A DNA stretch of 64,000 nucleotides from a virus, in IMG/VR virus record IMGVR_UViG_3300045988_077625, positions 1-64,000 of that record; one strand, given 5' to 3'. Shown here in pieces: positions 1 through 64,000 of the stretch. Positions within the stretch are counted from its first letter, which is position 1. Each line of letters opens with the position of its first letter. The position numbers and the translations under genes were made by a program. Under the pieces are notes generated by a model. It did no database searches, had not been told where the DNA came from, and was given only the letters and a program-made list of their open reading frames with translations.

Positions 1-170
1 AGCATTGGATATATAAAAAGAAAAAAGACAAAATGGACGATTACATTATTTCTGGAGAAAAATTTGCAGACAAGTTAGGCGCGAATTTTCAAGATTTAGA
101 AAATAATGCAAAGGTTGTAAATGTAAATTCATATGAACAAAAATTTAACAAAATGGAGGAAGTTTTATGA
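1..170 (+). CDS. hypothetical protein, 3' end (open to window edge)
   Basis: Frame is open from base 3, with an internal ATG at 33. TGA 168-170 overlaps the next start codon (ATGA). Confidence 0.3.
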   Translation, partial: HWIYKKKKDKMDDYIISGEKFADKLGANFQDLENNAKVVNVNSYEQKFNKMEEVL

Positions 171-1258
171 GCGAAGCATATAAGTATACTGCTGGGCCAG
201 CAAGAGCCTTGTTTTTCTATGGTCAGACTCTAATTGGTGTCGGCAAAACTTTATCCGATACCACGTTCAATAGTGAAATCACCGCTGAAGAGGTTCGTGG
301 GGGCCCCGGCAATCTGCTCTACGGCAAATATTTCCATGATTCTAATCTAACAATCGAAATTACGGACGCAATGTTCAACCTAGAATATGTTGCAGCGTCT
401 CTAGGCGTCAATGTTGATCGTGGCGGTCTATCTCTTTATGAAAGTGGTAATTCTGGTGAAACCATTACGACCGCAGGTAGCCTAACACTTACGAACACAG
501 CCGTTGCATTTGATGGCGCTATGATTGGTTGGTATAAAAAGACTGGCACCAATGAAGATTGGACGGTTGCAACAATTTCCGGTAACAAGATGACCATTCC
601 TGGTTCTAAGAACGGGGACAAGTATTGTGTCAAGTATTTCTATATCAATGAAAACGCAAAGAGCATTACCATTAAGGCGCAGTATGTTCCAAAGGTATTG
701 CATCTAGTTCTAATTAACGATCTATACTCTGGTGATGCAACTAATGTTGCCGCATCTTCTGCTAAGTATGGTCGGCTCATTACCGATATTCCTCAGTATC
801 AGCTAAATGGAGGTCAGAATATCGCATGGTCTGCAACTTCTACTGCTACTGTTTCTCTAAGCGGCTCTGCGCTTGCTTACGACAATAGTGCATCTTGTGA
901 GGAAGCGCCAATTTATGGTACGATGACTCAGGAGATTTTTGGTACAAAGTGGCAGGACGATGTTGTAGCAATCGCTGTTGATAATGGCGACGTTGAAATT
1001 AGCAAGAGCGATTCTGAAACACTAAGAGTACGTGCTGTCTTTGGTGGTAATACTGCATCTAAGATTTATTCTAATGATAACTTTACGTTTGCAGTTGAGA
1101 ATACACCTGCTTCTACGGCAACTGGTACAACTGTTGATGCAACCGGCAAGATTACATCTGTCAATCAGGCTGGTGTCGCCGTTGTTTCTGTAACTCTAAA
1201 GAGTGCTCCGGCGAATGTCGAACCGGCGTATGTTAAGGTAACTGTTTCTGACAGTTAA
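167..1258 (+). CDS. major tail (tube) protein with C-terminal Ig-like domain
   Basis: 363-aa ORF upstream of chaperone-like ORFs and the tape measure. The N-terminal part resembles siphovirus major tail proteins. The C-terminal ~90 aa look like a Big_2/Ig-like domain (..AVVSVTLKSAPANVEPAYVKVTV). Confidence 0.6.
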   Translation: MSEAYKYTAGPARALFFYGQTLIGVGKTLSDTTFNSEITAEEVRGGPGNLLYGKYFHDSNLTIEITDAMFNLEYVAASLGVNVDRGGLSLYESGNSGETITTAGSLTLTNTAVAFDGAMIGWYKKTGTNEDWTVATISGNKMTIPGSKNGDKYCVKYFYINENAKSITIKAQYVPKVLHLVLINDLYSGDATNVAASSAKYGRLITDIPQYQLNGGQNIAWSATSTATVSLSGSALAYDNSASCEEAPIYGTMTQEIFGTKWQDDVVAIAVDNGDVEISKSDSETLRVRAVFGGNTASKIYSNDNFTFAVENTPASTATGTTVDATGKITSVNQAGVAVVSVTLKSAPANVEPAYVKVTVSDS

Positions 1259-1270
1259 TTATATTAAAAT

Positions 1271-1301
1271 AAGGGAGCTATTTTTAGCTCCCTTATTTTT
1301 T
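1271..1301 (+). terminator. rho-independent terminator
   Basis: AAGGGAGCTA-tttt-TAGCTCCCTT forms a 10-bp stem followed by a T-run. Confidence 0.8.
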
Positions 1302-1320
1302 AATTTTTAAGGTGATAACA

Positions 1321-1626
1321 ATGTGTGAGTATCTAAATGATGGAAATTGCAAAATACAAAAAGAAAAATGCCCGTTTACTTACTGGTGTTCTAAATTAAA
1401 TATTTATAAATATTTAAAAGATGGCGATAATTGCAACGTAAAAAGAAAATACGTTATTCCAAAAGGATATTATGAAGTATGCTTTGAAAGGCACGGGGAT
1501 TTGTATATAGAAGTACAAGACAAAACGATTGTATTGAAAAACATTTTTAAAGAAACACCAAAATATGTAAAGTTAAAAAAGAGCAATGGCGAATATAAGC
1601 TAATTGGGAAATTGGGAGGAAAATAA
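1321..1626 (+). CDS. hypothetical Cys-rich protein
   Basis: ATG 1321 follows AAGGTG. The N-terminus is CEYLNDGNCKIQKEKCPFTYWC. No family recognised. Confidence 0.4.
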   Translation: MCEYLNDGNCKIQKEKCPFTYWCSKLNIYKYLKDGDNCNVKRKYVIPKGYYEVCFERHGDLYIEVQDKTIVLKNIFKETPKYVKLKKSNGEYKLIGKLGGK

Positions 1627-1627
1627 T

Positions 1628-1993
1628 ATGTATGACAACATTAAAATTGAAAATTATTTAACGTATGCACAGGTGCAGGCAATTGCAAATAGCACAAAGA
1701 ACGCCGAGAATTGGGCAGAAAAGCAACAAAATATTGATATGCTTTTGATGCATTATGCTACGGATATTACTGACGAGGAGATTTCCGAAAAGGGGCACGA
1801 TTATTGGTTAAAGACAGGTTTTATTGATAAAGTAAAATCTTCTATTGAAAACTATAAAGACGTTGATACTGCGATTGCATATGAAGAAAATCCGATTAGA
1901 ATTTTAATTAAAATTTCCAATGAGATTCCAGAATTTAGCAAGAAGATGAACGAATTACTAGAGGTGTCTGGAAATGCCGACGGCAAAAAGTGA
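1628..1993 (+). CDS. hypothetical protein, possible tail assembly chaperone (position only)
   Basis: GGGAGG RBS then ATG 1628. Small acidic protein between the tail tube and the tape measure. Confidence 0.3.
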   Translation: MYDNIKIENYLTYAQVQAIANSTKNAENWAEKQQNIDMLLMHYATDITDEEISEKGHDYWLKTGFIDKVKSSIENYKDVDTAIAYEENPIRILIKISNEIPEFSKKMNELLEVSGNADGKK

Positions 1994-2519
1994 AGCGGAA
2001 TTATATCAGATGCTAGCCGCACCGTTACAGAAAGCGACGGATTACGTTGTTCAAAAGATATGGAATGAAAACAGAGAGATTGTTCGTGTAGTAGTATATG
2101 AGGCTTATCATCCAACAGCATACAATAGAAGTGGGGAATTTAAAGAGGCTTGGAATTATACGAGTGGAAGTCATAATTTGCGAAGAGGCTCTACGGCGAC
2201 AAGCGAATTTTACTATAGCCCAGAATCTATGAATATGGGTAGTCCGTATTATTATGCGCCAAATTACGGACAACACATTGGCGTTGCTGGGGACTATTTT
2301 AATGTAGATGCAAGACAGTATCTAGCTGATATTATTTATGGCGCTATTAAATGGGGCGGTGCATTTGGCGATGGATTCCCAAGGCAACGTGATGCATGGA
2401 AAGCTCTAAATAAGCGTATAGGTAGACGTAAAATAAAACAATGGATGAAAGAGGGCATGCAAATGGCCGGATTAAATGTCAAGATGCATAATACGCCGCT
2501 TCACGTTGAGGAAAGTTAA
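1974..2519 (+). CDS. hypothetical tail-module protein
   Basis: 181-aa ORF with its own ATG, overlapping the previous ORF by 20 nt. Confidence 0.4.
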   Translation: MPTAKSEAELYQMLAAPLQKATDYVVQKIWNENREIVRVVVYEAYHPTAYNRSGEFKEAWNYTSGSHNLRRGSTATSEFYYSPESMNMGSPYYYAPNYGQHIGVAGDYFNVDARQYLADIIYGAIKWGGAFGDGFPRQRDAWKALNKRIGRRKIKQWMKEGMQMAGLNVKMHNTPLHVEES

Positions 2520-2520
2520 C

Positions 2521-3033
2521 ATGGTGATATGTGGATTAGATGCTAGCACGTCATCTACTGGATGGTCTATATTTGATGACGGGAGGCTCATTGCATATGG
2601 TACAATTAAACCCAAAGGGGATGATTGGCATGATAGAGTAATGATGCTTACTATGGAATTATCAAAAATATTTAGACAGTATGAGCCGACGATTCTCTAT
2701 GCTGAGGAAGTACCACTAAAGAAAGGCGCGTCAACTATAGAGAAATTGGGTGCGGTACAAGGCGTGATTTTAGCACTATGCGCTGGCTTCGAGATAAGTC
2801 CATGCTTCTTGATGCCAAGCAAATGGCGTGGCGACCTTAATCTCTTTGACGGCACAAGAGCTGGATTGCAAAGAGATGTTCTGAAGAAAAAAGCCATAGA
2901 GATGGCGAATGAAGAATTTGGACTAAATTTAGCATGGGTTGCCCCAAGTAGCAAAAAAAATGAAGATGATTGCGCAGAGGGAATCCTTGTGGCCTATTCA
3001 CAAATCAAAAAAGGGAGTGTGATGAATGGGTAG
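2521..3033 (+). CDS. ruvC: RuvC-like Holliday junction resolvase
   Basis: N-terminus MVICGLDASTSSTGWS carries a RuvC catalytic-Asp motif. Also has EEVPL and a C-terminal NEDDCAEGIL acidic motif. Length ~170 aa. Confidence 0.7.
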   Translation: MVICGLDASTSSTGWSIFDDGRLIAYGTIKPKGDDWHDRVMMLTMELSKIFRQYEPTILYAEEVPLKKGASTIEKLGAVQGVILALCAGFEISPCFLMPSKWRGDLNLFDGTRAGLQRDVLKKKAIEMANEEFGLNLAWVAPSSKKNEDDCAEGILVAYSQIKKGSVMNG

Positions 3034-3403
3034 ACAATCTCAATATTCAATACTCGTAGACGCTGAACTTAATCTAAAAGATTTAGAGAATCAGCTAAAA
3101 GGACATAAATACAAAATAGATGTTAATAGTTCTAGTGCAAAAAGTGGCGCTAAAAATATGAAAGATGCGTCGGCTTCTGCAAAAGAATTAAAAAACGCTG
3201 GAGACGATTTATCATTAACTTATCAAGTAGCTAATGATGTATTCAGAAGAAGTATTCAAGTCATTTCATCTATGGTTGAACAAGTTAGAGAACTTGATTC
3301 TGCAATAACAGATTTCAAGAAAGTTTCTGACTTGTCCGGTGCGTCATTAGATTCTTATGTAGACAAATTAACAAAGGCAGGTCAAAGTGTCGCAAGAACC
3401 GGT
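3026..3403 (+). CDS. tail tape measure protein, exon 1 (proposed)
   Basis: TMP-type N-terminus (..FKKVSDLSGASLDSYVDKLTKAGQSVARTG). If unspliced, the frame stops at 3449-3451. Confidence 0.6.
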
Positions 3404-3740
3404 AAACCAAATCGGTCTGAGCCGGTATGTACAGATGGTAAATGTGCATAGAGAACAGCCCCTAAACCCTTGAAAGCCTCAAGAGCCTTATCACTACAAC
3501 ATGAGGATGAGATATGCCTGAGTGTGATATATTCATTAGTAATGAACAATTAGTGCGAAAGCAGAAAGACGATAAGGATGATTCCATGGTTGAAAAACCT
3601 AAAGAATCTATCATAAATAATGTATGATAAAAGGGCAGATTGGGCGCGAAGCCGTGATGAGCGGTGTGTCAATCGAATATACAGGGCGACCCTCCAAACA
3701 TATAGGGCGAAGAAATATTCAGGAAGGGCTTGAAAACCCC

Positions 3741-3769
3741 TTGACAAATTATTCAATATGTGCTATAGT
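3741..3769 (+). promoter_or_regulatory. sigma-A type promoter inside the intron
   Basis: TTGACA-17 nt-TATAGT with a TG extended -10 (3761-3762). Confidence 0.6.
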
Positions 3770-3801
3770 GGTATTACAAAATAGCAAAGGAGAGATATCA
3801 C

Positions 3802-4011
3802 ATGACCATTCTTATTTTAGGCGTTGTTTTTTGGGCGGTATGCAAGATGTTTGGTTTTGGATTGAGATGGCTTATTGGTGTTCCTCTCGATGAAAATCTT
3901 GAGAAATTAACAAAGGAATACGATAAGCATAGTCCAGAATATTATCAAGAGCTACAGAGACAGTCCGAAGAAGAACAGAAGCAATATGATGATTGGGGAT
4001 TTATTGAATAA
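3802..4011 (+). CDS. small membrane protein (intron-borne, no endonuclease motifs)
   Basis: AAAGGAGAG RBS at 3786-3794. 69 aa with an N-terminal hydrophobic helix (ILILGVVFWAVCKMFGFGLRWLIGV) and a charged tail. Confidence 0.5.
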   Translation: MTILILGVVFWAVCKMFGFGLRWLIGVPLDENLEKLTKEYDKHSPEYYQELQRQSEEEQKQYDDWGFIE

Positions 4012-4021
4012 TTTGTAACTG

Positions 4022-7000
4022 TCGGATATGGTGTCTGCTGCGGCACAATTTAGAAAATCTGGATTTAATGACCAAGATGCAGCATCGTTGGCGACCGTTG
4101 CTGCAATGTACCAAAACGTAGCTGATACGGCTATTTCAGCAGAAGATGCGGCCGCATCTATTACATCTCAGATTCGTGCATTTGGCGAAGATGCTAGTTT
4201 TGCTACAGAAGTAATTGACGCATATAATGAAGTGGCAAACAATTTTAGTGTAGGCACTAACGATTTATCACAAGCAATGGAAATTGCATCTAGTGGTATG
4301 GCTACTTATGGCAATGAATTTTCTGAAATCATCGGATTGGTCACAGCTGGCACAGAAATTATGACCGGAAGATCATCTCAGGTTGCCAGAGGGCTTAATA
4401 CGATTGCGGCAAGAATTGTAAAAAATAAGTCAGCATTAGCTACATATGGAATACAGGTAGAAGGTGCAAATGGTAAATTAAAAAGCACCTACGATGTTTT
4501 AACGGAATTAAAGCCCAAATGGGATTCAATGAGCGATGCTCAAAAAACTGCTTTGGGCGATACAATAGCTGGTACTAATCAATATAAAGTATTGGCTGCT
4601 GTTATGTCCAATATTAACACAGCAGTTGAAGCAAACGAAACAGCGCTATCCTCTCAAGGCTCAGCGATGAACGAAAACTCCAGATATATGGAGTCTTTTG
4701 AGGCTAAATTGTCAGAAATTGATTCAAAATGGCAATCGTTTTCTAATAATGTTGTAAATAACGACTTTGCTAAATTCTTGATGGATCGTATATCAGACAT
4801 ATTAAGCCTTGCTGATACTGGTTTAGGTCAAGTTATAACACAGATTACATTACTTACATCTCTTGGTTGGGGTGCTACGTCGTTATTAAAAGCGATGAAG
4901 ATTGTTTCTGCCGCAAAAAAGCAATTTGAAACATTTGGCGCTGTGATATCCCTTGTGAGGGAAGGTTCTGGAACTTTTGCAGAAGCTATTTCCGTAGCTG
5001 GTGGTGCTTCTTCAGTAGCTTTACCAGCAATTGCAGCAATAACGGCAGCTATCGTAGTATTGGGTAAGGTTATCCCAGCTGTTGCAAACATGATTGAAGA
5101 AGCGATATATAAAGTATCGTACGAGGGTATGGTTGAAGCTTTTGAAAATGCAACAGAGGAAGCAGATAGATTACAGAATAAGTATGAACAAGCAAAAAAT
5201 AGACTGCAAGATTTAAACGCTACACAATGGGAAGATAGGACACCTGAAATTCAAGCTGAAATTGATCGATTGAATAATTTGATTGCAATCTATAAGACGA
5301 TGGCAGAAGATGCAAACGAAGAAAAAATTAAGGCTGCTAAACAACTATTAGGTGCAGCTGAAAAGAAAGGTGTTACTGTTGGCGTTAAGGCAGTTTATAA
5401 CAAATCGTCTATTGGGCCTCAATTTAAATGGATTGAAGAAGATAAACAAGTTGTTGACGCTTTAAATAAAACATATTTAAGCACAAGAGATGCAATAACC
5501 CAAGTAGGAATTGCGGTTGGTGGAGTAATTCCTGATGTAAAAGATTTATATATGCAATGGGAGAATGCAGAAGAAGGTAGTGAGGAACAAGCTAATGCGT
5601 TAAAGAAGCTAGAATATGCGCTGCTAAATTATAATATTGTCATAAAGGAGAACAAGTTAACAACCGCTGAATTTTATGACGAGTTTGCAAAATTACGAAA
5701 AGGTGTTAATGGTAAAGGCACTGAGTGGGAACATGCCAGATTTACAGAATTGGCAAAATCTTTTAAAGAACAATATGATGCGTATAAACTTTTAAAACAA
5801 GAAGGAAAAGATGTAGACGCAACAGTTGAAAAAACCGTCAAAGAATTTGAAATGATGGCAGCTGTTGATTATATAGTCAGGCATAGTGCGGAATCTACAG
5901 AGCAACAAATACATGGGTTGGCTGAAGCATATGGAATGACGGAAGAACGTGCTGGTGATTTAATTAGAATGAGCGAAGGTCTAGCAAAAGCGTTTACTCA
6001 TGTAGAGCAAGCATCTCAAGATATGTCATTTATCAATGCTCAAATCGGCCTTGCGGAATATGTTGATATGGTGGACAAAGCTATCAATGCTAAAGCAAGA
6101 TTCGATGAGGCAATAGCATCTGGCGGTTTTAATTATTCTTCTGGCTATGAAGGGTTTGCAGACGTATATTCTGAAATGCAAGGATTGCTAGAAGGCAGTC
6201 AAATTGGTGGCGAATTCAGAGTTGGCGCACAACTACTATTCGATGAAAGCACGTATCAAAGCTTTATAGATGCCTTAGAAAATAATCTACCTGAAGCTAT
6301 GCGAATCGCACAAGAAGCTATGGCCAAATTATCGCCCTTGTTTGGTGATGCTAAAAATTCTGGACTTGGCTTTGTCGATACAATGCAGAAACTAGCTGCA
6401 AAGGGCGAATTGGTAGGTGCTACATATAAAGACGTTGATGGGCAAACAGAGATTACTATCACCAATTTAAAAGAATTGGCTGAATCGCTTGGCACTAGTG
6501 AATCCGGTGTGTTTGCTGCAATTCAGGCATGGAAAGAATTCGGCATTAACGCTCAATTAACATCATCTGATTTAATTGGATATTTAAATGACATTGGCGT
6601 AGCAACAGAAAACAACAATATTGACATGAACAGTGTTGTTGAAAAAATGCGTGAGCTTGGAGCTACAGATCAAGATATAATGTCATTGCAGAGCTTATTG
6701 CAGAATATGTCTGACGTTACGCTTCAAAATCCAATTAAGGACATCGACGATTTAAAAGATGAAGCTGGTAATGCTGATGATGCCGCAAACGATGTATATG
6801 ATACATTGCAAGGCATAAAAAGCACGACGTTTAGTCAAGTTCGTACGCAACTAAGTTTGTTGGGCACTGGCTTAGATACTGTTAAGACAAAAGCCAATGA
6901 TGCCGCCGTTGCTGTTGGCAGTGTTGATAGAGCCGCAGGTGGCAATAGAGATCGTACTGGGAATGGCGGCAGAGAGCCAGAAGGCGGAAAATCTGCAAAA

Positions 7001-8218
7001 GGCACAAGAAGCGCTCGTGGCGGTTTGACGTTAGTAAATGAAGAAGGCCCAGAAATTATTCAAGAGAACGGCAAACAACGCATAGCCAATAATGGTTTGC
7101 CAACATTGACCAATATCAAAAAGGGCGCAGTTGTTTATAACGCAAAAGATACAGCTAAAATGACCATGCGTAAAGCTGGTATTAGCGGCTCTGCAACGGT
7201 ATCGTCCTCTTACTTAAACACGTTGTTTAACAATTATGGGCTATCTTCTAGCGGCTCTAGTTACGCATCGTCTGGTAGCTCATCAGGATATTCATCTTCG
7301 CATACATCCTCTGGTTATAGCGGTGGCTCGTCTAGTGATACAGAAGATGCTTGGAAAAAAGAATTTGAAGAATGGTTAAAATGGAAAGACCATCAATTAG
7401 CTATGGATCAAATTACAGAACAAGCATATTATGACGAACTAAACAAAATGAATGAAAAATATTTTGCTAATAGGGCTGAATATTTGGAAGATTATTGGAA
7501 GTATCAAGAGCAAATCTACAAGTGGCAAAAGGAAAAAGAAAAAGACCTTTTAAATCGACAACTTGACGATTTGAAAGAATTAGAAGATGCTATAAATGAA
7601 AAATACGATGCTCAAATAAGCGCACTTGAAGATGAGAACAAAGAGCTAGACGATCAGTTAAAATATGAAGAATTGCTTGAAAATTTAGCTAAGGCAAAAG
7701 CAGAACGAGTCCTTGTCTATAAGGATGGAAGATTCCAATATGTTTCTGGCGGACAAAGCGTATATGATGCACAGGCCGCACTAGATGCTTATAATCGCGA
7801 CAAGGCATTAGAGGCACAGAAGGAAGAAATAGAAAAGCTTAGAGAGAATGAACTTTCTGCTATTTTAGAGCAAGAAGAAAAAATTAACAAGCAATTAGAA
7901 GAACTGTCTGATAACAAGGGCTATGCCAGTGGTTCTTTAGGTGTTCGTGGTGGTCTATCTCTTGTTGGTGAAAATGGTCCTGAGTTGCGTGTATTAAATC
8001 GTGGCGACGGCATTGTTCCTGCTGATGCAACGGCAAATATCATGCGGTGGGCAGGACAAAACCCACGCTCGTTTAAGACCGGACTTTTAAATGAACTACG
8101 GAATAATGTTGGTGGTGTTGTACAACATTTTGAAAATATAACATTGCCAAATGTTACAGACATTATGAGCTTCATGAATGAAATGAAGAGATTAAGCAGA
8201 TACGTATATCAGATGTAG
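4022..8218 (+). CDS. tail tape measure protein, exon 2 (main body)
   Basis: About 1400-aa ORF. Begins with the TMP core (AAQFRKSGFNDQDAASLATVAAMY) and has long coiled-coil regions. The motif GGL(T/S)LV.E.GPE occurs twice. Located downstream of the tail tube gene. Confidence 0.85.
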   Translation, partial: SDMVSAAAQFRKSGFNDQDAASLATVAAMYQNVADTAISAEDAAASITSQIRAFGEDASFATEVIDAYNEVANNFSVGTNDLSQAMEIASSGMATYGNEFSEIIGLVTAGTEIMTGRSSQVARGLNTIAARIVKNKSALATYGIQVEGANGKLKSTYDVLTELKPKWDSMSDAQKTALGDTIAGTNQYKVLAAVMSNINTAVEANETALSSQGSAMNENSRYMESFEAKLSEIDSKWQSFSNNVVNNDFAKFLMDRISDILSLADTGLGQVITQITLLTSLGWGATSLLKAMKIVSAAKKQFETFGAVISLVREGSGTFAEAISVAGGASSVALPAIAAITAAIVVLGKVIPAVANMIEEAIYKVSYEGMVEAFENATEEADRLQNKYEQAKNRLQDLNATQWEDRTPEIQAEIDRLNNLIAIYKTMAEDANEEKIKAAKQLLGAAEKKGVTVGVKAVYNKSSIGPQFKWIEEDKQVVDALNKTYLSTRDAITQVGIAVGGVIPDVKDLYMQWENAEEGSEEQANALKKLEYALLNYNIVIKENKLTTAEFYDEFAKLRKGVNGKGTEWEHARFTELAKSFKEQYDAYKLLKQEGKDVDATVEKTVKEFEMMAAVDYIVRHSAESTEQQIHGLAEAYGMTEERAGDLIRMSEGLAKAFTHVEQASQDMSFINAQIGLAEYVDMVDKAINAKARFDEAIASGGFNYSSGYEGFADVYSEMQGLLEGSQIGGEFRVGAQLLFDESTYQSFIDALENNLPEAMRIAQEAMAKLSPLFGDAKNSGLGFVDTMQKLAAKGELVGATYKDVDGQTEITITNLKELAESLGTSESGVFAAIQAWKEFGINAQLTSSDLIGYLNDIGVATENNNIDMNSVVEKMRELGATDQDIMSLQSLLQNMSDVTLQNPIKDIDDLKDEAGNADDAANDVYDTLQGIKSTTFSQVRTQLSLLGTGLDTVKTKANDAAVAVGSVDRAAGGNRDRTGNGGREPEGGKSAKGTRSARGGLTLVNEEGPEIIQENGKQRIANNGLPTLTNIKKGAVVYNAKDTAKMTMRKAGISGSATVSSSYLNTLFNNYGLSSSGSSYASSGSSSGYSSSHTSSGYSGGSSSDTEDAWKKEFEEWLKWKDHQLAMDQITEQAYYDELNKMNEKYFANRAEYLEDYWKYQEQIYKWQKEKEKDLLNRQLDDLKELEDAINEKYDAQISALEDENKELDDQLKYEELLENLAKAKAERVLVYKDGRFQYVSGGQSVYDAQAALDAYNRDKALEAQKEEIEKLRENELSAILEQEEKINKQLEELSDNKGYASGSLGVRGGLSLVGENGPELRVLNRGDGIVPADATANIMRWAGQNPRSFKTGLLNELRNNVGGVVQHFENITLPNVTDIMSFMNEMKRLSRYVYQM

Positions 8219-8226
8219 TGACAGAT

Positions 8227-8266
8227 ATATAAGAGAGGGCATTTAGTCCTCTCTTATATATTTTAT
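8227..8266 (+). terminator. rho-independent terminator
   Basis: ATATAAGAGAGG / CCTCTCTTATAT form a 12-bp stem followed by ATTTTAT. Confidence 0.7.
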
Positions 8267-8282
8267 AGAAAGCGGTGATATA

Positions 8283-9755
8283 TTGAACGACAATTTTAAT
8301 ATTTTAAAAACTATGCAAACTGTTGCTAAAACAACACAAAGCAAACTTGATTATGATAAAACATATAGAGGATATGTTATATCTCAAAACAGTAACGGAA
8401 AATATAAAATAAAAATCAATGGGCATATATATGAAAATGTAGACAATCCTAGTGGGTATACAATATCAAGCGGCGATGTTGTAAGGGTAACGTTTCCACA
8501 AAATAATGCGTCTCAATGTTACATTTGCTTAGGGTCAACAAAAGAGGGCGTTGTATCAAATGTAAAAAGTGTAAACGGTAAAACAGGAGATGTTCAATTA
8601 ACTCAAGATGATGTTCCAAACGGAAACACTTATGTTAGGACACATAATGATTTTACAACGGAAGATAAGAACGCAATATCAAAAAACGCTCAAGACATTA
8701 CAGCTTTGCAACAATCCAAGCAAGACAATATAACTGGTGGCGCATCCAGTATAACAAGTGTTAACCTAGGTGCAAATAAAGCACTTGTGTCTAATGCGTC
8801 TGGTAAAGTTGCTGTAAGCAATGTAACTAGCACGGAATTGGGGTATTTATCTGGCGTTACAAGTAACATTCAAGAGCAGATAGACGCAAAAGTGCCAACG
8901 TCTGTATTACCAAGTGACGATTTACCAAAAGCCGATAGCGGAAGTGGCAATGCTGGGAAATCTGAAAAATATTCCAGAGGAGACCATGTACATCCAACAG
9001 ACAATTCTAAATTAGATAAAAATGGTGGAGAGGCAAGCAATTTACTAATTATTAATAGTTACACTATGGTTGACCAAAACGGTAATAAGGTTGATGTTAG
9101 CCAAATAGACGGCACAATCAAATTTGCTTCAAGCGGTAGCGATCCTAATGTTGTATTGAAATATGTCGGAGATCCAGTAGATGAATATGACGCGGTTAAT
9201 TTAAAAACGTTGGGAACAATAGCCGATGAAATCAATACTACTGCACAAAACGCTTTAGCTGCGGCACAAGATGCACAATCAAATGCAAGTTCAGCATTAA
9301 CGGAAGCGCAAAGCAAAGCCCCGACGAATCATGCCAGTACGATAACGACCTACGGCAAGGGCACATTGACGAACTACGGGCACGTCAAGCTATCGGACTC
9401 CATCCTCAGTACCTCCAGCACTGATGGCGGCACTGCCGCGACACCCTATGCCGTAAAGCTGGCATACGACCTAGCAAACAGAGCCGAAACGACGCTCCTG
9501 GGAGGCAAAAAAATCGTCTGCGGCTGGGATGATGTAGGATATAAAAGCACGGGCCAGACAAACACCACTATTTCCTTTGGTACGACATTTACGGCAAAGC
9601 CTACGGTGATAATCGGACAGCCGTTCAATGGCGTCGTCTGCACGGCTTTTTATGATTCGGTCACTACAACTGGTTTTACGGTTAATGTTCCTTCGGTTGG
9701 CGGCACAACACTATCGTATCGTAAAATGGCTTGGATCGCCATTGGGGATGTATAA
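8283..9755 (+). CDS. tail fibre-like protein
   Basis: Carries the module GGASSITSVNLGANKALVSNASGKVAVSNVTSTELGYLSGVTSNIQEQI, shared with ORF 18102. Also has YSRGDHVHP and TAATPYAVKLAYD, motifs typical of phage fibres. Confidence 0.6.
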   Translation: MNDNFNILKTMQTVAKTTQSKLDYDKTYRGYVISQNSNGKYKIKINGHIYENVDNPSGYTISSGDVVRVTFPQNNASQCYICLGSTKEGVVSNVKSVNGKTGDVQLTQDDVPNGNTYVRTHNDFTTEDKNAISKNAQDITALQQSKQDNITGGASSITSVNLGANKALVSNASGKVAVSNVTSTELGYLSGVTSNIQEQIDAKVPTSVLPSDDLPKADSGSGNAGKSEKYSRGDHVHPTDNSKLDKNGGEASNLLIINSYTMVDQNGNKVDVSQIDGTIKFASSGSDPNVVLKYVGDPVDEYDAVNLKTLGTIADEINTTAQNALAAAQDAQSNASSALTEAQSKAPTNHASTITTYGKGTLTNYGHVKLSDSILSTSSTDGGTAATPYAVKLAYDLANRAETTLLGGKKIVCGWDDVGYKSTGQTNTTISFGTTFTAKPTVIIGQPFNGVVCTAFYDSVTTTGFTVNVPSVGGTTLSYRKMAWIAIGDV

Positions 9756-9775
9756 ATATAGGGGGGGGTGAAACA

Positions 9776-10201
9776 GTGACGATTCAAGGAATTGTTTTAG
9801 GCAGCTCTGGATTATTGATTGTTATATTGTCATTGATTGAGGTATCTAAAATTAAAATAAATCCATGGTCGGCATTGGCAAAAGGAATTGGAAGGGCTAT
9901 AAACGCTGAGATTATTACAAAGCTAGAAAGCCTACAAAATCAATTAGACTCGCAGATAGAACGGTACGAAATGCGTAATGCAAATGAATGTAGAACACGT
10001 ATATTGCACTTTGATAATGAGATATTACGAGACATACCGCACACAAAAGAAGAATTTATTGAAGTATTGACAGAGATAGATGGGTATGAAGCGTATTGTA
10101 GGGAACATCCACAATATAAGAACAATCGAGCTGTTCATGCTATTGCAAATATCAATGACGTATATAACGAAAGATTAAAAAAGCATGATTTTCTAGTATA
10201 A
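9776..10201 (+). CDS. membrane-anchored hypothetical protein
   Basis: GTG 9776 follows a G-rich RBS. One N-terminal TM helix (IVLGSSGLLIVILSLI). Confidence 0.4.
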   Translation: MTIQGIVLGSSGLLIVILSLIEVSKIKINPWSALAKGIGRAINAEIITKLESLQNQLDSQIERYEMRNANECRTRILHFDNEILRDIPHTKEEFIEVLTEIDGYEAYCREHPQYKNNRAVHAIANINDVYNERLKKHDFLV

Positions 10202-10211
10202 AATAAAGGAG

Positions 10212-11345
10212 ATGATGCAATTGGCACTCGTAACACCTAGCCTACAACCCATTGCGTCCTTTGATGTTACTGAATCTAAGGACATTACATTTATATCCTC
10301 TGGCGGCGACAAGCCCGTTAAGGCGATATTAAACATAAACGTACAAAATAAAACATATCAAAAATCATATATTTCTAGCGTATCATCTTCAACGTCTGAA
10401 TATATCATTACGTTGCCAGCAAATTTTTTAACAGGTGATAATTTTGGTAACGATGTGACATATGAAGTGACCGTTTCGACATATAATTATCAAGGGCAAA
10501 TTTCAGAAAAATCAAATATTCAAATTGTTACAGCTTATACAAATCCAGAGATCGTAATAGTTAGCCCAGAAACTACACATGAAAGTGCGACGCTGACTTG
10601 TTCGTTTACATATTCACAAAAAGAAAATGAAAGCATCAATAAATATAGTTTCCGGCTATTAAATTCTATAGGCACACAGTTAGACTATTCTAATGACATC
10701 CTGTATTCTCAAGATAAGTCTTTGTCATATCAATTTAAAACAGAATTAGAGAACGATGAGACATATGTTGTCGAAATCAATATTGTTACAGTTGGCAATA
10801 CAAATATCATAAAAACAAAAACATTTGTAGCACAATATATTCAAGCATCAGATTATTTCCCCCTTATAATTGATAACAGTGCGACTTGTGAAAACAGCGC
10901 TGTCGTTGTAAAATCTGAATTGGTTTTATTTGAAGGTGAATCTTATCCTTCGCCTCCAACATATATAGACAATGATTATGTTTCTTTGGTAGAGCCTGGT
11001 AGTTATGTAATATTTGATAAAGGATTTGAGATAAACGGCGATTTTGCATTGATAATAAAATTTAATTCACCAGTCCTTTATCCAGTAAATAAGTACGGCG
11101 ATGCAGAAAAATCTATTATTGAAATGACTAAGAAAAATGAAGATAGTTATATCATAATAAATGTAGAAGAAGGAATCTCAGATACAAACAAAGTGCGTGC
11201 TGAGGTTTGTATAAAAGACGGCCCGTTCTATTATAGAGTATTAAGCGATTATATAAATAAAGCTGATGCTACCAAAGACTATAGAATAGTACTTAGAAAA
11301 ATAGATAATTTATGCGATATATCTTTTGAGGTGGTGGATAAATGA
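10212..11345 (+). CDS. tail/baseplate structural protein (hypothetical)
   Basis: 377-aa ORF in the tail operon. No family recognised. Confidence 0.45.
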   Translation: MMQLALVTPSLQPIASFDVTESKDITFISSGGDKPVKAILNINVQNKTYQKSYISSVSSSTSEYIITLPANFLTGDNFGNDVTYEVTVSTYNYQGQISEKSNIQIVTAYTNPEIVIVSPETTHESATLTCSFTYSQKENESINKYSFRLLNSIGTQLDYSNDILYSQDKSLSYQFKTELENDETYVVEINIVTVGNTNIIKTKTFVAQYIQASDYFPLIIDNSATCENSAVVVKSELVLFEGESYPSPPTYIDNDYVSLVEPGSYVIFDKGFEINGDFALIIKFNSPVLYPVNKYGDAEKSIIEMTKKNEDSYIIINVEEGISDTNKVRAEVCIKDGPFYYRVLSDYINKADATKDYRIVLRKIDNLCDISFEVVDK

Positions 11346-12253
11346 TAGCCTTATGTGGATATGATTTATATTTGAGTATAAATGCGTTAAATCCAAATCC
11401 TACAGTTAAGAAAACGATTGATTCTGTAAAATTAAGGAACGCTATATTTGATTATATATATGGGACATATTCAACAAATATAGATGCAAATAAACCGTTA
11501 AAATGGGATTTTTCAACCATAATGTTTGCACAATTTATGAATACACTAAACGCTGGCAATTTAACTGAATCTCTTAGCAATATATCTGCTATCAAGGTTG
11601 TGCGGTTAGATATTGATACCGGAGATAAAATGATAGTATACGAAAAGGAAATAAACAGTCCAACAATAGAAGAATTTGATTTTATCTTTAAAGATTTTGC
11701 AGGCAAAAATGGTGGTAGATACGTATACAGCGTGATACCAATTTTAAAATCTGGTGTATCATCGTCATCTGTGCAAACCAATCCGGTAACAGTACGATTT
11801 AAGAACGTGTTTTTGTCTGATAATACATATTCTTATGAGATGGTGGCAGATATAAAATATGGCAACGGAACTCAAAAAATAAATGTAGGGACGTTTGAGC
11901 CTATTGGTAGAAAATATCCAGTATATATTTCAAATGCTGATACAAATTATCAGACTGGTTCTGTAAGCTCAAAAGTTATTGGCAACTATTTTGACCTTAA
12001 AGAATTTAATAAGCAAGATATAACAAAGCAAAAAGATGAGATATTAAAATTCTTAACGAATAGAAAGCCAAAAATTTTAAAAGATACGAATGGAAATATG
12101 TGGCTAATAGCAATTACTGGCGCACCTTCCATAGAATATGATAATAACTACAATGCTGGTATTATGAACATATCTTTCAATTTTATGGAAATTGGCGATG
12201 CGACAAACGAAAAGGATATGATGGACTGCGGCATTGTTCCATTTACATTGTAA
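11342..12253 (+). CDS. tail/baseplate structural protein (hypothetical)
   Basis: 303-aa ORF. Its start overlaps the upstream stop by 4 nt. Confidence 0.45.
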   Translation: MIALCGYDLYLSINALNPNPTVKKTIDSVKLRNAIFDYIYGTYSTNIDANKPLKWDFSTIMFAQFMNTLNAGNLTESLSNISAIKVVRLDIDTGDKMIVYEKEINSPTIEEFDFIFKDFAGKNGGRYVYSVIPILKSGVSSSSVQTNPVTVRFKNVFLSDNTYSYEMVADIKYGNGTQKINVGTFEPIGRKYPVYISNADTNYQTGSVSSKVIGNYFDLKEFNKQDITKQKDEILKFLTNRKPKILKDTNGNMWLIAITGAPSIEYDNNYNAGIMNISFNFMEIGDATNEKDMMDCGIVPFTL

Positions 12254-12285
12254 GCGATAAAACAAAAGGAGGTGGGTAATCAGAT

Positions 12286-13761
12286 ATGAATAGAGATGTT
12301 TATCTGCAATCCGTTATAAATCAATACATAAAAATTGATATGTTGGAGCTAGATGCTAAAACTGGTCAATTTATTACGACAGAAGAAATAACAGGGAATG
12401 TGCTATCTGGTAGTATATCTATCAATGCAACGTCTGATATTCGTAGAACGTGCGATATATCTTTAATTGTAACCGATGCGTCGTTCGATATAAGTCCCGG
12501 CAGCAAAATATACTTGGATAAATATATTAAGGTTCAATGTGGAATTGACAATTTTAAAACCGGTGAAACGGTATGGGAGAATTACGGCATATACATGATA
12601 AATTCTCCAAAATGGGATTACAATGCAACTACGAATACTATCTCTTTTCAAGGGGTGGATTTGATGGCTGCTTTAACTGGTTTGAGAAATGGATATTTGC
12701 CAGGACTTCCGGTCACAATCCCTCAAGGTAGCTCTGTAAAAGAGGTTATGACTGCGATATTAAATGATTTTACGGGATTCAAAAGAAGCGTGATATCAGA
12801 ATGTGTGAACGTCGACGGATCAATTCAGGAAGTGCCCTATGATATAGAGATAGAGCAAGGAAGTACGGTATATAATATTTTGGATAAGCTAAGAAACATT
12901 TTGCCAAATTACGAAATATTTTTTGACACCGACGGCGTATTTAGGTATCAAAAAATACCAACAGGCTCTAACGAACAGATTGTTTTAGCTGACGATTTGT
13001 TGAAGCACAATTTAATATCTGAGACGATAACTACTGATTTTTCTGATATTAAAAATGTTATTGTTGTATATGGTGCAACAAAGGACGTGCAACATTTTTC
13101 CACAGAAACGACATTTACAAAGTTAAGCGGCAGTAATTATTTTACAGTAAAATTTCCATCTATAACGGAAATGCAAGACAACACATTATATGGATTCGAC
13201 TTTAATAACACAGTTGCGGGATGGTGCTATTTTGCAATTCTAGGTAAGGACGATGTAAAAATAGGCGATTATGTATTAGTTGATGAGAACTATCAGCAAA
13301 CTATGCTAAGCGACAAGCCATATACTGAGGTTGGCGAAGCGCACCCATATGTATTCAAATATGAATCGTCCCATCCAGACTGTGTAATTAGCCTTGGAAA
13401 TTTACAATCATATGCCATATCAGAAGATAAAAACGACAAAAGTCCATTTTATGTATATGGTCCAGTTGGAAAAATAACGCAAGTTTTATGCGGAGGGGAA
13501 TACGACAATATCATGTCTGATAATCTAGCGCAACAACGAGCCGATTATGAGTTATGGAAACATACTAGATTGAATGATTCTGTGCAATTTACTTGTATCC
13601 CATTACACTTCTTGGACGTTAATCAAGTTATAGAGCATAAACCGCTTGGCAAGGACGAAGTAAAAAAATATATTGTAAAATCTATAAATGTTGACTTGTC
13701 AGAATCAGGACAACAAACAATAAATGCTATAACGTATTATCCATTATATCCAAATATTTAA
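12286..13761 (+). CDS. tail tip/baseplate protein (hypothetical)
   Basis: 491-aa ORF with a GGAGG RBS in the tail operon. Confidence 0.45.
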   Translation: MNRDVYLQSVINQYIKIDMLELDAKTGQFITTEEITGNVLSGSISINATSDIRRTCDISLIVTDASFDISPGSKIYLDKYIKVQCGIDNFKTGETVWENYGIYMINSPKWDYNATTNTISFQGVDLMAALTGLRNGYLPGLPVTIPQGSSVKEVMTAILNDFTGFKRSVISECVNVDGSIQEVPYDIEIEQGSTVYNILDKLRNILPNYEIFFDTDGVFRYQKIPTGSNEQIVLADDLLKHNLISETITTDFSDIKNVIVVYGATKDVQHFSTETTFTKLSGSNYFTVKFPSITEMQDNTLYGFDFNNTVAGWCYFAILGKDDVKIGDYVLVDENYQQTMLSDKPYTEVGEAHPYVFKYESSHPDCVISLGNLQSYAISEDKNDKSPFYVYGPVGKITQVLCGGEYDNIMSDNLAQQRADYELWKHTRLNDSVQFTCIPLHFLDVNQVIEHKPLGKDEVKKYIVKSINVDLSESGQQTINAITYYPLYPNI

Positions 13762-13777
13762 ATAGAGGTGATAAAAA

Positions 13778-14095
13778 TTGGCTACAACATTCCCAGATCA
13801 AATACAAGAGTTTGATGAAAAAATGAACATAGACCCAACCACAGATACTGTATATCTAAAAGCATATCAAGATGCTGTTTTGGCTCAAGATATCGTTGCG
13901 ATGCGGGACGCCCTATCACAAATTCCAATGATAGAGAAAAAGTTGATCACATCTGAAGATTTTAACGTATTGACTGACACTTGCTATGCATTGCAACGAT
14001 TTTTTCTTGCAAAATATAGTCCAGCATATATCGTAAGTGAAACTCAACCCATCACTCAGGCGAAGGGCGATTTTTGGATTAAGATAAATAAGTAA
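13778..14095 (+). CDS. hypothetical structural-module protein
   Basis: 105-aa ORF with an RBS (GAGGTG). Confidence 0.4.
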   Translation: MATTFPDQIQEFDEKMNIDPTTDTVYLKAYQDAVLAQDIVAMRDALSQIPMIEKKLITSEDFNVLTDTCYALQRFFLAKYSPAYIVSETQPITQAKGDFWIKINK

Positions 14096-14108
14096 GGCGG
14101 TGTGAACA

Positions 14109-14408
14109 ATGAGTTTTACTTATTTTAAAAGAGAGGACATTCACTATTCGCAAAAAATATTCTGGAAAGATTTTTACGATTTTTGTTTTAACGGAAATTA
14201 TCAAGCCGCATTAAACTATTATCTTACAAACGCAGAAACAATAGCTAATGCAACATATAATGAAACAGTATATAATATGTCAGCAAGTAATTTAACATAT
14301 CTACAAAATTTAAAGGACGACACTTTCAAGAGTGATAAAATAAAGGTATCAAAAACTCCGCCAGAACAAATGACGAAGGGGCAGATTTATTTTAAAGAGG
14401 AGGAATAA
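14109..14408 (+). CDS. hypothetical structural-module protein
   Basis: 99-aa ORF, tightly packed with its neighbours. Confidence 0.4.
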   Translation: MSFTYFKREDIHYSQKIFWKDFYDFCFNGNYQAALNYYLTNAETIANATYNETVYNMSASNLTYLQNLKDDTFKSDKIKVSKTPPEQMTKGQIYFKEEE

Positions 14409-14411
14409 TAA

Positions 14412-15080
14412 TTGGGAACCAGTAAAAATGTAACGTGGCAAGAATATAACGGGACGGATTATGACGTTCTACTACCACAACCATCCATTGCTACCGCTGA
14501 TAGAATTGGCGGTATTATTGCAGACCCGGCTGAAGTGCAAATCCAATACCAATCTCAATATGAATGCAAAATTAGTCCGTATACACACAAGTTGCTAATG
14601 CCAACTACGCTTGCGCCAACAATTTTAAATGATGCCGTACCTATCAATAAGGGCGGCACAGGAGCGGACAATGCAGAGCAAGCACTAATAAATTTGGGCG
14701 TTAAAGATTATGTAATTGGATTAGACGTGCTTGACAATCGTGAAGTTGTTACATACAAAAGCGGACGTAAGGTGTTGACTGAAAGACGTTTCAATTCAAG
14801 TAGTATCAATATACAAACACCAACCGATGATGGAAAATGGTATAAATCAATTATCAATACATTTACTCCTTCTGCTTCATCAATTGGCAATATGAACACA
14901 TGGAAGTATTGGAATTTACAAGTTGTTCCAGTTGGTTCTGAGGACGTTCTGCCAATGTTTGTCAATATTCAAACTGGTTATGACCCAACGTCCAATTCAA
15001 TCCCATGGAGATTGTTTTCAACTAGTAGTTTGATCTTTAATGCGAATCAGTTGCTATTTCTTTTGACGGTTATAGTATAA
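14412..15080 (+). CDS. tail fibre/receptor-binding-like protein
   Basis: Contains PINKGGTGADNAEQALINLGV, the GGTGA..A...NLG motif common in phage fibre proteins. Confidence 0.5.
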   Translation: MGTSKNVTWQEYNGTDYDVLLPQPSIATADRIGGIIADPAEVQIQYQSQYECKISPYTHKLLMPTTLAPTILNDAVPINKGGTGADNAEQALINLGVKDYVIGLDVLDNREVVTYKSGRKVLTERRFNSSSINIQTPTDDGKWYKSIINTFTPSASSIGNMNTWKYWNLQVVPVGSEDVLPMFVNIQTGYDPTSNSIPWRLFSTSSLIFNANQLLFLLTVIV

Positions 15081-15099
15081 TTGGGGGTGGGTAATTACA

Positions 15100-15747
15100 A
15101 TGCAAAAAACATACAACTTTGAATTTTACAACAACAAGCCATCTGGCGGTAATTTTAACCTATATGGTGATATTACACGATCAAACAATGTATTTACATA
15201 TGGAACGGATGAATGGATGAGCAAGGCATTTACGATGACAGGTGGGACTAGTTATAGCAAACTGCTATTAATCAATCTAGATGATTTTATGAAGATGAAA
15301 AGCCTACAGGTTGGAGAAACGATGTATGATATTAGATTTACTCCAATTTCATATTTGCAATATATGCAACTGATGGACGTTAACCTCAAAGTTATGGAAA
15401 TGCCAGTAGCATCAGAAACTGAAATGGTAAATTTGCTTAAGAAATACGCGCCGGTTTATGCTGGTGGTACAGCGATGGGTAGGGAAGATATCCTCAATCT
15501 ATATACAAAACCGTATGGATTTAAGTGTGTTGAAAAATCTTCATTATCAGATGGGTGTAATAATAAAATTACAATGCTTATTGGGAAAAATTTATTTGGA
15601 AGCGCCACAGACATTGGAAATGATGCGGTTAAGAAAACTGGCATGTGTGGTTTAAATCTCAATATTACAAATTTTTCTACTGATTATACATTTTATGAAT
15701 ACGGAGAAGATGTAACTTATAGAAATAGTTACACAAGAACAGAGTAA
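15100..15747 (+). CDS. hypothetical structural-module protein
   Basis: 215-aa ORF with a GGGGGTGGG RBS. Confidence 0.4.
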   Translation: MQKTYNFEFYNNKPSGGNFNLYGDITRSNNVFTYGTDEWMSKAFTMTGGTSYSKLLLINLDDFMKMKSLQVGETMYDIRFTPISYLQYMQLMDVNLKVMEMPVASETEMVNLLKKYAPVYAGGTAMGREDILNLYTKPYGFKCVEKSSLSDGCNNKITMLIGKNLFGSATDIGNDAVKKTGMCGLNLNITNFSTDYTFYEYGEDVTYRNSYTRTE

Positions 15748-15762
15748 AAGAAAGGATATAAC

Positions 15763-15864
15763 ATGATAACATTATATCGCCCAGCAGGAAACGATAATCC
15801 AAGAGCGTCCGAATTTACAGGGCGCTCTATTGATACTAAACCAAGTAATGATGATTATAATTAA
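15763..15864 (+). CDS. small hypothetical ORF (33 aa)
   Basis: ATG follows AAAGG. It fills the gap between ORFs and is below the track cutoff. Confidence 0.2.
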   Translation: MITLYRPAGNDNPRASEFTGRSIDTKPSNDDYN

Positions 15865-15878
15865 ATAAATAAAAGGAG

Positions 15879-16589
15879 TTGGTAGAGGTGAATATAACAT
15901 TAACTGGTACTAAAGTATCCCTTGATACACATACGCTTGCATTTGCTAAGAATAACCTTGTTAATGAAATTATATGCACTGTAGACACCGATGAGTCATG
16001 GACTTATAGAATTGATGTCCTATACTCACAAACAGATTGCTCCGGAAATCCGTTGTATAATATTATCAATTTGAATAGAACTGGCAATGTATGCTCTGCA
16101 TTACTTACCATTGCTATGCTACCATTTAGCGGCAAGTATACCATGCAGTTGCGCGGTATAAAAGACCAACAGATATATCATAGCGATATTTTTGAGGTGT
16201 GGGTCAAATATAGCATTGACCCTAGCAATGTATATGACCCAGTTCCTAGTGAATTTTATCAAATTGAAGATAATATTATTGAGATAAACAACCATCCTCC
16301 TTATCCTGATATTAGCGGATTCTGGATGATATGGAATCCAACTACGCACAAATATGAGCTTAGTGCAATTCCGGTTCCTACTGAAGCGGGCGGAGACAAG
16401 ACATATATTCACAAGCAGGTCATTGCCTCTAATACATGGGAAATTACGCACAATCTATATAAATATCCATCTGTGTCTGTTGTAGATACAGGCGGCAATG
16501 TTGTGATTGGTGATGTGGAATATACCAGTTTGAATACATTAGTAATAAAATTTACCGCTCCATTCAGCGGAACGGCATATCTTAACTAA
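15879..16589 (+). CDS. hypothetical structural-module protein
   Basis: 236-aa ORF with an AAAGGAG RBS. Confidence 0.4.
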   Translation: MVEVNITLTGTKVSLDTHTLAFAKNNLVNEIICTVDTDESWTYRIDVLYSQTDCSGNPLYNIINLNRTGNVCSALLTIAMLPFSGKYTMQLRGIKDQQIYHSDIFEVWVKYSIDPSNVYDPVPSEFYQIEDNIIEINNHPPYPDISGFWMIWNPTTHKYELSAIPVPTEAGGDKTYIHKQVIASNTWEITHNLYKYPSVSVVDTGGNVVIGDVEYTSLNTLVIKFTAPFSGTAYLN

Positions 16590-16613
16590 TATGAGTAAGG
16601 AGGACGATATTTT

Positions 16614-18086
16614 ATGCGGTTTTTAACTAATCTAAATCTTTTGTCCAACGAGCTACAAAATGCAGTTATTCAAGTATTGGCAACTGACCCTACCGATGGC
16701 AAGATTGGACAAATTTATTATAATAGTGCAGACAAGGCACTAATGCAATATGATGGCACACAATGGAAAAAAGTAGGCGTTGTATATCAGCAAGGCTCTA
16801 CTACGGGTGCTGTTATTACAGGGCTTGATGATACTGGCAATGTGACCACTACTAATGTCACAGGGCTTACTCTGACTGGCTACACACCTGTTGAAGGTGG
16901 CTATGTCACGGCTGGCATGAGCCTACAAGAAGCCATGCAAGCCATGGACACGGCCATTAAAAATGCTGTAGCTGGTGGTGGTGAGGTCAACCAGAATGCA
17001 TGGTCTAATATCAGTGTTAAGAAGCAAAGCACGGCGACTACAGCTGTGACAGGTGCGGCGGCTGATACTACAATTGCGGCTACAACTAAGACAGATACAT
17101 TTTCTGTAGCATCTGGTAATAAGTGGGTTGATGTCGGCTCAAATGGTAAGCAAATCAACATTGGGCATAGCCTAAGCGGTGCGACGGCTGGCACATATGG
17201 TGACGGCACTCATGTTGCTAAGGTCGCTGTAGATGCAGCCGGTCACGTCACTAGTGCTGAACAGGTAGCTATCGATTTTCCAGAAGTCACAGTACCAGTA
17301 TATGATATTGTGAAAGATGCCGATAGTGGCGATTATGCGGCTATCTATCATCTAACAAAAGATGGCGTTAATACTGGTGCGGCAATCAATATTCCAAAAG
17401 ACCTGTTCGTAAAAGAAGGTAAGGTTGTTGATAATCCGACTGGTCAACCAGCAGGTAAATATATTGAGCTAACACTACAGAATCAAGTAGAGCCTATCTA
17501 TATCAATGTGGCTGATCTAGTTGATGCTTATACACCTGGTAATGGTATTACTATCAGCGCGACCAATGAAGTATCGGCAAAGGTCGTTGCAGCTAACGGT
17601 CTATCTGTTGGCACATCTGGTATTGCTATGGGTCTTGCATCTGGCACGGCAAACGGTGCAATGTCCAATACTCAATTTACAAAGCTATCAGGTATTGATG
17701 AAGGCGCAACCAAGAATACCATTACACTCAATGGCACAGCAACCAAGACTCCCAGCTTTTATGCGCCTACTACGGCTGGCACTGAGGGGCAACAGCTAGT
17801 ATCTAGCGGAGATGGCGCACCTGTATGGCAAGATGCTCCTACTATTCTCAAGAAATATACTGCAACCAATGGCGCTATTACGGCGGCTGGCGGAGCATTT
17901 ACTTGGACTATTACTGCGGCAACTCATGGCGTTACAACTCTTGCTACAGTTCAACTATTTGAGGTGGCTAGCGACGAGCAAGTAATTGCCAATGTGGCAA
18001 TTGCAGAGAATGGCAATGTGACAATCACAATTAACGGAACTGGTTCTCTTGCGGCTGGTACATATAGAGCAGTAATTATCGGGTAA
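16614..18086 (+). CDS. tail fibre protein
   Basis: Fibre-type N-terminus (LLSNELQNAVIQVLATDPTDGKIGQIYYN..YDGTQWKKVG). Body is Gly/Ala/Thr-rich. Confidence 0.55.
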   Translation: MRFLTNLNLLSNELQNAVIQVLATDPTDGKIGQIYYNSADKALMQYDGTQWKKVGVVYQQGSTTGAVITGLDDTGNVTTTNVTGLTLTGYTPVEGGYVTAGMSLQEAMQAMDTAIKNAVAGGGEVNQNAWSNISVKKQSTATTAVTGAAADTTIAATTKTDTFSVASGNKWVDVGSNGKQINIGHSLSGATAGTYGDGTHVAKVAVDAAGHVTSAEQVAIDFPEVTVPVYDIVKDADSGDYAAIYHLTKDGVNTGAAINIPKDLFVKEGKVVDNPTGQPAGKYIELTLQNQVEPIYINVADLVDAYTPGNGITISATNEVSAKVVAANGLSVGTSGIAMGLASGTANGAMSNTQFTKLSGIDEGATKNTITLNGTATKTPSFYAPTTAGTEGQQLVSSGDGAPVWQDAPTILKKYTATNGAITAAGGAFTWTITAATHGVTTLATVQLFEVASDEQVIANVAIAENGNVTITINGTGSLAAGTYRAVIIG

Positions 18087-18101
18087 TGGAGGTGCTAACC
18101 A

Positions 18102-18755
18102 ATGAAATATGTTGGCACTTATAGCGACCCTAAAGATATTGTCACTAAGGAAAAATTAGAGGCTGTAGCATCTAGGGTATCAACCAACGAAGATAATATT
18201 GCTATGGCTGAAAGTGACATTGAGGGACTACAGACCTCTGTAGGTACGTTACAGACAAATGTGAATAATGTGCAGACTGCTCTAACTAGCAAACAGGATA
18301 CAGTGGTTGGTGGCGCGTCTACAATCACAGAAGATAATTTAACCGCAAGCCGCGCATTAGTATCTGACTCATCTGGCAAGGTAGCTGTATCTACTGTAAC
18401 CTCAACTGAGCTTGGTTATCTTGATGGTGTTACTAGCAATGTACAGGCACAATTAAATGGCAAGCAACCTACTATCACTGTCAATGGCATTATTCAAGGT
18501 GATGGAGCTGGTAACCTATCCGCCGCTGAGTTGAACTCCGCCTCTGTTGGACTGGGCAATGTTGATAATGTTAAGCAATATAGCGTATCTAATCCACCAC
18601 CTTATCCAGTGACTAGTGTGAATGGGCACACAGGCGCAGTTACTGTTCACGAAGTGCCAGCTGTTACCACCGCTGATAATGGAAAATTCCTTCGAGTAGT
18701 AGATGGCGCATGGGCGGCTGTAGATATCGCAAATGCAAATGGAGGTAGTTTTTGA
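18102..18755 (+). CDS. tail fibre-like protein
   Basis: Shares the GGAS.IT..NL.A..ALVS..SGKVAVS.VTSTELGYL.GVTSN.Q.Q module with ORF 8283. Confidence 0.55.
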   Translation: MKYVGTYSDPKDIVTKEKLEAVASRVSTNEDNIAMAESDIEGLQTSVGTLQTNVNNVQTALTSKQDTVVGGASTITEDNLTASRALVSDSSGKVAVSTVTSTELGYLDGVTSNVQAQLNGKQPTITVNGIIQGDGAGNLSAAELNSASVGLGNVDNVKQYSVSNPPPYPVTSVNGHTGAVTVHEVPAVTTADNGKFLRVVDGAWAAVDIANANGGSF

Positions 18756-18922
18756 TGACTGAATATTTGACAAATACAACTGACTTGACAAAAGTTGCAT
18801 CAGCTATCCGGGAGAAAGGTGGCACATCTGACCCACTAGTCTATCCGGACGAATTTGTGACAGCCATTCAGGCCATTTCATCTGGTGGAAGCGTACAGTG
18901 GTATGCATCAATAGATTATTAA
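18755..18922 (+). CDS. small hypothetical protein (55 aa)
   Basis: ATG overlaps the upstream stop (TGATG). Product MTEYLTNTTDLTKVASAIREKGGTSDPLVYPDEF.. is below the track cutoff. Confidence 0.35.
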   Translation: MTEYLTNTTDLTKVASAIREKGGTSDPLVYPDEFVTAIQAISSGGSVQWYASIDY

Positions 18923-18937
18923 GGGGAGGGTTGCATA

Positions 18938-19216
18938 ATGCCTATAATGCGCGGACCATCTGGCGCAACTACAGAATTTATGATTCCTTGTTTTGGCGAA
19001 GGGATATTTGTGGTTGTAAACACAAAATTAAACTGCGGGGGCGTCGCATATTGGGATGGAACTAGTATGCAGAAGTTAACAATTGGCGACGGGTATATAC
19101 AGAACATAACAGTTCAGGATGGTATAGCTACAGTTATTGTAGTAGATAGTGTTGGAGCTTATGGTGAATCCTACCGTATTTGTTTTATTCCAGGAAACCC
19201 ACTTGCAAGCAGTTAA
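18938..19216 (+). CDS. hypothetical protein
   Basis: 92-aa ORF after a GGGGAGGG RBS. Confidence 0.4.
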   Translation: MPIMRGPSGATTEFMIPCFGEGIFVVVNTKLNCGGVAYWDGTSMQKLTIGDGYIQNITVQDGIATVIVVDSVGAYGESYRICFIPGNPLASS

Positions 19217-19225
19217 ATAAAACAA

Positions 19226-19268
19226 TATCCTCTATGGCTCATATTGGGTCATAGAGGATAAATTTTAA
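19226..19268 (+). terminator. terminator-like hairpin
   Basis: TATCCTCTATG / CATAGAGGATA form an 11-bp stem followed by AATTTTAAT (weak T-run). Confidence 0.5.
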
Positions 19269-19290
19269 TCTAAATAGGATGTGATAATAT

Positions 19291-20103
19291 ATGGCAACAA
19301 TCAGAGCCGCAGATGGTGGTTATCTATTAAATTCAGACCAATTTAATTATACTAAAGATGCACAGGGTAGACCAGTACTCAATGTGAAGGGTGCAGTTGG
19401 TGCTGATGGCGCGACAGGAGATTTCAAGTCAGATGGTACAGTGCCAATGAGCGGCAACCTATACATGAATGGCAACAATATTATGGGTGTTAAGTCCATT
19501 AGCAATACAGATAGCGGCATGGCGATTGAATCAGAAGTCAGCTTGAATAATCATAAAATCACTGACCTACTTGACCCAACTGCCGACCAAGATGCGGCGA
19601 CCAAGGCGTATGTAGATGAACATAGTCTACTTGGCGATGATGGTATGGTTGACAGCGACCTTAACATGAATGAGCATGGTATTGTTAATGCTCATAGAAT
19701 CAGCACAGACGGTCCAGCTCCATTATATATTGGCTCGACTATTGAGCCAACCGGTACAAATGCGCCTAGATTAACTGGATCGAATGATGGTACAGCGGCA
19801 TTTGTTAAGGCTGATACACAGGCTACCTATGTGCCTGTCAGTGTAGGTGCGCCAACATCAGTAAATCATGCTACTACAAAAGAATATGTAGATGGCAAGA
19901 CAGGCGCAATCCAAGCTAGTGCAATTCTTAAATCAGGTGGCACTATGGTAGGCAAGCTCAAGCTAACGGCTGAAGCAACTGAAGATAATGACGCAGTTGA
20001 TAAGGCATATGTTGATGCTATTCTACCAGCATTCACAGCTGCTGATAATGACAAGGTTCTAGGCATTGTAAATGGTGCATTAGCATGGGTAGCTAAAGCA
20101 TAA
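19291..20103 (+). CDS. tail fibre-like protein
   Basis: Repeated ..A(T/V).K.YVD.. motifs (DAATKAYVDEH, HATTKEYVDG, DAVDKAYVDA), as in phage fibre repeats. Confidence 0.5.
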   Translation: MATIRAADGGYLLNSDQFNYTKDAQGRPVLNVKGAVGADGATGDFKSDGTVPMSGNLYMNGNNIMGVKSISNTDSGMAIESEVSLNNHKITDLLDPTADQDAATKAYVDEHSLLGDDGMVDSDLNMNEHGIVNAHRISTDGPAPLYIGSTIEPTGTNAPRLTGSNDGTAAFVKADTQATYVPVSVGAPTSVNHATTKEYVDGKTGAIQASAILKSGGTMVGKLKLTAEATEDNDAVDKAYVDAILPAFTAADNDKVLGIVNGALAWVAKA

Positions 20104-20125
20104 TTATAGAGAGGGATGATTGAAT

Positions 20126-20653
20126 ATGGCTAATTGGTGCGGAGGAATCCGACTAGATAAGAATACACTCAAGATTATTAACGGTGTGATTTGTGATGCA
20201 AATGCAACAACTGTTGATAGAAGTAAAGCAGTATCTACTTGCGGTCAGCTCTGGGATGGGGCATTATTTACCGTGGCTAAAATTGGTGGCGCTGGTTATA
20301 TCACTCTACATGGTTCTGAAGGTGAAGGGATTGGTGTGCCTATTATGGGTCGTGGTAATTGCGGCGTTGGTCTTGATGGACGTTTTTTCAAGATTGTAAA
20401 GGGTGCAGTTACGCTACAAGAGGGATTCTTACTTACTGTTGATGTAACGCCAAAGGACGCTCTTATCACCGTGACTGATGCTGATGGTACAGAGGTTGAC
20501 CCAGTTAGTGGTAATACCAAGCAATTCTTACTAAGTGGTATTGGCGACACATATACTGTCACAGCTACTAAAACAGGATATACTACTGAGGCTAAACAGG
20601 TCAAGAACACAGGCGACCAGACGTTCAAGATTGTAATGCAAGCAACTGCTTAA
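20126..20653 (+). CDS. hypothetical protein with beta-sandwich (PEGA/Ig-like) C-terminal region
   Basis: ATG 20126 follows AGAGGGA. The C-terminus LLTVDVTPKDALITVTDADGTEV..YTVTATKTGYTTEAKQV is PEGA-like. Confidence 0.4.
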   Translation: MANWCGGIRLDKNTLKIINGVICDANATTVDRSKAVSTCGQLWDGALFTVAKIGGAGYITLHGSEGEGIGVPIMGRGNCGVGLDGRFFKIVKGAVTLQEGFLLTVDVTPKDALITVTDADGTEVDPVSGNTKQFLLSGIGDTYTVTATKTGYTTEAKQVKNTGDQTFKIVMQATA

Positions 20654-20662
20654 TATAAATTT

Positions 20663-20712
20663 ATGGGGAACATTGGATAGATTATTATGTCTACCATGTT
20701 CCCCATTTTTTT
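20663..20712 (+). terminator. rho-independent terminator at the convergence of late (+) and early (-) genes
   Basis: ATGGGGAACAT / ATGTTCCCCAT form an 11-bp stem followed by TTTTTT. Confidence 0.75.
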
Positions 20713-20905
20713 ACTCGTTATCGTTTATAGCCGCAAAATATCCTTCGTCGTAATTTTCTAACGCCATATATAGTAGATTCATAAATGCCTCACACATCGC
20801 TTTAGAGCTTCCAGAAAAGACGCTAATTGCTTCATCTGGTTCTTCTGGATAATACAGCTCTACACGGCATCTGCTACCATTGATACATAGTCGTGGTAGA
20901 ATCAT
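20711..20905 (-). CDS. hypothetical protein
   Basis: 64-aa ORF, last gene of the minus-strand block. Confidence 0.35.
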   Translation of the reverse strand: MILPRLCINGSRCRVELYYPEEPDEAISVFSGSSKAMCEAFMNLLYMALENYDEGYFAAINDNE

Positions 20906-20907
20906 GG

Positions 20908-21336
20908 TTAAGCACCTGTACTTCCAAATCCACCTCTATCCACATCATTCAACTTATCAACCTCTGTAAATGTTGGCGTTTTCATTTTCTTTACAAGTCT
21001 AAATTGGCAAATTCTATCACCAGGATTGATTTTTGTATTTCTTGTAAAATAGCATGGCATTTTCCATACATCATTTGTACCAGAATACGAATTATCTATA
21101 ACACCAACGGAATTTGTTTGAATGATACCCCAATTTTTAAAAGTTGATGATCTTGGAGCAATGTGTGCTTCGTAACCATCCGGTAGTTTCATAGATACGC
21201 CTAAATCAACTAAGGCAAAATCACCAGCCATAAAATACCCGCCAACGCTAGCTCTTAGATCAATCCAGTCGCCAACATCAACACTTTTTAATTTTGGCAT
21301 ATTTTTATCATGATATACAATTTCAATATCTAACAT
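20908..21336 (-). CDS. dut: dUTP diphosphatase (trimeric dUTPase)
   Basis: C-terminal motif V is DRGGFGSTG. Also has the IDNSYSG motif. ATG 21336 is taken as the start because it removes the overlap with thyX. Confidence 0.8.
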   Translation of the reverse strand: MLDIEIVYHDKNMPKLKSVDVGDWIDLRASVGGYFMAGDFALVDLGVSMKLPDGYEAHIAPRSSTFKNWGIIQTNSVGVIDNSYSGTNDVWKMPCYFTRNTKINPGDRICQFRLVKKMKTPTFTEVDKLNDVDRGGFGSTGA

Positions 21337-21340
21337 TCTA

Positions 21341-21868
21341 TCAACCACCATTTCTTCCACATGGGTGAAACTCAGTACATAAGCCACCTCTATATTCGCA
21401 TAGCGGCACTAGATAATCCTTGAACTCAGGATTAGTCTTAACCACCTCATCAACAATCTGTTGCATGACTGCTCGTGTTTCAGGTGACGCTTGATTGCAT
21501 AGGCGCTTATGAGCCATATATACAAGCTGCTGGGCGTTGATTGACATAACATGGCTTACTAGCTCATCTTGTGGTGCTTTGTTGCGGTCATACTTGTCTT
21601 GCCTATCATTGCGTTGAGATTGAACGTAATGATTGCACCCTACATGATGACGAACGAAGTGCACACTAATCCAGTAAGGGATAACCATATGAATACCAAA
21701 CCACAACTCTCTAAGAGGGCTATGCTCGGCCCCGATTAGTTTGCGTTTCCATTCGTCATTTGGTACATTCATTATCTGCTTGCCGATAGTGTTCATAGTA
21801 CAATACTTGCACCATGCCCAATCTTCATCTGTTGGATGTTTCTTTATTTCTACATAAATATGGCTCAA
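21341..21868 (-). CDS. thyX: ThyX-like flavin-dependent thymidylate synthase (short form)
   Basis: AEHSPLRE..FGIHMVIPYWISVHFVRHHVGCNHYVQSQRN matches the ThyX RHR..S..SQR signature region. KRLCNQASPETR matches the downstream ThyX motif. Only 175 aa. Confidence 0.55.
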   Translation of the reverse strand: MSHIYVEIKKHPTDEDWAWCKYCTMNTIGKQIMNVPNDEWKRKLIGAEHSPLRELWFGIHMVIPYWISVHFVRHHVGCNHYVQSQRNDRQDKYDRNKAPQDELVSHVMSINAQQLVYMAHKRLCNQASPETRAVMQQIVDEVVKTNPEFKDYLVPLCEYRGGLCTEFHPCGRNGG

Positions 21869-21885
21869 ATAATCAATCCTCCTCC

Positions 21886-22131
21886 TTAATATTCACATTC
21901 AGCCATAACATCCTCTGTGATATCATGACATTCAATATCTACTAGATATAGCTTGTCGTCATCGTAACGATTTGGCGAATATGTGACCATATCAATCTCC
22001 ACACAGGTATCATCAATCCACACACGTTCACCAATACGAGGAATAATCATGTGTGCAGCATCAGTATATGTCCATACATGTCCTGTACAATCTGCATTAT
22101 CGTCAACAAAATATCTTAGTAGAAATTCCAT
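21886..22131 (-). CDS. hypothetical protein
   Basis: ATG 22131 follows GGGAGG. Confidence 0.35.
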   Translation of the reverse strand: MEFLLRYFVDDNADCTGHVWTYTDAAHMIIPRIGERVWIDDTCVEIDMVTYSPNRYDDDKLYLVDIECHDITEDVMAECEY

Positions 22132-22135
22132 CCAC

Positions 22136-22360
22136 TCAATCCTCCCAACTATATAGTTTACAAAAATATGACACAGCATCCTTTTCGATGTATTTTTGCT
22201 TTACGACATAAACATCTTGCGTTTCAATGGAAACGTCTAGTGGCAACGACACCATATCTCCAATATTTGGATATGCGATAAAATCTTCTTCAGAGCATGA
22301 ACAGATAAGTTGTTCGTTCCCTAACATATCATCGTAAAATCTAATCGTCCCCATAGTCAA
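22136..22360 (-). CDS. hypothetical protein
   Basis: 74-aa ORF, tightly packed. Confidence 0.35.
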   Translation of the reverse strand: MTMGTIRFYDDMLGNEQLICSCSEEDFIAYPNIGDMVSLPLDVSIETQDVYVVKQKYIEKDAVSYFCKLYSWED

Positions 22361-22644
22361 TCTCCTGTATTGTTTCCAAAATCAATATCGCAATCATGGC
22401 AAGCATATCCAACACAATCCAATACAACATCGCCATATCTCTCTTTGTAGTGATATGATTCTAAGAGTTTACCACATTTTCTGCAACAGTATCTCTTATC
22501 TAACTCTCTATCCAAGATGTAAACATCGTCCAATGGAAAATATCTTTTCATATATGCAAGACATCTACCAAATGTTTCTTCGTCGCCTAATTTGTTATAA
22601 TACGATGTTAAAGCATCGATAATTTCATAAATCATATTATACAA
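22357..22644 (-). CDS. hypothetical Cys-rich (zinc-ribbon-like) protein
   Basis: Has CCRKCGK...CHDCD cysteine pairs. Confidence 0.35.
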   Translation of the reverse strand: MYNMIYEIIDALTSYYNKLGDEETFGRCLAYMKRYFPLDDVYILDRELDKRYCCRKCGKLLESYHYKERYGDVVLDCVGYACHDCDIDFGNNTGD

Positions 22645-22882
22645 ATCTCAACCCCTTTCTTTTCATCAAGTAGCAATATCTGCCGCAGTCAATTAGATAA
22701 ATCGTTTCGCCAGACTTGTTTTTATGCCATTCAATAACTTTCCCGTATTGACAATGACGGGGCTTATTGTTCCAGTGGAACTTAGATGCGTAATAAATGT
22801 CAATATTGTTATCTTCAAACCAGTCAAGATCACCTTGCCACCAGAAATTTTCTTCGACGATAATTGCATTTCTTTTATTCAT
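22637..22882 (-). CDS. hypothetical protein
   Basis: 81-aa ORF. Confidence 0.35.
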   Translation of the reverse strand: MNKRNAIIVEENFWWQGDLDWFEDNNIDIYYASKFHWNNKPRHCQYGKVIEWHKNKSGETIYLIDCGRYCYLMKRKGLRFV

Positions 22883-22897
22883 TTATTTGCACCATCC

Positions 22898-23143
22898 TTA
22901 TCTAAACAACATGTTCTGCCATTGTTTTGACACAATTTCGATGTACTCTTTAACCGCATCGTTTACATCCACCATATTATTGTATTTTTCTATAAGATTG
23001 TTGTTAGACCATCTATAAACCCATTTGTACTTATTGGACATGAATACAATCGAGTTATTGTAGATTGTTATGTTTCCATTCAGTTTTTGTTGAACAGAGT
23101 CTAAGAATATCTTCAGGTATTTTCTATATTCCATATCGTTCAC
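22898..23143 (-). CDS. hypothetical protein
   Basis: 81-aa ORF. Confidence 0.35.
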   Translation of the reverse strand: MNDMEYRKYLKIFLDSVQQKLNGNITIYNNSIVFMSNKYKWVYRWSNNNLIEKYNNMVDVNDAVKEYIEIVSKQWQNMLFR

Positions 23144-24177
23144 CCGGCATATAAAGATTTATACTTACGAATATGTTTTACCAATTTTTTGATATCTCGC
23201 TTTGTCGTTGTATTAGAGAATGAGACTCGAATTACATATGGCGCATATTCTGATGGAATGTTACAAGCGGCTAGCACTCTGTAGTCTTTGACGTCTGCAC
23301 ACGCGCTATGTCCTACAGACACATAGATTTTTTTAGATGCTAAGTAGGATTGCAAAGAATCTGCGCTGATATCAAACAGCAAGATAGAATTGATGGCTTT
23401 TGTTTTCTCATGCTGAGAATCTACAACATATGAGGTTAATGAATTTTTATAAAGCTGCTTTTGCAAAAACCTGGACAAATCATCAAAATGCAATTCGTTT
23501 AAGTTGTCTACTGATCTACTCAACGCATTTGTTAATTGCTCAATTCCGTTTAAATCTTTTGTTCCACCCAAAGAAAATTCATATAGGCATTTGCTTAAAG
23601 CGTTGGACAACCAAACAAATCCAATTCCAGGATTAGCCCCAAATTTATGTCCAGATGCGAACACCATATCACAACAACTTGAAATATCCTCTGGAATTTT
23701 ATTGTGTCCAATAGCAGCTGTAAGATCGCAACAACAAAACGCGCCATATTCTTTACAAATATTTCCGATGGCTTCTACATCGTATATGCGCCCTGTAATG
23801 TTATTTGTTAACATCTGATAAACAAAGATTTTATCATACCAACTTTTTTCTTCCAATTTATCTAACTGAACACATAAATCTGATTCATTGTTAAATGTTG
23901 AATGAGACACGTTCACAATGGATTCGTGTTCAAAGCAACTAGCCAAATTTGTGTATCGCAAGAAGCGCATTCTATAGTTTAGTTGTTCCAACAACGTGGA
24001 AACATCATGACAAAATAAAAATTTTCCATCATGCAAATTCAATTTGTTGCGGATCGTATTTTCAAAATTTTGTAATGCTACTGACTCATTTTTAGCATAT
24101 TGTTGATTTGCATTCAGCATCCACTTGTTTTTTCTTTTAATTTCAGGACAAGTAGAAGCGTAATCCAAATACACCAT
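23140..24177 (-). CDS. NifS/IscS-like class V PLP enzyme (cysteine desulfurase paralog 1)
   Basis: MVYLDYAS N-terminus. PLP-lysine motif ASGHKFGANPGIGFVWL. Active-site Cys loop VGHSACAD..YRVLAACNI. Confidence 0.65.
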   Translation of the reverse strand: MVYLDYASTCPEIKRKNKWMLNANQQYAKNESVALQNFENTIRNKLNLHDGKFLFCHDVSTLLEQLNYRMRFLRYTNLASCFEHESIVNVSHSTFNNESDLCVQLDKLEEKSWYDKIFVYQMLTNNITGRIYDVEAIGNICKEYGAFCCCDLTAAIGHNKIPEDISSCCDMVFASGHKFGANPGIGFVWLSNALSKCLYEFSLGGTKDLNGIEQLTNALSRSVDNLNELHFDDLSRFLQKQLYKNSLTSYVVDSQHEKTKAINSILLFDISADSLQSYLASKKIYVSVGHSACADVKDYRVLAACNIPSEYAPYVIRVSFSNTTTKRDIKKLVKHIRKYKSLYAG

Positions 24178-24195
24178 TTCTTCACCCTCTTTCTT

Positions 24196-24357
24196 TTAGC
24201 CAATTACTTTGTAATATTTTTTATCAAACACTCTACACGTCAACCCATAAAATTCTTTGGGGAACAGCACCTTGTACACAGGAAATCCGTCACTAATTTT
24301 TGTAACATATCCAATTACGCCCGAAGTAGATTCAATGTATTTTCCTTTTCTAAACAT
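24196..24357 (-). CDS. small hypothetical protein (53 aa)
   Basis: GGAGG RBS then ATG 24357. Below the track cutoff. Confidence 0.3.
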   Translation of the reverse strand: MFRKGKYIESTSGVIGYVTKISDGFPVYKVLFPKEFYGLTCRVFDKKYYKVIG

Positions 24358-24390
24358 CCTTGACAACCTCCGTTGATTTATTGTATCTAT

Positions 24391-24419
24391 ATAGTATCAT
24401 ATAAAACAGAGGTTGTCAA
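24391..24419 (-). promoter_or_regulatory. sigma-A type promoter
   Basis: Minus strand: TTGACA-17 nt-TACTAT. Confidence 0.6.
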
Positions 24420-24434
24420 GGATTATTTTTTTAT

Positions 24435-26705
24435 TTACTCACATTTTGTCCAAGCACAGTTGGGACACGAAACACAGCCACCAATATGCACTAGCGGTTC
24501 GCCGCATTCCGGGCATAACTGCTGTTGCATATTTACCTTGCTAATTGGTTCAACAGGGATTTTCTTAACCGGCTTTTCTTCACTGTCTTTACTATCATCA
24601 TCCAGTTCTGATTGCATCTCATTATACATATCTACCAGAGCATTACCAATAGCCATAGGACAACACGACCCCTTACTTGTATCATGGTGAGTTGCCTTTC
24701 TAGTGGCATAAGATGGACATACACCAGTTGAATCAAGCTGATCTTTGATGGTCATAATATCAACGCCAGCGCGGCATAGTAGGCTGACCATGCGGCTTAG
24801 ACCTGTCATGAAATTAGCACATCCACCTGTCGAGCCTTTATTGAAATATACCTCTTGTAGATTGCCGTCAATTGGGTCAAAGAATGCTAAAACATGAAGT
24901 GAGCCGCATCCTGTCTGGATTTTGCGCTTTTTGCCAATCAGGTCGTTACTTGCTTCGATGATTGAGCCGCGAGGCAGAATAGTAGATGTATTTTCTAACT
25001 TAGTTCCATCATCTTTCTTTGATTCAACATTTAGAATGCCAGCTCTCTTGCATCCGGCACGATATACTGTAATACCCTTTAGATGCTTTTCCCAAGCATA
25101 CATATATAGGTCTTTTACATCATCTACTGTCGCTTCATTTGGTAGATTGACAGTTGAGCTAATACTTGCATCAATATGTTTCTGCCATACTGATTGCATA
25201 TCAATACGCCGCTCAATAGGAATAGTTGCAGATGTTACAAAGTATGATGGCAAGCCAAGTTCATCTTTAATACCATGTGCATCCATATATTCTTTAACGA
25301 TTGGAGTATATACCTTATACACCTCATCATGCCCATGTAGAGATTTAGTTGTACGCTCATAGTAATTAGCGAAAATTGGCTCAATGCCGCCTGATACACC
25401 AATCATTGTGCTAATAGAGCCAGTTGGGGCGATAGTTAATAGTTGACTATTACGCATACCATACATATAAATCAATGTCCCAGCTTCATTATCATCATCT
25501 TTGATGTGTTCAACAAAGAACGGAGATGTGGTTACTTTGTTGAAGTCCCAATTATTATAATAATCTTTATCTTTAGCTACTCTAGCACTAGCTACGATGG
25601 CATTTCTAGCCATAGAATAACCAATAGCGTCACATAGGGCGATAGAATCAGGCGAGCCGTATTCAATGCCTAGCTTGATAAGCATATCAGCTAGCCCCAT
25701 AATACCAAGCCCAATCTGTCTCCAATCTCTAACCGTCTTGCGCTGTTCAGCAAGTGGATGCCGCTCAAGTCCTTCATCAAGCACATCATTTAGTGCTTTA
25801 ACTGCAATATTTACAGTTCTGTTAAAATCATCCCAGTCAAACTTGCCGTTATCGGCAAATGCAGATAGGTTGATTGCACCAAGTAGACATGAGCCTCCTG
25901 CTGGTAGTGGTTCTTCTGCACAGGGATTTACACCAGCATATTCAAAATCCTTGTCATTGCTTACCAGATTCCAGTTGGTAATTCTATCCCAATAGAGAAT
26001 ACCTGGCTCGGCATAATCCCAATTATTACGGCATAACAGGTCAAAAATATCTCGCGCTTTTACTGTTTTCTTTATTTCTTCACCTGTTTCATTGCGCTTA
26101 TAGTATAGTTCCCAATCTTCATCATTTTTAACTGCTACCATAAAACGGTCTGTAACGCGAACTGAGATATTAGCAGATGTTACTTTGTTCAAGTCGGATT
26201 TTACTGTAATAAATTTTTCTAGGTCTGGATGGGTGCAATCAATGCTAATCATCAATGCCCCACGTCTACCATTCTGACCAATCTGCTCTGTTACTTGACT
26301 GAATGTATCCATAAAGCTGACTGCGCCTGATGTGGATTTAGCTTGATTATTAACTTTTGCGCCACATGGGGCAAGTTTGCTAATGTCAATTCCGCAGCCT
26401 CCTCCATATGAGTACGTCCTAGCCAGCTTTTTAGCAGTATCATAAATTGACTCAATATTATCTTCAGGTGGTGAAATCACATAACAATTGCTATATGTTA
26501 CCTTTTCATCATCAATGCCGCGATTGCTCAAGATGCGCCCGCCAAATAAGAATTTCTTATCAGCAATAAGCTCTGCTACATCTGCATCGCCACCACTTAC
26601 ACGCTTAAGCCAATCTTCAAAAGATTCCCCATTGCGCTGATATTTCTTTTTCCAGATGTCAATACCAAGCTGATTTTCTTTACCTAGCCATTCTTCAACA
26701 AACAA
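24435..26705 (-). CDS. nrdJ: ribonucleotide reductase, class II-like (B12-dependent type)
   Basis: 756 aa. Has the NPCAEEPL thiyl-radical loop, TIAPTGSIS and a C-terminal Cys cluster CPECG..CVSCPNC. Confidence 0.7.
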   Translation of the reverse strand: MFVEEWLGKENQLGIDIWKKKYQRNGESFEDWLKRVSGGDADVAELIADKKFLFGGRILSNRGIDDEKVTYSNCYVISPPEDNIESIYDTAKKLARTYSYGGGCGIDISKLAPCGAKVNNQAKSTSGAVSFMDTFSQVTEQIGQNGRRGALMISIDCTHPDLEKFITVKSDLNKVTSANISVRVTDRFMVAVKNDEDWELYYKRNETGEEIKKTVKARDIFDLLCRNNWDYAEPGILYWDRITNWNLVSNDKDFEYAGVNPCAEEPLPAGGSCLLGAINLSAFADNGKFDWDDFNRTVNIAVKALNDVLDEGLERHPLAEQRKTVRDWRQIGLGIMGLADMLIKLGIEYGSPDSIALCDAIGYSMARNAIVASARVAKDKDYYNNWDFNKVTTSPFFVEHIKDDDNEAGTLIYMYGMRNSQLLTIAPTGSISTMIGVSGGIEPIFANYYERTTKSLHGHDEVYKVYTPIVKEYMDAHGIKDELGLPSYFVTSATIPIERRIDMQSVWQKHIDASISSTVNLPNEATVDDVKDLYMYAWEKHLKGITVYRAGCKRAGILNVESKKDDGTKLENTSTILPRGSIIEASNDLIGKKRKIQTGCGSLHVLAFFDPIDGNLQEVYFNKGSTGGCANFMTGLSRMVSLLCRAGVDIMTIKDQLDSTGVCPSYATRKATHHDTSKGSCCPMAIGNALVDMYNEMQSELDDDSKDSEEKPVKKIPVEPISKVNMQQQLCPECGEPLVHIGGCVSCPNCAWTKCE

Positions 26706-26721
26706 TAATCATCTTCCTCCT

Positions 26722-27096
26722 TTATTCAAAGTCATTCATATTAAAGCAATATGCCGTATCATCAATTAGCATATCACAATAAATCTTGCGGCAATCCTTA
26801 TATAGCTCAATTCGCGCCGGGTCATTTTCATTGAAATAATCCCAACGGATATTATGCTTTTTCAACCATTCTTTAGCTACTTCCGCAGATTCTCCTTCAC
26901 GACAAGTAGTGATGATAATGACAATATCCATCTCTTGTACAGAGCGGATAAATTCTGCAATCGGTGTTTCTAGTCCACACAGCGGATATGAACTATAGCA
27001 TAGCGTATGGTCAAAATCCACTGCTAATACAAATTTAGTAGGCGGAGATTGTGCATAATAAGCGTTAATAATCTTCTTAAATTCGGTTCGATTCAT
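26722..27096 (-). CDS. HAD-like hydrolase (possible nucleotidase)
   Basis: LAVDFDHTLC is a DxDxT-type HAD motif I. 124 aa. Confidence 0.4.
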   Translation of the reverse strand: MNRTEFKKIINAYYAQSPPTKFVLAVDFDHTLCYSSYPLCGLETPIAEFIRSVQEMDIVIIITTCREGESAEVAKEWLKKHNIRWDYFNENDPARIELYKDCRKIYCDMLIDDTAYCFNMNDFE

Positions 27097-27130
27097 TTTT
27101 AATCATATTACCTCCTTGTCATATATATTA

Positions 27131-29305
27131 TCACGATTCAGTTGATTTGTCAAGTAGCATTTCACATAATTCAGTATTTCTTTCCTTTTCCTCTTGTACT
27201 CTCAATCCCTCTTGAATAGCCGCCTCATCTCCAATCAATATTAGCCGCTCTTGAGCTCGTGATACCGCCGTGTAGCACAAATTGCGACTTAACATTCTTA
27301 CATGGCTTCTATCAATCACTACAATCACAGCCTTTGCTTGGCTACCTTGGCAGCTATGAATAGAAATTGCATATGCTAATAGTGTATTCTTGATATGAGA
27401 CTTATCAACTATACAATTACCGCAATCATATCGCACAATCATATATGGCTCTTTTTCATCTGGTACAATTTCCATTACTGTGCCAATATCGCCATTTGCT
27501 ACAAAAGCCGTATCATCATCAACAAGCGGCATAGCATATTCATTCTTTTTGTTAATGACCTTATCGCCAACTTTGAAATAGATAGGTACATTATTAACAA
27601 TATGCCCAACCGTGCTTAATTCATTTGGATTGAATTTGGCTTGAATCGCCCCATTGATAGCTAATGAGCCAATTTCGCCCTTATTAAATGGGGATAGAAT
27701 CAGCACATCATCCTTACTATATCCATCTGCTAAGAGCCGCGCATATTCTTGTTCAATTTGATTGATTACTAATGTATCAGTTTCAATGAACTTATAATCT
27801 GTGAAAGTATCTGTCAGATGGTCATTTACTCCATTTCGTACATCAGTAGCTATGGTGATAATGCCAGATGTGTTATATCTGAATACTTTAGTCAAGTTGC
27901 ATACAGGCACTATGCCACTATCAAGCATATCCTCAACAATATTACCACAAGCAATAGATGCAAGCTGAGATGGGTCAGCTATGAAAATGATTTTGGTATT
28001 ATCTGCTACCTTATCAAATAGCATTGATAGCAAATGGACGCTAACCATACCCATTTCATCAATTAGCACATAATCGCCCAGATTGCCCTCACGAATCAAG
28101 AACATATGAATAGTGCTTGCTTCGCGCCCTGTTGCTTCTCTTAGGCGTTTGCTAGCTATCCCTGTCGGGGATAAGAGGGTATAACTATAATCGTTAGCTT
28201 CTAACATTTCAATGATTGCCTTGGTCGTAGCCGATTTCCCCGATCCGGCGCTTCCCGTCAGCATCATAACGTCCTGCTTACAAGCCATCTCAAGAATCTG
28301 CGCCTGTTCATCAGTCAGTTCTAAGCCGTCTACGTTTGTAAACTTCTGCCAATCCATAGGATAATAATGTGGGTTGGCTATTTTTTTCTTGATGACATCA
28401 GCAATATGTTGTTCTGCGCTATATGTGGCTTGTAGAGCTGTATTTTGACTAGAGGTGTCATAGTGTACTTGCGCCGATTTTGTCACAACATCGAGGAGAT
28501 GATGGACACATTGAGGGGCTTTACGCTTGACCATATCAAATAGCTGTTTGGCTTGCATTCTTGTATTACCGTCCAACTCATTATGCTTTAGAGCATAAAT
28601 AGTAGCCGCCTCACATCGTTCATAGCTATCAATCCATTGACACGTCTTTTTGGTTATCGCCTTATCAGCTCTATCGAACGACCATTCAAGCAAGTTAATC
28701 ATAACAGCATATGGATTAGCATTTATATCCTTGCTAAATTCATATACATTCTTATATGTTGCGGCAATTTTGTTTATATCCTCATCATGCTCAATGCACC
28801 AAGAATATGTTTCGCCCATAAATTTAACACGCTTGTTGATTGTCTTGATTTTGTCAATATATCTTGGCAATAGCACATTACCTACGCCACGAATTTTTTT
28901 GTAGTCCAGCTTGTCGGATTCGCCATTCAGCACCATACTGACAAAATGAGGATATGCGGCATGACATGATTCGGCTTGCCCATTGGTCATTAGGCTGCGT
29001 AGCGTCTGTAATTCGGCTTTTTCTGTTAGATTGAATTTGCCATCTTTAGCTACAAATCCAGCGAATCCAATAAATTTATAGCTATATTTATACTTGTCGT
29101 CCTCACATGGCTCGATGATACAATCAATAGACTGCCCCATTTTCAAGTCGGCAATCCCAGTTCCTTTTAGGCTGATTGTGCCATATTGAGGATGCCGTTC
29201 TATTGAGTCATCCTTAGTGCGACATGATATAATTGAGAAATTGGATTCAGGATTATTGAATATCATGCGCATTGGGATTAATTTTACTGTTTGCATGGAA
29301 TACAC
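27131..29305 (-). CDS. RecD-like SF1 DNA helicase
   Basis: Walker A is LTGSAGSGKS and Walker B is VLIDEMGMV. C-terminal SIHSCQGSQ and YTAVSRA motifs. Confidence 0.75.
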   Translation of the reverse strand: MYSMQTVKLIPMRMIFNNPESNFSIISCRTKDDSIERHPQYGTISLKGTGIADLKMGQSIDCIIEPCEDDKYKYSYKFIGFAGFVAKDGKFNLTEKAELQTLRSLMTNGQAESCHAAYPHFVSMVLNGESDKLDYKKIRGVGNVLLPRYIDKIKTINKRVKFMGETYSWCIEHDEDINKIAATYKNVYEFSKDINANPYAVMINLLEWSFDRADKAITKKTCQWIDSYERCEAATIYALKHNELDGNTRMQAKQLFDMVKRKAPQCVHHLLDVVTKSAQVHYDTSSQNTALQATYSAEQHIADVIKKKIANPHYYPMDWQKFTNVDGLELTDEQAQILEMACKQDVMMLTGSAGSGKSATTKAIIEMLEANDYSYTLLSPTGIASKRLREATGREASTIHMFLIREGNLGDYVLIDEMGMVSVHLLSMLFDKVADNTKIIFIADPSQLASIACGNIVEDMLDSGIVPVCNLTKVFRYNTSGIITIATDVRNGVNDHLTDTFTDYKFIETDTLVINQIEQEYARLLADGYSKDDVLILSPFNKGEIGSLAINGAIQAKFNPNELSTVGHIVNNVPIYFKVGDKVINKKNEYAMPLVDDDTAFVANGDIGTVMEIVPDEKEPYMIVRYDCGNCIVDKSHIKNTLLAYAISIHSCQGSQAKAVIVVIDRSHVRMLSRNLCYTAVSRAQERLILIGDEAAIQEGLRVQEEKERNTELCEMLLDKSTES

Positions 29306-30009
29306 CTATACAATTTTTCTGTTTTATCGGTACGACTTGATTTATCCAGTGTGCACTTCAACTTGCCTTCCCAGATACATTCAAAGCCGTCCTCTGGCAT
29401 CCAATATTCACTAATCAGAACGATATTAGTCTTAGCCATTTTTTTACACCAAGCATAGAATTTATCATAGTCAAAATCGCTTGTTGCATATTTTGTTGTA
29501 TCGCGGTATGGAGGGTCACAATAAATGACCATATGATCCACATCCAATTTCCAGAAATCGCCACATACAAAAAATATTCCTTTTAACTTGGGGGCTTGTT
29601 TCTTGATATTTCTGATAGCCTCGTTAGTAATATCTCTTGGCGTTACGCCATCTGCTTTGAAGCCCCTTGGATAACCACCGAACCATTTTGCGCCGAACGT
29701 ACAGAACCCTACAAGCCCTACATACCAATCTGGATAATTGGATGGATTGGTTCTTACAGCATTATATTCTTCCTCTGTGATGGTATCAGGCAAATCATCT
29801 GTTGTCTCTGATACATGATTTAGTAATGCAATCAGATATTTATGAACATCGTTTCCAATCTTACATGGGCATTTGATTTTATCAATCATATTAGCACCGC
29901 CAACAAACGGCTCTAAATAGCCACGACAATTAGGCATATTATCAATATATGATTGGATAATAGGTGCAATTTGCTTACTCAAGCGGTTCTTGCTCCCAAC
30001 GTATTTCAT
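29284..30009 (-). CDS. dam: DNA N6-adenine methyltransferase (Dam family)
   Basis: N-terminus MKYVGSKNRL (D12 class) and catalytic motif YCDPPY. Confidence 0.75.
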   Translation of the reverse strand: MKYVGSKNRLSKQIAPIIQSYIDNMPNCRGYLEPFVGGANMIDKIKCPCKIGNDVHKYLIALLNHVSETTDDLPDTITEEEYNAVRTNPSNYPDWYVGLVGFCTFGAKWFGGYPRGFKADGVTPRDITNEAIRNIKKQAPKLKGIFFVCGDFWKLDVDHMVIYCDPPYRDTTKYATSDFDYDKFYAWCKKMAKTNIVLISEYWMPEDGFECIWEGKLKCTLDKSSRTDKTEKLYRCIPCKQ

Positions 30010-30269
30010 TTGTCATCCTCCTCAACCAGCAGTTGTTCCCATCTGTCAATAATAATCTCCATCAGCTTAGTTGCTCCAAACGCTGGCTCCCAGTCTTCAT
30101 TGTACATTACTTCAAACCCTGTGCAATCAACAAATGTAATCCAACGATATTTTGTAGCTGTCACCTTAAATTCATTATTGCCTGTTACGCTTACATTTGC
30201 TTTTAGCAAGCTATTACAGATATGGCATACAGCATCAAGCCATGCTTCATAGGTTAATACGTCTTGCAT
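30006..30269 (-). CDS. hypothetical protein
   Basis: 87-aa ORF with a 4-nt overlap with dam. Confidence 0.35.
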   Translation of the reverse strand: MQDVLTYEAWLDAVCHICNSLLKANVSVTGNNEFKVTATKYRWITFVDCTGFEVMYNEDWEPAFGATKLMEIIIDRWEQLLVEEDDK

Positions 30270-30273
30270 TTGA

Positions 30274-30462
30274 TTACATCTCCTCTTGCCCCAAATTTAT
30301 AAATTCGCAAACACTCATAATTATATCTTCATATTTATCAAATTCATTAGATTTTTTAACAAAATCTCTTGCTTCATACTCCATGAAAAATTTAGGAGTA
30401 AAAATCAATTTGTATCTATCTGTTCTCGTGTTTCTAACTTTAACAAACCAGTTATGTTTCAT
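30274..30462 (-). CDS. hypothetical protein
   Basis: 62-aa ORF downstream of the promoter at 30496-30524. Confidence 0.35.
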   Translation of the reverse strand: MKHNWFVKVRNTRTDRYKLIFTPKFFMEYEARDFVKKSNEFDKYEDIIMSVCEFINLGQEEM

Positions 30463-30495
30463 AATTAAAACAACCTCCTGTTCTTTGATAAATCA

Positions 30496-30524
30496 AGTAT
30501 ATCATAGTAACAAGAGGTTGTCAA
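30496..30524 (-). promoter_or_regulatory. sigma-A type promoter
   Basis: TTGACA-17 nt-TATACT. Confidence 0.6.
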
Positions 30525-30536
30525 GCAATATTTTAA

Positions 30537-30791
30537 TTATTTTTTAATCATTTTCTTTAATTCTGCAAATAGCTCTCTACCACAAATAGGACAAGTAGAA
30601 TTTATGTCAACTACATATTTTTCATCTACCATTAGACCGCAATTTGGGCATTTAATAGGTGCATATTTTAGGGGACGCTCAGTCCGTTTGCGACGATTTC
30701 TTTCTGCTCTGCTCAATTTCTTCTTTCTCCTTATATTTTGCTCTATATTCGTCCCGTCTGGCTTCATCACCATCATTCCACCATTTAACAT
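30537..30791 (-). CDS. basic zinc-ribbon protein
   Basis: CPNCG...CPICG preceded by an R/K-rich segment. The 5' part overlaps the upstream gene in another frame, so the true start is uncertain. Confidence 0.35.
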   Translation of the reverse strand: MLNGGMMVMKPDGTNIEQNIRRKKKLSRAERNRRKRTERPLKYAPIKCPNCGLMVDEKYVVDINSTCPICGRELFAELKKMIKK

Positions 30792-31119
30792 TGATATAAT
30801 CTAACACTTTAGCCATACCAAGCCCCTTAGCAGGGATCCACTTACCAGAATCATCATATTTACCTCCACGCATACAATAATCATAAAGTTGTGGATGGGT
30901 ATTAGCTAATGTTTGGAAACGATTTGGTTCTTTTTCAAGGTGACACCCAAATCCACAGAACACACAACCTGTTCTTTTGTAATTTGTGAAGTATAGCAAA
31001 CCGTTTGCTTCTTTTAGCTCTCCATATACAGATGCATATGGAAGATTATGTTTCTTGATATAATGAAGAATATCTTGCTCCGTCCAAAATGCGAGCGGCG
31101 TTGAAATTGGTTCTTTCAA
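30679..31119 (-). CDS. PAPS reductase-like protein, C-terminal part (in frame with 31153-31752 across one TAA)
   Basis: PLAFWTEQDILHYIKKHNLPYASVYG and GCVFCGFG are motifs typical of the PAPS reductase/DndC-like family. Confidence 0.6.
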   Translation of the reverse strand: MKEPISTPLAFWTEQDILHYIKKHNLPYASVYGELKEANGLLYFTNYKRTGCVFCGFGCHLEKEPNRFQTLANTHPQLYDYCMRGGKYDDSGKWIPAKGLGMAKVLDYINVKWWNDGDEARRDEYRAKYKEKEEIEQSRKKSSQTD

Positions 31120-31152
31120 ATTAAACGCATTACATCCTTGTTGTAGCCAATT

Positions 31153-31752
31153 TTATTCTCGTCTTTCAGATTCTACAGTCATTACAGCCGTCATCGGATG
31201 TAGTCCCGTTTTGTGATAATAATGCTTCAATGGTTCTTTCTTCATTTTATTGCAACAATTATCACCTATTGGAACGTCGCAATTACTTAAATATCTCCAT
31301 TTAAGAGGTAGCATTTTTGTTGTTGCTTTCTTTCCTGTACTTGTAATTCCAGTAAGTCTTAAATTTCTTGTTTTTATGTTTCTTTCAGGGGGATTTTGTA
31401 AGTCCCATATCATTCTTGAGCATTGTTTAGAAATAACTGGATAACCGAATTTCGTTACAACTTCACCAAATGTTAGTTTTGGCTTGACGATAGCAACGTT
31501 GTCAAACGATTTCACAAATGTTCTAATTTCAGGAAATTCAAGCCCAGTATCAGAATAAACAGCAATCACATCAGGATATACATTCCGCACTAAATCAAGC
31601 AAGACCGTACTGTCTTTGCCTCTACTAAAAGAAACTGCGACCTTTCCATCCCAATGTTCATACCATTCAATAATACGAGCCGTACTAATCTGAATCTTTT
31701 CTTCAAGAGATTTGGATTGTAGCTCTTTCAAATCTTCCTTTGTATGATTCAT
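31153..31752 (-). CDS. PAPS reductase-like PP-loop ATP pyrophosphatase, N-terminal part
   Basis: PP-loop is VAVSFSRGKDSTVLLDL. The ORF ends ..TVESERRE-TAA, and the family motif continues in the same frame (NWLQQGCNAF). Confidence 0.65.
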   Translation of the reverse strand: MNHTKEDLKELQSKSLEEKIQISTARIIEWYEHWDGKVAVSFSRGKDSTVLLDLVRNVYPDVIAVYSDTGLEFPEIRTFVKSFDNVAIVKPKLTFGEVVTKFGYPVISKQCSRMIWDLQNPPERNIKTRNLRLTGITSTGKKATTKMLPLKWRYLSNCDVPIGDNCCNKMKKEPLKHYYHKTGLHPMTAVMTVESERRE

Positions 31753-32843
31753 TTCACAAATTTCTCCTTATATTCAACGACCGCGTTCACAAATTCATCA
31801 ATGCCCTCACATGTTGTATTTTCTCCAAAAGACACTCTAACAACACGACTTGCTTCATCATTAGCTAAGCCACAAGCATTGAGCACTCTGAAATCATGTA
31901 GACTTGAACAGGTAGAACCGCCAATACCAATATAGATTTGCTTAGATGCTAGATATTGCTGTAAGCTGTCAGCGTTAATATCATCAAACATAATAGCGTT
32001 GATAGCAGACACGCTACGTGCTGGTTCATTTGCATTCGACTTATCTGGTTTCAACGCATTATTGACAACAGCACCGTGAATATCATTATCAGTGAATTTA
32101 TCAAGCATATATCGGTATAGTTCATATGCTCTTGCCTCATGCTCCTCTGCGTTCTTACAAGCATCTTCAGTAGCATCAACAATAGCCATCGCACCAACAA
32201 GATTAGGCGTACCATGCAGCTTGAAATCACCAAGACAATCATTGAGTTTATCAGATAACCACATAGCACCAATGCCGCCCTCAGTACCAAGCTTGTGTCC
32301 ACTCCAAATAGCACAGTCGCACCATTGGTCAATATTGGCTGGAATTGGAGCTTTGCCAATCATAGCGGTCATATCGCAAATATAGAATGAATGGAATCCA
32401 TGACAGATTGTGCCGATTTGCTCAATATGGAAAATTTCACCTGTGATATTATTGACCCCTTGCCAGATGACACATCCTCTATATCCTCTATATCCTCTAT
32501 TCTTAGTTAGAGCATCCTTAAGTTGAATTATATTGGCTACTCTTGTTACTAAGAATCGGTCGAACGAATCATGTTCATATGTCGAGCCAATAACATACTC
32601 TGTGAATCTGCGCTTACCATTGACTTCCCAATTCATCAAATTCTCAACCATCTGACTACTTGTGCCACCAAATACAACCTTGCCGCTCTTAGCACCAATA
32701 GCCGCCTTTACCCTATTTGCACAATCATCAAGCAATTTCTGTTCCTTATAAGCATAATTGGCATTAGAGTTTAGAAACGAGCCGTATTTACTACATGGAT
32801 ATTTAGTGAACGGATTAGTTGCAGCATAATCTAAATAAATCAA
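31749..32843 (-). CDS. NifS/IscS-like class V PLP enzyme (cysteine desulfurase paralog 2)
   Basis: MIYLDYAATNP N-terminus. PLP-lysine motif WSGHKLGTEGGIGAMWL. Cys loop GIGGSTCSS..FRVLNACGL. Its stop overlaps the PP-loop gene start (ATGA). Confidence 0.65.
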   Translation of the reverse strand: MIYLDYAATNPFTKYPCSKYGSFLNSNANYAYKEQKLLDDCANRVKAAIGAKSGKVVFGGTSSQMVENLMNWEVNGKRRFTEYVIGSTYEHDSFDRFLVTRVANIIQLKDALTKNRGYRGYRGCVIWQGVNNITGEIFHIEQIGTICHGFHSFYICDMTAMIGKAPIPANIDQWCDCAIWSGHKLGTEGGIGAMWLSDKLNDCLGDFKLHGTPNLVGAMAIVDATEDACKNAEEHEARAYELYRYMLDKFTDNDIHGAVVNNALKPDKSNANEPARSVSAINAIMFDDINADSLQQYLASKQIYIGIGGSTCSSLHDFRVLNACGLANDEASRVVRVSFGENTTCEGIDEFVNAVVEYKEKFVK

Positions 32844-34453
32844 TTAAAATATTCACTCCAATCAATTTCATTTTCATTTGGTTTATCAACAATCTCATAT
32901 CGTTCAATGATTGCTTGTGGCTTAATCTGCCCATTATATTCGTTCAACCCAAGCGATACTACTACCTCTATGGATTTGCCCTGTGCTGATTCAAATTGGT
33001 TTGCTTCTTCATTACTAACAAAGAATTTAATGAATTCAATGCCATCCTGAATTAGCTTAACAGTAGTTGAGCGATTACGATATACATAGATTTGAGGAGA
33101 AGGCAGGGTTAGATGGAATAACGGACTTGGCACACCTTGACCCCATAGGATATTATTTTCTACACACACATTTGCAAGATTGCGTGTAATATTATTAGGC
33201 GCGATCTGAGCCGCCACCTCAATATCTGGCTCTACGTCCAAATCAAGTCCATCTAAGAATCGCGCAAATCGCTTGAGATTGGACTTTTTTACTGTGATAC
33301 CAGCTGCCGCATCATGTCCTTGACATTTAGCTAATCCTGATTTATTGATAATTTCAAGCAAATCAATAGGACTACGCATCGAGCCAGACCATGTTGTACT
33401 GTTTAGTTCTCTCAGCAGGAATGTGGGCTTATTATATTTCCCACAAAATTTATTGGCTACAAGCCCTAAATAGGATTTATTCTCAGGTTCACCAAAGCCG
33501 ATAATAACCTTATGAGACGTATCAAGCCCATCTGATAGCTTATCTACAACCTTCTTGACTTGATAATCCTGTTTGGACTTTACGGCTTTCATAGCCTTTA
33601 CGGCGGCTTCTGGCTCAATCTTACCAATCAGCGCATCAAAGAATAACCGCTTAGTAGACTGGTCATCACTACGAGCAAGCGCATTGGCAAGAGGCGCAAT
33701 ACCAAATGCCACACCCTCTGGATTAACGCCACGATTGCAACAATGCTCTAAGCAGTATTTGATGAATGGATTAGTTGGATTAGTTAATCCGTCATATACA
33801 TACTTACGGTTCTCAAGTGAACGTAAGCTGCAAATATCAGAGATTAGGCTAACAGCTACTAAATCCTTGAAAGATTGAGTCGAGCCAAGCGCACAAGCAA
33901 ATTTTTCTACAACACCTGTACCACTAATGTCTTTATTGATATTCGGCGCATTGTCGGCTCGATACGGGTTGACTACAACGGCGTGTTGATTCTTTCGCTC
34001 AATGATATGGTGGTCAAGAACAAGACAAGTGCATTTATGCTGTTCCAGCTCTAAACAAGCGTCATTTTCATTAGAGCTTGAATCAGGCAAGATAAGAAAA
34101 TCAATATGCGCATCAATAATATCTTGCATCAGGTCTTGTATACCATGCTGCTTTCCAGAATGGAATAGTACTACTGGTTCTTTCTTTCCAAATTCTTTAC
34201 ATAGCAAATATGCGATTGCCGCTGATAAGTTGCCATCTCCGTCAGAATCGGCAACGATGCCAATTTGAATATCGTCATTAGCATACTTGAACATATCAAC
34301 AGCCACATCCATATTCTTGTACATATCAGGCGATTGATATTCAATCTTATCTGGATTTAGATATGAGTCAATATCATCTATACCACAAGCGGATAAATAT
34401 TCCCTTAAAAATGTGGCTTCATTAAGGGAATTAAGTAGTGGATGAATTTTAAT
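32840..34453 (-). CDS. DHH-family phosphoesterase (RecJ-like), proposed ATT start
   Basis: DHH motifs are VADSDGDG and LVLDHH. DHHA1 motif is CQGHDAAAGI. The conserved-looking N-terminus (LREYLSACGIDDIDSYLNP) lies upstream of the first ATG (34324). AAGGAGG at 34464-34470 precedes ATT 34453. Confidence 0.6.
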   Translation of the reverse strand: MKIHPLLNSLNEATFLREYLSACGIDDIDSYLNPDKIEYQSPDMYKNMDVAVDMFKYANDDIQIGIVADSDGDGNLSAAIAYLLCKEFGKKEPVVLFHSGKQHGIQDLMQDIIDAHIDFLILPDSSSNENDACLELEQHKCTCLVLDHHIIERKNQHAVVVNPYRADNAPNINKDISGTGVVEKFACALGSTQSFKDLVAVSLISDICSLRSLENRKYVYDGLTNPTNPFIKYCLEHCCNRGVNPEGVAFGIAPLANALARSDDQSTKRLFFDALIGKIEPEAAVKAMKAVKSKQDYQVKKVVDKLSDGLDTSHKVIIGFGEPENKSYLGLVANKFCGKYNKPTFLLRELNSTTWSGSMRSPIDLLEIINKSGLAKCQGHDAAAGITVKKSNLKRFARFLDGLDLDVEPDIEVAAQIAPNNITRNLANVCVENNILWGQGVPSPLFHLTLPSPQIYVYRNRSTTVKLIQDGIEFIKFFVSNEEANQFESAQGKSIEVVVSLGLNEYNGQIKPQAIIERYEIVDKPNENEIDWSEYFN

Positions 34454-34485
34454 ATAAAATCAACCTCCTTATTATTGATATAGTG

Positions 34486-34514
34486 ATTATATCATAAAGA
34501 GGTTGATTTGTCAA
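34486..34514 (-). promoter_or_regulatory. sigma-A type promoter
   Basis: TTGACA-17 nt-TATAAT with TGa extended -10. Confidence 0.7.
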
Positions 34515-34525
34515 GTATTAAATTA

Positions 34526-34798
34526 TCAAATTTCTTCAACTAGCACATATTCATTATCCCAAGTACTAATATAATACAGACCACCATGGTCAAGCCCAAG
34601 AAAATCAGTTTCGTTTTCTGTAAGCATCCTGACGTCCTCTGCGTCTCGATTGAGAAATTCTACCATAGAATCAATATCATCAATTCGAGCATTCTTGAAC
34701 GATTCAACATCCTTATATTCATCTCTGAGATGAGGATCGTCCTTAAACAACATAAAAGCCTCCTCTACTTCCATGACATTGAGCGTGATTTTCTTCAT
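34526..34798 (-). CDS. hypothetical acidic protein
   Basis: GGAGG RBS then ATG 34798. Confidence 0.4.
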   Translation of the reverse strand: MKKITLNVMEVEEAFMLFKDDPHLRDEYKDVESFKNARIDDIDSMVEFLNRDAEDVRMLTENETDFLGLDHGGLYYISTWDNEYVLVEEI

Positions 34799-34841
34799 AT
34801 TATAATCCTCCAAATATATATTAGCCGGTTGGCTTAAATAT

Positions 34842-34870
34842 AGAATAGCACAAAAACATTGATTTGTCAA
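34842..34870 (-). promoter_or_regulatory. sigma-A type promoter
   Basis: TTGACA-17 nt-TATTCT. Confidence 0.5.
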
Positions 34871-34880
34871 GTATTATTTT

Positions 34881-35072
34881 TTACCTAAAAATTGTGCCAT
34901 CCCAAGGCTTATATTCATAGCCGCAACGAGGACAATAATTAGCCTCAACTAGCTCATAGTGATAACCACATCTAGCACAAACACTATACCATGAGCCATT
35001 TGTATTATATCTGTGTTTCCATTTTAGCCTTGTTTCATATAGTGGCTTATATTTACCATATTTTCTCTGCAT
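34881..35072 (-). CDS. zinc-ribbon protein
   Basis: Has CARCG...CPRCG. 63 aa. Confidence 0.35.
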   Translation of the reverse strand: MQRKYGKYKPLYETRLKWKHRYNTNGSWYSVCARCGYHYELVEANYCPRCGYEYKPWDGTIFR

Positions 35073-35194
35073 TGCTCAGTACATTCAAATGGCTCTTTAG
35101 TAGCCCAACATTCTATCCTAACTACAGTGCGCTCTTTGCCATCCACATATCGTTGATACCGGCATTCATGTGCATATTTACATTCGCTTTTCAT
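35021..35194 (-). CDS. small Cys-rich hypothetical ORF (57 aa)
   Basis: ATG 35194 lies just after the methyltransferase stop. It overlaps ORF 34881-35072 by about 50 nt in another frame. Confidence 0.25.
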
Positions 35195-35198
35195 AACA

Positions 35199-35675
35199 TT
35201 ATCTCTCTTTCATAAATGCCATCCAATGTGTTTTCTGCAATTTACCAGATTTATGTCCGTACATTGGCTCGTATCCAATAACTCGAATTATTTTTGATAC
35301 AGGAATGTCCGTTTCGTTCCATTTGAAAATTAGCGTTCCATTTGGCTTTAAGACCCTCATACATTCAGAGAATCCCTCGTGTAGCGTCTTTTCCCAATCC
35401 TCTTTAAGTACACCATATTTCTTTGCCATCCATGAATTTTCTCCAAGTGTAATCATGTGTGGAGGGTCAAATACAACGTGCCAAAAAGTATTATCATCAA
35501 ATGGTAAATTAGTAAAATCAGTAATAATGTCTGGTTTGATAATTAGTTTGCGCCCATCACATAGATTAGCATTTAACTCTCTACAATCACAAAATTCAAC
35601 ATCTGGATTATTTTTATCAAACCAGAACATCTTACTTCCGCAACATGGGTCTAATACCCTTTTTTCTGTTCTCAT
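35199..35675 (-). CDS. SAM-dependent DNA methyltransferase (DPPH motif)
   Basis: SAM-binding region VLDPCCGSKMFWF and catalytic-type motif VVFDPPHM. Confidence 0.6.
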   Translation of the reverse strand: MRTEKRVLDPCCGSKMFWFDKNNPDVEFCDCRELNANLCDGRKLIIKPDIITDFTNLPFDDNTFWHVVFDPPHMITLGENSWMAKKYGVLKEDWEKTLHEGFSECMRVLKPNGTLIFKWNETDIPVSKIIRVIGYEPMYGHKSGKLQKTHWMAFMKER

Positions 35676-35727
35676 ACTCTTACCCTACTTTCCCATAATT
35701 TCATAGCTTGCTCATATGGTAGGTCCA

Positions 35728-36462
35728 TCATATTGCATTTGCAGAAGCAGCAAATTCACCATAATATTTTAATTCCGCTTTAACTCTTGCATTTATTGCA
35801 TCTTGCAAATTCTTATAACATCCAAGATATATATTCTTTTTGTTGACGAAAATATATGCCTCATATCTGTCTTTATAAGCCCTATACGTTATTCCTATCT
35901 TGCCACATTTGTTTGTTATTGAATTGTGACGATTCATACAATTTTGAGATGGCGTACAAATTCTCAAATTGTTTCTTCTATTATCTAGCTTGTCGCCATT
36001 TATATGGTCTACGAATTTATCTTGTGGCGCATTCATCAAAAATCTATGTAACGATATTCTTTTATTTTTATCAATGCTATGCGTCGCTATATATCCGTCC
36101 GACGTTACATTCCAATAAAGATTTTTAACCGTATCATAATCTTGTATGTCAAAAATAAATCGTGTTCCATTTTCACAATATCCAACACAAACATCATCTT
36201 GAATATCAAACTGATTGTATTTTTTATTGATTTCAACAAATTTATCAATTTTATAACATCCACACGATGTTGTTTTCCCGTTTTTAAGATATGGTAGTCT
36301 TACTGTTATCTCTTTGCCACAGTCACATTTACATCTAACCAATCTTGCACGGCTCTTTCCTGATGGGGATTCATACCAACCGTCATCCCCAATAACAACC
36401 AGCCTACCAAACCGTTCCCCTATTGGAGTTGGATTATAGCATACGCCTTTTGCTTTTGACAT
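35728..36462 (-). CDS. free-standing HNH homing endonuclease with AP2 DNA-binding domain
   Basis: HNH_3-type region HRFLMNAPQDKFVDHINGDKLDNRRNNLRICTPSQN. AP2-like region YRAYKDRYEAYIFVNKKNIYLGCYKNLQDAINAR. Confidence 0.7.
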   Translation of the reverse strand: MSKAKGVCYNPTPIGERFGRLVVIGDDGWYESPSGKSRARLVRCKCDCGKEITVRLPYLKNGKTTSCGCYKIDKFVEINKKYNQFDIQDDVCVGYCENGTRFIFDIQDYDTVKNLYWNVTSDGYIATHSIDKNKRISLHRFLMNAPQDKFVDHINGDKLDNRRNNLRICTPSQNCMNRHNSITNKCGKIGITYRAYKDRYEAYIFVNKKNIYLGCYKNLQDAINARVKAELKYYGEFAASANAI

Positions 36463-36573
36463 GATTTTATTATCCTTTCCTACCAAAAGATTTTTATATA
36501 GAGTAAAGCGCAGAGAGTAGGCCCTACGCTTCTAAAAGGAATAAGTTGTACACCTTACCCTACCTCTATCCTA

Positions 36574-36602
36574 ATTATACCACAATCTCATATATTTGTC
36601 AA
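36574..36602 (-). promoter_or_regulatory. sigma-A type promoter
   Basis: TTGACA-17 nt-TATAAT with TGg extended -10. Confidence 0.7.
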
Positions 36603-37654
36603 GATATTTTTACACGATTTTCAAAAATTTTTTTCATTTGCTCGTCCGTGAAATCCATTGGACTGTATTTATATCCATCATATCCTTGATTGTTGTAGGC
36701 ACAAAATACTGTGAAATATGGAGTGAGGCGACGCGCAATCTTTTTTATCTTTGCTACGAAAAATCTAAAATCTTCACCTTTGGTATCAATAAAATCTGAA
36801 TCAAAACCAATCGTTACTTCATTTACACCAAGCTCTAACAACAATTGTATATGTTGCTTAGACACATTTGACCCAAATACAGCCAATGTATTATTTATTC
36901 CTTTTGATGCAGCTTTTAAGCAAGATTTCTCAGCTTCAAATAATATAACGCTCTTACACTTGCTGATTATGTCCTTATTTTGATCATAGGCATAAAATAG
37001 TTGACCGCTTGGGAATTTTAATACTGTCCCATCTAATGTGCATATTGGTCTATATTTGCCTTTAACTATATCCTGCTCTCTTGTATATCTCCCCCTTACG
37101 CCTACTAGTTGTCCATTAAACACAACAGGTATGGAAATACACGCCTGACGCGCATACCAGCCTATACCAAATTTATCAAGTGTATCTGCTGAAATGCCGT
37201 AATCCAGCCATTCTTGCGGATATAAATGGTCAAATAGAGATAATATAGACTTGTCATATGTCAAAAGTTTATCTGGCTCTGGATCGGCATTAGGTAGAAA
37301 TCTACGCAATTCAGACCAATTATCAATCTGCTCATCTTGCTCTATTTGCCCCACTTGTAGATGCAAGACAGAGCAGATATATGATACAGCTTGATTAAAG
37401 TCAATATGCTTAACATGCTGAACTAGAGATATAGTGTCACCTGAAAAATGACATACAAAACAAAACCAGTTTTGAGATTCAATGTAGTAATAAAGGCGCG
37501 GCTTATGAGCTTGGCAATCATCCCCATGATGGCATATACTTGGGAATATCAGATTATTACTATCAGCCTTCATCAATGGAGCACCCATAGCATCCATTAG
37601 CTCTATAATGCGGTCATCGGTTAATTGGGATTTGAGAGATTGGATGTCGATCAT
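36599..37654 (-). CDS. dnaG: DNA primase (DnaG-type)
   Basis: CHC2 zinc finger is CHHGDDC..FCFVCHFSGD. Toprim acidic motifs are LFEAEKS and GFDSD. Confidence 0.75.
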   Translation of the reverse strand: MIDIQSLKSQLTDDRIIELMDAMGAPLMKADSNNLIFPSICHHGDDCQAHKPRLYYYIESQNWFCFVCHFSGDTISLVQHVKHIDFNQAVSYICSVLHLQVGQIEQDEQIDNWSELRRFLPNADPEPDKLLTYDKSILSLFDHLYPQEWLDYGISADTLDKFGIGWYARQACISIPVVFNGQLVGVRGRYTREQDIVKGKYRPICTLDGTVLKFPSGQLFYAYDQNKDIISKCKSVILFEAEKSCLKAASKGINNTLAVFGSNVSKQHIQLLLELGVNEVTIGFDSDFIDTKGEDFRFFVAKIKKIARRLTPYFTVFCAYNNQGYDGYKYSPMDFTDEQMKKIFENRVKIS

Positions 37655-39123
37655 TTAGCATATACCAATCGTGTTCGTTGAAGCTGATAGGGGTTATCAA
37701 ATTTAGTAGTTACAAAACAATCCTTTGTTCGACCTGTATTCAAATCAAGATGGAAATATATCTTAATGCCCTGTTCAACCTGTGAGAAGCGCATCTTATA
37801 ACATGATAATACACGATTCGGCTTTACTTTATTAGGATATTTCTCCATCATCATATCAGCTATTTCTTGCTCTTTACGACGCAACGGCATGATTACGCCA
37901 GCCACATCAGCCTTGTTCTGAATTGCTCTTGAACCAGCTGCAACGCCGCTATCCATAATCTCCTGAGTCATGGCATTAGCATTAACCTGAGTAAATGTCA
38001 AGACAGCAATATTATATTCAACAGCTAAATCCTTGAGCTTACTTGCTATACCAGATAGCACTTGATCTGAACGAGTAGACACGCCATTCTTTTTAGCCAA
38101 ATCGCTTGATACAGATGATGATTCAACAATGTAATCATAACAAAGATAGCCTACATTTTTGTTTACCACATAATCCTTTACATACGATTCAATCAAATCA
38201 ACCGTATAATTAGGCATAGTGACGATATATAGCTTAGATTCATGCAAGATTTTAATAGCCTCATCTACACGTTCTTCTTCGCCTTCCTCATATCGCCCAT
38301 TTAAGATACTAAAGCATGGCACGCCGCTAATTGTAGCCACAATCTTAGGCGTGATTTCAGTATCCCCAGCCATCTCAAATTGGAGATATAGACCAGCCTT
38401 ATGCTGATAACATGGATTATCTATATATTGCCCCTTGTTTATGTCATAGATTCTAGGACAACATACTTGCACAAGATTAGCCAAGCCAATAGTTGACTTG
38501 CCTACACCTGAGCCGACTGAATAGATAGATAGCTGTCCCGGAATCCAACCTCTAGCAGCTGTGTTCAAATATTCGCTAAAGGTCGTTGCGCCGAATAGCG
38601 GCTCTGCCTTAAAGCCCTCTTTAATCGCTTCAAATCCGTCGCCAGCTTTTAGCTCATCTATATCTTTATCTTTGTAGAATTGCTTTTTTATAGCTATCTG
38701 CTGTGCGTCAAAATATTGTACTATGTCCTCTATTGTCGCTTTATTATCTTGTTCAAATTTATCTATGTTGTATCCAACTGTCTTGTATGAGCGAAGCAAT
38801 GTAGCTCGTCGCGTGTTGTTGTAATAGACCTCAAAGTTCCCAACATTGGCAAGCTGCTTGACTGTATCAATGAAATCGTCTAGTTGATTCAGCTTGAATA
38901 TATCCTCTACCCTTTTGTTGTTCTTACATAGCATATAGAGGTCTAGTGCTGATATAGACTCAGCTCCACGCTTAGCCAAAGCGACACAGCCCTGCCACAA
39001 TCTGAGGTGAAAATCGACCGTGAAATCTTCACGACTCAATGGGTACTTATCAGAAATAGCAAGAGAAGGCTTGATTAGCAAACAACCTAATAGTAACCTA
39101 ACAGAATTTTGGTCATAGAGCAT
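37651..39123 (-). CDS. dnaB: replicative DNA helicase (DnaB-type)
   Basis: 490 aa. Walker A is GSGVGKST. RecA-like C-terminal domain with an N-terminal DnaB-like helical domain. Confidence 0.75.
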   Translation of the reverse strand: MLYDQNSVRLLLGCLLIKPSLAISDKYPLSREDFTVDFHLRLWQGCVALAKRGAESISALDLYMLCKNNKRVEDIFKLNQLDDFIDTVKQLANVGNFEVYYNNTRRATLLRSYKTVGYNIDKFEQDNKATIEDIVQYFDAQQIAIKKQFYKDKDIDELKAGDGFEAIKEGFKAEPLFGATTFSEYLNTAARGWIPGQLSIYSVGSGVGKSTIGLANLVQVCCPRIYDINKGQYIDNPCYQHKAGLYLQFEMAGDTEITPKIVATISGVPCFSILNGRYEEGEEERVDEAIKILHESKLYIVTMPNYTVDLIESYVKDYVVNKNVGYLCYDYIVESSSVSSDLAKKNGVSTRSDQVLSGIASKLKDLAVEYNIAVLTFTQVNANAMTQEIMDSGVAAGSRAIQNKADVAGVIMPLRRKEQEIADMMMEKYPNKVKPNRVLSCYKMRFSQVEQGIKIYFHLDLNTGRTKDCFVTTKFDNPYQLQRTRLVYAK

Positions 39124-39605
39124 TATCCAAACACATTCTCCTCATCATTTCTTTTCACAATCGTCTCAACCCCATCTTCAGCTTGCCATTGTTGTATATT
39201 TTGTTTTACCTGATTTAACCAAGCATAATATTTTTTACATTCATCATATTTATATTTGACCAGTCCAAGCGGCGATTTAGATATATCTAATCCTTGCTCT
39301 TTATGAATATATCTGATAGTATAAGCAATACCACCATATGTCATATCAGGATTATCTTTCATTAACTGAGCAAGCTGTATGCCCACAAGCCGCATATTAG
39401 CATCAGGGGCAATTTGGCGTATATAATCTAGCAACTTGCGCCTATCATCTTTTGATTCTGTCTTGGGCTTAGCGGTATGAGCATTGATGTAATCTTGCTT
39501 ACATTGCTCACAGCAGAAATAGAATTTAGGCTTATATTCGATTGCATCTTGTTTTGTCCTTGATTTACCGCATTGGCGGCATTTAATTTTAGATGACTTG
39601 CTCAT
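39123..39605 (-). CDS. hypothetical zinc-ribbon protein upstream of dnaB (possible loader/organiser)
   Basis: GGGAGG RBS then ATG 39605. Has CRQCGK..CCEQC. The functional suggestion rests on position only. Confidence 0.35.
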   Translation of the reverse strand: MSKSSKIKCRQCGKSRTKQDAIEYKPKFYFCCEQCKQDYINAHTAKPKTESKDDRRKLLDYIRQIAPDANMRLVGIQLAQLMKDNPDMTYGGIAYTIRYIHKEQGLDISKSPLGLVKYKYDECKKYYAWLNQVKQNIQQWQAEDGVETIVKRNDEENVFG

Positions 39606-39636
39606 AAAACAACCTCCCGTTTCATTTGTTGACTTA

Positions 39637-39665
39637 ATTATAGCATAGAAATAGGAGGTTGTCAA
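39637..39665 (-). promoter_or_regulatory. sigma-A type promoter
   Basis: TTGACA-17 nt-TATAAT. Confidence 0.7.
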
Positions 39666-40291
39666 GAAGAAATTATCTCATATTCTAACATCCACTTATC
39701 AATTTCTTCTTGGCTCATAGCCACATCTGTTCGCTTACAATCAACCACACTAAGACCGCTAGGATGCGTTATAACCCGATTTTTCTCTATGCTATATCCT
39801 GCATCATATTCAAGATGCAATCGGCATATACAGCCTTCACAGCCGTCAGGACGTTTGATATTAAACACCCTAGGCGAATCGCCGCATATATTCAAGAATC
39901 TGCTTGAATCAATCCATTGTCCATCCATTTCTATATTCATGTTATCAGGCGCATTATCTTCAACTATGCGGCAATATTGTACATTATAATACAATGATTT
40001 TTTCCATTCATTGATATTGCCTGATACCAATAGCCTAGTAGGCATATCAGATTTTTTCATTGTATAATAATGTTTATTTTTGAGGTATATATAGCTGTCT
40101 ATTCGTGGGTGGATATATTGCGCCATATTAAGCCATGATTTGATTTGCGACTCATTCCATTTGCGGCTTAATGTTTGGCTCATGGTGAGACATTGATTGT
40201 TGGCGATGACGCTGAATTTGATTTTCATATGAGTCTGATATATGTCAATTCGCAGCTCTTGCAGTTGAGCTACACATAGAAATCTATTCAT
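39662..40291 (-). CDS. hypothetical protein (downstream partner of radical SAM gene)
   Basis: 209-aa ORF with a 4-nt overlap with the radical SAM gene. Confidence 0.4.
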   Translation of the reverse strand: MNRFLCVAQLQELRIDIYQTHMKIKFSVIANNQCLTMSQTLSRKWNESQIKSWLNMAQYIHPRIDSYIYLKNKHYYTMKKSDMPTRLLVSGNINEWKKSLYYNVQYCRIVEDNAPDNMNIEMDGQWIDSSRFLNICGDSPRVFNIKRPDGCEGCICRLHLEYDAGYSIEKNRVITHPSGLSVVDCKRTDVAMSQEEIDKWMLEYEIISS

Positions 40292-41535
40292 TTTTTAGAC
40301 CATATACCAAAAGTCGCCATATCTTTTGGGATTAAATGAAAATAATCACTGTCTCCATTTTTTGAGACGAACTCATCATAATATTTCCACGAAGCACCTC
40401 TTGCTGTTTCGCCATATTCTGCAAGATACCCTGTTATATTCTTTTTATACTTTTTATAGCCATCAGCCTTCATTCCTCTACATTTACAAAATTCTTCAAA
40501 TGTAAATGTTTTGAAAAAAGATGGTTGATTGCACCATGCCGCAATAGCATCATATAGCCCTCTGTATGGAGATTTTTTATAATTTTCATGTCTCATGACA
40601 TATGGAAAAGCAGAATATTTAGATAGAATGAAAATGCGTTCAAATAGGTCAAATATATCATTGAGCCAAAAATCATCATCATACCGATTTTCTCTATCAA
40701 AGCCACAAAAGCAATAAAATTTCATTTGTTTTTTCCAATTAGGGCAAGTTGAATATATTAAATTTAGTTTAGATTTAATTAAGTCTTTATCCTCAATATT
40801 ATCAAAAGCGAAGATAAGATCACTATCATATTTCCACGTTTGAATTTCTTCTATTTTTTCTTTGGTGAGCAATCTTTCATCGAGCCCTTGTTTGAATTGA
40901 AACCGTCTACCAGTTGATTTTACAGAATTTATAATATTACGCCAGTCAGGACAAGCAAAGAAATTATCGTCAAGAAAACATAATTTAGGACGTGATATGT
41001 CTATAAATTCATCTAATGCAGAATGCGCACAGCATTTATTGTATATCTTATTAACACAAAACTGACATTGACGGAAACAGCCTCTCGTCAAGAACCCAAT
41101 AGAGTAATCGGTGTAATAAACAAATTCTTTTTGCTTTACACCATTAGCAATACAATTTGCAACCCATTCATCGTACAAATGATAATCCGGGATACAATGC
41201 TCTATATTATTAGGAAGTTTTGGTGCTTTCTCGTAGAAAAATCCAGTTCCGCCATATTCTATTTTTGGGTTTTTTAAGAATGGATTGTTGGCATAATATT
41301 CTGCACAATTTGACTCAGTTTTTTCTATTGATTTGTCCTCCATAGGAATATCTGTCTTGACAAAAACTTTAGAAATAAACACTTTGTCAAATCGTTCAAT
41401 ATCTTCATATGATAAACACAACCTAACATTGTCTCTTTGCGATTTATACCATGACGATATTTTCATGCAAGCAAGATTCGGGAATCTATGTTTAGTTTGC
41501 CCGATAATTTCAGCGTCAATAATACCAACGTTCAA
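40288..41535 (-). CDS. radical SAM enzyme
   Basis: CxxxCxxC motif is RGCFRQCQFC (C153/C157/C160; nt 41056-41079). The N-terminal ~60 aa resemble the Rossmann-like or B12-like cap of class B radical SAM proteins. TTG start overlaps the upstream stop. Confidence 0.65.
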   Translation of the reverse strand: MNVGIIDAEIIGQTKHRFPNLACMKISSWYKSQRDNVRLCLSYEDIERFDKVFISKVFVKTDIPMEDKSIEKTESNCAEYYANNPFLKNPKIEYGGTGFFYEKAPKLPNNIEHCIPDYHLYDEWVANCIANGVKQKEFVYYTDYSIGFLTRGCFRQCQFCVNKIYNKCCAHSALDEFIDISRPKLCFLDDNFFACPDWRNIINSVKSTGRRFQFKQGLDERLLTKEKIEEIQTWKYDSDLIFAFDNIEDKDLIKSKLNLIYSTCPNWKKQMKFYCFCGFDRENRYDDDFWLNDIFDLFERIFILSKYSAFPYVMRHENYKKSPYRGLYDAIAAWCNQPSFFKTFTFEEFCKCRGMKADGYKKYKKNITGYLAEYGETARGASWKYYDEFVSKNGDSDYFHLIPKDMATFGIWSKK

Positions 41536-41711
41536 ATCTCACACACCACCATTCCGTTATCTTGATATACGTTTTTAGCTTGCACATTATCAATCCAATC
41601 CCATCTATCGTCTTTGAGCTTTCCAAAATTTCTACAAACAACAAACCCTTTGCAAACAACCATCATTTGAATATTATGAGGTAGTTCCATAAATACATCC
41701 CACACTGTCAT
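41532..41711 (-). CDS. small hypothetical protein (59 aa), coupled to the radical SAM gene
   Basis: GGAGG RBS then ATG 41711. The stop overlaps the TTG start of the radical SAM ORF (ATTTGAAC). Below the track cutoff. Confidence 0.4.
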   Translation of the reverse strand: MTVWDVFMELPHNIQMMVVCKGFVVCRNFGKLKDDRWDWIDNVQAKNVYQDNGMVVCEI

Positions 41712-41742
41712 ATTGCGTATCCTCCGTTTATTTGATGGTTAT

Positions 41743-41771
41743 ATTATATAATAAAAAGGCGGGATTGTCAA
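41743..41771 (-). promoter_or_regulatory. sigma-A type promoter (its -35 lies in a terminator loop)
   Basis: TTGACA-17 nt-TATAAT. Confidence 0.65.
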
Positions 41772-41782
41772 GCCCCGCCTTT
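41750..41782 (-). terminator. rho-independent terminator
   Basis: Minus strand: AAAGGCGGG-gcttgacaat-CCCGCCTTT followed by TTATTAT, directly after the SSB-like gene. Confidence 0.6.
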
Positions 41783-41796
41783 AATATTTTTATAGA

Positions 41797-42423
41797 TTAC
41801 ATGAATGGATTATTTTCATCGGAATCATCCCAAGGATTTTCTGATTCAGCAGGAGTCGGCGTATCAGTAGGCGTAGTATTGAACACATCACCAAAATCAG
41901 GGATTGGGTCATTAGCAGGAGCAGTTGTAGTCTTAGTGGTGGTTAGCTCCTTTAGTGCAGGAATCTCATATTCGCCCTTTTCAATAGTTTCAACACTATG
42001 AACAGATGCAATATATGGGCGCTTACCAATACCGCCATTCTGCCGCTCATATTCTTCGGTTCCAATAACGACTCCGAACACCTTATTAACTAGCTTCTGT
42101 TCGTCCCACTCCCAATTAAAATTCTTATTCGACTTAGTTACGCTTGTAATAAACCCCTTAAAGAAAGGAAGCGCTTTATCTGAGTAGCTGCGTACTAGAA
42201 CCCCATCACGAGGCCAATACTTTGTTTCACGCTTGTCTGCATCGTATAGCTTCTGATACCAATTTTTGTACTCGCCCTTGCACACGTCCAGTTCCATTCT
42301 TAAATAGCTTTTGTCTGGGTTATCGGTTACTTTCTTAATCCCTACAATGTAAGCGCCATCAGGGATTCTCTTAAACCCGCCACCATTTTCCTGAATCTTA
42401 TCAAAATTAGCAATCTTTTTCAT
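41797..42423 (-). CDS. ssDNA-binding-like protein (DUF669-type) with acidic C-terminal tail
   Basis: Adjacent to a Sak4-like ATPase. The C-terminus ..ENPWDDSDENNPFM resembles SSB acidic tips. Confidence 0.45.
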   Translation of the reverse strand: MKKIANFDKIQENGGGFKRIPDGAYIVGIKKVTDNPDKSYLRMELDVCKGEYKNWYQKLYDADKRETKYWPRDGVLVRSYSDKALPFFKGFITSVTKSNKNFNWEWDEQKLVNKVFGVVIGTEEYERQNGGIGKRPYIASVHSVETIEKGEYEIPALKELTTTKTTTAPANDPIPDFGDVFNTTPTDTPTPAESENPWDDSDENNPFM

Positions 42424-42463
42424 ACTTTACATACCTCACATTATTTTTCAGTTTGTTTATATT

Positions 42464-43132
42464 TTACTCAGCTTTTTTAGCTGTAGTAGTAGATTTAGCC
42501 TTTGGCGTACTTGCCTTCTTTAGCCCATAATATTCTCTGATTGTATCATCAACCATCTTTAGATCGTTATCAATCTCAAGAGAATCAAACATCCCCATTG
42601 GCGACTTGCATGGATTCGAGCCGTCAGACTGTGTAATAAAATAATGCTTGCGCTCATCTGCTTTACATAGCAGGACAATACTAAACAGCCCCTCTACTGT
42701 GAGCTGCTGGTCTAGCATCTTACCAAGAGTCTTAGCCTTTACCTTACCGTTTTCATCAGTATCAATATGCTGCATGATATATACAATCGTATCCGGACTT
42801 GTATCTTCCTGAACCGTGCGCAACATTTCCTCGTAGTTCTTAGCCATCGTGGTAAACTTGCCATATCCGACTTCATTTACCTTGTCAAAACTCTCAAATG
42901 CCATAAGATACTGAGCGTCATCTACGACCCAACTTAGCTTTTTGCCACTACATACTGCGCCTTTGATACTGGTATATGTGGCCTTGTTCATACTCTGTAA
43001 CTTATTTACATTTCTGAATGGTAATGGCTTTGATGCCACATTTAGGATGCCAACATCCTCTTGCTTGAAATTTCTAAGTGACGCTGATTTGCCAGAGCCA
43101 CTTTCACCTAAAATAAGAACTGCTACCCCAAT
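42464..43132 (-). CDS. RecA-superfamily ATPase (Sak4-like), proposed ATT start
   Basis: Walker A (LILGESGSGKS) lies upstream of the first GTG/ATG (43039). GGAGG at 43140-43144 is followed by 7 nt and ATT 43132, which overlaps the HNH stop codon (TAATT). Confidence 0.6.
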   Translation of the reverse strand: MGVAVLILGESGSGKSASLRNFKQEDVGILNVASKPLPFRNVNKLQSMNKATYTSIKGAVCSGKKLSWVVDDAQYLMAFESFDKVNEVGYGKFTTMAKNYEEMLRTVQEDTSPDTIVYIMQHIDTDENGKVKAKTLGKMLDQQLTVEGLFSIVLLCKADERKHYFITQSDGSNPCKSPMGMFDSLEIDNDLKMVDDTIREYYGLKKASTPKAKSTTTAKKAE

Positions 43133-43701
43133 TAAATTTCCTCCTTATATTTCCATCTAAATCCATTAGATGTTTTTCTTTTATTTTTACAACATTCACA
43201 AATATGATTTGATTTATATCCAAGTGTTTCTATGGCTTCTTTAATGCTTTCCCACTCTCTTATAATTTCTCCGTCCAAATTCATTTGAATAACTGGTATT
43301 TTTATAGCGGGATTATTTTCTTTGAATTTTATGCTCAATTCATCATAGAACCATCTTTTACGTTCAGCTCTTTTCTTATGTCCTTGATTATAAGATAAAT
43401 TATATCCTTGTGTACACCATTCTAGGTTGTTTACATAATTGTTTAATTTGTTTTCGTCTTTATGGTTAACAATCGGAAGGTTTTCTGGATTTGATAAAAA
43501 TGCTTCTGCTACAAGACGATGAACCAATAATCTTTTACCAACTTTGTTCTTAAAAAGCTGAACAGTTGCATATCTATTGTTACATATATTCCACTTTAAT
43601 TTTTTCTTATATCGAAACAAACTCCGTACATTACCAAAATTACTTACTTCATACAATCCTTCATATCCAACCACATCTTTCCAAATTTCTTTTTCTTCCA
43701 T
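43132..43701 (-). CDS. free-standing HNH homing endonuclease (NUMOD4 + HNH_3)
   Basis: NUMOD4 motif is WKDVVGYEGLYEVSNFGNVRS. HNH_3 region is VHRLVAEAFL..VNHKDENKLNNYVNNLEW. Confidence 0.75.
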   Translation of the reverse strand: MEEKEIWKDVVGYEGLYEVSNFGNVRSLFRYKKKLKWNICNNRYATVQLFKNKVGKRLLVHRLVAEAFLSNPENLPIVNHKDENKLNNYVNNLEWCTQGYNLSYNQGHKKRAERKRWFYDELSIKFKENNPAIKIPVIQMNLDGEIIREWESIKEAIETLGYKSNHICECCKNKRKTSNGFRWKYKEEI

Positions 43702-43804
43702 ATGTATATATTCTCCTTATACAAGAAATATTAAAAGTGGAGAGTTGGTATAAGCAACTCTCCTAAATAATAGAAGTTAGCTACCCTCTATTAACCTTTC
43801 TTAT

Positions 43805-43833
43805 ATTATACCATAAAATTGTTTACTTGTCAA
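43805..43833 (-). promoter_or_regulatory. sigma-A type promoter
   Basis: TTGACA-17 nt-TATAAT with TGg. A 9-bp hairpin (GGAGAGTTG/CAACTCTCC) follows in the leader. Confidence 0.7.
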
Positions 43834-46800
43834 GTATTTTCCAACATTTTATAATATTTTCTTTTTCTCCTGTTTTTACCCACTCACCATCTTCACTTTT
43901 TTTATACTTATCTTTTTCTTGAATGACGGCTTTAATACAATCGCCAACGTTTATTGTATTCTTACTATAATATTGTCGATTTACTTTATGTGTTCTTTCA
44001 ACACCAAAGCACAAATTATAAATTTTTACATAAACCGTACCATATCCTGTTGTCTTGACGTCTAGCACTAGCCAATCATTAGGGTCTGAATTTGGGTCAT
44101 TGCCATCTACATATCCTAATAGCTCTATCTGCCATTTCAGCTTGTCAACAACGGTCGTTTTAGGCATTTTCATTGAGCGCAGAATTGCTAGGATAATGCC
44201 GCGATTATCAAGCTGACTAGCTGTTTTCTCTGTTAGCTTACCAGCATATGGCTTGAGCATATCTACATTATAACCCATTTCAGCCCATTTGTCAAGCTTA
44301 ATTGTCTTGCATTTTGAAAATTTATTAAAAATCTCAATACCTAACAATAGTGCCTTAGCTGGGCCAAATTCTGTAAAATAACCAATCTTAACCAAAATGT
44401 CAAGTTGTCGCGCATCTGGCTTTGCTTCAAGCTGTTGGATGGCGAATAGCACATCAATAAAATTCTTGAACCGCATATCACGCATACCATATAATGCCTC
44501 AGCTACATCGGCGCTCATATACTTGATTGAGCCAAGCCCCTTATAGATTGTATTTTCATCTGCATCACAAAAATAATCTGAGCGAGAATGACGGAATTTA
44601 GGAGATTTTATTTTAATGCCGACCTTATGAGCATATGCCGTTAATGCCGCTGTCTTTTCCTCTTTGCCTTGATTGATATTCATAGCAACTGTAAGGAATT
44701 GAAGTGGATAATGGTATCTGAGCCAACCTGACACATATCCCTCATAGCTATATGGCTGACTATGATTTAGAGAGAATAGATAATTGCTAGCATCAATAAT
44801 AACTTGGATAAAATCAGCTATGACCTTATCTGATTCGTTTTGGTTCATATTGTGTCGCTCTGCCATTGTTTTAGCAAAACCAGCCTTGATTTGCGGTATA
44901 TCCTTATCTGTACCAGTCTTTTTAGCAAAATGGCGGCGCACAACATCGGCTTCGCCCATAGTATAACCACAATATTCATGTAAGAATTGAATGATTTGAC
45001 ACTGGAATACAAGGTAGCCAAATGTCGGCTTCATAAATTCATCAATCGCCGCATTTCCAGATTTACGGATAACGCCATTAGCAAGGTCATCACGATATGA
45101 TGCACCGGCAGGACGAATTGCGCCATTACCGATTGATAGCAATGTCATATAGTCAATGTTTGGATTCAACGCCTTAAATTTCTGAATATTAGACTCAGAT
45201 AAGAGCTGCTTGATATATCTATCACCAGTTGTGCCTTCCCACTGGAAGATAGCCGTAGTATCATCTCTGATACTATCCCATACGGCTTTGTCATTTATAT
45301 CAACATTGTCAGGCGTTAGACGCTCAATGCCAGCTAATTTACACGTCTCATTGATTAGTTCAATGGTATCAAGCTTGAGCAAATCTAGCTTGACATAATT
45401 CTGTAAATCAACCTCTTTCATATTGATTTGGCTGATTGGTACATCATCTGTTGACGTAGTAAATAATCCCATACGGTCATCAATAGAATGAGGTGATACA
45501 ACTAAGCCGCAAGGATGGTTGCCAACTGAAACAACGCAACCATTTACAATATCGACATATTTGAATAGCTCCGGATATTTAACACGGCATTTGTCCTCGT
45601 CTTGTTCTACGGCATTACATATTTGCCCCACTTCATCAAGTGGCATTTCCAACGCTCTGCCAACATCACGAATAGCGCCTTTTAAAGCAATCGTATTAAA
45701 TGTGACAATATCAGAACAATACAACCCATGCTTGTTAAATATATATTGCTTGACCTCGTTGATTCTGCTAGGAGGAAAATCTGTATCAATATCCGACAGC
45801 GATACGCGCTCCGTATTCATGAATCGCTCAAAATTAAGCCCATGCTTGATGCTATCCATCTCAGTAATACCAAGCAGATAAGCAATGACTGAACCGTTGC
45901 ATGAACCGCGCCCATATCCTACAAGAATGTCCTGCGTCTTGCACCATGCTATAATGTCCTCCATGAGCAGCATAAAGTCAATCGCGCCATTATGGACATA
46001 TGCTTTCATCTCGTATTCAATGCGGTCTATGTATTCTTGATAATTAGGCAGCTTGTCAACACCGCGCCACACAATACCATCTGCGATCTTAGCTCTAAGA
46101 ACAGCCTCGCTATCATCGCCCCATAGATGCGGATACTTATAGCTATAATCAAGCTCGAACGGCTCAATCATATCAGCTACAGTATTCGTCATCTCAATAG
46201 CATCCAAGTACACATCTATAGGCAGCGCGTCCTGCATACGGCATAATTGCACCAACTCATCATAACTCATCATTTCAAGATGAAATTTATCTTCACCGTC
46301 AAAATGAATATTCTTGGCTTTTTGTAGAATTTTGCGCCCATCTACATGAGTAGAATTGAGCGCATGAGTATCAGTACACATCAATAGCCGCAAACCGCTT
46401 TGTTTAGATAGCGCCCATAATGTATTGTTATAACTCTTTTGAGCGGGGTCAAGATGAGGCTGAATCTCAAGAAAACATCTGTCTTTGTGTTCACATAACC
46501 AATGGTAAAAATCCCATCGGACATCATCTGGCGCTTTGTTTAATACGCCGCCAAGACAAGCCGTAGATACAATGATATTATCACTGACATTCTTTACATC
46601 CTCAATCGTAATTCGTGGCACATAATAGAATGAATTATCGTCACGATTAAATGCCTTACTTGATAACCTGTTCAGCTCTAATACGCCATCATAATTTTTA
46701 GCAATTAACAGACAGTGGTAATTATCACGGATTTTTTCTGATAGGGTCTGAGTTAGATAAAATTCCTGAGCGTGGATATATTTCATACCCATTTCTTCTG

Positions 46801-46981
46801 TATGCAATTTCTTCTTTACCCATTGAAATACAGAACCATGCTCAGAAAACGCCATTGCCTTCATTCCTAGCTCTGCGGCGCGGTCTATATATTGGTCATA
46901 TCGTGTTACAGAATCTATATTGGTTACGCCATTAGATAGCATAGAATGGATATGAAGGATTGTATAATTTTCGTTCATCAT
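43823..46981 (-). CDS. dnaE: DNA polymerase III alpha subunit-like replicative polymerase
   Basis: 1052 aa. N-terminal PHP domain (ILHIHSMLSNG, AFSEHGS), then the palm/fingers region typical of C-family polymerases. Confidence 0.75.
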   Translation of the reverse strand: MMNENYTILHIHSMLSNGVTNIDSVTRYDQYIDRAAELGMKAMAFSEHGSVFQWVKKKLHTEEMGMKYIHAQEFYLTQTLSEKIRDNYHCLLIAKNYDGVLELNRLSSKAFNRDDNSFYYVPRITIEDVKNVSDNIIVSTACLGGVLNKAPDDVRWDFYHWLCEHKDRCFLEIQPHLDPAQKSYNNTLWALSKQSGLRLLMCTDTHALNSTHVDGRKILQKAKNIHFDGEDKFHLEMMSYDELVQLCRMQDALPIDVYLDAIEMTNTVADMIEPFELDYSYKYPHLWGDDSEAVLRAKIADGIVWRGVDKLPNYQEYIDRIEYEMKAYVHNGAIDFMLLMEDIIAWCKTQDILVGYGRGSCNGSVIAYLLGITEMDSIKHGLNFERFMNTERVSLSDIDTDFPPSRINEVKQYIFNKHGLYCSDIVTFNTIALKGAIRDVGRALEMPLDEVGQICNAVEQDEDKCRVKYPELFKYVDIVNGCVVSVGNHPCGLVVSPHSIDDRMGLFTTSTDDVPISQINMKEVDLQNYVKLDLLKLDTIELINETCKLAGIERLTPDNVDINDKAVWDSIRDDTTAIFQWEGTTGDRYIKQLLSESNIQKFKALNPNIDYMTLLSIGNGAIRPAGASYRDDLANGVIRKSGNAAIDEFMKPTFGYLVFQCQIIQFLHEYCGYTMGEADVVRRHFAKKTGTDKDIPQIKAGFAKTMAERHNMNQNESDKVIADFIQVIIDASNYLFSLNHSQPYSYEGYVSGWLRYHYPLQFLTVAMNINQGKEEKTAALTAYAHKVGIKIKSPKFRHSRSDYFCDADENTIYKGLGSIKYMSADVAEALYGMRDMRFKNFIDVLFAIQQLEAKPDARQLDILVKIGYFTEFGPAKALLLGIEIFNKFSKCKTIKLDKWAEMGYNVDMLKPYAGKLTEKTASQLDNRGIILAILRSMKMPKTTVVDKLKWQIELLGYVDGNDPNSDPNDWLVLDVKTTGYGTVYVKIYNLCFGVERTHKVNRQYYSKNTINVGDCIKAVIQEKDKYKKSEDGEWVKTGEKENIIKCWKILDK

Positions 46982-47619
46982 TTATGTTTCACCGGCATAA
47001 CCACACCATCACTATTTTCAGTCTTGAGATAAATCGGGCTGATTCTATTTGCTGCATACGCCTTACAATCAGGCAGACATTCCATAGCATTAAGCAAATA
47101 CTGCGGATTGACCCAAAGATTCAATTCCTCATTGAGCAGATAATCAGCTACCTTCTTAGGATTATTCTTTTCCTTGATTTTATGTGTCTTGATATATACC
47201 TTGAGTTTGCCAATATCAGGAAGGGTAATTTCTTTTCCAAAATCAGGCTTTCTAACAATATATTCAAGTTGCATTTCCTGTCCATGATATTTTTCATCAA
47301 TTTCAGGTAGAAGCTGCTTTTCATTGAATCTAATAGCTACAAAACCATCGCATACACAATATTTTGTTTCACCGTATTTATCTTTGTTCTCGAACATGCC
47401 TTCAAGCACAGGACGCTTGCGAGATTCAGCGTTCTTGAGGATACGATTTGCCGCAGTCACAATCGACTTAGTACCAGATTTCTTAGATTGCTCAAGAAGC
47501 ATATCAGATTCAAGAGATTTGAGAACGTCCAGCATTTCATTCTCCATCATAAGAAATCCTTCATCGTGAATCTTAATGCTCCAAGATTTGATAATGTCAT
47601 ACAATTTTTCAGTAGTCAT
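46978..47619 (-). CDS. hypothetical protein with beta-clamp-like C-terminus
   Basis: GAAGGGGG RBS then ATG 47619. The C-terminus VNPQYLLNAMECL....ISPIYLKTENSDGVVMPVK resembles the end of DnaN domain III. Confidence 0.35.
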   Translation of the reverse strand: MTTEKLYDIIKSWSIKIHDEGFLMMENEMLDVLKSLESDMLLEQSKKSGTKSIVTAANRILKNAESRKRPVLEGMFENKDKYGETKYCVCDGFVAIRFNEKQLLPEIDEKYHGQEMQLEYIVRKPDFGKEITLPDIGKLKVYIKTHKIKEKNNPKKVADYLLNEELNLWVNPQYLLNAMECLPDCKAYAANRISPIYLKTENSDGVVMPVKHK

Positions 47620-47651
47620 AACAACAACCGCCCCCTTCATTTGATACTTGG

Positions 47652-47680
47652 ATTATATCATAGATTGGAGCGGTTGTCAA
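47652..47680 (-). promoter_or_regulatory. sigma-A type promoter
   Basis: TTGACA-17 nt-TATAAT with TGa. Confidence 0.7.
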
Positions 47681-47686
47681 GAGTGT

Positions 47687-47893
47687 TTATTTAATTTTTT
47701 CTACAGGTTCTCTAACAAATTCAAAATATTGTGGCATTTCAGGTAATATTCTAACATTTCGTCCTACTAAGTGAAGCCGCAGTTCTGACAATAGCATATT
47801 AACTTGCTTACAACTTAAATTCTCGTTAAATCTAACAATATATGTGCCACCATCTTGTAGAGATTTGACGGTTCTAATTTCTTCATCATTCAT
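47687..47893 (-). CDS. hypothetical protein
   Basis: 68-aa ORF. Confidence 0.35.
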   Translation of the reverse strand: MNDEEIRTVKSLQDGGTYIVRFNENLSCKQVNMLLSELRLHLVGRNVRILPEMPQYFEFVREPVEKIK

Positions 47894-49299
47894 ATGAATA
47901 TCCTCTGGTCTTGATTTACTGCTACAACCCTACTTGATTTACCTTGTTTGATTAGCTCGTCTTGTAGTGTATTGGCAAATTCTACTTTATTCTCATAGTT
48001 ACCATGTACTAAACAGAGTTTGTTGAAACGCAATGTATTTGCATAGTAATCAATTAACTCATCACGAGAAGCATGAGACGAGAACGACACAAGCTCTGTG
48101 ATATTAGCATTGTTCTCGACTACATCCCTCTCAATGTTAATCTTGTTCTCTCCGAATCTAATCTTAGAAGCAAGTGTATTGTCAGAACTATAACCACAGA
48201 ATATGATATGAGCATTATGATCTGGCAATAAAGCCTTTGCCCATGACACGCTTTTTCCTCCGGATAGCATACCTGCCGAGCTAAGCACCACCATAGGATT
48301 GGTCGGTTTTGTATTTTGTAGCGTCAATGTAGCAGCATGGTCAGGCACGAATTGTAACCTTTCCCAATGATACACCTCATTCCATAATTCATCATCGTCT
48401 GGATACAATGCGCATATTTTTTGCGCCATAGGTGAATCTACATATACTTTAATATCATTTGGAATCTTTTTATCTTTCCATAGTTGATACAACACGGTTA
48501 AGATACTTTGGCATCTTCCCAATGCAAATACAGGGAATAATGTTCTCTTGGACTGATTTAACACAGCTACAATTTTCTCTAAATCTTTCTGCCTATCATA
48601 TGGTTTGTTATTTCGCCCAATAGCGTTATATGTATTTTCACCAAGCAACATATCACAAAACGGCAAATTGACTCTTGGTTCAAGATAGAATTGTGGCGTT
48701 TTGCCGCCAATGTCCCCAGTAAAGTTCAATACCTTGCACTGATAACCTTGTGTAATAGCAAGTGATAATTGGCATGAATTGATAATATGATTAGCTGGAT
48801 AATATGTTAAAGTAATATTTGACGTTAGATTATATTGAGTTAGTGGGTTAACTTCAATACACCTGCTTAAAGCTGTCGCAATATCATCAGGAGTATATAA
48901 CGGAGCAACTTTAATGCCGTGTTTGTTTGTAATCTTTTGACAATCTTGTGTCATAATCTTACAAGAATCTTCCCACAATACTTTGAGATAAGCCGTAGTT
49001 CCTTTTGGGCATATGATATGAGTTTGGCATCCTTTAGCATATAATGCAGGAACAAGACAGGTGTGATCTGCATGAGCTTCATGTAGAATGAGCCAATCTA
49101 CCTCCCTTGGTTTAATTTTTTTAAGCAATGACTGGTTCTGTCTATAGTTAGTAAGAATATCACTCTCTTGGTAAATACCACAATCTAGCATGATGCAATA
49201 TTTTTGAAAACGAACAAGATAGCATGATTGTGTTACTCCAACAGCAGATGCACCAATACACTTGAGATATGGCTTGGCGGTGCCGTTACCTGATACCAT
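47890..49299 (-). CDS. metallo-beta-lactamase fold nuclease (beta-CASP-like)
   Basis: HEAHADH is an HxHxDH zinc motif. The 469-aa size and later His/Asp motifs fit RNase J/SNM1-type enzymes. Confidence 0.6.
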   Translation of the reverse strand: MVSGNGTAKPYLKCIGASAVGVTQSCYLVRFQKYCIMLDCGIYQESDILTNYRQNQSLLKKIKPREVDWLILHEAHADHTCLVPALYAKGCQTHIICPKGTTAYLKVLWEDSCKIMTQDCQKITNKHGIKVAPLYTPDDIATALSRCIEVNPLTQYNLTSNITLTYYPANHIINSCQLSLAITQGYQCKVLNFTGDIGGKTPQFYLEPRVNLPFCDMLLGENTYNAIGRNNKPYDRQKDLEKIVAVLNQSKRTLFPVFALGRCQSILTVLYQLWKDKKIPNDIKVYVDSPMAQKICALYPDDDELWNEVYHWERLQFVPDHAATLTLQNTKPTNPMVVLSSAGMLSGGKSVSWAKALLPDHNAHIIFCGYSSDNTLASKIRFGENKINIERDVVENNANITELVSFSSHASRDELIDYYANTLRFNKLCLVHGNYENKVEFANTLQDELIKQGKSSRVVAVNQDQRIFI

Positions 49300-49489
49300 T
49301 CACGTCATCCTTCCTCATCTTTAATACATTTCTCAGCACACAATCCATACAATTCAAATCAGCGTCATTCCACATTTTATCTCTCTGTGCTGTCATGCGT
49401 GGGTCAATTTTTACATATTTGTCGCAATCAGATTGATAATCACAACGCATACATGGAATTTCCATAAGCATTTGAGGTCTACGGCTCAT
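49286..49489 (-). CDS. hypothetical Cys-rich protein
   Basis: 67-aa ORF. Confidence 0.35.
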   Translation of the reverse strand: MSRRPQMLMEIPCMRCDYQSDCDKYVKIDPRMTAQRDKMWNDADLNCMDCVLRNVLKMRKDDVNGIR

Positions 49490-49767
49490 TCATATTCCTC
49501 CTCATAATCAGGTTCGCTTACTTGGAATCCAATAGCTTGAGTAATAGCAGGACTAGGCGCAATTTTCTCAACGGCCGCTTCATGTTCTGCCTTATCAAGC
49601 TCTAGCTCAAGCGACATGCGGTTTATCTTTGCATTGATAGCTGACTGTACCAAGTCCACAATTGAGCTGCACAAAGGCAACAGAGAACTTACAAATAGAA
49701 CTGCGCCTCCTGCAATCCATAATGGCGTTAAATTATTCTCTCTTTTCACTACGAGCATTAACCTCAT
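49486..49767 (-). CDS. hypothetical membrane protein
   Basis: One TM helix (WIAGGAVLFVSSLLPLC). Confidence 0.35.
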   Translation of the reverse strand: MRLMLVVKRENNLTPLWIAGGAVLFVSSLLPLCSSIVDLVQSAINAKINRMSLELELDKAEHEAAVEKIAPSPAITQAIGFQVSEPDYEEEYE

Positions 49768-49942
49768 TTACTTTAGATTTGATCAGCTCTTTAATTGCTT
49801 TGGCAGAAGTCAAGTTGGAAATAGATTTATCTATTGCGCAAATACAAGCATTCCAACCAGCCATCAAACCTTGATTAAAATAGCTTTGAAATTTAGGTTC
49901 AAGCTCTTTCTTCAAAATATCTTTTAGCTCATTATCAGACAT
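49733..49942 (-). CDS. hypothetical protein
   Basis: GGGAGGGG RBS then ATG 49942. Confidence 0.35.
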   Translation of the reverse strand: MSDNELKDILKKELEPKFQSYFNQGLMAGWNACICAIDKSISNLTSAKAIKELIKSKVNEVNARSEKRE

Positions 49943-49976
49943 ATGTCCCCTCCCTATATGGTGCATTTCTGTCATA

Positions 49977-50411
49977 TCAATCTGCCAACTCAAGGCTAGA
50001 CAATGCAACAACACACGGCTTATCAGAATTTGCATTGTCGATAAGAGCAATGTCCTTTGTTTTATCAATATATTTAACTGTCCACACTCGAGTTCTCACA
50101 TGGTTAATCACTACTCTGTCCCCGACCTTAATTTCTCTTGGCTTCTTTACTTCATTCATTTTTGCTTTTAGCTCATCAAGCCCAACCTGCAAACGCCAAT
50201 CATCGTCAGGATGGCATCTTGTTTCAACCTTCTTGCCATCCTTGCTTGTCATCGTCATACGATTACCCTTAATATGCAGGTCATAATCGCCCTCTAGCCA
50301 CTTAGGTGCTAGATTCTTTTCATAGAATTTGTATTCTAGCTTCATCTTATTCTTCATCCTTTCTTTCATAATTTCATCATATAGACTATTAAATACATCA
50401 TCCCACATCAT
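49977..50411 (-). CDS. hypothetical protein
   Basis: 144-aa ORF after an AAGGAGG RBS. Confidence 0.4.
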   Translation of the reverse strand: MMWDDVFNSLYDEIMKERMKNKMKLEYKFYEKNLAPKWLEGDYDLHIKGNRMTMTSKDGKKVETRCHPDDDWRLQVGLDELKAKMNEVKKPREIKVGDRVVINHVRTRVWTVKYIDKTKDIALIDNANSDKPCVVALSSLELAD

Positions 50412-50616
50412 TGTTTATGTCCTCCTTAAATCATATGATAATATTATCGTAAATATATGCGTCAGATGCGTAGAAAATTTCATTAGTATGCAAATATCTA
50501 CAAATCCATAGATCATCTGTATCATCCCAATTTTCTACAATAGCATATCGTAGTCCACGCTTAAAAATCGTATTTCTACATATTAGCCGCTTTGATATTG
50601 TTATACCCTCCTCAAC

Positions 50617-51456
50617 TTAAAAATTCATCACGCTCATAGCGTTAATTGCACGTTGTTCAGTGCGCTTAATATATCTGTTTGCCGTAATAGCAATCGAGCT
50701 GTGTCCCATCGCCTTACTAATAACCTCAATAGGCACATCAGCCTCAGACATCATGGTAGCAAATGTGCGGCGCATGGTATGGTTGCTGATGTGCAATTCT
50801 TCCCAATTCTCAATACCAGCTTTTCTAGCACACACCTTGAGCATAGCGCTGGTATTTTTGCCATCCATCTTATTGCCTTGATTGCCAACAAATAGATATT
50901 CACAACCATTTTTGCGTTCATTGGTAATATAGCTATCAATCAGCTTGATCGTCTCATCGGACAAACCAATCAATCTATCCTTATCGCCCTTACCACGAAT
51001 GACTAGGATATTATTACTGCGGCTTTCATACTGCTCAAGCGTGATATTGAGCAATTCGTGAATACGCAAGCCAGTTTGCGCAAGCATCATGATAATCGCC
51101 TTATTGCGCAAATTGGTTGCGGCATTGACCATGGCTCTTACTTGTTCACCAGTCAGCGCAGATTGTTCACGATTCTTGATAGCAGGAGCTTCAAGAAACT
51201 CAGCCGGATTGCGCTGAATGAACTCATTCCGATATAGGAATTTGAAATATTCACGAACAGCTGACGTTCTCTGAGCAACAGATGCAGAGCTGAGATTACT
51301 CATACTGGACTGCCACATCTCAAGATCAATAGCCTTGATTTCAGATTCAGGCTTGTTGACATACTTCAAGCAATTATTAACCGCCTTGGTATATTCTCTG
51401 ATTGTGCCTTCGCTACGGTGCTTTGCCTTGAGGCTCATAATAAACAGTTCATTCAT
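50617..51456 (-). CDS. tyrosine recombinase/integrase (XerC/D-like)
   Basis: Catalytic-type motifs are LAQTGLRIHEL, HTMRRTFAT and GHSSIAITANRYI. AAAGGAG RBS then ATG 51456. Confidence 0.75.
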   Translation of the reverse strand: MNELFIMSLKAKHRSEGTIREYTKAVNNCLKYVNKPESEIKAIDLEMWQSSMSNLSSASVAQRTSAVREYFKFLYRNEFIQRNPAEFLEAPAIKNREQSALTGEQVRAMVNAATNLRNKAIIMMLAQTGLRIHELLNITLEQYESRSNNILVIRGKGDKDRLIGLSDETIKLIDSYITNERKNGCEYLFVGNQGNKMDGKNTSAMLKVCARKAGIENWEELHISNHTMRRTFATMMSEADVPIEVISKAMGHSSIAITANRYIKRTEQRAINAMSVMNF

Positions 51457-51485
51457 AATATTCAGCTCCTTTACTTGATGGTTTA

Positions 51486-51514
51486 AGTATAGCACAATGG
51501 AGCTTGTTTGTCAA
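51486..51514 (-). promoter_or_regulatory. sigma-A type promoter
   Basis: TTGACA-17 nt-TATACT. The -35 sits inside the palindrome GAGCTTG..CAAGCTC. Confidence 0.6.
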
Positions 51515-51518
51515 GCTC

Positions 51519-51833
51519 TTATTTCATTAGTGAAGAAAATTCTTCTGTATGTCCGCATTTATCACAAGTGTAATAGAAAGATTTAGAAGCGTGACGCTGA
51601 GAAGCCGCAGAGAGTTCATAAGTACCGCCGCATTCACAAATGCCATTATTCCAACAATCATTAGCATTTTCGGCGTCCTTGTAAATCAGAGCCACAACCC
51701 CACAAGTGACAGCCAGCACGCACAGGCAAGCAATGATTTTTCCTTTTACAGTTTGCGGAGCAACAATCGCAACCATCAGAGGAAGCAGAGCGAGAACCGC
51801 CCAACCAACATAGAACATGACATTTGTAAACAT
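51519..51833 (-). CDS. membrane protein with C-terminal zinc ribbon
   Basis: Two hydrophobic helices, then C.CGG..CDKCGH. Confidence 0.4.
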   Translation of the reverse strand: MFTNVMFYVGWAVLALLPLMVAIVAPQTVKGKIIACLCVLAVTCGVVALIYKDAENANDCWNNGICECGGTYELSAASQRHASKSFYYTCDKCGHTEEFSSLMK

Positions 51834-51865
51834 TTTAATTACCTCTTTCCTTAACTTCTGGTATT

Positions 51866-51894
51866 ATTATACCATGCGGAAGGGGTTTTGTTAA
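51866..51894 (-). promoter_or_regulatory. sigma-A type promoter
   Basis: TTAACA-17 nt-TATAAT with TGg. Confidence 0.55.
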
Positions 51895-52118
51895 CCCTTT
51901 TTTTCAGTTCTTTGCCACAAAATTTTCATAATGCAAGTCAAAGCCATACGCATGGCAAAAACTTCCATGTATTCAAATTGAGGCAAATTGAAATGCCATG
52001 CAAAGATGTTCCAACCCCACCAGATGAAAGCCGCAGTAGTGAACCAGAACGCCACCTGTCCGACTATTGTACCACATACCTGTCCCGCAGTCATTTCTTT
52101 AAAATCCATTTTTATCAA
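51891..52118 (-). CDS. small membrane protein
   Basis: Trp-rich TM segments (AFWFTTAAFIWWGWNIFAW). Confidence 0.35.
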   Translation of the reverse strand: MIKMDFKEMTAGQVCGTIVGQVAFWFTTAAFIWWGWNIFAWHFNLPQFEYMEVFAMRMALTCIMKILWQRTEKKG

Positions 52119-52142
52119 TTCCTTTCGTTTCTTTGTACCTCA

Positions 52143-52171
52143 ATTATAGCACCTTTTGGCTTGTTTGTCAA
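52143..52171 (-). promoter_or_regulatory. sigma-A type promoter
   Basis: TTGACA-17 nt-TATAAT. The -35 sits in the palindrome GGCTTG..CAAGCC. Confidence 0.65.
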
Positions 52172-52178
52172 GCCCTTT

Positions 52179-52331
52179 TTACAGAAAAATTATTGCGGCG
52201 GAAATTACAAGCAGATAGCCAAGAGACCCCGCCAAAACATTGTGTTTGAAAGCGCCATTTACATTAGCGTCAATAATGGCAAATCCCGCAAGGAACATGA
52301 GAAAAGCCATGAAATACTGTAATAGTTTCAT
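52179..52331 (-). CDS. small membrane protein (50 aa)
   Basis: GGGGG RBS then ATG 52331. Two hydrophobic segments. Confidence 0.3.
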   Translation of the reverse strand: MKLLQYFMAFLMFLAGFAIIDANVNGAFKHNVLAGSLGYLLVISAAIIFL

Positions 52332-52332
52332 G

Positions 52333-52521
52333 TTAAAACCCCCAATGCTTTTCACCATCAGAAAACAGTGCATCGTGCATGTCATTGTAAAGCTGATAGC
52401 CGCCCTCTTTGAGAAGCTGTTCTTTGTACGCCTGCCGAACCGCAAAAATTCGGTCAAGTTCTTTGTCTTGCTCTTGGAGCATAATCAAAATGGCGGTAAA
52501 CTCTTTTTCTTTCATGTTCAT
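52333..52521 (-). CDS. hypothetical protein
   Basis: AAGAGG RBS. 62 aa. Confidence 0.35.
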   Translation of the reverse strand: MNMKEKEFTAILIMLQEQDKELDRIFAVRQAYKEQLLKEGGYQLYNDMHDALFSDGEKHWGF

Positions 52522-52539
52522 TACCTCTTTTCTATTGGT

Positions 52540-52568
52540 ATTATAACATAGGTCGGAGCTTTTGTCAA
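52540..52568 (-). promoter_or_regulatory. sigma-A type promoter
   Basis: TTGACA-17 nt-TATAAT. The -35 sits in the palindrome GGAGCTT..AAGCTCC, preceded by an A-tract. Confidence 0.65.
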
Positions 52569-52578
52569 GCTCCTTTTT

Positions 52579-52755
52579 TCAGCTCAGTCTTTCAAACATG
52601 GCCCATAGCGTTTCGCTGTCAATGGATGTTTCATCCATCATTTCTTGAATTTGCTCTTCAGTGGATAGGTATTCATCATTTCGCCAAAAGATAGAACGAA
52701 TAATTATCCATGCGCACCAGCTTACGACAATTAGTACCAATACAGCCGTCATCAT
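52579..52755 (-). CDS. small membrane protein
   Basis: GAAGGAGG RBS then ATG 52755. TM helix AVLVLIVVSWCAWIII. Confidence 0.35.
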   Translation of the reverse strand: MMTAVLVLIVVSWCAWIIIRSIFWRNDEYLSTEEQIQEMMDETSIDSETLWAMFERLS

Positions 52756-52786
52756 GGTCTTACGACCTCCTTCATTTGATGGTTTA

Positions 52787-52815
52787 AGTATAGCACCATA
52801 GCGGCGATTTGTCAA
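52787..52815 (-). promoter_or_regulatory. sigma-A type promoter
   Basis: TTGACA-17 nt-TATACT. Shares a 21-nt block with the promoter at 51486. Confidence 0.6.
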
Positions 52816-53051
52816 GTATTATTTTGAGGAAATATCTCACAGCTCTTAACGCCGTTGACAAACCAATACCACTTACCATCTTCAGGGTCTTGTTTAATAT
52901 TATATCTTCTTTGTTTCAAATTATCCATAAATATATCTTGTTGAGTAATTTCCATTGGCTTAATTTCATAGCTAAACCAATTATATAATTCAGCAATTAA
53001 CTTGTCCCCATTATAAAGTTTGACATTACCTGTTTCTGCTACATGTTGCAT
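52812..53051 (-). CDS. hypothetical protein
   Basis: 79-aa ORF. Confidence 0.35.
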   Translation of the reverse strand: MQHVAETGNVKLYNGDKLIAELYNWFSYEIKPMEITQQDIFMDNLKQRRYNIKQDPEDGKWYWFVNGVKSCEIFPQNNT

Positions 53052-53070
53052 CTCATCACTTCTTTCTTTT

Positions 53071-53107
53071 AGAAAAATCCCTATAATCTTTCAACCATAG
53101 GGATTTT
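53071..53107 (-). terminator. rho-independent terminator after the HU gene
   Basis: Minus strand: AAAATCCCTAT-12 nt-ATAGGGATTTT followed by TCT. Confidence 0.65.
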
Positions 53108-53121
53108 AACAGGAGGATTAT

Positions 53122-53397
53122 TTACTCATTGATTTCTGCCTTCAATACACTCGTTGGCTTAAAAGTCAGAGCATACTTGGCAGGAACTTCAATGGTTTCA
53201 CCGGTCTGTGGATTACGAGCAGTACGAGCATCGCGCAGCTTGGTTGAGAACTTGCCAAAGCCATGAATCACCACATCCTCATGCTGAATTAGGCTATGTC
53301 TGATATAGTCAATGAATGCGTCTACAATCTCAGTTGTGTCCTTGACCGTATTCTCTGTACTATCTGCTACAAACTTGATTAGCTCTTTCTTAGTCAT
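53122..53397 (-). CDS. HU/IHF-family DNA-binding protein
   Basis: 91 aa. Arm motif is GFGKFSTKLRDARTARNPQTGETIEVPA. Confidence 0.8.
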   Translation of the reverse strand: MTKKELIKFVADSTENTVKDTTEIVDAFIDYIRHSLIQHEDVVIHGFGKFSTKLRDARTARNPQTGETIEVPAKYALTFKPTSVLKAEINE

Positions 53398-53581
53398 TGT
53401 GATATTCCTTTCACTTTAATTTCAATTTAATTTGACAAGTCGCAATGTTCATGTGCATATTGACTTGATAGATTGTATGGGTATTATCTAATGTACACTC
53501 AATAATACCCATAGATGATTCCTATTTCTGCTCATTCGTCAACAAGCTTCGTCGCCCGTAGCAATCATCAAGCATAGGCAC

Positions 53582-53665
53582 TGGTGCGGGATAGGGAAGT
53601 CGAATCCCTACGCCTTACGGCAACAGATTTTGAGTCTGCCGTGGCTGCCATTACACCAATCCCGC
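53582..53665 (-). tRNA. tRNA-Leu (anticodon CAA), CCA encoded
   Basis: Hand-folded cloverleaf. Acceptor GCGGGAT/ATCCCGC. Anticodon loop CUCAAAA. Long variable arm GCC-GUAA-GGC. T-arm AGGGA-UUCGACU-UCCCU. Discriminator A73, then CCA. Confidence 0.75.
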
Positions 53666-54064
53666 ATATATTATCTCAAGCCGACTTCCTACCCCATAGC
53701 TATTTCTAGCATCGGCTCGTGAATGATGTTGTCAATCCCAATCCCTTTCATTATGCCGAACAGATTGACTGGTGCGCCCTACTTGGCATTAGGCAATTAC
53801 GCCATTTATGCTTATCTCATTTGTCTTACGCACGTTCCCCAATATGCTTGAATGCTACCCAATACTAGATGTTCACTTTCAGCCGTTGGGACTCTCACAT
53901 TCAAGACTGTATCTGGCGTAATAATATAATGATGGCTGTTCATCAAACTCCATTTAACTACTGCTTCTGAAGGCATCACTTAGCTTAGACAATCAAACTA
54001 AGCTTAAACGAGAGTATTCAAACCGTGTAATCATATTACACTTCGTAGCACCATCATCTTTGCA
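53666..54064 (-). ncRNA. candidate structured RNA co-transcribed with tRNA-Leu (unclassified)
   Basis: About 400 nt with no ORF between a consensus promoter and the tRNA. Several stems are visible: 54025-54041 (7 bp), 53982-54004 (7 bp), and 53679-53717 enclosing GCUA-GAAA-UAGC. Confidence 0.35.
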
Positions 54065-54070
54065 TTTTCA

Positions 54071-54099
54071 ATTATACCATACTTGATTTCATTTGTCAA
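54071..54099 (-). promoter_or_regulatory. sigma-A type promoter
   Basis: TTGACA-17 nt-TATAAT with TGg. Confidence 0.7.
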
Positions 54100-54258
54100 G
54101 GATTATTTTTTCAATCAGCATACCAACAGAAACACCAGCCGCAAATAAACCTAAACACATAAACACAATATCCATTAGTTACTTCCTCTAAAATTAATCA
54201 TAAATAATCAATAAATTTTCCTAAACCGTTTACCCTACAACTTATACTACTTAATCAA

Positions 54259-54498
54259 CTAATCTGAAAATTCTTCATTATTAGTCAATGATTTCTTTAC
54301 CAGGCGAGCTAATTTGAGCCGTTCAGCCGCAGCTTGCTTTTGTTCTTCGGTCATTGAGCGGGTACGACCTGATTTGCCAAATCTCAAGTCGTAAAGCGGG
54401 CAAGACTTGATTGGACAATGCTTTACTTCATTCGTTGAATCTCCCGAACACTGCAAGCAATATTGTCGTATTCGTTTTAGCGGCGATGTTGAATCCAT
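54259..54498 (-). CDS. small zinc-finger protein with basic tail
   Basis: Has CLQCSGD..EVKHCPIKSCPLYDLRFGK. 79 aa. Confidence 0.45.
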   Translation of the reverse strand: MDSTSPLKRIRQYCLQCSGDSTNEVKHCPIKSCPLYDLRFGKSGRTRSMTEEQKQAAAERLKLARLVKKSLTNNEEFSD

Positions 54499-54527
54499 AG
54501 TAAATGCTCCTTTTATTTTATTTTATC

Positions 54528-54603
54528 TGGTCGAGGGTAAGTGATTTGAACACTTGTAGCACGATTATAAGTCATGTGGACTAGACCGCTGTCCGAACCC
54601 TCG
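54528..54603 (-). tRNA. tRNA-Ile (anticodon UAU), CCA encoded
   Basis: Hand-folded 76-nt cloverleaf. Acceptor CGAGGGU/ACCCUCG. D-arm GGAC/GUCC. Anticodon stem CAUGA/UCGUG with loop CUUAUAA. T-arm AAGUG-UUCAAAU-CACUU. Confidence 0.7.
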
Positions 54604-54702
54604 ATACTGTGAGCCTTTTATCGTCATGCTCAGGACTATATTCTAGGAGGTTCACAATGAAGAACTGTAATTGAGATTACCCAATCTCTCAACCACATCT
54701 GT

Positions 54703-54731
54703 ATTATATCATAAGAAATACTGTTTGTCAA
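54703..54731 (-). promoter_or_regulatory. sigma-A type promoter
   Basis: TTGACA-17 nt-TATAAT with TGa. Confidence 0.7.
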
Positions 54732-54883
54732 GAACAAATTTTATTCATTTCAATAAAATTTTCACAAGCCCAACCATTGAGGACGGGGATTTCATCACAG
54801 CTATATCCCCACAATCCAGTTTCACGGTTATAGCAATCTACATGGCAAATGAAATCGCCAATTTTGAAACAGGTATCAAGCAT
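54725..54883 (-). CDS. small Cys-rich hypothetical protein (52 aa)
   Basis: GGAGA RBS then ATG 54883. Below the track cutoff. Confidence 0.3.
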
Positions 54884-54913
54884 AATCATTATCTCCATTT
54901 ATTTGATAGTTGG

Positions 54914-54942
54914 ATTATACCATATAAAATTTTATTTGTCAA
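54914..54942 (-). promoter_or_regulatory. sigma-A type promoter
   Basis: TTGACA-17 nt-TATAAT with TGg. Confidence 0.7.
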
Positions 54943-55352
54943 GCATCTTTTTCAAATTTATTTTTAATATCCGTCCATCTTTTTATCTGGTCATCTACAC
55001 GCACCCATTCACCATAATGTATATCTGGGTCAAAATACCATAGTCCATAATAGTTTGGATTTTTCTCATCTTCAATAGAGCGAAATGGATTTCCATAGCC
55101 TTGATACTTAAATAAATCTTTAATAAATGTCACATCGCTATCATTTCCAACTATAAACGCCGCCATATAACCAACATCAAATCTGTTAATATAGATAAGC
55201 TCAGCACCATCTTTTCCATAAAACCCCAACGTACTATTATTCTGTTTCTTTACATTATTGTACCGGCACTGAAATTCATGAAGATGTGCCTCATACTCAT
55301 CATCAAATTCTGCGCCGCAATATTCACATTTGTAAATCGTTGTTTCAATCAT
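54939..55352 (-). CDS. hypothetical protein with N-terminal zinc ribbon
   Basis: CEYCGAEF..HLHEFQC. 137 aa. Confidence 0.4.
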   Translation of the reverse strand: MIETTIYKCEYCGAEFDDEYEAHLHEFQCRYNNVKKQNNSTLGFYGKDGAELIYINRFDVGYMAAFIVGNDSDVTFIKDLFKYQGYGNPFRSIEDEKNPNYYGLWYFDPDIHYGEWVRVDDQIKRWTDIKNKFEKDA

Positions 55353-55933
55353 TCAAACAGCTCCTCCATTTCTCTAACATGATATTGTCTATTTTTCAAA
55401 TCGTCCACCCTAGTTCTAGCCAATTCCCAATTTGAACCAGCAAAGCCGCTTTTCATCACATCAGCTATAATCTGCTCGTCTTTATATTTGCGCCGTTCGA
55501 GCCGTAAATCATGTAGCAGCTTATATATCTTATACCCATCTCTAGCATTGTATGAATTGAACTCAATAGCATGAAGCACATCTTGAATTTTATTCTCTAC
55601 TTCTTGCAGCTTATATTTAACCCATGTCACCCTTGCTACAAGCTGGTCATGCAGGTCACAGAATGAGCCAATTTGTTCCAATGCTGAATCGTAATTCGCT
55701 AATTCCGAATTGTCAAATCCGTTAAAATCGACGGTTTTAGATGGTACATCAATCTGCTGTACAAAATATCCAAGATTGCGCATTTGCTTTGGCAGATTGG
55801 CAAGCGCATTATCAGCTTTGGTCTTATCATTGAATTGAAATGATTCAACTAATTCAGATGTTGGAATCCATTGTCCAATAGTATTGTGCATGAGATAGTA
55901 TTTTTGATTATATAGTACATACATTATCATCAC
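55349..55933 (-). CDS. hypothetical protein
   Basis: 194-aa ORF. The start may be ATG 55924, given the position of AGGTG. Confidence 0.4.
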   Translation of the reverse strand: MMIMYVLYNQKYYLMHNTIGQWIPTSELVESFQFNDKTKADNALANLPKQMRNLGYFVQQIDVPSKTVDFNGFDNSELANYDSALEQIGSFCDLHDQLVARVTWVKYKLQEVENKIQDVLHAIEFNSYNARDGYKIYKLLHDLRLERRKYKDEQIIADVMKSGFAGSNWELARTRVDDLKNRQYHVREMEELFE

Positions 55934-56263
55934 CTATGGTTCAATTATACCATACTCATTTACATTTGTCAATAGGATATTTGCCCATTCTGCATTTTCA
56001 TCTTCGTCGGCATAGAAAAATTTATGACCACCAATCGTCATCGCATAATTCTGCGATTCATGCCATGGGCTATCGCACAAAGATGGTGCATAGAAAAACA
56101 AAATCGGCTTTTCTGTCACGAATTGCCCCATATCGAAAATGTCATGTATGGCATCCATAACCTCAATATACATTTTTCTATTTTGTTTATCTAAATCTGG
56201 ATTCCAACCGTCGTATTGATACACCTCTTTAACTTCACGAGCCGTTAAGCCATCTTTAATCAT
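55934..56263 (-). CDS. hypothetical protein
   Basis: 109-aa ORF, first gene after the AT-rich repeat field. Confidence 0.4.
   Translation of the reverse strand: MIKDGLTAREVKEVYQYDGWNPDLDKQNRKMYIEVMDAIHDIFDMGQFVTEKPILFFYAPSLCDSPWHESQNYAMTIGGHKFFYADEDENAEWANILLTNVNEYGIIEP
55944..55972 (-). promoter_or_regulatory. sigma-A type promoter (inside the 3' end of ORF 55934-56263)
   Basis: TTGACA-17 nt-TATAAT with TGg. Confidence 0.6.
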
Positions 56264-56339
56264 TACACTAATGTAAATATCGATTCCGATTTTAGAATTT
56301 CATTTTCCACATATACTTACAATCTCGCAAATCAATTTT

Positions 56340-56760
56340 CGTTTTGTGGCTCGTGCATATATAAATATCCATATACATATCCAATAATAAGAATTATTAT
56401 CATTTTTATATCCATCTGCATATACATTTACATATTCATATGTAAATGTATCTACATCATCATGCACATAAATGATGCAGATAGATTGATCGATAAATAG
56501 ATTGACACATCTATAGATACATATATACTAATATTACATATTATATTAGCATCAAAGTCAATATGTCTATATATCCATCAGTACATTTATTCACACATTC
56601 ACATTTTTCATATGAATATATGTGAACATTCACACATTTTTCCAACGAGTTTATGTATTGATTTGCTACTTTTCTATATAGATATATACTATTAGCATCA
56701 ATCTATTGCATACACACATTATCTTGTATAGATATAATGCTTGGTTGTCAATTATGACAT
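56340..56760. repeat. AT-rich iteron and palindrome field (possible origin or recombinase/regulator binding arms)
   Basis: ATATCCAT x3 (56365, 56408, 56571). ATAGATTGA x2 (56481, 56497). CATTCACA x2 (56596, 56627). A 14-bp-arm palindrome at 56422-56451. A 7-bp inverted repeat at 56598-56626. Confidence 0.45.
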
Positions 56761-57188
56761 GATCACCACAATTAGCCGTGTCGCATCACCTGCGCCTTAC
56801 TATGCCGATTTTAGAGCAATGGCATATACCTACTATCATCGGCGCAAAAAGCCCGCTATGAGCAACACAGATACCGTCACGTCCACGCGATTATTATGCA
56901 CACACTATATTGCCCGAGAAAACAATCGTCGCTTAACACGGACACGCAGACACGAAAAATAGGCGTTGATTTGAGCCGCCGCGATATTATATATAGTATA
57001 TATGGCGGGTAAAATTGTAAGAATCTTAACACGCACACGCAAGAATACGACGCTGTCAATTTTGACATCAAATTGGGCATATGGAACAGATGTTCGATAT
57101 ACAGTTAGCATATGCTAACCTATTTACTTTACTTGGGTAAAGTTTTTCAAAAAGTTGGAAATTGTGCAGATTGTACAATTTGGCTAAA

Positions 57189-57378
57189 ATGATATCCGGC
57201 AACGAAGCCCTCCGGCAGCTGGCCAAAAACTGGAACCCGACCCGGAGAAAAAACCCTTCGCCATCGTCATGCCGCCCCCCCCAACGTCACCGGCCAGCTG
57301 CACATGGTCCACGCCCTGGACGCCACCCTGCAGGATATTCTCACCCGCTTCGAGCGGATGCAGTGCTATGATCCGCTC
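57189..57378 (+). pseudogene. valS: valyl-tRNA synthetase 5' fragment (frameshifted, internally deleted)
   Basis: Across three frames: M..LAKNWNP (frame a), [10 protein letters not shown] (frame b), [32 protein letters not shown] (frame c). This is the class I HIGH-region signature PPPNVTG.LHMGHAL..TLQD...R..RMQG. The frame changes fall at an A6 run and a C8 run. Confidence 0.6.
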
Positions 57379-57539
57379 AATCAGAAGCGCCAAATCTCTG
57401 GCCGTCTGCGGGAGACGTGTGGGGCTGTTTGGTGGGATCTACTCTTTTTATCCTGCCGAAAAAATAATGCCCCACTGAGACGGCATACAAGCCCCTACAA
57501 GGCGCGAACTATACCGGGACTATAGATATATAGGCAAGC

Positions 57540-57572
57540 AAAAAAACCCGCCAGCAGACCGCCAGCGGGTTT
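57540..57572 (-). terminator. rho-independent terminator
   Basis: Minus strand: AACCCGC-13 nt-GCGGGTT followed by TTTTT, directly after ORF 57591. Confidence 0.75.
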
Positions 57573-57590
57573 ATAAATCATGACTCTTTT

Positions 57591-57779
57591 TTAAATTTCC
57601 ATCTGCGCAAAGTTCGACATCTCGGCAGTTATGCAAGCTGGAGTGCTGGCGTATTTTTCCATCCACTTGTCAAAACTATATTCGAGATAATTTTCCAGAT
57701 TTTGTAAATTTTCTGGCTTGCTTGCAAGCTCGCGGATCGCATCGCAAAATTGAGCAGCTTCAAAAGTATATTTTGGCAT
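57591..57779 (-). CDS. hypothetical protein
   Basis: AAAGGGGA RBS then ATG 57779. Confidence 0.4.
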   Translation of the reverse strand: MPKYTFEAAQFCDAIRELASKPENLQNLENYLEYSFDKWMEKYASTPACITAEMSNFAQMEI

Positions 57780-57807
57780 GATGATTTCCCCTTTCAAAAT
57801 TTACATA

Positions 57808-57957
57808 TCAAAACAGTTTGATATATTTCATTGACACAATAACATATTGTAAGGATAGCACATCAAACACGCGCGTTTCTTCCACACCGTATCCAGACGG
57901 ACAGACATTGTAAAATTCTTCCACCTGTTTTTCAGTCATTGCGTTTACTTTTTTCAT
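57808..57957 (-). CDS. small hypothetical protein (49 aa)
   Basis: GGAAGGAG RBS then ATG 57957. Below the track cutoff. Confidence 0.35.
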   Translation of the reverse strand: MKKVNAMTEKQVEEFYNVCPSGYGVEETRVFDVLSLQYVIVSMKYIKLF

Positions 57958-58065
57958 GATAATTTTACTCCTTCCTATTCTCACGCCTTCAGCGCCTCAC
58001 TACGGGCTTTTCAGCGCGGCGGTATATGTTTACTTGTCTCGTGTGTTTATGGCGTGGTGGGCTTG

Positions 58066-58248
58066 TCAAGCGGTCTCACCCGGCCAGATCTCGCTATTTA
58101 CATCATACCATGAGATGAATACGTCGTTTATATCTTCCGTCCCAAAATAACGCGCGGGCGTTGTCTCTGTACCGTCTGGCATGATGACAGATTTATTACT
58201 ATATTTTCCCCAGCTATCCGCCATTGCTTCCCGCTCTGTTTTATACAT
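58066..58248 (-). CDS. hypothetical protein
   Basis: 60-aa ORF. Confidence 0.3.
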   Translation of the reverse strand: MYKTEREAMADSWGKYSNKSVIMPDGTETTPARYFGTEDINDVFISWYDVNSEIWPGETA

Positions 58249-58396
58249 ACGGTTTACAATGGCGGACTTATTGTATATATGTCCAATTGTCCGACATCAC
58301 ACGCGGTGATCCGTGCTTTTCTTCGTCATACGCGCAAATATAGCGCTGTCTGTTTTCGTATTTTACATAAAATAACATGATAAAATCCTCCCTTTA

Positions 58397-58513
58397 ATTT
58401 ACAATTTTTTCCAACAAATACGGGATCCAGAAAAAACTGGAAATTGCTACAATGCAGAGTAAATATTGCAAAATCCAATAAATTGGATTCAAGCGGCGTT
58501 TTGATTTTTTCAT
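58397..58513 (-). CDS. small membrane peptide (38 aa)
   Basis: GGAGG RBS then ATG 58513. Basic N-terminus followed by a hydrophobic helix. Confidence 0.3.
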
Positions 58514-58516
58514 AGT

Positions 58517-58798
58517 TTACGCCTCCACTTTGTATTCTTCAAACGGAAAACGCGCCCCAAAGAACCAATATGTTTTATTTTTGGGGATTTCTCTTTCAAT
58601 AAAATATTCCAAAAATTTCTTTTTCAGTGTTGGCGCGTATTCGATTTCAGCGCCGCGATTCATGTTGTTTCTATTTACCCAACGCCTGCCATATTTTTCC
58701 ATTTCTTTTTCAGTAAACAGTTCGCCGCCAACAAAAATATTCCGGTTTTTGTCAAGTTTTTTGTTGTCGGCTTCGCGCTTTACTTGATAAAATTTCAT
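58517..58798 (-). CDS. hypothetical protein
   Basis: 93-aa ORF. Confidence 0.4.
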   Translation of the reverse strand: MKFYQVKREADNKKLDKNRNIFVGGELFTEKEMEKYGRRWVNRNNMNRGAEIEYAPTLKKKFLEYFIEREIPKNKTYWFFGARFPFEEYKVEA

Positions 58799-58873
58799 TG
58801 TAAATACCCCCTTAAAATGTTCATGGAATAGGGCTTTTTGAACGGAAACCCTTTAGAAACCGCGCGGAAATGT

Positions 58874-59122
58874 TTAGTTTTTTTCTCCGTCCTGCTCCTT
58901 CATGATATCTTCAAAAGAATTATATCCTAACCACTCCGCTATCGTATCTTCTTCAAACCAGAAGAAATCATTGATTGCGGTTTCGTCCATTCCTTCCGGA
59001 TTGCATTCTTCAAGAATAGATTCAATCTGATCAAGTTCGCACGGAGTCAGATATTTCACAGTGTCTCTTGCTCCGCTCCAAAATTCAAAATCACGCAAGC
59101 TTTTTTCAGTGTAAATTTTCAT
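58874..59122 (-). CDS. hypothetical acidic protein
   Basis: 82-aa ORF. Confidence 0.4.
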   Translation of the reverse strand: MKIYTEKSLRDFEFWSGARDTVKYLTPCELDQIESILEECNPEGMDETAINDFFWFEEDTIAEWLGYNSFEDIMKEQDGEKN

Positions 59123-59183
59123 TTTGTTTCCTCCTGTTTTATTTATTTTTTATAGCTTGGCGGGATTGCTCCCGCCTTGCCAT

Positions 59184-59318
59184 TTACTTGTGTTCGTCCA
59201 CCCATTCGCGCGCGGCTTTTTCTGTTTCTACCTCTGTTAAAATTTTGCCGCTTGCGTCTCGGATATAATAGACGCTTTCAGACTCCTGAATCAGAAATCC
59301 TTTATACTGTTCTTGCAA
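59184..59318 (-). CDS. small hypothetical ORF (44 aa)
   Basis: GGGAGG followed by 8 nt and TTG 59318. Confidence 0.25.
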   Translation of the reverse strand: MQEQYKGFLIQESESVYYIRDASGKILTEVETEKAAREWVDEHK

Positions 59319-59735
59319 GCTGTTCACCTCCCTTGCATGGTTATATAATAGCGCAGAACGCCGGAAAAGTCAACCCGTTCATCATAAAAATATTGCACAA
59401 ATAAACGTGGCTGATTTTATGCAGATTGACAAAATGGATATTATATATATTATAGTATATAATAGCTGGACAACACAATGCCGCTGTGAGGCGCTTAGAG
59501 CCGTTTTAAGCGGTTTTTAGGTCGAGCCGTGTTTTTATATGCCCGGCTTTTTTATTCCGTTATACGTATTCTATACAGTTTGATTATTCACTGTTTTGAT
59601 GGCAAATAGATATGTTATGCGCTTGAAAAGTTAGAATATTCTAGATAGCGCTAGTTATTGTATAGTTATACTGTGTATATGCGGCATGAATATGAATATT
59701 TATAATATCAATTATGATTCCCATTTTATAATCGG

Positions 59736-59753
59736 TATATATATATATATATA
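59736..59753. repeat. (TA)9 microsatellite
   Basis: A direct read of TATATATATATATATATA. Confidence 0.9.
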
Positions 59754-60394
59754 GATAAGATTGTATCGAGTATAATAGTTACAATATAGTTACAATGTGT
59801 AACAGGATCATGTCAATATTGTACGGCATATTATATTTTATAATTGTAAATTTTTAAAGTTGATTATAAAATCCTATTATATTATATAGGCAGGTATAGT
59901 ATGGATGATATGCGAACATTTGTTCTGTTAGTAGTTGTTATGATGGATGAGGTTGTAGTTAGTGGGAGGGTTGACAAGTGTTATACAAAAAGCGCATAAC
60001 GCCTAATATGTAGCATACTACCTATTTTTTGCTAGTAAAATTATGGGGTAAAAAATGGGTCATCTTGGTAATTCTCCAAAACAGCCCCCCCGGTAAAGCA
60101 AGGATCATCCCTATTTTAAGATAGATCGGTGGAAAAGTGCTATTTTCAGGTGTTTTTGTAGTTTAGCGTATTAAAACCTACCTGGGGGCTAGGTTATGGA
60201 TTAGCAAAGGCTAACCGGTGAGATTTCGGTTGTAGCACATCAAACCACATACCATGTAATACATCACATATTCAAAAACTACCACATCGCTTATAAATCA
60301 CATCATTATCAAACAACAACTGAATAATTTACAATTTATTAACAAATAGATGACTAGAATATGATATAATTACAATGTAATTTAGATAAATTTA

Positions 60395-60485
60395 ATTTTT
60401 GTCTAAATCGTGATACTAATATAATACGCTAGTATTATCATAGTGTCATCACTTAGACAAAAATTTTTTTTATTTAGACAAAAAT
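60395..60485 (+). promoter_or_regulatory. operator-like 12-13 bp repeats flanking a -10 element upstream of ORF 60506
   Basis: ATTTTTGTCTAAA (60395-60407) has reverse-complement copies TTAGACAAAAAT (60453-60464) and TTTAGACAAAAAT (60473-60485). TATAAT lies at 60420-60425. Confidence 0.45.
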
Positions 60486-60505
60486 GTAAAAGGGGTTTAT
60501 TTTAT

Positions 60506-61534
60506 ATGAGAAAACAAAATATCAAGCAACCAACAGGCGCTGAATTGATTGAATCACTAGAAAAGATAGAAGGGTGCGAATTGAAATACCAAGACTTATG
60601 TAAGGCTCTTAATATAACTCCAAAATGCGGTTGCTCCAAAATAACTCAACTTGACCACATTAGAAATTATTGTCAACTAGATACTCTAGAACATCCAACC
60701 CGTTATATTGTACAAGAGGTCTATCCTGAAGCAGACGCGCTTATCAACGAGCTAGACAAAGATTCGTATCAAGCCGCATTTGAAGCCGCTCTTTATCAAA
60801 TCTTTCTCAAAACAAATTGCGCCACTATATATGCATCAACCAGCAATCTGCTCAGAATGTTCCAGGAGGTCAATGATAATTTCAGCTACACATACAGTCA
60901 AGCCGTAGAAAATTCAGAGCATTACGGCTACATGAGCTTAGTTAATGGCGTTGTATACAATATCCTTGCTCAATGGACTAGGCGTAAATTGCTGACCATG
61001 AAGAACCGTTATGTCATTGATCTGAATAGGGGTTATCGTCTCTATAAGCAACGGCGCAACCCAGGGGGAAAAGAAACATGGCTTGAAACATATGATGTGC
61101 CAGAAGATAACCCAGATCATCAGACATGCCTATCTATCTATTCTAAAGCCGTTAATGAGATAATGCCGCCAAATTGGGGCAAGGTCATAGATAATAGAGT
61201 CTATAAGCCATACGTGTCCACAGAGCAATATAAGGCGTTTGAGGCGCGGCTTGCTCAATTAACTCAAGAGTTATTTGGCGGTGAATATGTTAAAGTCAAA
61301 GAAGTATATGTCATCAAGCCAGCTACAAAGGAATGGATTGCTAATCGGCTCTTAGATGTCTACGAGCATTATCCTAGCTTTGAGAAAATCAATAAAGAGG
61401 CGTGCGCTAAGATTATTCAAACCAGCCAGCTTAGTTGTATTACGGGCAAACAGCGACGCGAATTTGTTGACATAAATATGGACAATAAGCAAAGCGACCG
61501 TCTCAAGGATTTAGTTGACAATGAAAAACAATAA
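60506..61534 (+). CDS. hypothetical protein (only sizeable + strand gene in the early region)
   Basis: AAAGGGG RBS then ATG 60506. 342 aa. No family recognised. Confidence 0.5.
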   Translation: MRKQNIKQPTGAELIESLEKIEGCELKYQDLCKALNITPKCGCSKITQLDHIRNYCQLDTLEHPTRYIVQEVYPEADALINELDKDSYQAAFEAALYQIFLKTNCATIYASTSNLLRMFQEVNDNFSYTYSQAVENSEHYGYMSLVNGVVYNILAQWTRRKLLTMKNRYVIDLNRGYRLYKQRRNPGGKETWLETYDVPEDNPDHQTCLSIYSKAVNEIMPPNWGKVIDNRVYKPYVSTEQYKAFEARLAQLTQELFGGEYVKVKEVYVIKPATKEWIANRLLDVYEHYPSFEKINKEACAKIIQTSQLSCITGKQRREFVDINMDNKQSDRLKDLVDNEKQ

Positions 61535-61535
61535 A

Positions 61536-61583
61536 AATCTGCCCCAATTTATTCCCTACATATATAGGGACTTGGGGCAGATT
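61536..61583. terminator. bidirectional terminator between convergent genes
   Basis: AATCTGCCCCAA / TTGGGGCAGATT form a 12-bp stem with a nested TCCCTA/TAGGGA stem. An A-run precedes it and a T-rich tract follows. Confidence 0.7.
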
Positions 61584-61600
61584 CATTTTATTTAGTTGTA

Positions 61601-62017
61601 TCAATCAATCCTTTCTTCTGCAATTCCATCAGACGTACTATAGCAAATATGCTTAACTCCCAATTCTTTTATATATTTCATACAAGCAGGACATGGCCGC
61701 GCCATTGCTTTATTGCCGTTTGCATATTCACGATATACATATAGTGTCGATTTGCTAAAATCAATATCTAGATATTTTACTTTGCTCAATGCTCTGATTT
61801 CAGCATGAAGCGAATTTATCACGCCGCTTTGGTTAGGATCAAATTCACGTTCTGCATTAAGCCGCTTCTGTAACGGGCTTGTTTTTGTGCTATTGCAACC
61901 AGTAGCAAGCAATATGCCCTTATAGTACAGAGCTGCGCCAAGATGGTATCTAGGAAATTTAGATTCTTTGCTTACTCTACAAGCTGATTCAATTCCGCGC
62001 TTAGTTCTCTGGTTCAT
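61601..62017 (-). CDS. dCMP/cytidine deaminase-fold protein
   Basis: Zinc motifs HAEIRAL and PCPACMKYI. ATG 62017 is chosen because the upstream part of the long ORF overlaps gene 62001-62309. Confidence 0.65.
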   Translation of the reverse strand: MNQRTKRGIESACRVSKESKFPRYHLGAALYYKGILLATGCNSTKTSPLQKRLNAEREFDPNQSGVINSLHAEIRALSKVKYLDIDFSKSTLYVYREYANGNKAMARPCPACMKYIKELGVKHICYSTSDGIAEERID

Positions 62018-62309
62018 TAGATTTGTCCATCTTCGCCCCGCAGTTGGGGCAGTAAGGCTTGCCGTACTCTTTCGAAAAATTCCGGCAGCGGGTGCACTGC
62101 TCCTCATAGTTTCCCGTTTCCAGATTGAAACGACCCGTACCCCACCGCCCATGGACCACTGGGACAACATCTGCGACTGTATTGATGCATCGGTTTTCAT
62201 TCATTATGCAGTCAAACTTTCCGTTGCGAAGCATCGTTTCCAGATTTTTAAGATTACAGCCTTTGCAATGAGGAGAGTCGCATTCTCTGCATTCGATATA
62301 TTCAGCCAT
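62001..62309 (-). CDS. Cys-rich zinc-finger protein
   Basis: Has CRECDSPHCKGC and CTRC..CPNCG. Confidence 0.4.
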   Translation of the reverse strand: MAEYIECRECDSPHCKGCNLKNLETMLRNGKFDCIMNENRCINTVADVVPVVHGRWGTGRFNLETGNYEEQCTRCRNFSKEYGKPYCPNCGAKMDKSNEPEN

Positions 62310-62848
62310 TATTCGTCCACCTCATATCCCAATTCAATCAACGTCATAATAGCATAATTAGCCATATCAAGCAATGTGTCCTCGATCTTCTCATCTTTAA
62401 CCTGAGCATCATGTGATACAGCAAGCGACATGAGCCGATTCATCTTATCACTAAGACGGGTCACAGCACTGATAATCCCTAGTTTTTTGTATGTGTCACC
62501 AAATGAATCACCATAGTCATGATTCTTTGCTTTATATACCTGATTGAGCTTCTTACAGATTGCACAATGCCGCGCCACCTTTGGTTCAATATGTAACTTA
62601 ATGTCGTCAGGCTCTTTGTCACAGCATTCAGCTTCAGCATTTTCACAAGCTGCTGGATCAAGCTCTTTATACCAACCATAGATTTTATCAAGCATCTTAT
62701 CGTCCATTTCATTAAATACACAAGCATATTTATTTGTAAATTCATCTGTTTCTTCATCGTACATATTTTTTAATTCACATTTATCACAAGTATCACCACA
62801 ATGGTCGCAATACAATTCAAGTACATCAACTTTTTCTTTTCTTGTCAT
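62309..62848 (-). CDS. Cys-rich N-terminus fused to an all-alpha NTP-pyrophosphohydrolase-like domain (DUF1599/MazG-like)
   Basis: The C-terminal half KAKNHDYGDSF..RLSDKMNRL..EDTLLDMANYAIM fits the DUF1599-type pattern as I recall it. Confidence 0.35.
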   Translation of the reverse strand: MTRKEKVDVLELYCDHCGDTCDKCELKNMYDEETDEFTNKYACVFNEMDDKMLDKIYGWYKELDPAACENAEAECCDKEPDDIKLHIEPKVARHCAICKKLNQVYKAKNHDYGDSFGDTYKKLGIISAVTRLSDKMNRLMSLAVSHDAQVKDEKIEDTLLDMANYAIMTLIELGYEVDE

Positions 62849-62865
62849 ATTTATTTATCCTTCCA

Positions 62866-63087
62866 TCAATCATTCAGCATGATATTTTCAATATTTTCAT
62901 ACATTGTCCAATCTTCATCGAGTTTTGCTTTTACTGGCTTGAATACATGATATTCAATTCCTTCATCTTCTTCTGTTTTCCAATCACAATCAGGATTACT
63001 ACATCTGTAAACATGAATTGGTGGAAATGTAGCTACACAATAATGATTTAATTGACAACCACATTTAGGACAAGTATAGATAATCAT
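62866..63087 (-). CDS. zinc-ribbon protein
   Basis: CPKCG..CSNPDC. 73 aa. Confidence 0.35.
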   Translation of the reverse strand: MIIYTCPKCGCQLNHYCVATFPPIHVYRCSNPDCDWKTEEDEGIEYHVFKPVKAKLDEDWTMYENIENIMLND

Positions 63088-64000
63088 TTATTCATCCTCC
63101 TCATTTTCATCACAATCTTCATCTACAAAATGAACATCTACATGAAATTCATTACGCAGTACATCAATAGCTTCTTTGGGGCTTACATAGAAAAATTCCT
63201 TATGTTTGTTTTCCTTATTGACTCGCTTATCGTCAAAATAATCATGGACGCGCGTCTCAAGGTCAAATACGTCATCATCAAACACAAGTCCATAGCAAAC
63301 GAATGGGAACGGTACTGATGCCGACGATAATTCGGAAATTCTACGCAATGGCTGGAGACGACGTGTTACTCCCAGCTTGCAGCAATTTGGCATAGCAGGA
63401 GTTGCTGTAATATATAAATATCCAGCTTTTGCATTGTTGACCCGATAGTCAATATTTGCAATACGCTTATCAATAGCTCTTAGCGTTGCTTCAAATTTAG
63501 CGCGTTCTTCAGCGTTGAGCGTCTTTCGCAGAGATTGTTCATACATACGACGCTCTTTTTGAAGTTCTGCCTTTTCGCGCTCAGCCTCAGCGAGTAACTG
63601 TTCCTGTTCTCTTAATCTGCGTTTTTCTTCACGGATTCGCGCCTTTTCTTCTTTCTGCTTGACCTTGATAGCCAAGTTGATATCTAGCATATCAAGTCGC
63701 GCCTTTACATATTCAGCATTAAGCGCTAATCCGACTTTATTTGCTTTAGACTGATAAGAATTAAATTTATTCTTAATCAATTCTTTGCTCTTAGCAACAT
63801 TGTTTGCAGTTACAGATTTTTCTTTGCTGTCAATATATGCGTTGCAACTGTAAATCAATCCGCGCCCATATACATCTTGCATTTCTTTGCCACGTCTATC
63901 TGATCCATCGAGTCTATATCCTTGCTCAATGCGATATAAGCCAGCATTAACAGCGGATTTAATTTTACTTTGTAGATCATAGCGCCGATGCTCAAGTTCA
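63088..64000 (-). CDS. coiled-coil protein with C-terminal T5orf172 (GIY-YIG-like) domain, 5' end outside window
   Basis: The frame stays open to base 64000. Long K/E/R coiled coil followed by GYLYITATPAMPNCCKLGVTRRL..R..ELSSASVPFPF. Confidence 0.5.
   Translation of the reverse strand, partial: ELEHRRYDLQSKIKSAVNAGLYRIEQGYRLDGSDRRGKEMQDVYGRGLIYSCNAYIDSKEKSVTANNVAKSKELIKNKFNSYQSKANKVGLALNAEYVKARLDMLDINLAIKVKQKEEKARIREEKRRLREQEQLLAEAEREKAELQKERRMYEQSLRKTLNAEERAKFEATLRAIDKRIANIDYRVNNAKAGYLYITATPAMPNCCKLGVTRRLQPLRRISELSSASVPFPFVCYGLVFDDDVFDLETRVHDYFDDKRVNKENKHKEFFYVSPKEAIDVLRNEFHVDVHFVDEDCDENEEDE

What the first reader, a model, noticed from the sequence alone, without database searches (positions are those of the whole stretch)
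3404..4021. Tape-measure gene interrupted by a 618-nt insert with readable group I intron pairings
ORF 3026-3451 has a tape-measure N-terminus (..DSYVDKLTKAGQSVARTG) and hits a stop 16 codons later. Tape-measure sequence resumes at 4022 (SDMVSAAAQFRKSGFNDQDAASL..). Joining GGT 3401-3403 to TCG 4022-4024 keeps the frame. The insert shows several group I hallmarks. The 5' exon end ACCGGU (3398-3403) pairs with GCCGGU (3421-3426), giving P1 with a U.G wobble exactly at the proposed splice site. The adjacent GUCUGA (3415-3420) pairs with the first six exon-2 bases UCGGAU (4022-4027), giving P10. The last intron base 4021 is G. A 7-bp hairpin at 3427-3449 sits where P2 is expected. GAAA-capped helices lie at 3588-3599 and 3554-3563. 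I could not trace the P3-P9 core by eye. Introns in tail tape-measure genes are not a standard observation.
Basis: partly seen in the sequence, partly recalled or inferred. Interest (0 to 1): 0.75.

Follow-up and report, generated by a model that had tools for sequence, protein, structure and literature searches.

The report
Group I intron splitting tape-measure gene
The 618-base insert that splits this phage's tail tape-measure gene is a genuine but divergent group I self-splicing intron that the standard database model misses; such introns in tape-measure genes are already known, but this one carries a small membrane-protein gene with its own promoter instead of the usual homing endonuclease.

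Summary
ORF 3026-3451 and ORF 4028-8218 are two exons of one tape-measure protein (TMP) gene, and 3404-4021 is a group I intron.

- **Exon junction:** joining 3403 to 4022 gives ..VARTG|SDMVSAA... This aligns without gaps to uninterrupted TMPs and to empty-site alleles that are 70-75% identical (..VARTGSEMVSAA..).
- **Rfam:** RF00028 does not hit the window copy, even at E<=10.
- **Relatives:** more than 60 metagenomic relatives carry the same element at the same codon.
- **Covariation:** across 37 distinct sequences, 83 proposed pairs are 91% paired, against 32-43% when the partners are slid. 47 pairs show double changes.
- **Fold:** the pairs trace the full group I fold. This includes P1 (exon/guide covariation), P10, P2, the P3/P7/P8 pseudoknot, a bulged nucleotide next to an invariant G-C in P7, J8/7 GAAGAA and a terminal G in 50 of 50 introns.
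- **Link to RF00028:** one relative scores 35.7 bits (E 1e-7), and its helix assignment matches mine.
- **Need for splicing:** in some relatives a 24-nt micro-exon lies between this intron and the next, so splicing must occur.

TMP introns were described in 2008. The unusual part is the cargo. There is no homing endonuclease; instead there is a conserved sigma-70-type promoter and a variable small membrane protein.

The parts
3026..3403 (+). TMP exon 1 (aa 1-126, ..KAGQSVARTG)
   Evidence: Pfam PF10145 matches the joined protein at 114-258 in one stretch across the junction.
3404..4021 (+). Group I intron, 618 nt
   Evidence: The insert is absent from distant TMPs and from empty-site alleles that are 70-75% identical. 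It is present at the same codon in more than 60 relatives.
3399..3425 (+). P1: exon end CCGGU 3399-3403 pairs with the internal guide GCCGG 3421-3425. U3403.G3421 sits at the 5' splice site.
   Evidence: helix 1: 98.9% paired, 3 of 5 pairs covary. Examples: ACUGGU/GCCAGU in L039, AGCGGU/GCCGC in L071, ACGGGG/CCCCG in L045.
3415..3420 (+). P10 guide GUCUGA, which pairs with the first six exon-2 bases 4022-4027 (UCGGAU)
   Evidence: Compensated in L045 (exon UCUGA with guide UCAGG).
3426..3450 (+). P2 hairpin, 8 bp, with conserved loop GAUGGUAAA
   Evidence: helix 2: 96% paired, 6 of 8 pairs with double changes.
3458..3461 (+). P3 5' strand (GCCC)
   Evidence: Pairs with 3684-3687. helix 3: 4 of 4 pairs covary. 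The RF00028 alignment of relative L045 places P3 here.
3467..3471 (+). P4 5' strand (CCCUU). In this clade only 3 G-C pairs plus two U.U.
   Evidence: Pairs with 3640-3644. helix 4: 63% paired. Watson-Crick CCAAU/AUUGG in L033. The RF00028 alignment places P4 here.
3476..3479 (+). P5 5' strand (GCCU)
   Evidence: Pairs with 3633-3636. The pair at alignment columns 83/403 is G-C in 34 sequences, A-U in 2 and U-A in 1 (helix 5).
3486..3628 (+). P5 extension. P5a 3486-3492/3571-3577; P5b 3499-3525; GAAA hairpin 3554-3563; hairpin 3580-3608 containing GGUU-GAAA-AACC 3588-3599 with a tetraloop-receptor-like CAUGG/CCUAAA; hairpin 3610-3628.
   Evidence: helices 6-13. 3482-3527 is 87% identical to the P5 extension of a bona fide RF00028 intron in MT837526. 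UAUGG/CCUAAG occurs in 15 of 37 relatives.
3633..3644 (+). P5 3' strand (3633-3636), J5/4, P4 3' strand (3640-3644)
3645..3668 (+). P6 (CGC/GUG) and P6a (GCCG-UGAUGAG-CGGU)
   Evidence: helices 14-15: 100% paired. P6a has 2 pairs with double changes (GCCG/CGGU versus GUCC/GGAU).
3669..3672 (+). J6/7 (UCAA)
   Evidence: Invariant. Aligned to the RF00028 R element in L045.
3673..3680 (+). P7 5' strand: U3673, bulged C3674, then G3675 AAUAU
   Evidence: Pairs with 3715-3721. The outer pair is U-A in 21 sequences, C-G in 15 and G-C in 1. The G-C and the next A-U are invariant. Variants are GACUAU/AUAGUC, GAACAU/AUGUUC and GAGUAU/GUACUC (helix 16).
3684..3687 (+). P3 3' strand (GGGC). Forms the pseudoknot with P7.
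   Evidence: helix 3.
3689..3708 (+). P8 hairpin (ACCCU/AGGGC; A.C in this copy)
   Evidence: helix 17: 3 pairs with double changes.
3709..3714 (+). J8/7 (GAAGAA)
   Evidence: Conserved. Aligned to the RF00028 S element UgAAGAUAUAGUC in L045.
3715..3721 (+). P7 3' strand (AUAUUC, then A3721)
   Evidence: helix 16.
3724..3742 (+). P9 hairpin (AAGGG/CCCUU)
   Evidence: helix 18: 5 of 5 pairs covary.
3741..3769 (+). Sigma-70-type promoter-like site: TTGACA, 17 nt, TATAGT, with an upstream TG
   Evidence: 11 of 12 matches. TTGAC(A)...TAnnnT is conserved in relatives even where it is displaced from P9.
3786..3792 (+). Ribosome-binding site AAAGGAG, 9 nt before the ATG
3802..4011 (+). Intron cargo ORF, 69 aa. 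N-terminal hydrophobic helix, charged tail ending ..QYDDWGFIE. Not a homing endonuclease.
   Evidence: No Pfam or PHROG family. Only 5 close homologues in 5.8 billion proteins.
4021..4021 (+). Terminal intron G (omega-G)
   Evidence: G in 50 of 50 distinct introns.
4022..8218 (+). TMP exon 2 (SDMVSAAAQFRK.. to the stop). The spliced TMP is 1524 aa.

Best explanation
Bases 3404-4021 are a group I intron inside the tail tape-measure gene.

**Proposed mechanism**
- After transcription, the 5' ~340 nt (3404-3742) fold into the group I core.
- The last exon-1 bases pair with the internal guide (P1), with a U.G wobble at the cleavage site.
- P3, P7 and P8 form the pseudoknotted catalytic centre. The guanosine pocket is at the invariant G3675-C3720 pair, next to a bulged nucleotide.
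- The P4-P6 stack carries a long P5 extension.
- An external guanosine cleaves after U3403. The guide then aligns exon 2 (P10). The terminal G4021 enters the pocket and the exons are ligated.
- The result is one 1524-aa TMP reading ..VARTG-SDMVSAA...

**Cargo**
The 3' ~280 nt are cargo. A conserved sigma-70-type promoter and ribosome-binding site drive a small membrane protein (69 aa here). This protein is variable among relatives, and no homing endonuclease is present.

**Shown versus inferred**
- Shown: the insert and its exact boundaries, the conserved fold with covariation, homology to group I introns, and the conservation of the promoter/ORF cassette.
- Inferred: catalysis itself, whether splicing needs no protein, and any function of the cargo.
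For: **1. Boundaries**
- The joined protein aligns without gaps to Enterocloster phage TMP.
- Pfam PF10145 spans the junction in one stretch.
- Empty-site alleles read ..gctcgtactggt|agtgaaatggta.. = VARTG|SEMV.

**2. Same element at the same codon in over 60 IMG/VR contigs**
- Ribozyme part: 88-99% nt identity.
- Flanking exons: 63-78%.
- Cargo: 46-67%.

**3. Covariation**
- 83 pairs, 91.4% paired versus 32-43% when slid.
- 47 pairs with changes on both sides.
- Covariation score 0.366 versus 0.146 in shuffles (0 of 500 shuffles reach it).
- P1, P3, P7, P8 and P9 all covary. P10 also covaries.

**4. Link to RF00028**
- Relative L045 at the same site scores 35.7 bits, E 1.4e-7. Its alignment gives the same P3, P4, P5, P6, P8, P9, R and S elements.
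- L033 scores 27.9 bits.

**5. Terminal G** in 50 of 50 introns.

**6. Other inserts in the same TMP genes** score 54-94 bits on RF00028.

**7. Micro-exon**
In L045, L089, L071 and L069 an exon of about 24 nt (SEMIEATT) lies between this intron and the next. The TMP sequence continues exactly after it (EFRKNGF..). The protein can therefore only be made if both introns are removed.

**8. Shared peripheral domain**
The P5 extension is shared with a 58-bit RF00028 intron.
Against: - RF00028 gives no hit on the window copy, even at E<=10.
- P4 in this clade has only three G-C pairs plus two U.U (helix 4).
- The U.G wobble at the 5' splice site, nearly universal in group I introns, is not kept across the family. 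Of 37 sequences, 29 have U.G, 4 have G-C, 2 have C-G and 2 have C.A. Of 50 distinct introns, the -1 base is T in 40, C in 6 and G in 4.
- The window copy has an A.C mismatch in P8 and two G.U pairs in P10.
- No transcript or protein evidence was available. No spliced form of a close relative appeared among the proteins found.
- A conserved Met codon (4028) three codons into exon 2 could in principle start a separate polypeptide.
Confidence: 0.86

Rival explanations
1. The insert is a decayed, splicing-dead intron. The tape-measure function is supplied by two separate polypeptides: 141 aa from 3026-3451, and 1396 aa started at ATG 4028, perhaps by re-initiation after the cargo ORF, which stops 17 nt upstream.
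For: There is no RF00028 hit. P4 is weak. There is an A.C in P8. A conserved ATG sits at 4028, and the cargo stop codon at 4009-4011 is just upstream.
Against: - The ribozyme is the most conserved segment of the locus.
- Its helices are maintained by compensatory changes. These include exon/guide pairs that track synonymous exon changes. Such tracking has no purpose without splicing.
- No Shine-Dalgarno sequence precedes 4028.
- The Met is also conserved in uninterrupted TMPs, so it is an internal residue.
- The junction lies inside one Pfam domain.
- Relatives with a 24-nt micro-exon cannot work without splicing.
Confidence: 0.07
2. The insert is a non-intron cassette (a moron or small mobile element with its own promoter) that landed in the TMP gene. 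The apparent P1/P10 pairings are coincidental.
For: There is a strong promoter-like site and a small ORF with a ribosome-binding site. No homing endonuclease is present. Nothing matched in the phage database.
Against: - The promoter and ORF occupy only the 3' 280 nt.
- The 5' 340 nt are non-coding and highly conserved.
- They fold into a group I topology with 47 covarying pairs.
- They are homologous to RF00028 introns.
Confidence: 0.03
3. It is a true group I intron, but not an autonomous ribozyme. Splicing needs a protein cofactor or is deliberately inefficient, so unspliced RNA yields a 141-aa N-terminal fragment with a role of its own.
For: P4 is weak and the -1 nucleotide varies in the family. 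The first in-frame stop lies 15 codons into the intron, inside P2.
Against: There is no positive evidence. In many relatives the stop codon is the first intron codon (GGC|TAA), so the 15-codon tail is not conserved.
Confidence: 0.15

Closest known systems
Group I introns in tape-measure genes of Bacillus cereus-group prophages (TMP-IVS1, 2, 3; Tourasse and Kolsto 2008, PMC2504315)
   Same: They are self-splicing-type group I introns interrupting a siphovirus TMP gene, with several sites per gene. P1 and P10 are adapted to each site. Some copies lack a complete homing endonuclease gene.
   Different: Those introns are subclass IA1 or IA2. This one has no P7.1/P7.2-type insertion between P7 and P3', has a long P5 extension, and falls below the Rfam threshold. 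It carries a promoter plus a membrane-protein gene rather than an endonuclease or no ORF. The host is an uncultured gut Bacillota-type phage.
Canonical group I ribozymes (Tetrahymena LSU, Azoarcus tRNA-Ile, phage T4 td, Twort). The comparison rests on my own knowledge of these structures.
   Same: It has P1 with U.G, P10, omega-G, the P3-P8/P7 pseudoknot and a bulged nucleotide 5' of the guanosine-binding G-C pair in P7. The A-rich junctions around P4 and J8/7 GAAGAA are present. There are GAAA tetraloops and an 11-nt-receptor-like motif.
   Different: P4 is reduced to 3 G-C pairs plus 2 U.U in this clade. The P7 sequence is GAAUAU/AUAUUC instead of GACUA/UAGUC. The wobble at the splice site is replaced by Watson-Crick pairs in some relatives.
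Phage T4 introns with their own internal promoters and a 3'-located ORF (the sunY/nrdD intron has its ORF after the core). From my own knowledge.
   Same: The catalytic core lies entirely 5' of the ORF. The ORF ends a few nucleotides before the 3' splice site and is expressed from signals inside the intron.
   Different: The T4 ORFs are homing endonucleases (I-TevI, II, III). Here the ORF is a 69-aa membrane protein with no nuclease motif.
Morons (promoter-led accessory genes inserted in phage late operons). From my own knowledge.
   Same: It is a self-contained promoter-RBS-small-ORF cassette inside the structural gene cluster, highly variable between related phages.
   Different: It sits inside an intron within an essential gene rather than between genes. 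No terminator was found after it.

Membership tests
Group I intron (structural/catalytic class) | Interrupts a gene; precise removal restores the reading frame and a conserved protein | tested here: met
   Empty-site alleles.
Group I intron (structural/catalytic class) | P1 helix between the 5' exon end and an internal guide sequence, with U.G at the cleavage site | tested here: met
   In the window, 3399-3403 pairs with 3421-3425, with U3403.G3421. The exon and guide strands covary (helix 1). Caveat: 8 of 37 relatives have G-C, C-G or C.A instead of U.G.
Group I intron (structural/catalytic class) | Terminal guanosine (omega-G) and P10 pairing of the guide with the 3' exon | tested here: met
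   G4021; G in 50 of 50 introns. P10 is 3415-3420 with 4022-4027, compensated in L045. P10 is absent in the L030 lineage.
Group I intron (structural/catalytic class) | Core topology P3-[P4-P6]-P7-P3'-P8-P7' (pseudoknot), with a bulged nucleotide beside a conserved G-C pair in P7 | tested here: met
   helices 3, 16 and 17. The outer P7 pair is U-A, C-G or G-C. The G-C and A-U pairs are invariant. The bulge is at 3674.
Group I intron (structural/catalytic class) | P4-P5-P6 domain | tested here: inconclusive
   P5 and P6/P6a are well supported. P4 is only 63% paired (3 G-C plus 2 U.U in the window clade, Watson-Crick in L033). Placement agrees with the RF00028 alignment of L045.
Group I intron (structural/catalytic class) | Conserved R and S core sequences (J6/7-P7 and J8/7-P7') | tested here: met
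   In L045, GUCAACAGACUAU and UGAAGAAAUAGUC align to the model's GUUCAaAGACUA and UgAAGAUAUAGUC. The window has the covariant forms GUCAAUCGAAUAU and CGAAGAAAUAUUC.
Group I intron (structural/catalytic class) | Guanosine-initiated self-splicing | not testable with these tools
   Needs in vitro transcription and a GTP-labelling assay, or RT-PCR.
Rfam RF00028 (Intron_gpI), as an operational family | Score at or above the gathering threshold (50 bits) | tested here: not met
   The window has no hit at gathering or at E<=10. The best relative at this site scores 35.7 bits. The model also finds nothing in L094. That locus holds an insert whose P/Q/R/S-like elements look canonical by eye and a second insert related to this family. 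The failure therefore probably reflects model coverage.
Mobile group I intron with homing endonuclease | Intron-encoded LAGLIDADG, GIY-YIG, HNH, His-Cys or PD-(D/E)xK endonuclease | tested here: not met
   The only ORF is a 69-aa membrane protein with no family match. Neighbouring TMP introns in relatives do carry endonuclease-like ORFs, for example L019 3645-4553.
Subgroup IA (usual class of phage introns) | P7.1/P7.2 helices between P7 and P3' | tested here: not met
   Only 3 nt (3681-3683) separate P7 5' from P3 3'. The related L001 and L094 introns do have such an insertion.

The most novel reading that the evidence does not exclude
This endonuclease-free intron lineage, and at least one other intron lineage at a second TMP site (L094 3664-4364), serve as carriers for an independently transcribed, fast-evolving family of small membrane proteins. 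These proteins have 1-3 N-terminal transmembrane helices and a C-terminal ..YDN(D/E)[WYF]G[YI]I.. motif, and occur in 1-3 tandem copies. The cassette has a conserved sigma-70-type promoter. On this reading the intron is a safe harbour that lets the phage keep an accessory gene inside an essential late gene, because the ribozyme removes it from the TMP message. The accessory gene might act in superinfection exclusion or in another membrane function tied to DNA injection.
Probability: 0.3. Interest if true: 0.6.

Novelty: new member of a known kind. Interest (0 to 1): 0.4.

Why it matters
**Annotation.** Gene callers split this TMP into 141-aa and 1396-aa ORFs. The protein database holds the 141-aa fragment as a separate protein. 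The correct product is one 1524-aa protein.

**Intron surveys.** A whole clade of gut-phage TMP genes is packed with group I introns, at least four within the first 250 codons in some relatives. Rfam RF00028 misses many of them, so intron surveys based on that model under-count phage introns.

**Cargo.** The promoter plus membrane-protein cargo in place of a homing endonuclease is an unusual intron passenger and is worth an experiment.

**Splice-site wobble.** The family tolerates G-C, C-G or C.A in place of the U.G wobble at the splice site. This gives a natural test set for how strict that requirement is.

Tried and rejected
- **Rfam.** Scans of the window at gathering threshold and at E<=10 gave no group I hit.
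- **Megablast.** A search of 2900-4600 against phage records gave no match.
- **First pattern scan.** The pattern from the P5 extension missed the window's own family because of a 1-nt indel. It found only an unrelated IA-type intron, L004-L010.
- **First P4 assignment.** I first drew P4 as CCCUU (3467-3471) with AAGGG (3631-3635). I rejected this because the overlapping GCC/GGC helix covaries (G-C, U-A, A-U) and because the RF00028 alignment of L045 places P4 and P5 as now given.
- **Hammerhead-like motif.** The CUGAUGAG-like string at about 3655-3662 is the loop of P6a, not a hammerhead core.
- **Other mechanisms.** An intein is excluded by stop codons in all frames of the insert. Ribosomal bypassing is implausible over 618 nt. 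Group II is excluded because the insert is too short and has the wrong structure.
- **Other copies.** nhmmer with the family profile found no other copy in the window. I therefore did not build a covariance model.
- **Host.** The genome-collection scan found only two MAG contigs, one unclassified 'bacterium' MAG and one 'Bacilli bacterium' MAG, so the host remains unknown.
- **Cargo protein.** There is no Pfam or PHROG family, and only 5 near-identical homologues.
- **Spliced transcripts.** No spliced-form protein from a close relative was found in the protein collection. This is uninformative, because the collection is mostly DNA assemblies.
Full report
**What is in the sequence**

ORF 3026-3451 encodes 141 aa. 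The first 126 aa (..DSYVDKLTKAGQSVARTG) are tape-measure protein (TMP) sequence, followed by 15 unrelated codons and TAG. TMP sequence resumes at 4022 (SDMVSAAAQFRKSGF..), in frame with ORF 4028-8218. Joining 3403 to 4022 keeps the frame.

The joined protein aligns without a gap across the junction to the uninterrupted TMP of Enterocloster phage CB473P3 (..VARTADEMVEAATEFKK; 37% identity, E 8e-54). It also aligns to another uninterrupted TMP (..SRTTAEMVSS..). Pfam PF10145 (PhageMin_Tail) matches residues 114-258 of the joined protein in a single stretch spanning the junction. The two ORFs are therefore one gene split by a 618-nt insert.

**Rfam result**

RF00028 does not hit the insert at the gathering threshold, or at E<=10 on 3300-4120 alone. 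The comparative evidence below shows that the criterion is too strict here.

**Relatives**

A scan with the joined protein, and a scan with a core pattern, recovered more than 60 IMG/VR contigs carrying an insert at exactly the same codon (..R-T/S-G | S-D/E-M-V..). The fully delimited inserts are 584-1066 nt long.

- The first ~340 nt are conserved and non-coding.
- The rest is a conserved promoter-like site plus variable small ORFs.
- Compared with the window, relatives in its clade have 63-78% nt identity in the flanking exons and 46-67% in the cargo, but 88-99% in the ribozyme part.

Empty-site alleles also exist. TMP N-terminal gene products that are 70-75% identical read ..GSTVARTGSEMVSAATQFRKSGF.. 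without interruption. Their DNA is ..gctcgtactggt|agtgaaatggta... This fixes the insert boundaries to within the one position allowed by sequence identity. These alleles encode the Ser with AGT rather than TCN. The TCN codon that pairs with the guide in P10 is seen only in the intron-bearing alleles.

**Structure**

I aligned 37 sequences (each under 97% identical to the others) and wrote a full group I secondary structure on the window sequence. I then counted pairs.

- 83 pairs are 91.4% paired, against 31.7-43.2% when the 3' partners are slid by 1-3 columns.
- 47 pairs show changes on both sides.
- The covariation score is 0.366 against 0.146 in shuffles (0 of 500 shuffles reach it).

Individual elements:

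- **P1** (3399-3403 with 3421-3425). The exon and guide strands covary: ACUGGU/GCCAGU in L039, AGCGGU/GCCGC in L071 and L078, ACGGGG/CCCCG in L045 and L089.
- **P10** (3415-3420 with 4022-4027). It is a perfect UCAGA/UCUGA in most relatives and is compensated to UCUGA/UCAGG in L045.
- **P2** (3426-3450). Six pairs covary.
- **P3** (3458-3461 with 3684-3687). All four pairs covary. P3 crosses P7, giving the pseudoknot typical of group I introns.
- **P7** (3673, 3675-3680 with 3715-3721).
  - The outer pair appears as U-A, C-G or G-C.
  - Nucleotide 3674 is bulged, followed by an invariant G-C and an invariant A-U.
  - In known group I structures this arrangement forms the guanosine-binding site (my own knowledge).
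  - The remaining P7 pairs appear as GAAUAU/AUAUUC, the canonical GACUAU/AUAGUC, GAACAU/AUGUUC or GAGUAU/GUACUC.
- **J8/7** is GAAGAA and **J6/7** is UCAA.
- **P5, P6/P6a, P8 and P9** are supported by compensatory or one-sided consistent changes.
- **P4** is the weak point. This clade has three G-C pairs plus two U.U; L033 has the Watson-Crick form CCAAU/AUUGG.
The one at 3588-3599 sits in a UAUGG/CCUAAG-type tetraloop-receptor context in 15 of 37 relatives. The window has the variant CAUGG/CCUAAA.
- **The last intron base** is G in 50 of 50 distinct introns.
- **Thermodynamic folding** of the window copy alone recovers P1, P2, P6/P6a, P7, P8 and parts of P5 (z = -2.25).

**Links to recognised group I introns**

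- Relative L045, at the same site but with a canonical P7, scores 35.7 bits on RF00028 (E 1.4e-7 on the local stretch). The model's alignment gives the same P3, P4, P5, P6, P8, P9, R and S assignments that I derived independently. L033 gives a partial hit of 27.9 bits.
- Bases 3482-3527 are 87% identical to the P5 extension of a 58-bit RF00028 intron in MT837526.
- Other inserts in the same TMP genes of relatives, at about aa 97, 134, 197 and 231-244, score 54-94 bits.
- RF00028 finds nothing in L094. That locus holds an insert whose P/Q/R/S-like elements look canonical by eye, and a second insert related to this family. The model's silence on the window is therefore weak evidence.

**Evidence that splicing is needed**

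In L045, L089, L071 and L069 the intron at this site is followed after only about 8 codons (SEMIEATT) by another group I intron. The TMP sequence continues exactly where expected after that (EFRKNGF..). A conserved in-frame 24-nt micro-exon can contribute to the protein only if both flanking introns are removed from the RNA.

Guide-sequence changes also track synonymous exon changes, and the ribozyme is more conserved than the exons. Together these facts argue that the family is splicing-competent.

**Points against, or unusual**

- The window copy has an A.C in P8, two G.U pairs in P10 and the weak P4.
- Across the family the splice-site U.G is replaced by G-C (4 of 37), C-G (2) or C.A (2), following the third position of the Gly codon. 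From my own knowledge this is unusual for group I introns.
- There is no RNA or protein evidence.
- The window copy itself has the canonical U3403.G3421.

**Cargo**

Bases 3741-3769 form TTGACA-17-TATAGT with an upstream TG (11 of 12 matches). AAAGGAG lies at 3786-3792. ORF 3802-4011 encodes a 69-aa protein with a hydrophobic N-terminus and a charged tail ending ..QYDDWGFIE. Its stop codon is 10 nt before the 3' splice site.

- In relatives the promoter-like site is conserved even where it is displaced from P9.
- The ORFs are 60-110 aa, with 1-3 hydrophobic helices and a shared C-terminal motif..(K/E)YDN(D/E)[WYF]G[YI]I.. or ..NEWGLDDDWRWGKL. There are one to three ORFs per intron.
- They match no Pfam or PHROG family. 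The window protein has only five close homologues in 5.8 billion proteins.
- The same cassette architecture occurs in a different intron at TMP aa ~218 in L094. There it is TCTTGACA-17-TATAAT, an RBS, and a 101-aa membrane protein ending ..KYDDDLGFNDFNR.
- Neighbouring TMP introns in relatives carry endonuclease-like ORFs, for example L019 3645-4553, which has zinc-finger modules and an ..ICIEYDGGQHY.. motif. Co-conversion driven by these neighbours is a plausible route, though only inferred, for the spread of the endonuclease-free intron.

**Comparison with what is known**

Group I introns in TMP genes were described at three sites in Bacillus cereus-group prophages, as subclasses IA1 and IA2, some without a complete endonuclease gene (PMC2504315).

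This intron lacks the P7.1/P7.2 insertion of subgroup IA, has a long P5 extension, and scores below the Rfam threshold. I could not assign a subgroup. It is a new member of a known kind. The membrane-protein cargo with its own promoter is the part I did not find described, in two full-text searches, but its function is untested.

**Context**

The window carries tail genes on the + strand. On the - strand it carries a replication module: ribonucleotide reductase, exonuclease V/Dda-like helicase, RecJ, primase, DnaB and DNA polymerase. There are two tRNA genes. No integrase was seen among the ten ORFs tested. Relatives are 60-114 kb contigs. The only genome-collection hits are two MAG contigs, one labelled only 'bacterium' and one 'Bacilli bacterium'.

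**Verdict**

- Confidence is about 0.86 that 3404-4021 is a functional group I intron.
- Interest is moderate (0.4). The kind is known. The value lies in the corrected annotation, the demonstration that RF00028 misses this intron-rich clade, the relaxed splice-site wobble, and the unusual cargo.

Noticed in passing
window 3741-4011: The intron carries a strong sigma-70-type promoter (TTGACA-17-TATAGT with TG), an RBS and a 69-aa membrane-protein ORF instead of a homing endonuclease. Relatives carry 1-3 diverse ORFs of the same type, with a shared C-terminal ..YDN(D/E)[WYF]G[YI]I.. motif. No known family matches.
   Followed up: partly
L094 3664-4364: A different intron at TMP aa ~218 looks canonical by eye (P/Q/R/S-like elements) but was not confirmed by any model. 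It carries the same cargo architecture: a promoter, an RBS and a 101-aa membrane protein ending ..KYDDDLGFNDFNR. Rfam cmscan finds nothing in this locus at E<=0.01.
   Followed up: partly
L045 6212-8504 (also L089, L071, L069, L019, L027): TMP genes of relatives are packed with introns, at least four within the first ~250 codons in L045. One exon is a 24-nt micro-exon (L045 6828-6851, SEMIEATT) lying between two introns.
   Followed up: partly
alignment A1 columns 10/28 (window 3403/3421): The splice-site U.G wobble is replaced in relatives by G-C (L027, L043, L045, L089), C-G (L013, L021) or C.A (L030, L081). The change tracks the third base of the Gly codon. This is unusual for group I introns.
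   Followed up: partly
L012 versus window (exon 1 / intron / exon 2): There is a mosaic boundary at the 5' splice site. Exon 1 is 66% nt identical, while the ribozyme is 98%, the cargo 100% and exon 2 96%. In general the ribozyme (88-99%) is far better conserved than the flanking exons (63-78%).
   Followed up: partly
L094-L096 around 3330-3345: Intron-less alleles encode the Ser after the junction with AGT. Intron-bearing alleles always use TCN, which pairs with the guide sequence in P10.
   Followed up: no
L019 3645-4553; L027 2774-2998: The intron at TMP aa ~97 in relatives encodes a 302-aa ORF with CapR/treble-clef zinc-finger modules and an ..ICIEYDGGQHY.. motif, probably a homing endonuclease. 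L027 keeps only a 74-aa remnant.
   Followed up: partly
L094 about 4398-5898: A ribozyme related to this family (nhmmer 118 bits) sits at a third TMP site (..SQVARG|LN..). It has a P7.1/7.2-like insertion and a 306-aa ORF with no family match.
   Followed up: no
L001 2900-3223 and L004-L010: An RF00028-positive intron (58 bits) sits after a 626-aa tail-fibre-like ORF of other gut phages. It shares the P5-extension sequence with the window intron, which suggests exchange of peripheral domains between intron lineages.
   Followed up: no
window 53582-53665 and 54528-54603 (- strand): There are two tRNA genes, tRNA-Leu(CAA) and tRNA-Ile(TAT). Rfam reported only the second.
   Followed up: no
window 20900-49300 (- strand): A replication and nucleotide-metabolism module is present: RNR large subunit, exonuclease V/Dda-like helicase, RecJ, primase, DnaB, a 1052-aa DNA polymerase and a radical-SAM protein. 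No integrase was seen among the 10 ORFs tested, so the phage is probably a large virulent siphovirus.
   Followed up: partly

Follow-up and report, generated by a model that had tools for sequence, protein, structure and literature searches.

Does a phage locus in which one promoter serves a DHH phosphoesterase, a cysteine desulfurase and a PP-loop protein encode a system for the thiolation of nucleic acids, as an earlier note on this DNA had suggested? The stretch of 64,000 nucleotides that we analysed (the window) appears to derive from an uncultured 80-100 kb gut Bacillota phage, and its interval 30537-34514 reads as one transcription unit of the replication module, in which the promoter is followed by RecJ, by Des1 and the PP-loop gene as an inserted accessory cassette, and by a Zn-ribbon gene (Table 1). 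We consider it probable that a RecJ/Zn-ribbon unit here carries a sulfur-transfer cassette whose PP-loop step has been lost. The single promoter claimed at 34486-34514 was found on the minus strand with the full TTGACA-17-TATAAT consensus; it is the best promoter match within 30300-35000, and this stretch shares 92-97% nucleotide identity with L003 and L007. A second promoter-like site probably marks the end of the unit, and no terminator-like site was seen between the two. The overlapping stop and start codons were also as described, the RecJ stop and Des1 start sharing TTGA and the Des1 stop and PP-loop start sharing ATGA. The count of three genes holds for the RecJ-like and class-V aminotransferase reading frames but not for the PP-loop gene, which is in two pieces because of an in-frame TAA.

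Table 1. Predicted features of the sulfur cassette, its surroundings and the second desulfurase locus in the window.
Feature	Position	Strand	Basis or remark
Sigma-70-type promoter, TTGACA-17-TG-TATAAT	34486..34514	-	12/12 consensus, extended -10 TG; motif only
RecJ-like 5'-3' ssDNA exonuclease, 494 aa, DHH + DHHA1 + RecJ OB	32840..34324	-	Pfam, PHROG, TIGR00644
Des1, short group-I (NifS/IscS-like) PLP cysteine desulfurase, 364 aa, TTG start	31749..32843	-	intact
PP-loop/Fe-S-motif 'PAPS reductase family' pseudogene, phrog_424 type, 357 codons	30679..31752	-	in-frame TAA
AGA codon, Arg44 for invariant first Gly of SGGxDS	31621..31623	-	sequence, homologue alignment
In-frame TAA, Gln200 (CAA) in intact allele	31153..31155	-	comparison with P0271
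Basic Zn-ribbon protein, 59 aa, probable TTG start, CxxC...CxxC	30537..30716	-	relatives' starts; weak Zn-ribbon Pfam matches
Second promoter-like site, 11/12 + TG	30496..30524	-	just 3' of Zn-ribbon stop
Des2, paralogous short cysteine desulfurase, 345 aa	23140..24177	-	downstream of ribonucleotide reductase

The product of the first gene exceeds the gathering cut-off for each of the Pfam domains DHH, DHHA1 and RecJ_OB, matches phrog_2484 ('RecJ-like ssDNA exonuclease') over residues 2-481 (E 4e-100) and TIGR00644 recJ (E 1e-62), and contains the motifs DSDGDG, LILPD, DHH and GHDAAAG; its dN/dS is 0.10-0.17. The earlier description of a DHH/DHHA1 RecJ-like protein therefore stands with an OB domain added, but the hydrolysis of pAp and the membership of a sulfur operon that were proposed for it do not. 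A pAp phosphatase was rejected in view of the RecJ OB domain and the matches to RecJ models. Relatives that lack both Des1 and the PP-loop gene still carry RecJ, and in other lineages the desulfurase/PP-loop pair lies kilobases away from it. Since RecJ occurs whether or not the cassette does, the DHH protein is not a third member of the sulfur system; it is a backbone gene of the replication module. At the other end of the unit, the basic zinc-ribbon ORF is present as reported, but with another extent: its start is most likely the TTG at 30716, which gives the length seen in relatives (59-60 aa, beginning with (M/V)SRAERN), and its first 38 nt are shared, in a different frame, with the 3' end of the PP-loop gene. 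The slot between RecJ and the Zn-ribbon gene may be empty or hold Des only, Des and the PP-loop gene, or the PP-loop gene only (L054), and the junctions of all these arrangements (RecJ-Zn, RecJ-Des-Zn, RecJ-Des-PAPS-Zn and RecJ-PAPS-Zn) are precise start/stop overlaps; the Zn-ribbon start directly overlaps the RecJ stop (TTGA) in L043, L046 and L047, and the Des stop (ATGA) in L007 and L011. Together with RecJ, the Zn-ribbon gene makes up conserved backbone outside the cassette.

Des1 scores 67 bits against Aminotran_5 (gathering cut-off 21.5), and matches NifS/IscS models with E about 1e-19 and DndA/SspA with E 4e-24. Alignment with IscS confirmed the claim of a NifS/IscS-like enzyme with both the PLP lysine and the Cys loop, as SGHK and GGSTC align with K206 and C328. 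The residues H91, D157, K184, C312 and R336, equivalent to H104, D180, K206, C328 and R354 of IscS, are invariant in 80/80 representatives at <=50% identity, and the only checked IscS catalytic residue that is missing is Gln183, which is Ala throughout the Des family. Des1 is intact and, with a dN/dS of 0.13-0.20, under purifying selection. It differs from IscS by the loss of the C-terminal 25-40 residues, which in IscS help to bind IscU. A second desulfurase, overlooked by the earlier reading, lies at 23140-24177: Des2 shares 35% identity with Des1 (BLASTP E 7e-67), matches Aminotran_5 with E 1.7e-24, retains SGHK, GHSAC and IRVSF, and falls with Des1 into one PHROG, phrog_12787. The six closest relatives with Des2 all lack Des1, and L134 and L136 carry Des1 with no room for Des2; the number of Des genes per genome is usually one, and the sites are alternative.

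The PP-loop gene belongs to the PAPS-reductase family, as had been claimed (PF01507, 67.9 bits; phrog_424, E 7e-46), but the SRGKDS that was taken for its signature is a mutated SGGKDS: the motif S[FN]SGG[KVI]DS occurs in 116/120 listed homologues and SRG in none of the 120, and the first Gly does not vary in any of the 59 homologues that were aligned; CC and CxxC are likewise invariant in the alignment. Called homologues are uninterrupted and 347-368 aa long, and an intact allele of 358 aa (P0271) is 97% identical to the gene of the window; for the shorter homologues P0376, P0384 and P0365, truncation of the allele or the end of a contig may be the reason. An AF2 model (pLDDT 91) has as its top PDB match the APS reductase 2goy, followed by CysH, CysD and FAD synthase and then by TtuA and LarE. 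The fold of the intact protein is that of the PAPS/APS reductases, and its PP-loop (SGGKDS) is of the true ATP-pyrophosphatase kind. The CC...CxxC motif resembles the [4Fe-4S] site of APS reductase and may mark a putative Fe-S cluster. Bit scores were 16 for DndC, 33 for SspD, 45 for BrxP, 44 for CysH and 59 for PRK08557, with all these matches confined to the N-terminal PP-loop region; the protein fails the DndC, SspD and BrxP models, and we saw no preferential similarity to DNA-phosphorothioation enzymes.

In the window, the TAA splits this gene into 199 and 146 codons at a position that phage homologues span in a single tblastn piece. The changes specific to the window are G44R, Q200stop, Y235H and D308A; the column of the stop codon is variable, whereas G44R, Y235H and D308A fall at conserved columns, D308A replacing a near-invariant Asp of the family. 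TAA and G44R are not sequencing errors of the window, because both occur in the independent assembly L009 (SRR31227590) and G44R also in L010 (ERR14021766), whose contig ends ahead of the stop position. Against the intact allele we obtained a dS of 0.36 and a dN of 0.014, which points to long constraint followed by recent inactivation. TAA is the commonest true stop among the long ORFs of the window (27/48), and no suppressor tRNA was found in the window. Judged by these lesions, the gene is a recently inactivated pseudogene, a remnant, and it is very unlikely that this copy performs the role that the pair has in relatives. Degraded alleles are also present in L034 and L038.

Among the 80-100 kb gut Bacillota phages, the PP-loop gene is almost always directly 3' of a desulfurase gene. 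Wherever both genes lay in the fetched flanks, Des came first and the PP-loop gene followed on that strand; the two nearly always overlap by 4 nt, the exceptions being L030 and L052, with a few nt between them, and L035, with a single large gap of about 900 nt. The pair recurs in at least four flanking contexts (the clade of the window, DnaB...Des-PAPS-primase, beta-CASP-Dam-x-Des-PAPS, and others), usually with overlapping stop and start codons, and also with Des proteins just 30-36% identical to Des1 and where the two genes have diverged to very different degrees (in L030, Des is 34% and the PP-loop protein 88% identical to that of the window); this recurrence supports functional coupling in relatives and makes a good comparative case that the pair is functional there. 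Part of the adjacency could stem from a single cassette being inherited, not from selection acting repeatedly. The PP-loop gene has a mosaic history and has been swapped independently of Des. More than half of the surveyed Des-bearing lineages lack it, and among loci of broad-family PP-loop homologues, a desulfurase lies nearby in just 3/80 from viruses and 2/80 from bacteria. Since most Des occur without the PP-loop gene and most PP-loop homologues without a desulfurase, the coupling is facultative, and in most genomes the PP-loop enzyme evidently does without a desulfurase of its own. Of the coupling claimed in the earlier note, the translational coupling here stands, and the pair recurs in relatives, but a functional pair in the window is very unlikely, the PP-loop gene being inactivated.

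How, then, should the locus be read? A working trio that thiolates phage DNA or tRNAs, the DHH protein removing pAp, would fit the single promoter with its overlapping codons, the intact desulfurase and the fact that phosphorothioation and tRNA thiolation are known to centre on such a pairing of desulfurase and PP-loop enzyme (PMC12914056, PMC12707154); however, the nonsense codon and the Gly-to-Arg change in the invariant PP-loop, together with the identity of the DHH protein as a RecJ that persists where the cassette is absent and stands apart from the pair elsewhere, make it scarcely credible, and for the window the sequence already largely refutes it in its literal form. The interrupted gene might still work by readthrough of the TAA or as two halves (199 aa with the PP-loop and 146 aa Cys-rich), which are in frame and 11 codons apart, with a TTG 3' of the stop, very few further substitutions, and an allele that has been kept in two or more phage backgrounds. 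We regard this as highly improbable: G44R destroys the ATP-binding glycine whatever the stop does, D308A and Y235H add to the damage at conserved columns, the TTG lacks a good ribosome-binding site (AAGGA is about 15 nt upstream), TAA is the main stop of this genome, no suppressor tRNA is present in the window, and the listed homologues, 116/120 with SGGxDS, are nearly all single polypeptides of about 320-370 aa.

The desulfurases might instead only feed cluster assembly for Fe-S proteins of the infection, among them the PP-loop protein itself and a radical-SAM protein (40288-41535), with no thiolation of nucleic acids. The retention of Des, usually one per genome, whether the PP-loop gene accompanies it or not, the CxxxCxxC of the radical-SAM protein, the CC...CxxC motif and the loading of DndC's cluster by DndA, as described by You et al. 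2007 (cited in PMC12914056), agree with this; but the radical-SAM gene is missing from the Des loci of relatives, scaffold genes (IscU, NifU, SufU or TusA-like) are not conserved beside Des, the IscS C-terminus is lacking, and the place of the PP-loop gene directly 3' of any Des within the fetched flanks (L035 excepted) is left unexplained, so we hold it to be unlikely, though worth keeping in view. That the genes are assimilatory auxiliary metabolic genes, a genuine PAPS/APS reductase that yields sulfite and a desulfurase tuning the cysteine and sulfur metabolism of the host, is very unlikely. PF01507 and the best structural matches speak for it, and phage homologues have been labelled as PAPS reductase-type AMGs (PMC7785012; bioRxiv 10.64898/2026.02.18.706556), a role that the latter itself calls uncertain; yet intact phage alleles have a canonical PP-loop, whereas that of CysH is degenerate (SSFGIQA), the C-terminal catalytic motif ECG[LI]H is missing, NCBIfam scores for CysH and APS reductase are far under cut-off (e.g., 44 vs 165), and around them lie replication genes and no further genes of sulfate assimilation. 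Independent 'moron' cassettes in a shared recombination hot spot, adjacent by inheritance or accident, would account for all four combinations at the RecJ/Zn-ribbon slot, for the mosaic exchange of the PP-loop gene, for the degraded alleles and for the rarity of pairing in the wider family, but we think the absence of any functional link decidedly unlikely, because the same-strand order with its 4-nt overlap recurs, also in the DnaB/primase interval and after beta-CASP/Dam, and holds for very divergent Des.

Under the sulfur-transfer cassette that we favour, Des1 would take sulfur from L-cysteine and hold it as a persulfide on Cys312. In relatives, Des may hand this sulfur to the PP-loop enzyme, where it could load the cluster, or replace an ATP-activated (adenylylated) oxygen of a putative nucleotide or nucleic-acid substrate, or both; in the window this step is lost, and Des1 and Des2 can now serve only as general sulfur mobilisers. 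The earlier statement that the pair corresponds to neither the Dnd nor the Ssp system was borne out by the low model scores. Near the pair we saw neither a DndE/SspB partner nor an NTPase of the DndD, SspC or BrxC type, and such an NTPase is treated as required for phosphorothioation (PMC12914056). The intact pair of relatives is a hint that the "PAPS reductases" so widespread in phages are sulfur-transfer enzymes, and the proposed passage of sulfur from a desulfurase to a PP-loop enzyme would follow the logic of DndA-DndC, SspA-SspD, NifZ-ThiI and YrvO-MnmA.

The phages related to the window are represented by contigs of 80-100 kb from human and animal gut metagenomes, and among cultured relatives a Clostridioides element (49.5%) comes closest by DnaE, with Bacillus siphophages at 42%. 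The site between the stop codon of the RecJ-like gene and the start of the zinc-ribbon gene (the slot) occurs in five states, with junctions exactly at the overlapping start and stop codons: empty (loci L042-L047 of the relatives), with a desulfurase gene of the Des1 family (Des) alone (L007, L011, L019/L026), with Des followed by the PP-loop gene of the PAPS-reductase family (L003, L013, L015-L017, L039), with the PP-loop gene without Des (L054), and with Des followed by a dead PP-loop gene (the window and L009). The five states indicate that the RecJ-like and zinc-ribbon genes form the backbone, and that the two cassette genes, Des and PP-loop, are optional insertions in it. A 14-nt repeat (ATATAAGGAGAAA) near both cassette gene ends was considered as the deletion junction and rejected, because the true junctions lie at the ATGA/TTGA start-stop overlaps.

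In every locus whose fetched flanks include both genes, the PP-loop gene follows Des in the same orientation, usually with a 4-nt overlap; the exception to direct adjacency is L035, with a gap of 900 nt. The pair is also found outside the slot, between DnaB and primase genes (L030, L034, L038) or after the beta-CASP/Dam genes (L048), and all three PP-loop homologues (55-78% identity) that were picked solely by the length of their contigs have a desulfurase immediately upstream. A further point for the pairing is that the divergence of the two genes is uncoupled, as L030 (Des 34%, PP-loop 88% identical to the window) and L003 (85% and 62%) show. Against it, the PP-loop gene is missing in the majority of the Des lineages, L054 has it without Des, and several of its alleles (the window, L034 and L038) are degraded. 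In the wider PP-loop family (40-58% identity), which typically sits beside terminase or portal genes, a desulfurase is nearby in only 3 of 80 viral and 2 of 80 bacterial-genome loci. The survey of the pairing counts contigs rather than independent events and reaches 5-10 kb to either side. In the relatives the two genes form a facultative but recurrent module. Of the trio of DHH, desulfurase and PP-loop genes, which the earlier note had proposed as an operon possibly for nucleic-acid thiolation, the Des/PP-loop pair recurs in the relatives; RecJ is no fixed third member, and both partners of the pair are optional at the slot. A fusion suggested by the label 'aminotransferase V' on the PP-loop homologue of Clostridium phage Clo-PEP-1 was rejected as annotation only; the protein is an ordinary 326-aa PAPS-reductase homologue between terminase genes.

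The PP-loop gene of the window is a mosaic, in which 220 nt at the 5' end and 300 nt at the 3' end are similar to the L003 allele (83-89% identity) and the middle (31529-30980) derives from another allele (compared with L003, L030 and L039). The window and L009 share an identical Des/PP-loop cassette with no synonymous differences, at a dS of 0.29 for RecJ; together with the mosaicism this points to recent recombinational exchange of the cassette. HNH-type insertions split Des in several lineages, and likewise RecJ, helicase and reductase genes: HNH/NUMOD endonuclease genes and insertions of ~0.7-1 kb interrupt RecJ (L007, L014, L017, L020), Des (L021, L028, L037, L050), the helicase (L042-L045) and the ribonucleotide reductase (L044-L047). 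These interruptions of replication genes in relatives represent traffic of mobile elements of the intron or homing type. The window carries two free-standing HNH genes, and a tyrosine recombinase/integrase in a phage with its own DnaE, DnaB, primase and ribonucleotide reductase.

All genes of the unit lie on the minus strand of the window (see table). RecJ and Des1 are joined by a 4-nt overlap (TTGA), as are Des1 and the PP-loop gene (ATGA); given these overlaps and the promoter motif, the proposal of a single transcription unit holds as far as can be read from the DNA.

Features of the window, with position, strand and remarks
Feature	Position	Strand	Remarks
Sigma-70-type promoter	34514..34486	-	TTGACA, 17 nt, TG-TATAAT; 12/12 matches; motif only
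DHH (RecJ-like) ORF, 494 aa	32840-34324	-	follows promoter
Des1 ORF, 364 aa	31749-32843	-	TTG start; after RecJ-like ORF
PP-loop gene (PAPS-reductase-family frame)	31752 to 30679	-	after Des1
Small Cys-rich basic ORF (zinc-ribbon)	ends 30537	-	last in unit
Second promoter-like site	30524..30496	-	11/12 matches; starts just past zinc-ribbon stop codon
Des2, desulfurase paralog, 345 aa	23140-24177	-	shares family and motifs with Des1 (35% identity); downstream of ribonucleotide reductase
Radical SAM protein, 415 aa	40288-41535	-	PHROG 9298 'radical SAM domain protein', E 5e-43; CxxxCxxC = CFRQCQFC
tRNA genes Leu(CAA), unusual Ile(TAT)	53582-53665 and 54528-54603	-	no suppressor tRNA
DNA methyltransferase genes (Dam-like MethyltransfD12; PHROG 954 type)	29284-30009 and 35199-35675	-	flank unit
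Free-standing HNH genes	35728-36486, 43132-43701
Tyrosine recombinase/integrase	50617-51495	-
DUF1599 'nucleotide modification associated domain 1'	62309-62848	-	nucleotide metabolism or modification
dCMP-deaminase-like	61601-62200	-	nucleotide metabolism
ThyX-like short protein	21341-21868	-	weak TIGR02170 match, C-terminal part only
Putative dUTPase ORF	20908-21387	-	read from terminal GGFGSTG motif

In the window an in-frame TAA (31153-31155) divides the PP-loop frame into 199 and 146 codons. Full-length phage homologues (36-46% identity; tblastn against phage records) span this position in one piece, so that we read the frame as one gene with a nonsense codon. The intact allele P0271 (358 aa, 185 member sequences, 97% identical to that of the window) has SGGKDS and a Gln at the position of the TAA, and the window differs from it by G44R, Q200stop, Y235H and D308A. 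Gly44 is invariant in 59 of 59 homologues, the Asp308 column holds Asp in 52 of the 59 and never Ala, and the Tyr235 column never His. The 'SRGKDS' taken earlier as a PP-loop signature is a mutated SGGKDS: S[FN]SGG[KVI]DS occurs in 116 of 120 homologues and SRG in none, and the intact relatives read SGGKDS or SGGVDS. A sequencing error was ruled out as the source of the TAA and Arg44 by the same lesions in independent assemblies (TAA and G44R in L009, G44R in L010); recoding of the stop codon or a suppressor tRNA was ruled out as well, because TAA is the main genuine stop codon of the window and no suppressor tRNA was found there. Compared with the intact allele, dS is 0.36 and dN only 0.014; until recently, the PP-loop gene was strongly constrained. 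We conclude that the PP-loop gene of the window is a recently inactivated pseudogene; a working thiolation set, as suggested for this phage, is largely refuted here, its PP-loop gene being inactivated (G44R, Q200stop, D308A). Degraded alleles were also seen elsewhere, with an N-terminal deletion in L034 and a frameshift plus a change of CC to CW in L038, and the homologue P0376 may be a truncated allele of 208 aa. Loss of the PP-loop gene seems to be recurrent in this phage group.

The desulfurase, by contrast with the dead PP-loop gene beside it, is predicted to be functional. Des1 has a class-V aminotransferase fold, and among named families it matches NifS, IscS, DndA and SspA best, though far under the curated cut-offs (NifS 71 bits, cut-off 531; IscS 67, cut-off 643; DndA 45, cut-off 480). 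A search of 1.84 billion representatives placed it in a distinct family of short proteins (335-365 aa; ~100 clusters at 50% identity, E 1e-98 to 1e-20), with canonical desulfurases next at ~1e-13. When 80 family members were aligned with E. coli IscS, the equivalents of IscS His104, Asp180, Lys206, Cys328 and Arg354 were invariant; the IscS sequence used agrees with the 1p3w alignment. The cofactor site of Des1 comprises K184 (the PLP lysine, IscS K206), H91, D157, S181 and H183 (IscS Ser203/His205), and the position of IscS Q183 is Ala across the family. C312 (IscS C328) and R336 (IscS R354) are invariant in 80 of 80 representatives and in a 71-sequence alignment, the active-site Cys being 2 residues off in the pairwise HMMER alignment and in register in the multiple alignment. 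The alignment stops near IscS residue 377, Des1 (364 aa versus 404) missing the C-terminal 25-40 residues of IscS. With a dN/dS against relatives of 0.13-0.20, Des1 is, judged by its conserved residues, a bona fide, intact cysteine-desulfurase-type enzyme. A search of representative bacterial genomes with Des1 yielded no close relative, and megablast of the unit region against 50,697 phage records no match; in these phage records tblastn with Des1 found just nine matches of ~25% identity, to unannotated records, which are uninformative. Two alignments, A1 and A2 (the latter against genomes), were too divergent for seeding locus searches.

A second desulfurase, Des2, makes the window unusual, since one desulfurase per genome, at alternative sites, is the rule in this phage group. 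Des1 was missing from the six closest Des2-bearing relatives, and in the Des1-bearing L134 and L136 the next gene lies only ~500 nt from the reductase, so that they have no Des2. No conserved third partner beside Des (IscU, TusA or another sulfur carrier) emerged when ORFs within 3 kb were clustered over 36 loci, and a 'zinc-ribbon family' that seemed to link different Des contexts was in part an artefact of out-of-frame overlap with the 3' end of the PP-loop gene. The radical SAM protein had no Pfam match, and its gene was absent from all fetched loci of relatives; the window desulfurases may have it as an Fe-S client, but it is not co-conserved with them. The nucleotide-metabolism and modification genes listed in the table may reflect base-level DNA modification apart from the Des/PP-loop finding.

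The RecJ-like protein exceeds the Pfam cut-offs for DHH (34.5 bits, cut-off 28.1), DHHA1 (30.4, cut-off 25.9) and RecJ_OB (29.9, cut-off 27), and its translation carries the motifs DSDGDG, LILPD, LDHH and GHDAAAG. The RecJ OB fold separates RecJ from the NrnA-type pAp/oligoribonuclease DHH enzymes. Over its full length the protein matches phrog_2484 'RecJ-like ssDNA exonuclease' (E 4e-100), and its match to TIGR00644 recJ (E 1e-62, 211.8 bits) does not reach the equivalog cut-off of 396.9. It shares domains and catalytic motifs with bacterial RecJ but is shorter (494 aa) and belongs to a divergent, phage-specific RecJ-like clade (phrog_2484), not to the bacterial equivalog. Nearby are genes for a RecD2/Dda-like helicase, a Dam-type methyltransferase, a second methyltransferase, an HNH endonuclease, a DnaG-type primase and the DnaB helicase, and further away in the window a DnaE-type polymerase, a beta-CASP nuclease, SSB, Sak4 and ribonucleotide reductase; the RecJ-like gene is one of replication and recombination. 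The DHH gene is therefore a bystander rather than the system member it was taken for, as its RecJ_OB and phrog_2484 matches and the loci with RecJ and zinc-ribbon genes without a cassette show. The zinc-ribbon gene (59 aa, basic, probable start TTG 30716 as in relatives) is likewise a bystander, adjoining RecJ in the cassette-free loci. The two methyltransferase genes that flank the unit are joined in some relatives by others, the extra sets differing among relatives (e.g. L052), and this variation suggests strong host restriction pressure. The earlier observation is partly confirmed and its interpretation partly supported: the link between desulfurase and PP-loop gene is real in the relatives, whereas in the window one partner is a pseudogene, and the DHH and zinc-ribbon genes are bystanders.

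Fold and model comparisons of the PP-loop enzyme used the intact allele P0271, whose AlphaFold2 model has a pLDDT of 91. The best PDB match found by Foldseek with this model was APS reductase 2goy (E 8e-8), followed by CysH, CysD and FAD synthase and later by TtuA and LarE; the top matches (2goy, 6vpu, 1sur, 7lhr) had E-values of 1e-7 to 1e-6 and a target-normalised TM of ~0.6, whereas TtuA ranked 28 or lower with a query-normalised TM of ~0.3. The gene product scores 67.9 bits against PF01507 (PAPS_reduct; cut-off 22.5), and a PDB search by sequence alone, with a PP-loop profile, gave matches restricted to the N-terminal 60-70 residues of CysH and GMP synthase. CC(166-167) and CxxC(263-266) are invariant in the homologues, with a spacing that we take to recall the [4Fe-4S] site of APS reductase, and TIGR02055 aligns the CC region. 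Scores of P0271 were 59 bits for PRK08557, 45 for BrxP, 44 for CysH, 33 for SspD and 16 for DndC, with matches confined to the N-terminal PP-loop region (residues 14-57 only for PADLOC DndC, 25-80 only for BrxP); TIGR03183 was not among the matches at E<=1, and TIGR00434 (43.6 bits, cut-off 165), TIGR02055 (28, cut-off 235) and TtcA (20.8, cut-off 272) remained below their cut-offs. These sub-family scores and N-terminal-only matches place the protein in no phosphorothioation family. The C-terminal catalytic motif ECG[LI]H was found neither in P0271 nor in the window sequence, and Pfam detected no THUMP, rhodanese or other tRNA/RNA-binding domain in the protein. An NTPase of the DndD/SspC/BrxC type is treated as required for phosphorothioate synthesis (PMC12914056); no such P-loop NTPase and no DndE/SspB partner was found in the window or among the called genes of the relatives' loci. 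The view that the set matches neither Dnd nor Ssp is borne out by these scores and by the missing partners.

The best fold matches, taken by themselves, would favour PAPS reduction, and phage PAPS reductases have been handled as sulfur-assimilation auxiliary metabolic genes (AMGs) without experiments (PMC7785012), their role still being called uncertain in a 2026 preprint (10.64898/2026.02.18.706556). Translational coupling to a dedicated desulfurase, a true ATP-pyrophosphatase loop and an APS-reductase-like Cys motif, seen in one group of gut phages, lead us to argue instead that the family probably transfers sulfur to an ATP-activated substrate. In the relatives, a persulfide on Des would be handed to the PP-loop enzyme, and the sulfur passed on might build the cluster of that enzyme or take the place of an oxygen, activated by adenylylation, in a nucleotide or nucleic acid as substrate, a hand-over whose logic would be that of DndA-DndC, SspA-SspD, NifZ-ThiI and YrvO-MnmA. 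Among the characterised enzymes with this fold, CysD and FAD synthase adenylylate an oxygen of sulfate or phosphate, and the PP-loop enzymes of phosphorothioation are DndC, SspD and BrxP, so that backbone or nucleotide chemistry would be the nearest precedent for the putative target. In the window phage this putative pathway is broken, with Des1 and Des2 serving general sulfur mobilisation only, and modification is not to be expected there because the PP-loop gene is dead.

A bolder reading of sulfur transfer, which we consider rather improbable, would make the intact pair a minimal phage sulfur-insertion system, the members of PHROG 424 nucleic-acid thiolation enzymes, and the window a natural knock-out. 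If it were true, phage DNA (as backbone phosphorothioate or thio-base), dNTPs or tRNA would be thiolated, no partners of the DndD/E, SspB/C or BrxC/Z/L type would be needed, and the PHROG 424 'PAPS reductases', now seen as sulfur-assimilation AMGs, would normally borrow a host desulfurase. The slot would then offer a natural series (no cassette, Des, Des with PP-loop gene, PP-loop gene alone, Des with dead PP-loop gene). As an allelic series at one genomic site, the slot is in any case a comparison set for thiolated DNA/RNA in gut phages, and Des with an intact PP-loop gene is a directly testable two-gene construct. For the biology of the window phage itself the finding matters little; it matters more for what it may reveal about the function of a very common phage gene family, 'PAPS reductases' being among the viral AMGs reported most often. 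No description of a phage pair of desulfurase and PAPS reductase was found in the literature searched, and phage copies go unmentioned in comparative studies of Dnd and BREX systems.

The pair resembles DndA-DndC, SspA-SspD and the desulfurase-BrxP pair of BREX type 4 in that a NifS-like desulfurase gene adjoins a PAPS-reductase-family gene, that the SGGxDS loop is intact (among the phages, in intact relatives only) beside conserved Cys residues that could ligate an Fe-S cluster, and that many genomes can do without the desulfurase or replace it, as IscS can replace DndA (PMC12914056, PMC12707154). It differs from them in a PP-loop protein of 358 aa (model lengths 481 for DndC and 779 for BrxP) that fits the DndC, SspD and BrxP models over ~50 N-terminal residues at most, in having no DndD/SspC/BrxC ATPase, DndE/SspB or restriction partner nearby, and in being phage-borne within a replication module, with a PP-loop pseudogene in the window. 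With CysH, APS reductase and CysD the phage enzyme shares its best fold matches (2goy, 6vpu, 1sur, 7lhr, 1zun), PF01507 and a CC...CxxC arrangement like that of the APS reductase cluster site; it differs by keeping the canonical ATP-pyrophosphatase loop (SSFGIQA in CysH), by ~130 additional residues including a highly conserved C-terminal region, by having no ECG[LI]H tail and by scores far under the family cut-offs. The phage and prophage 'PAPS reductases' of PHROG 424 are related to it (phrog_424 E 7e-46; proteins of Ruminococcus and Clostridium phages are 36-46% identical to it), but at large they stand alone by terminase or portal genes, whereas in the gut-phage group the gene directly follows a desulfurase within the replication module. 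In the Bacillota a short dedicated desulfurase is reportedly encoded beside the PP-loop thiolase that it serves, as Rajakovich in 2012 and Black and Dos Santos in 2015 are said to have described. The phage pair shares this arrangement with NifZ-ThiI (tRNA s4U8) and YrvO-MnmA (s2U34) of Bacillus subtilis; a likeness to the tRNA thiolases TtcA/TtuA lies in TtuA and LarE being among the structural matches of P0271 and in the tRNA genes of the window phage, whereas the phage PP-loop domain, unlike those of ThiI, MnmA and TtcA, belongs to the PAPS_reduct family. The theme of a dedicated desulfurase with a PP-loop sulfur-transfer enzyme is known, and its phage-borne variant is new.
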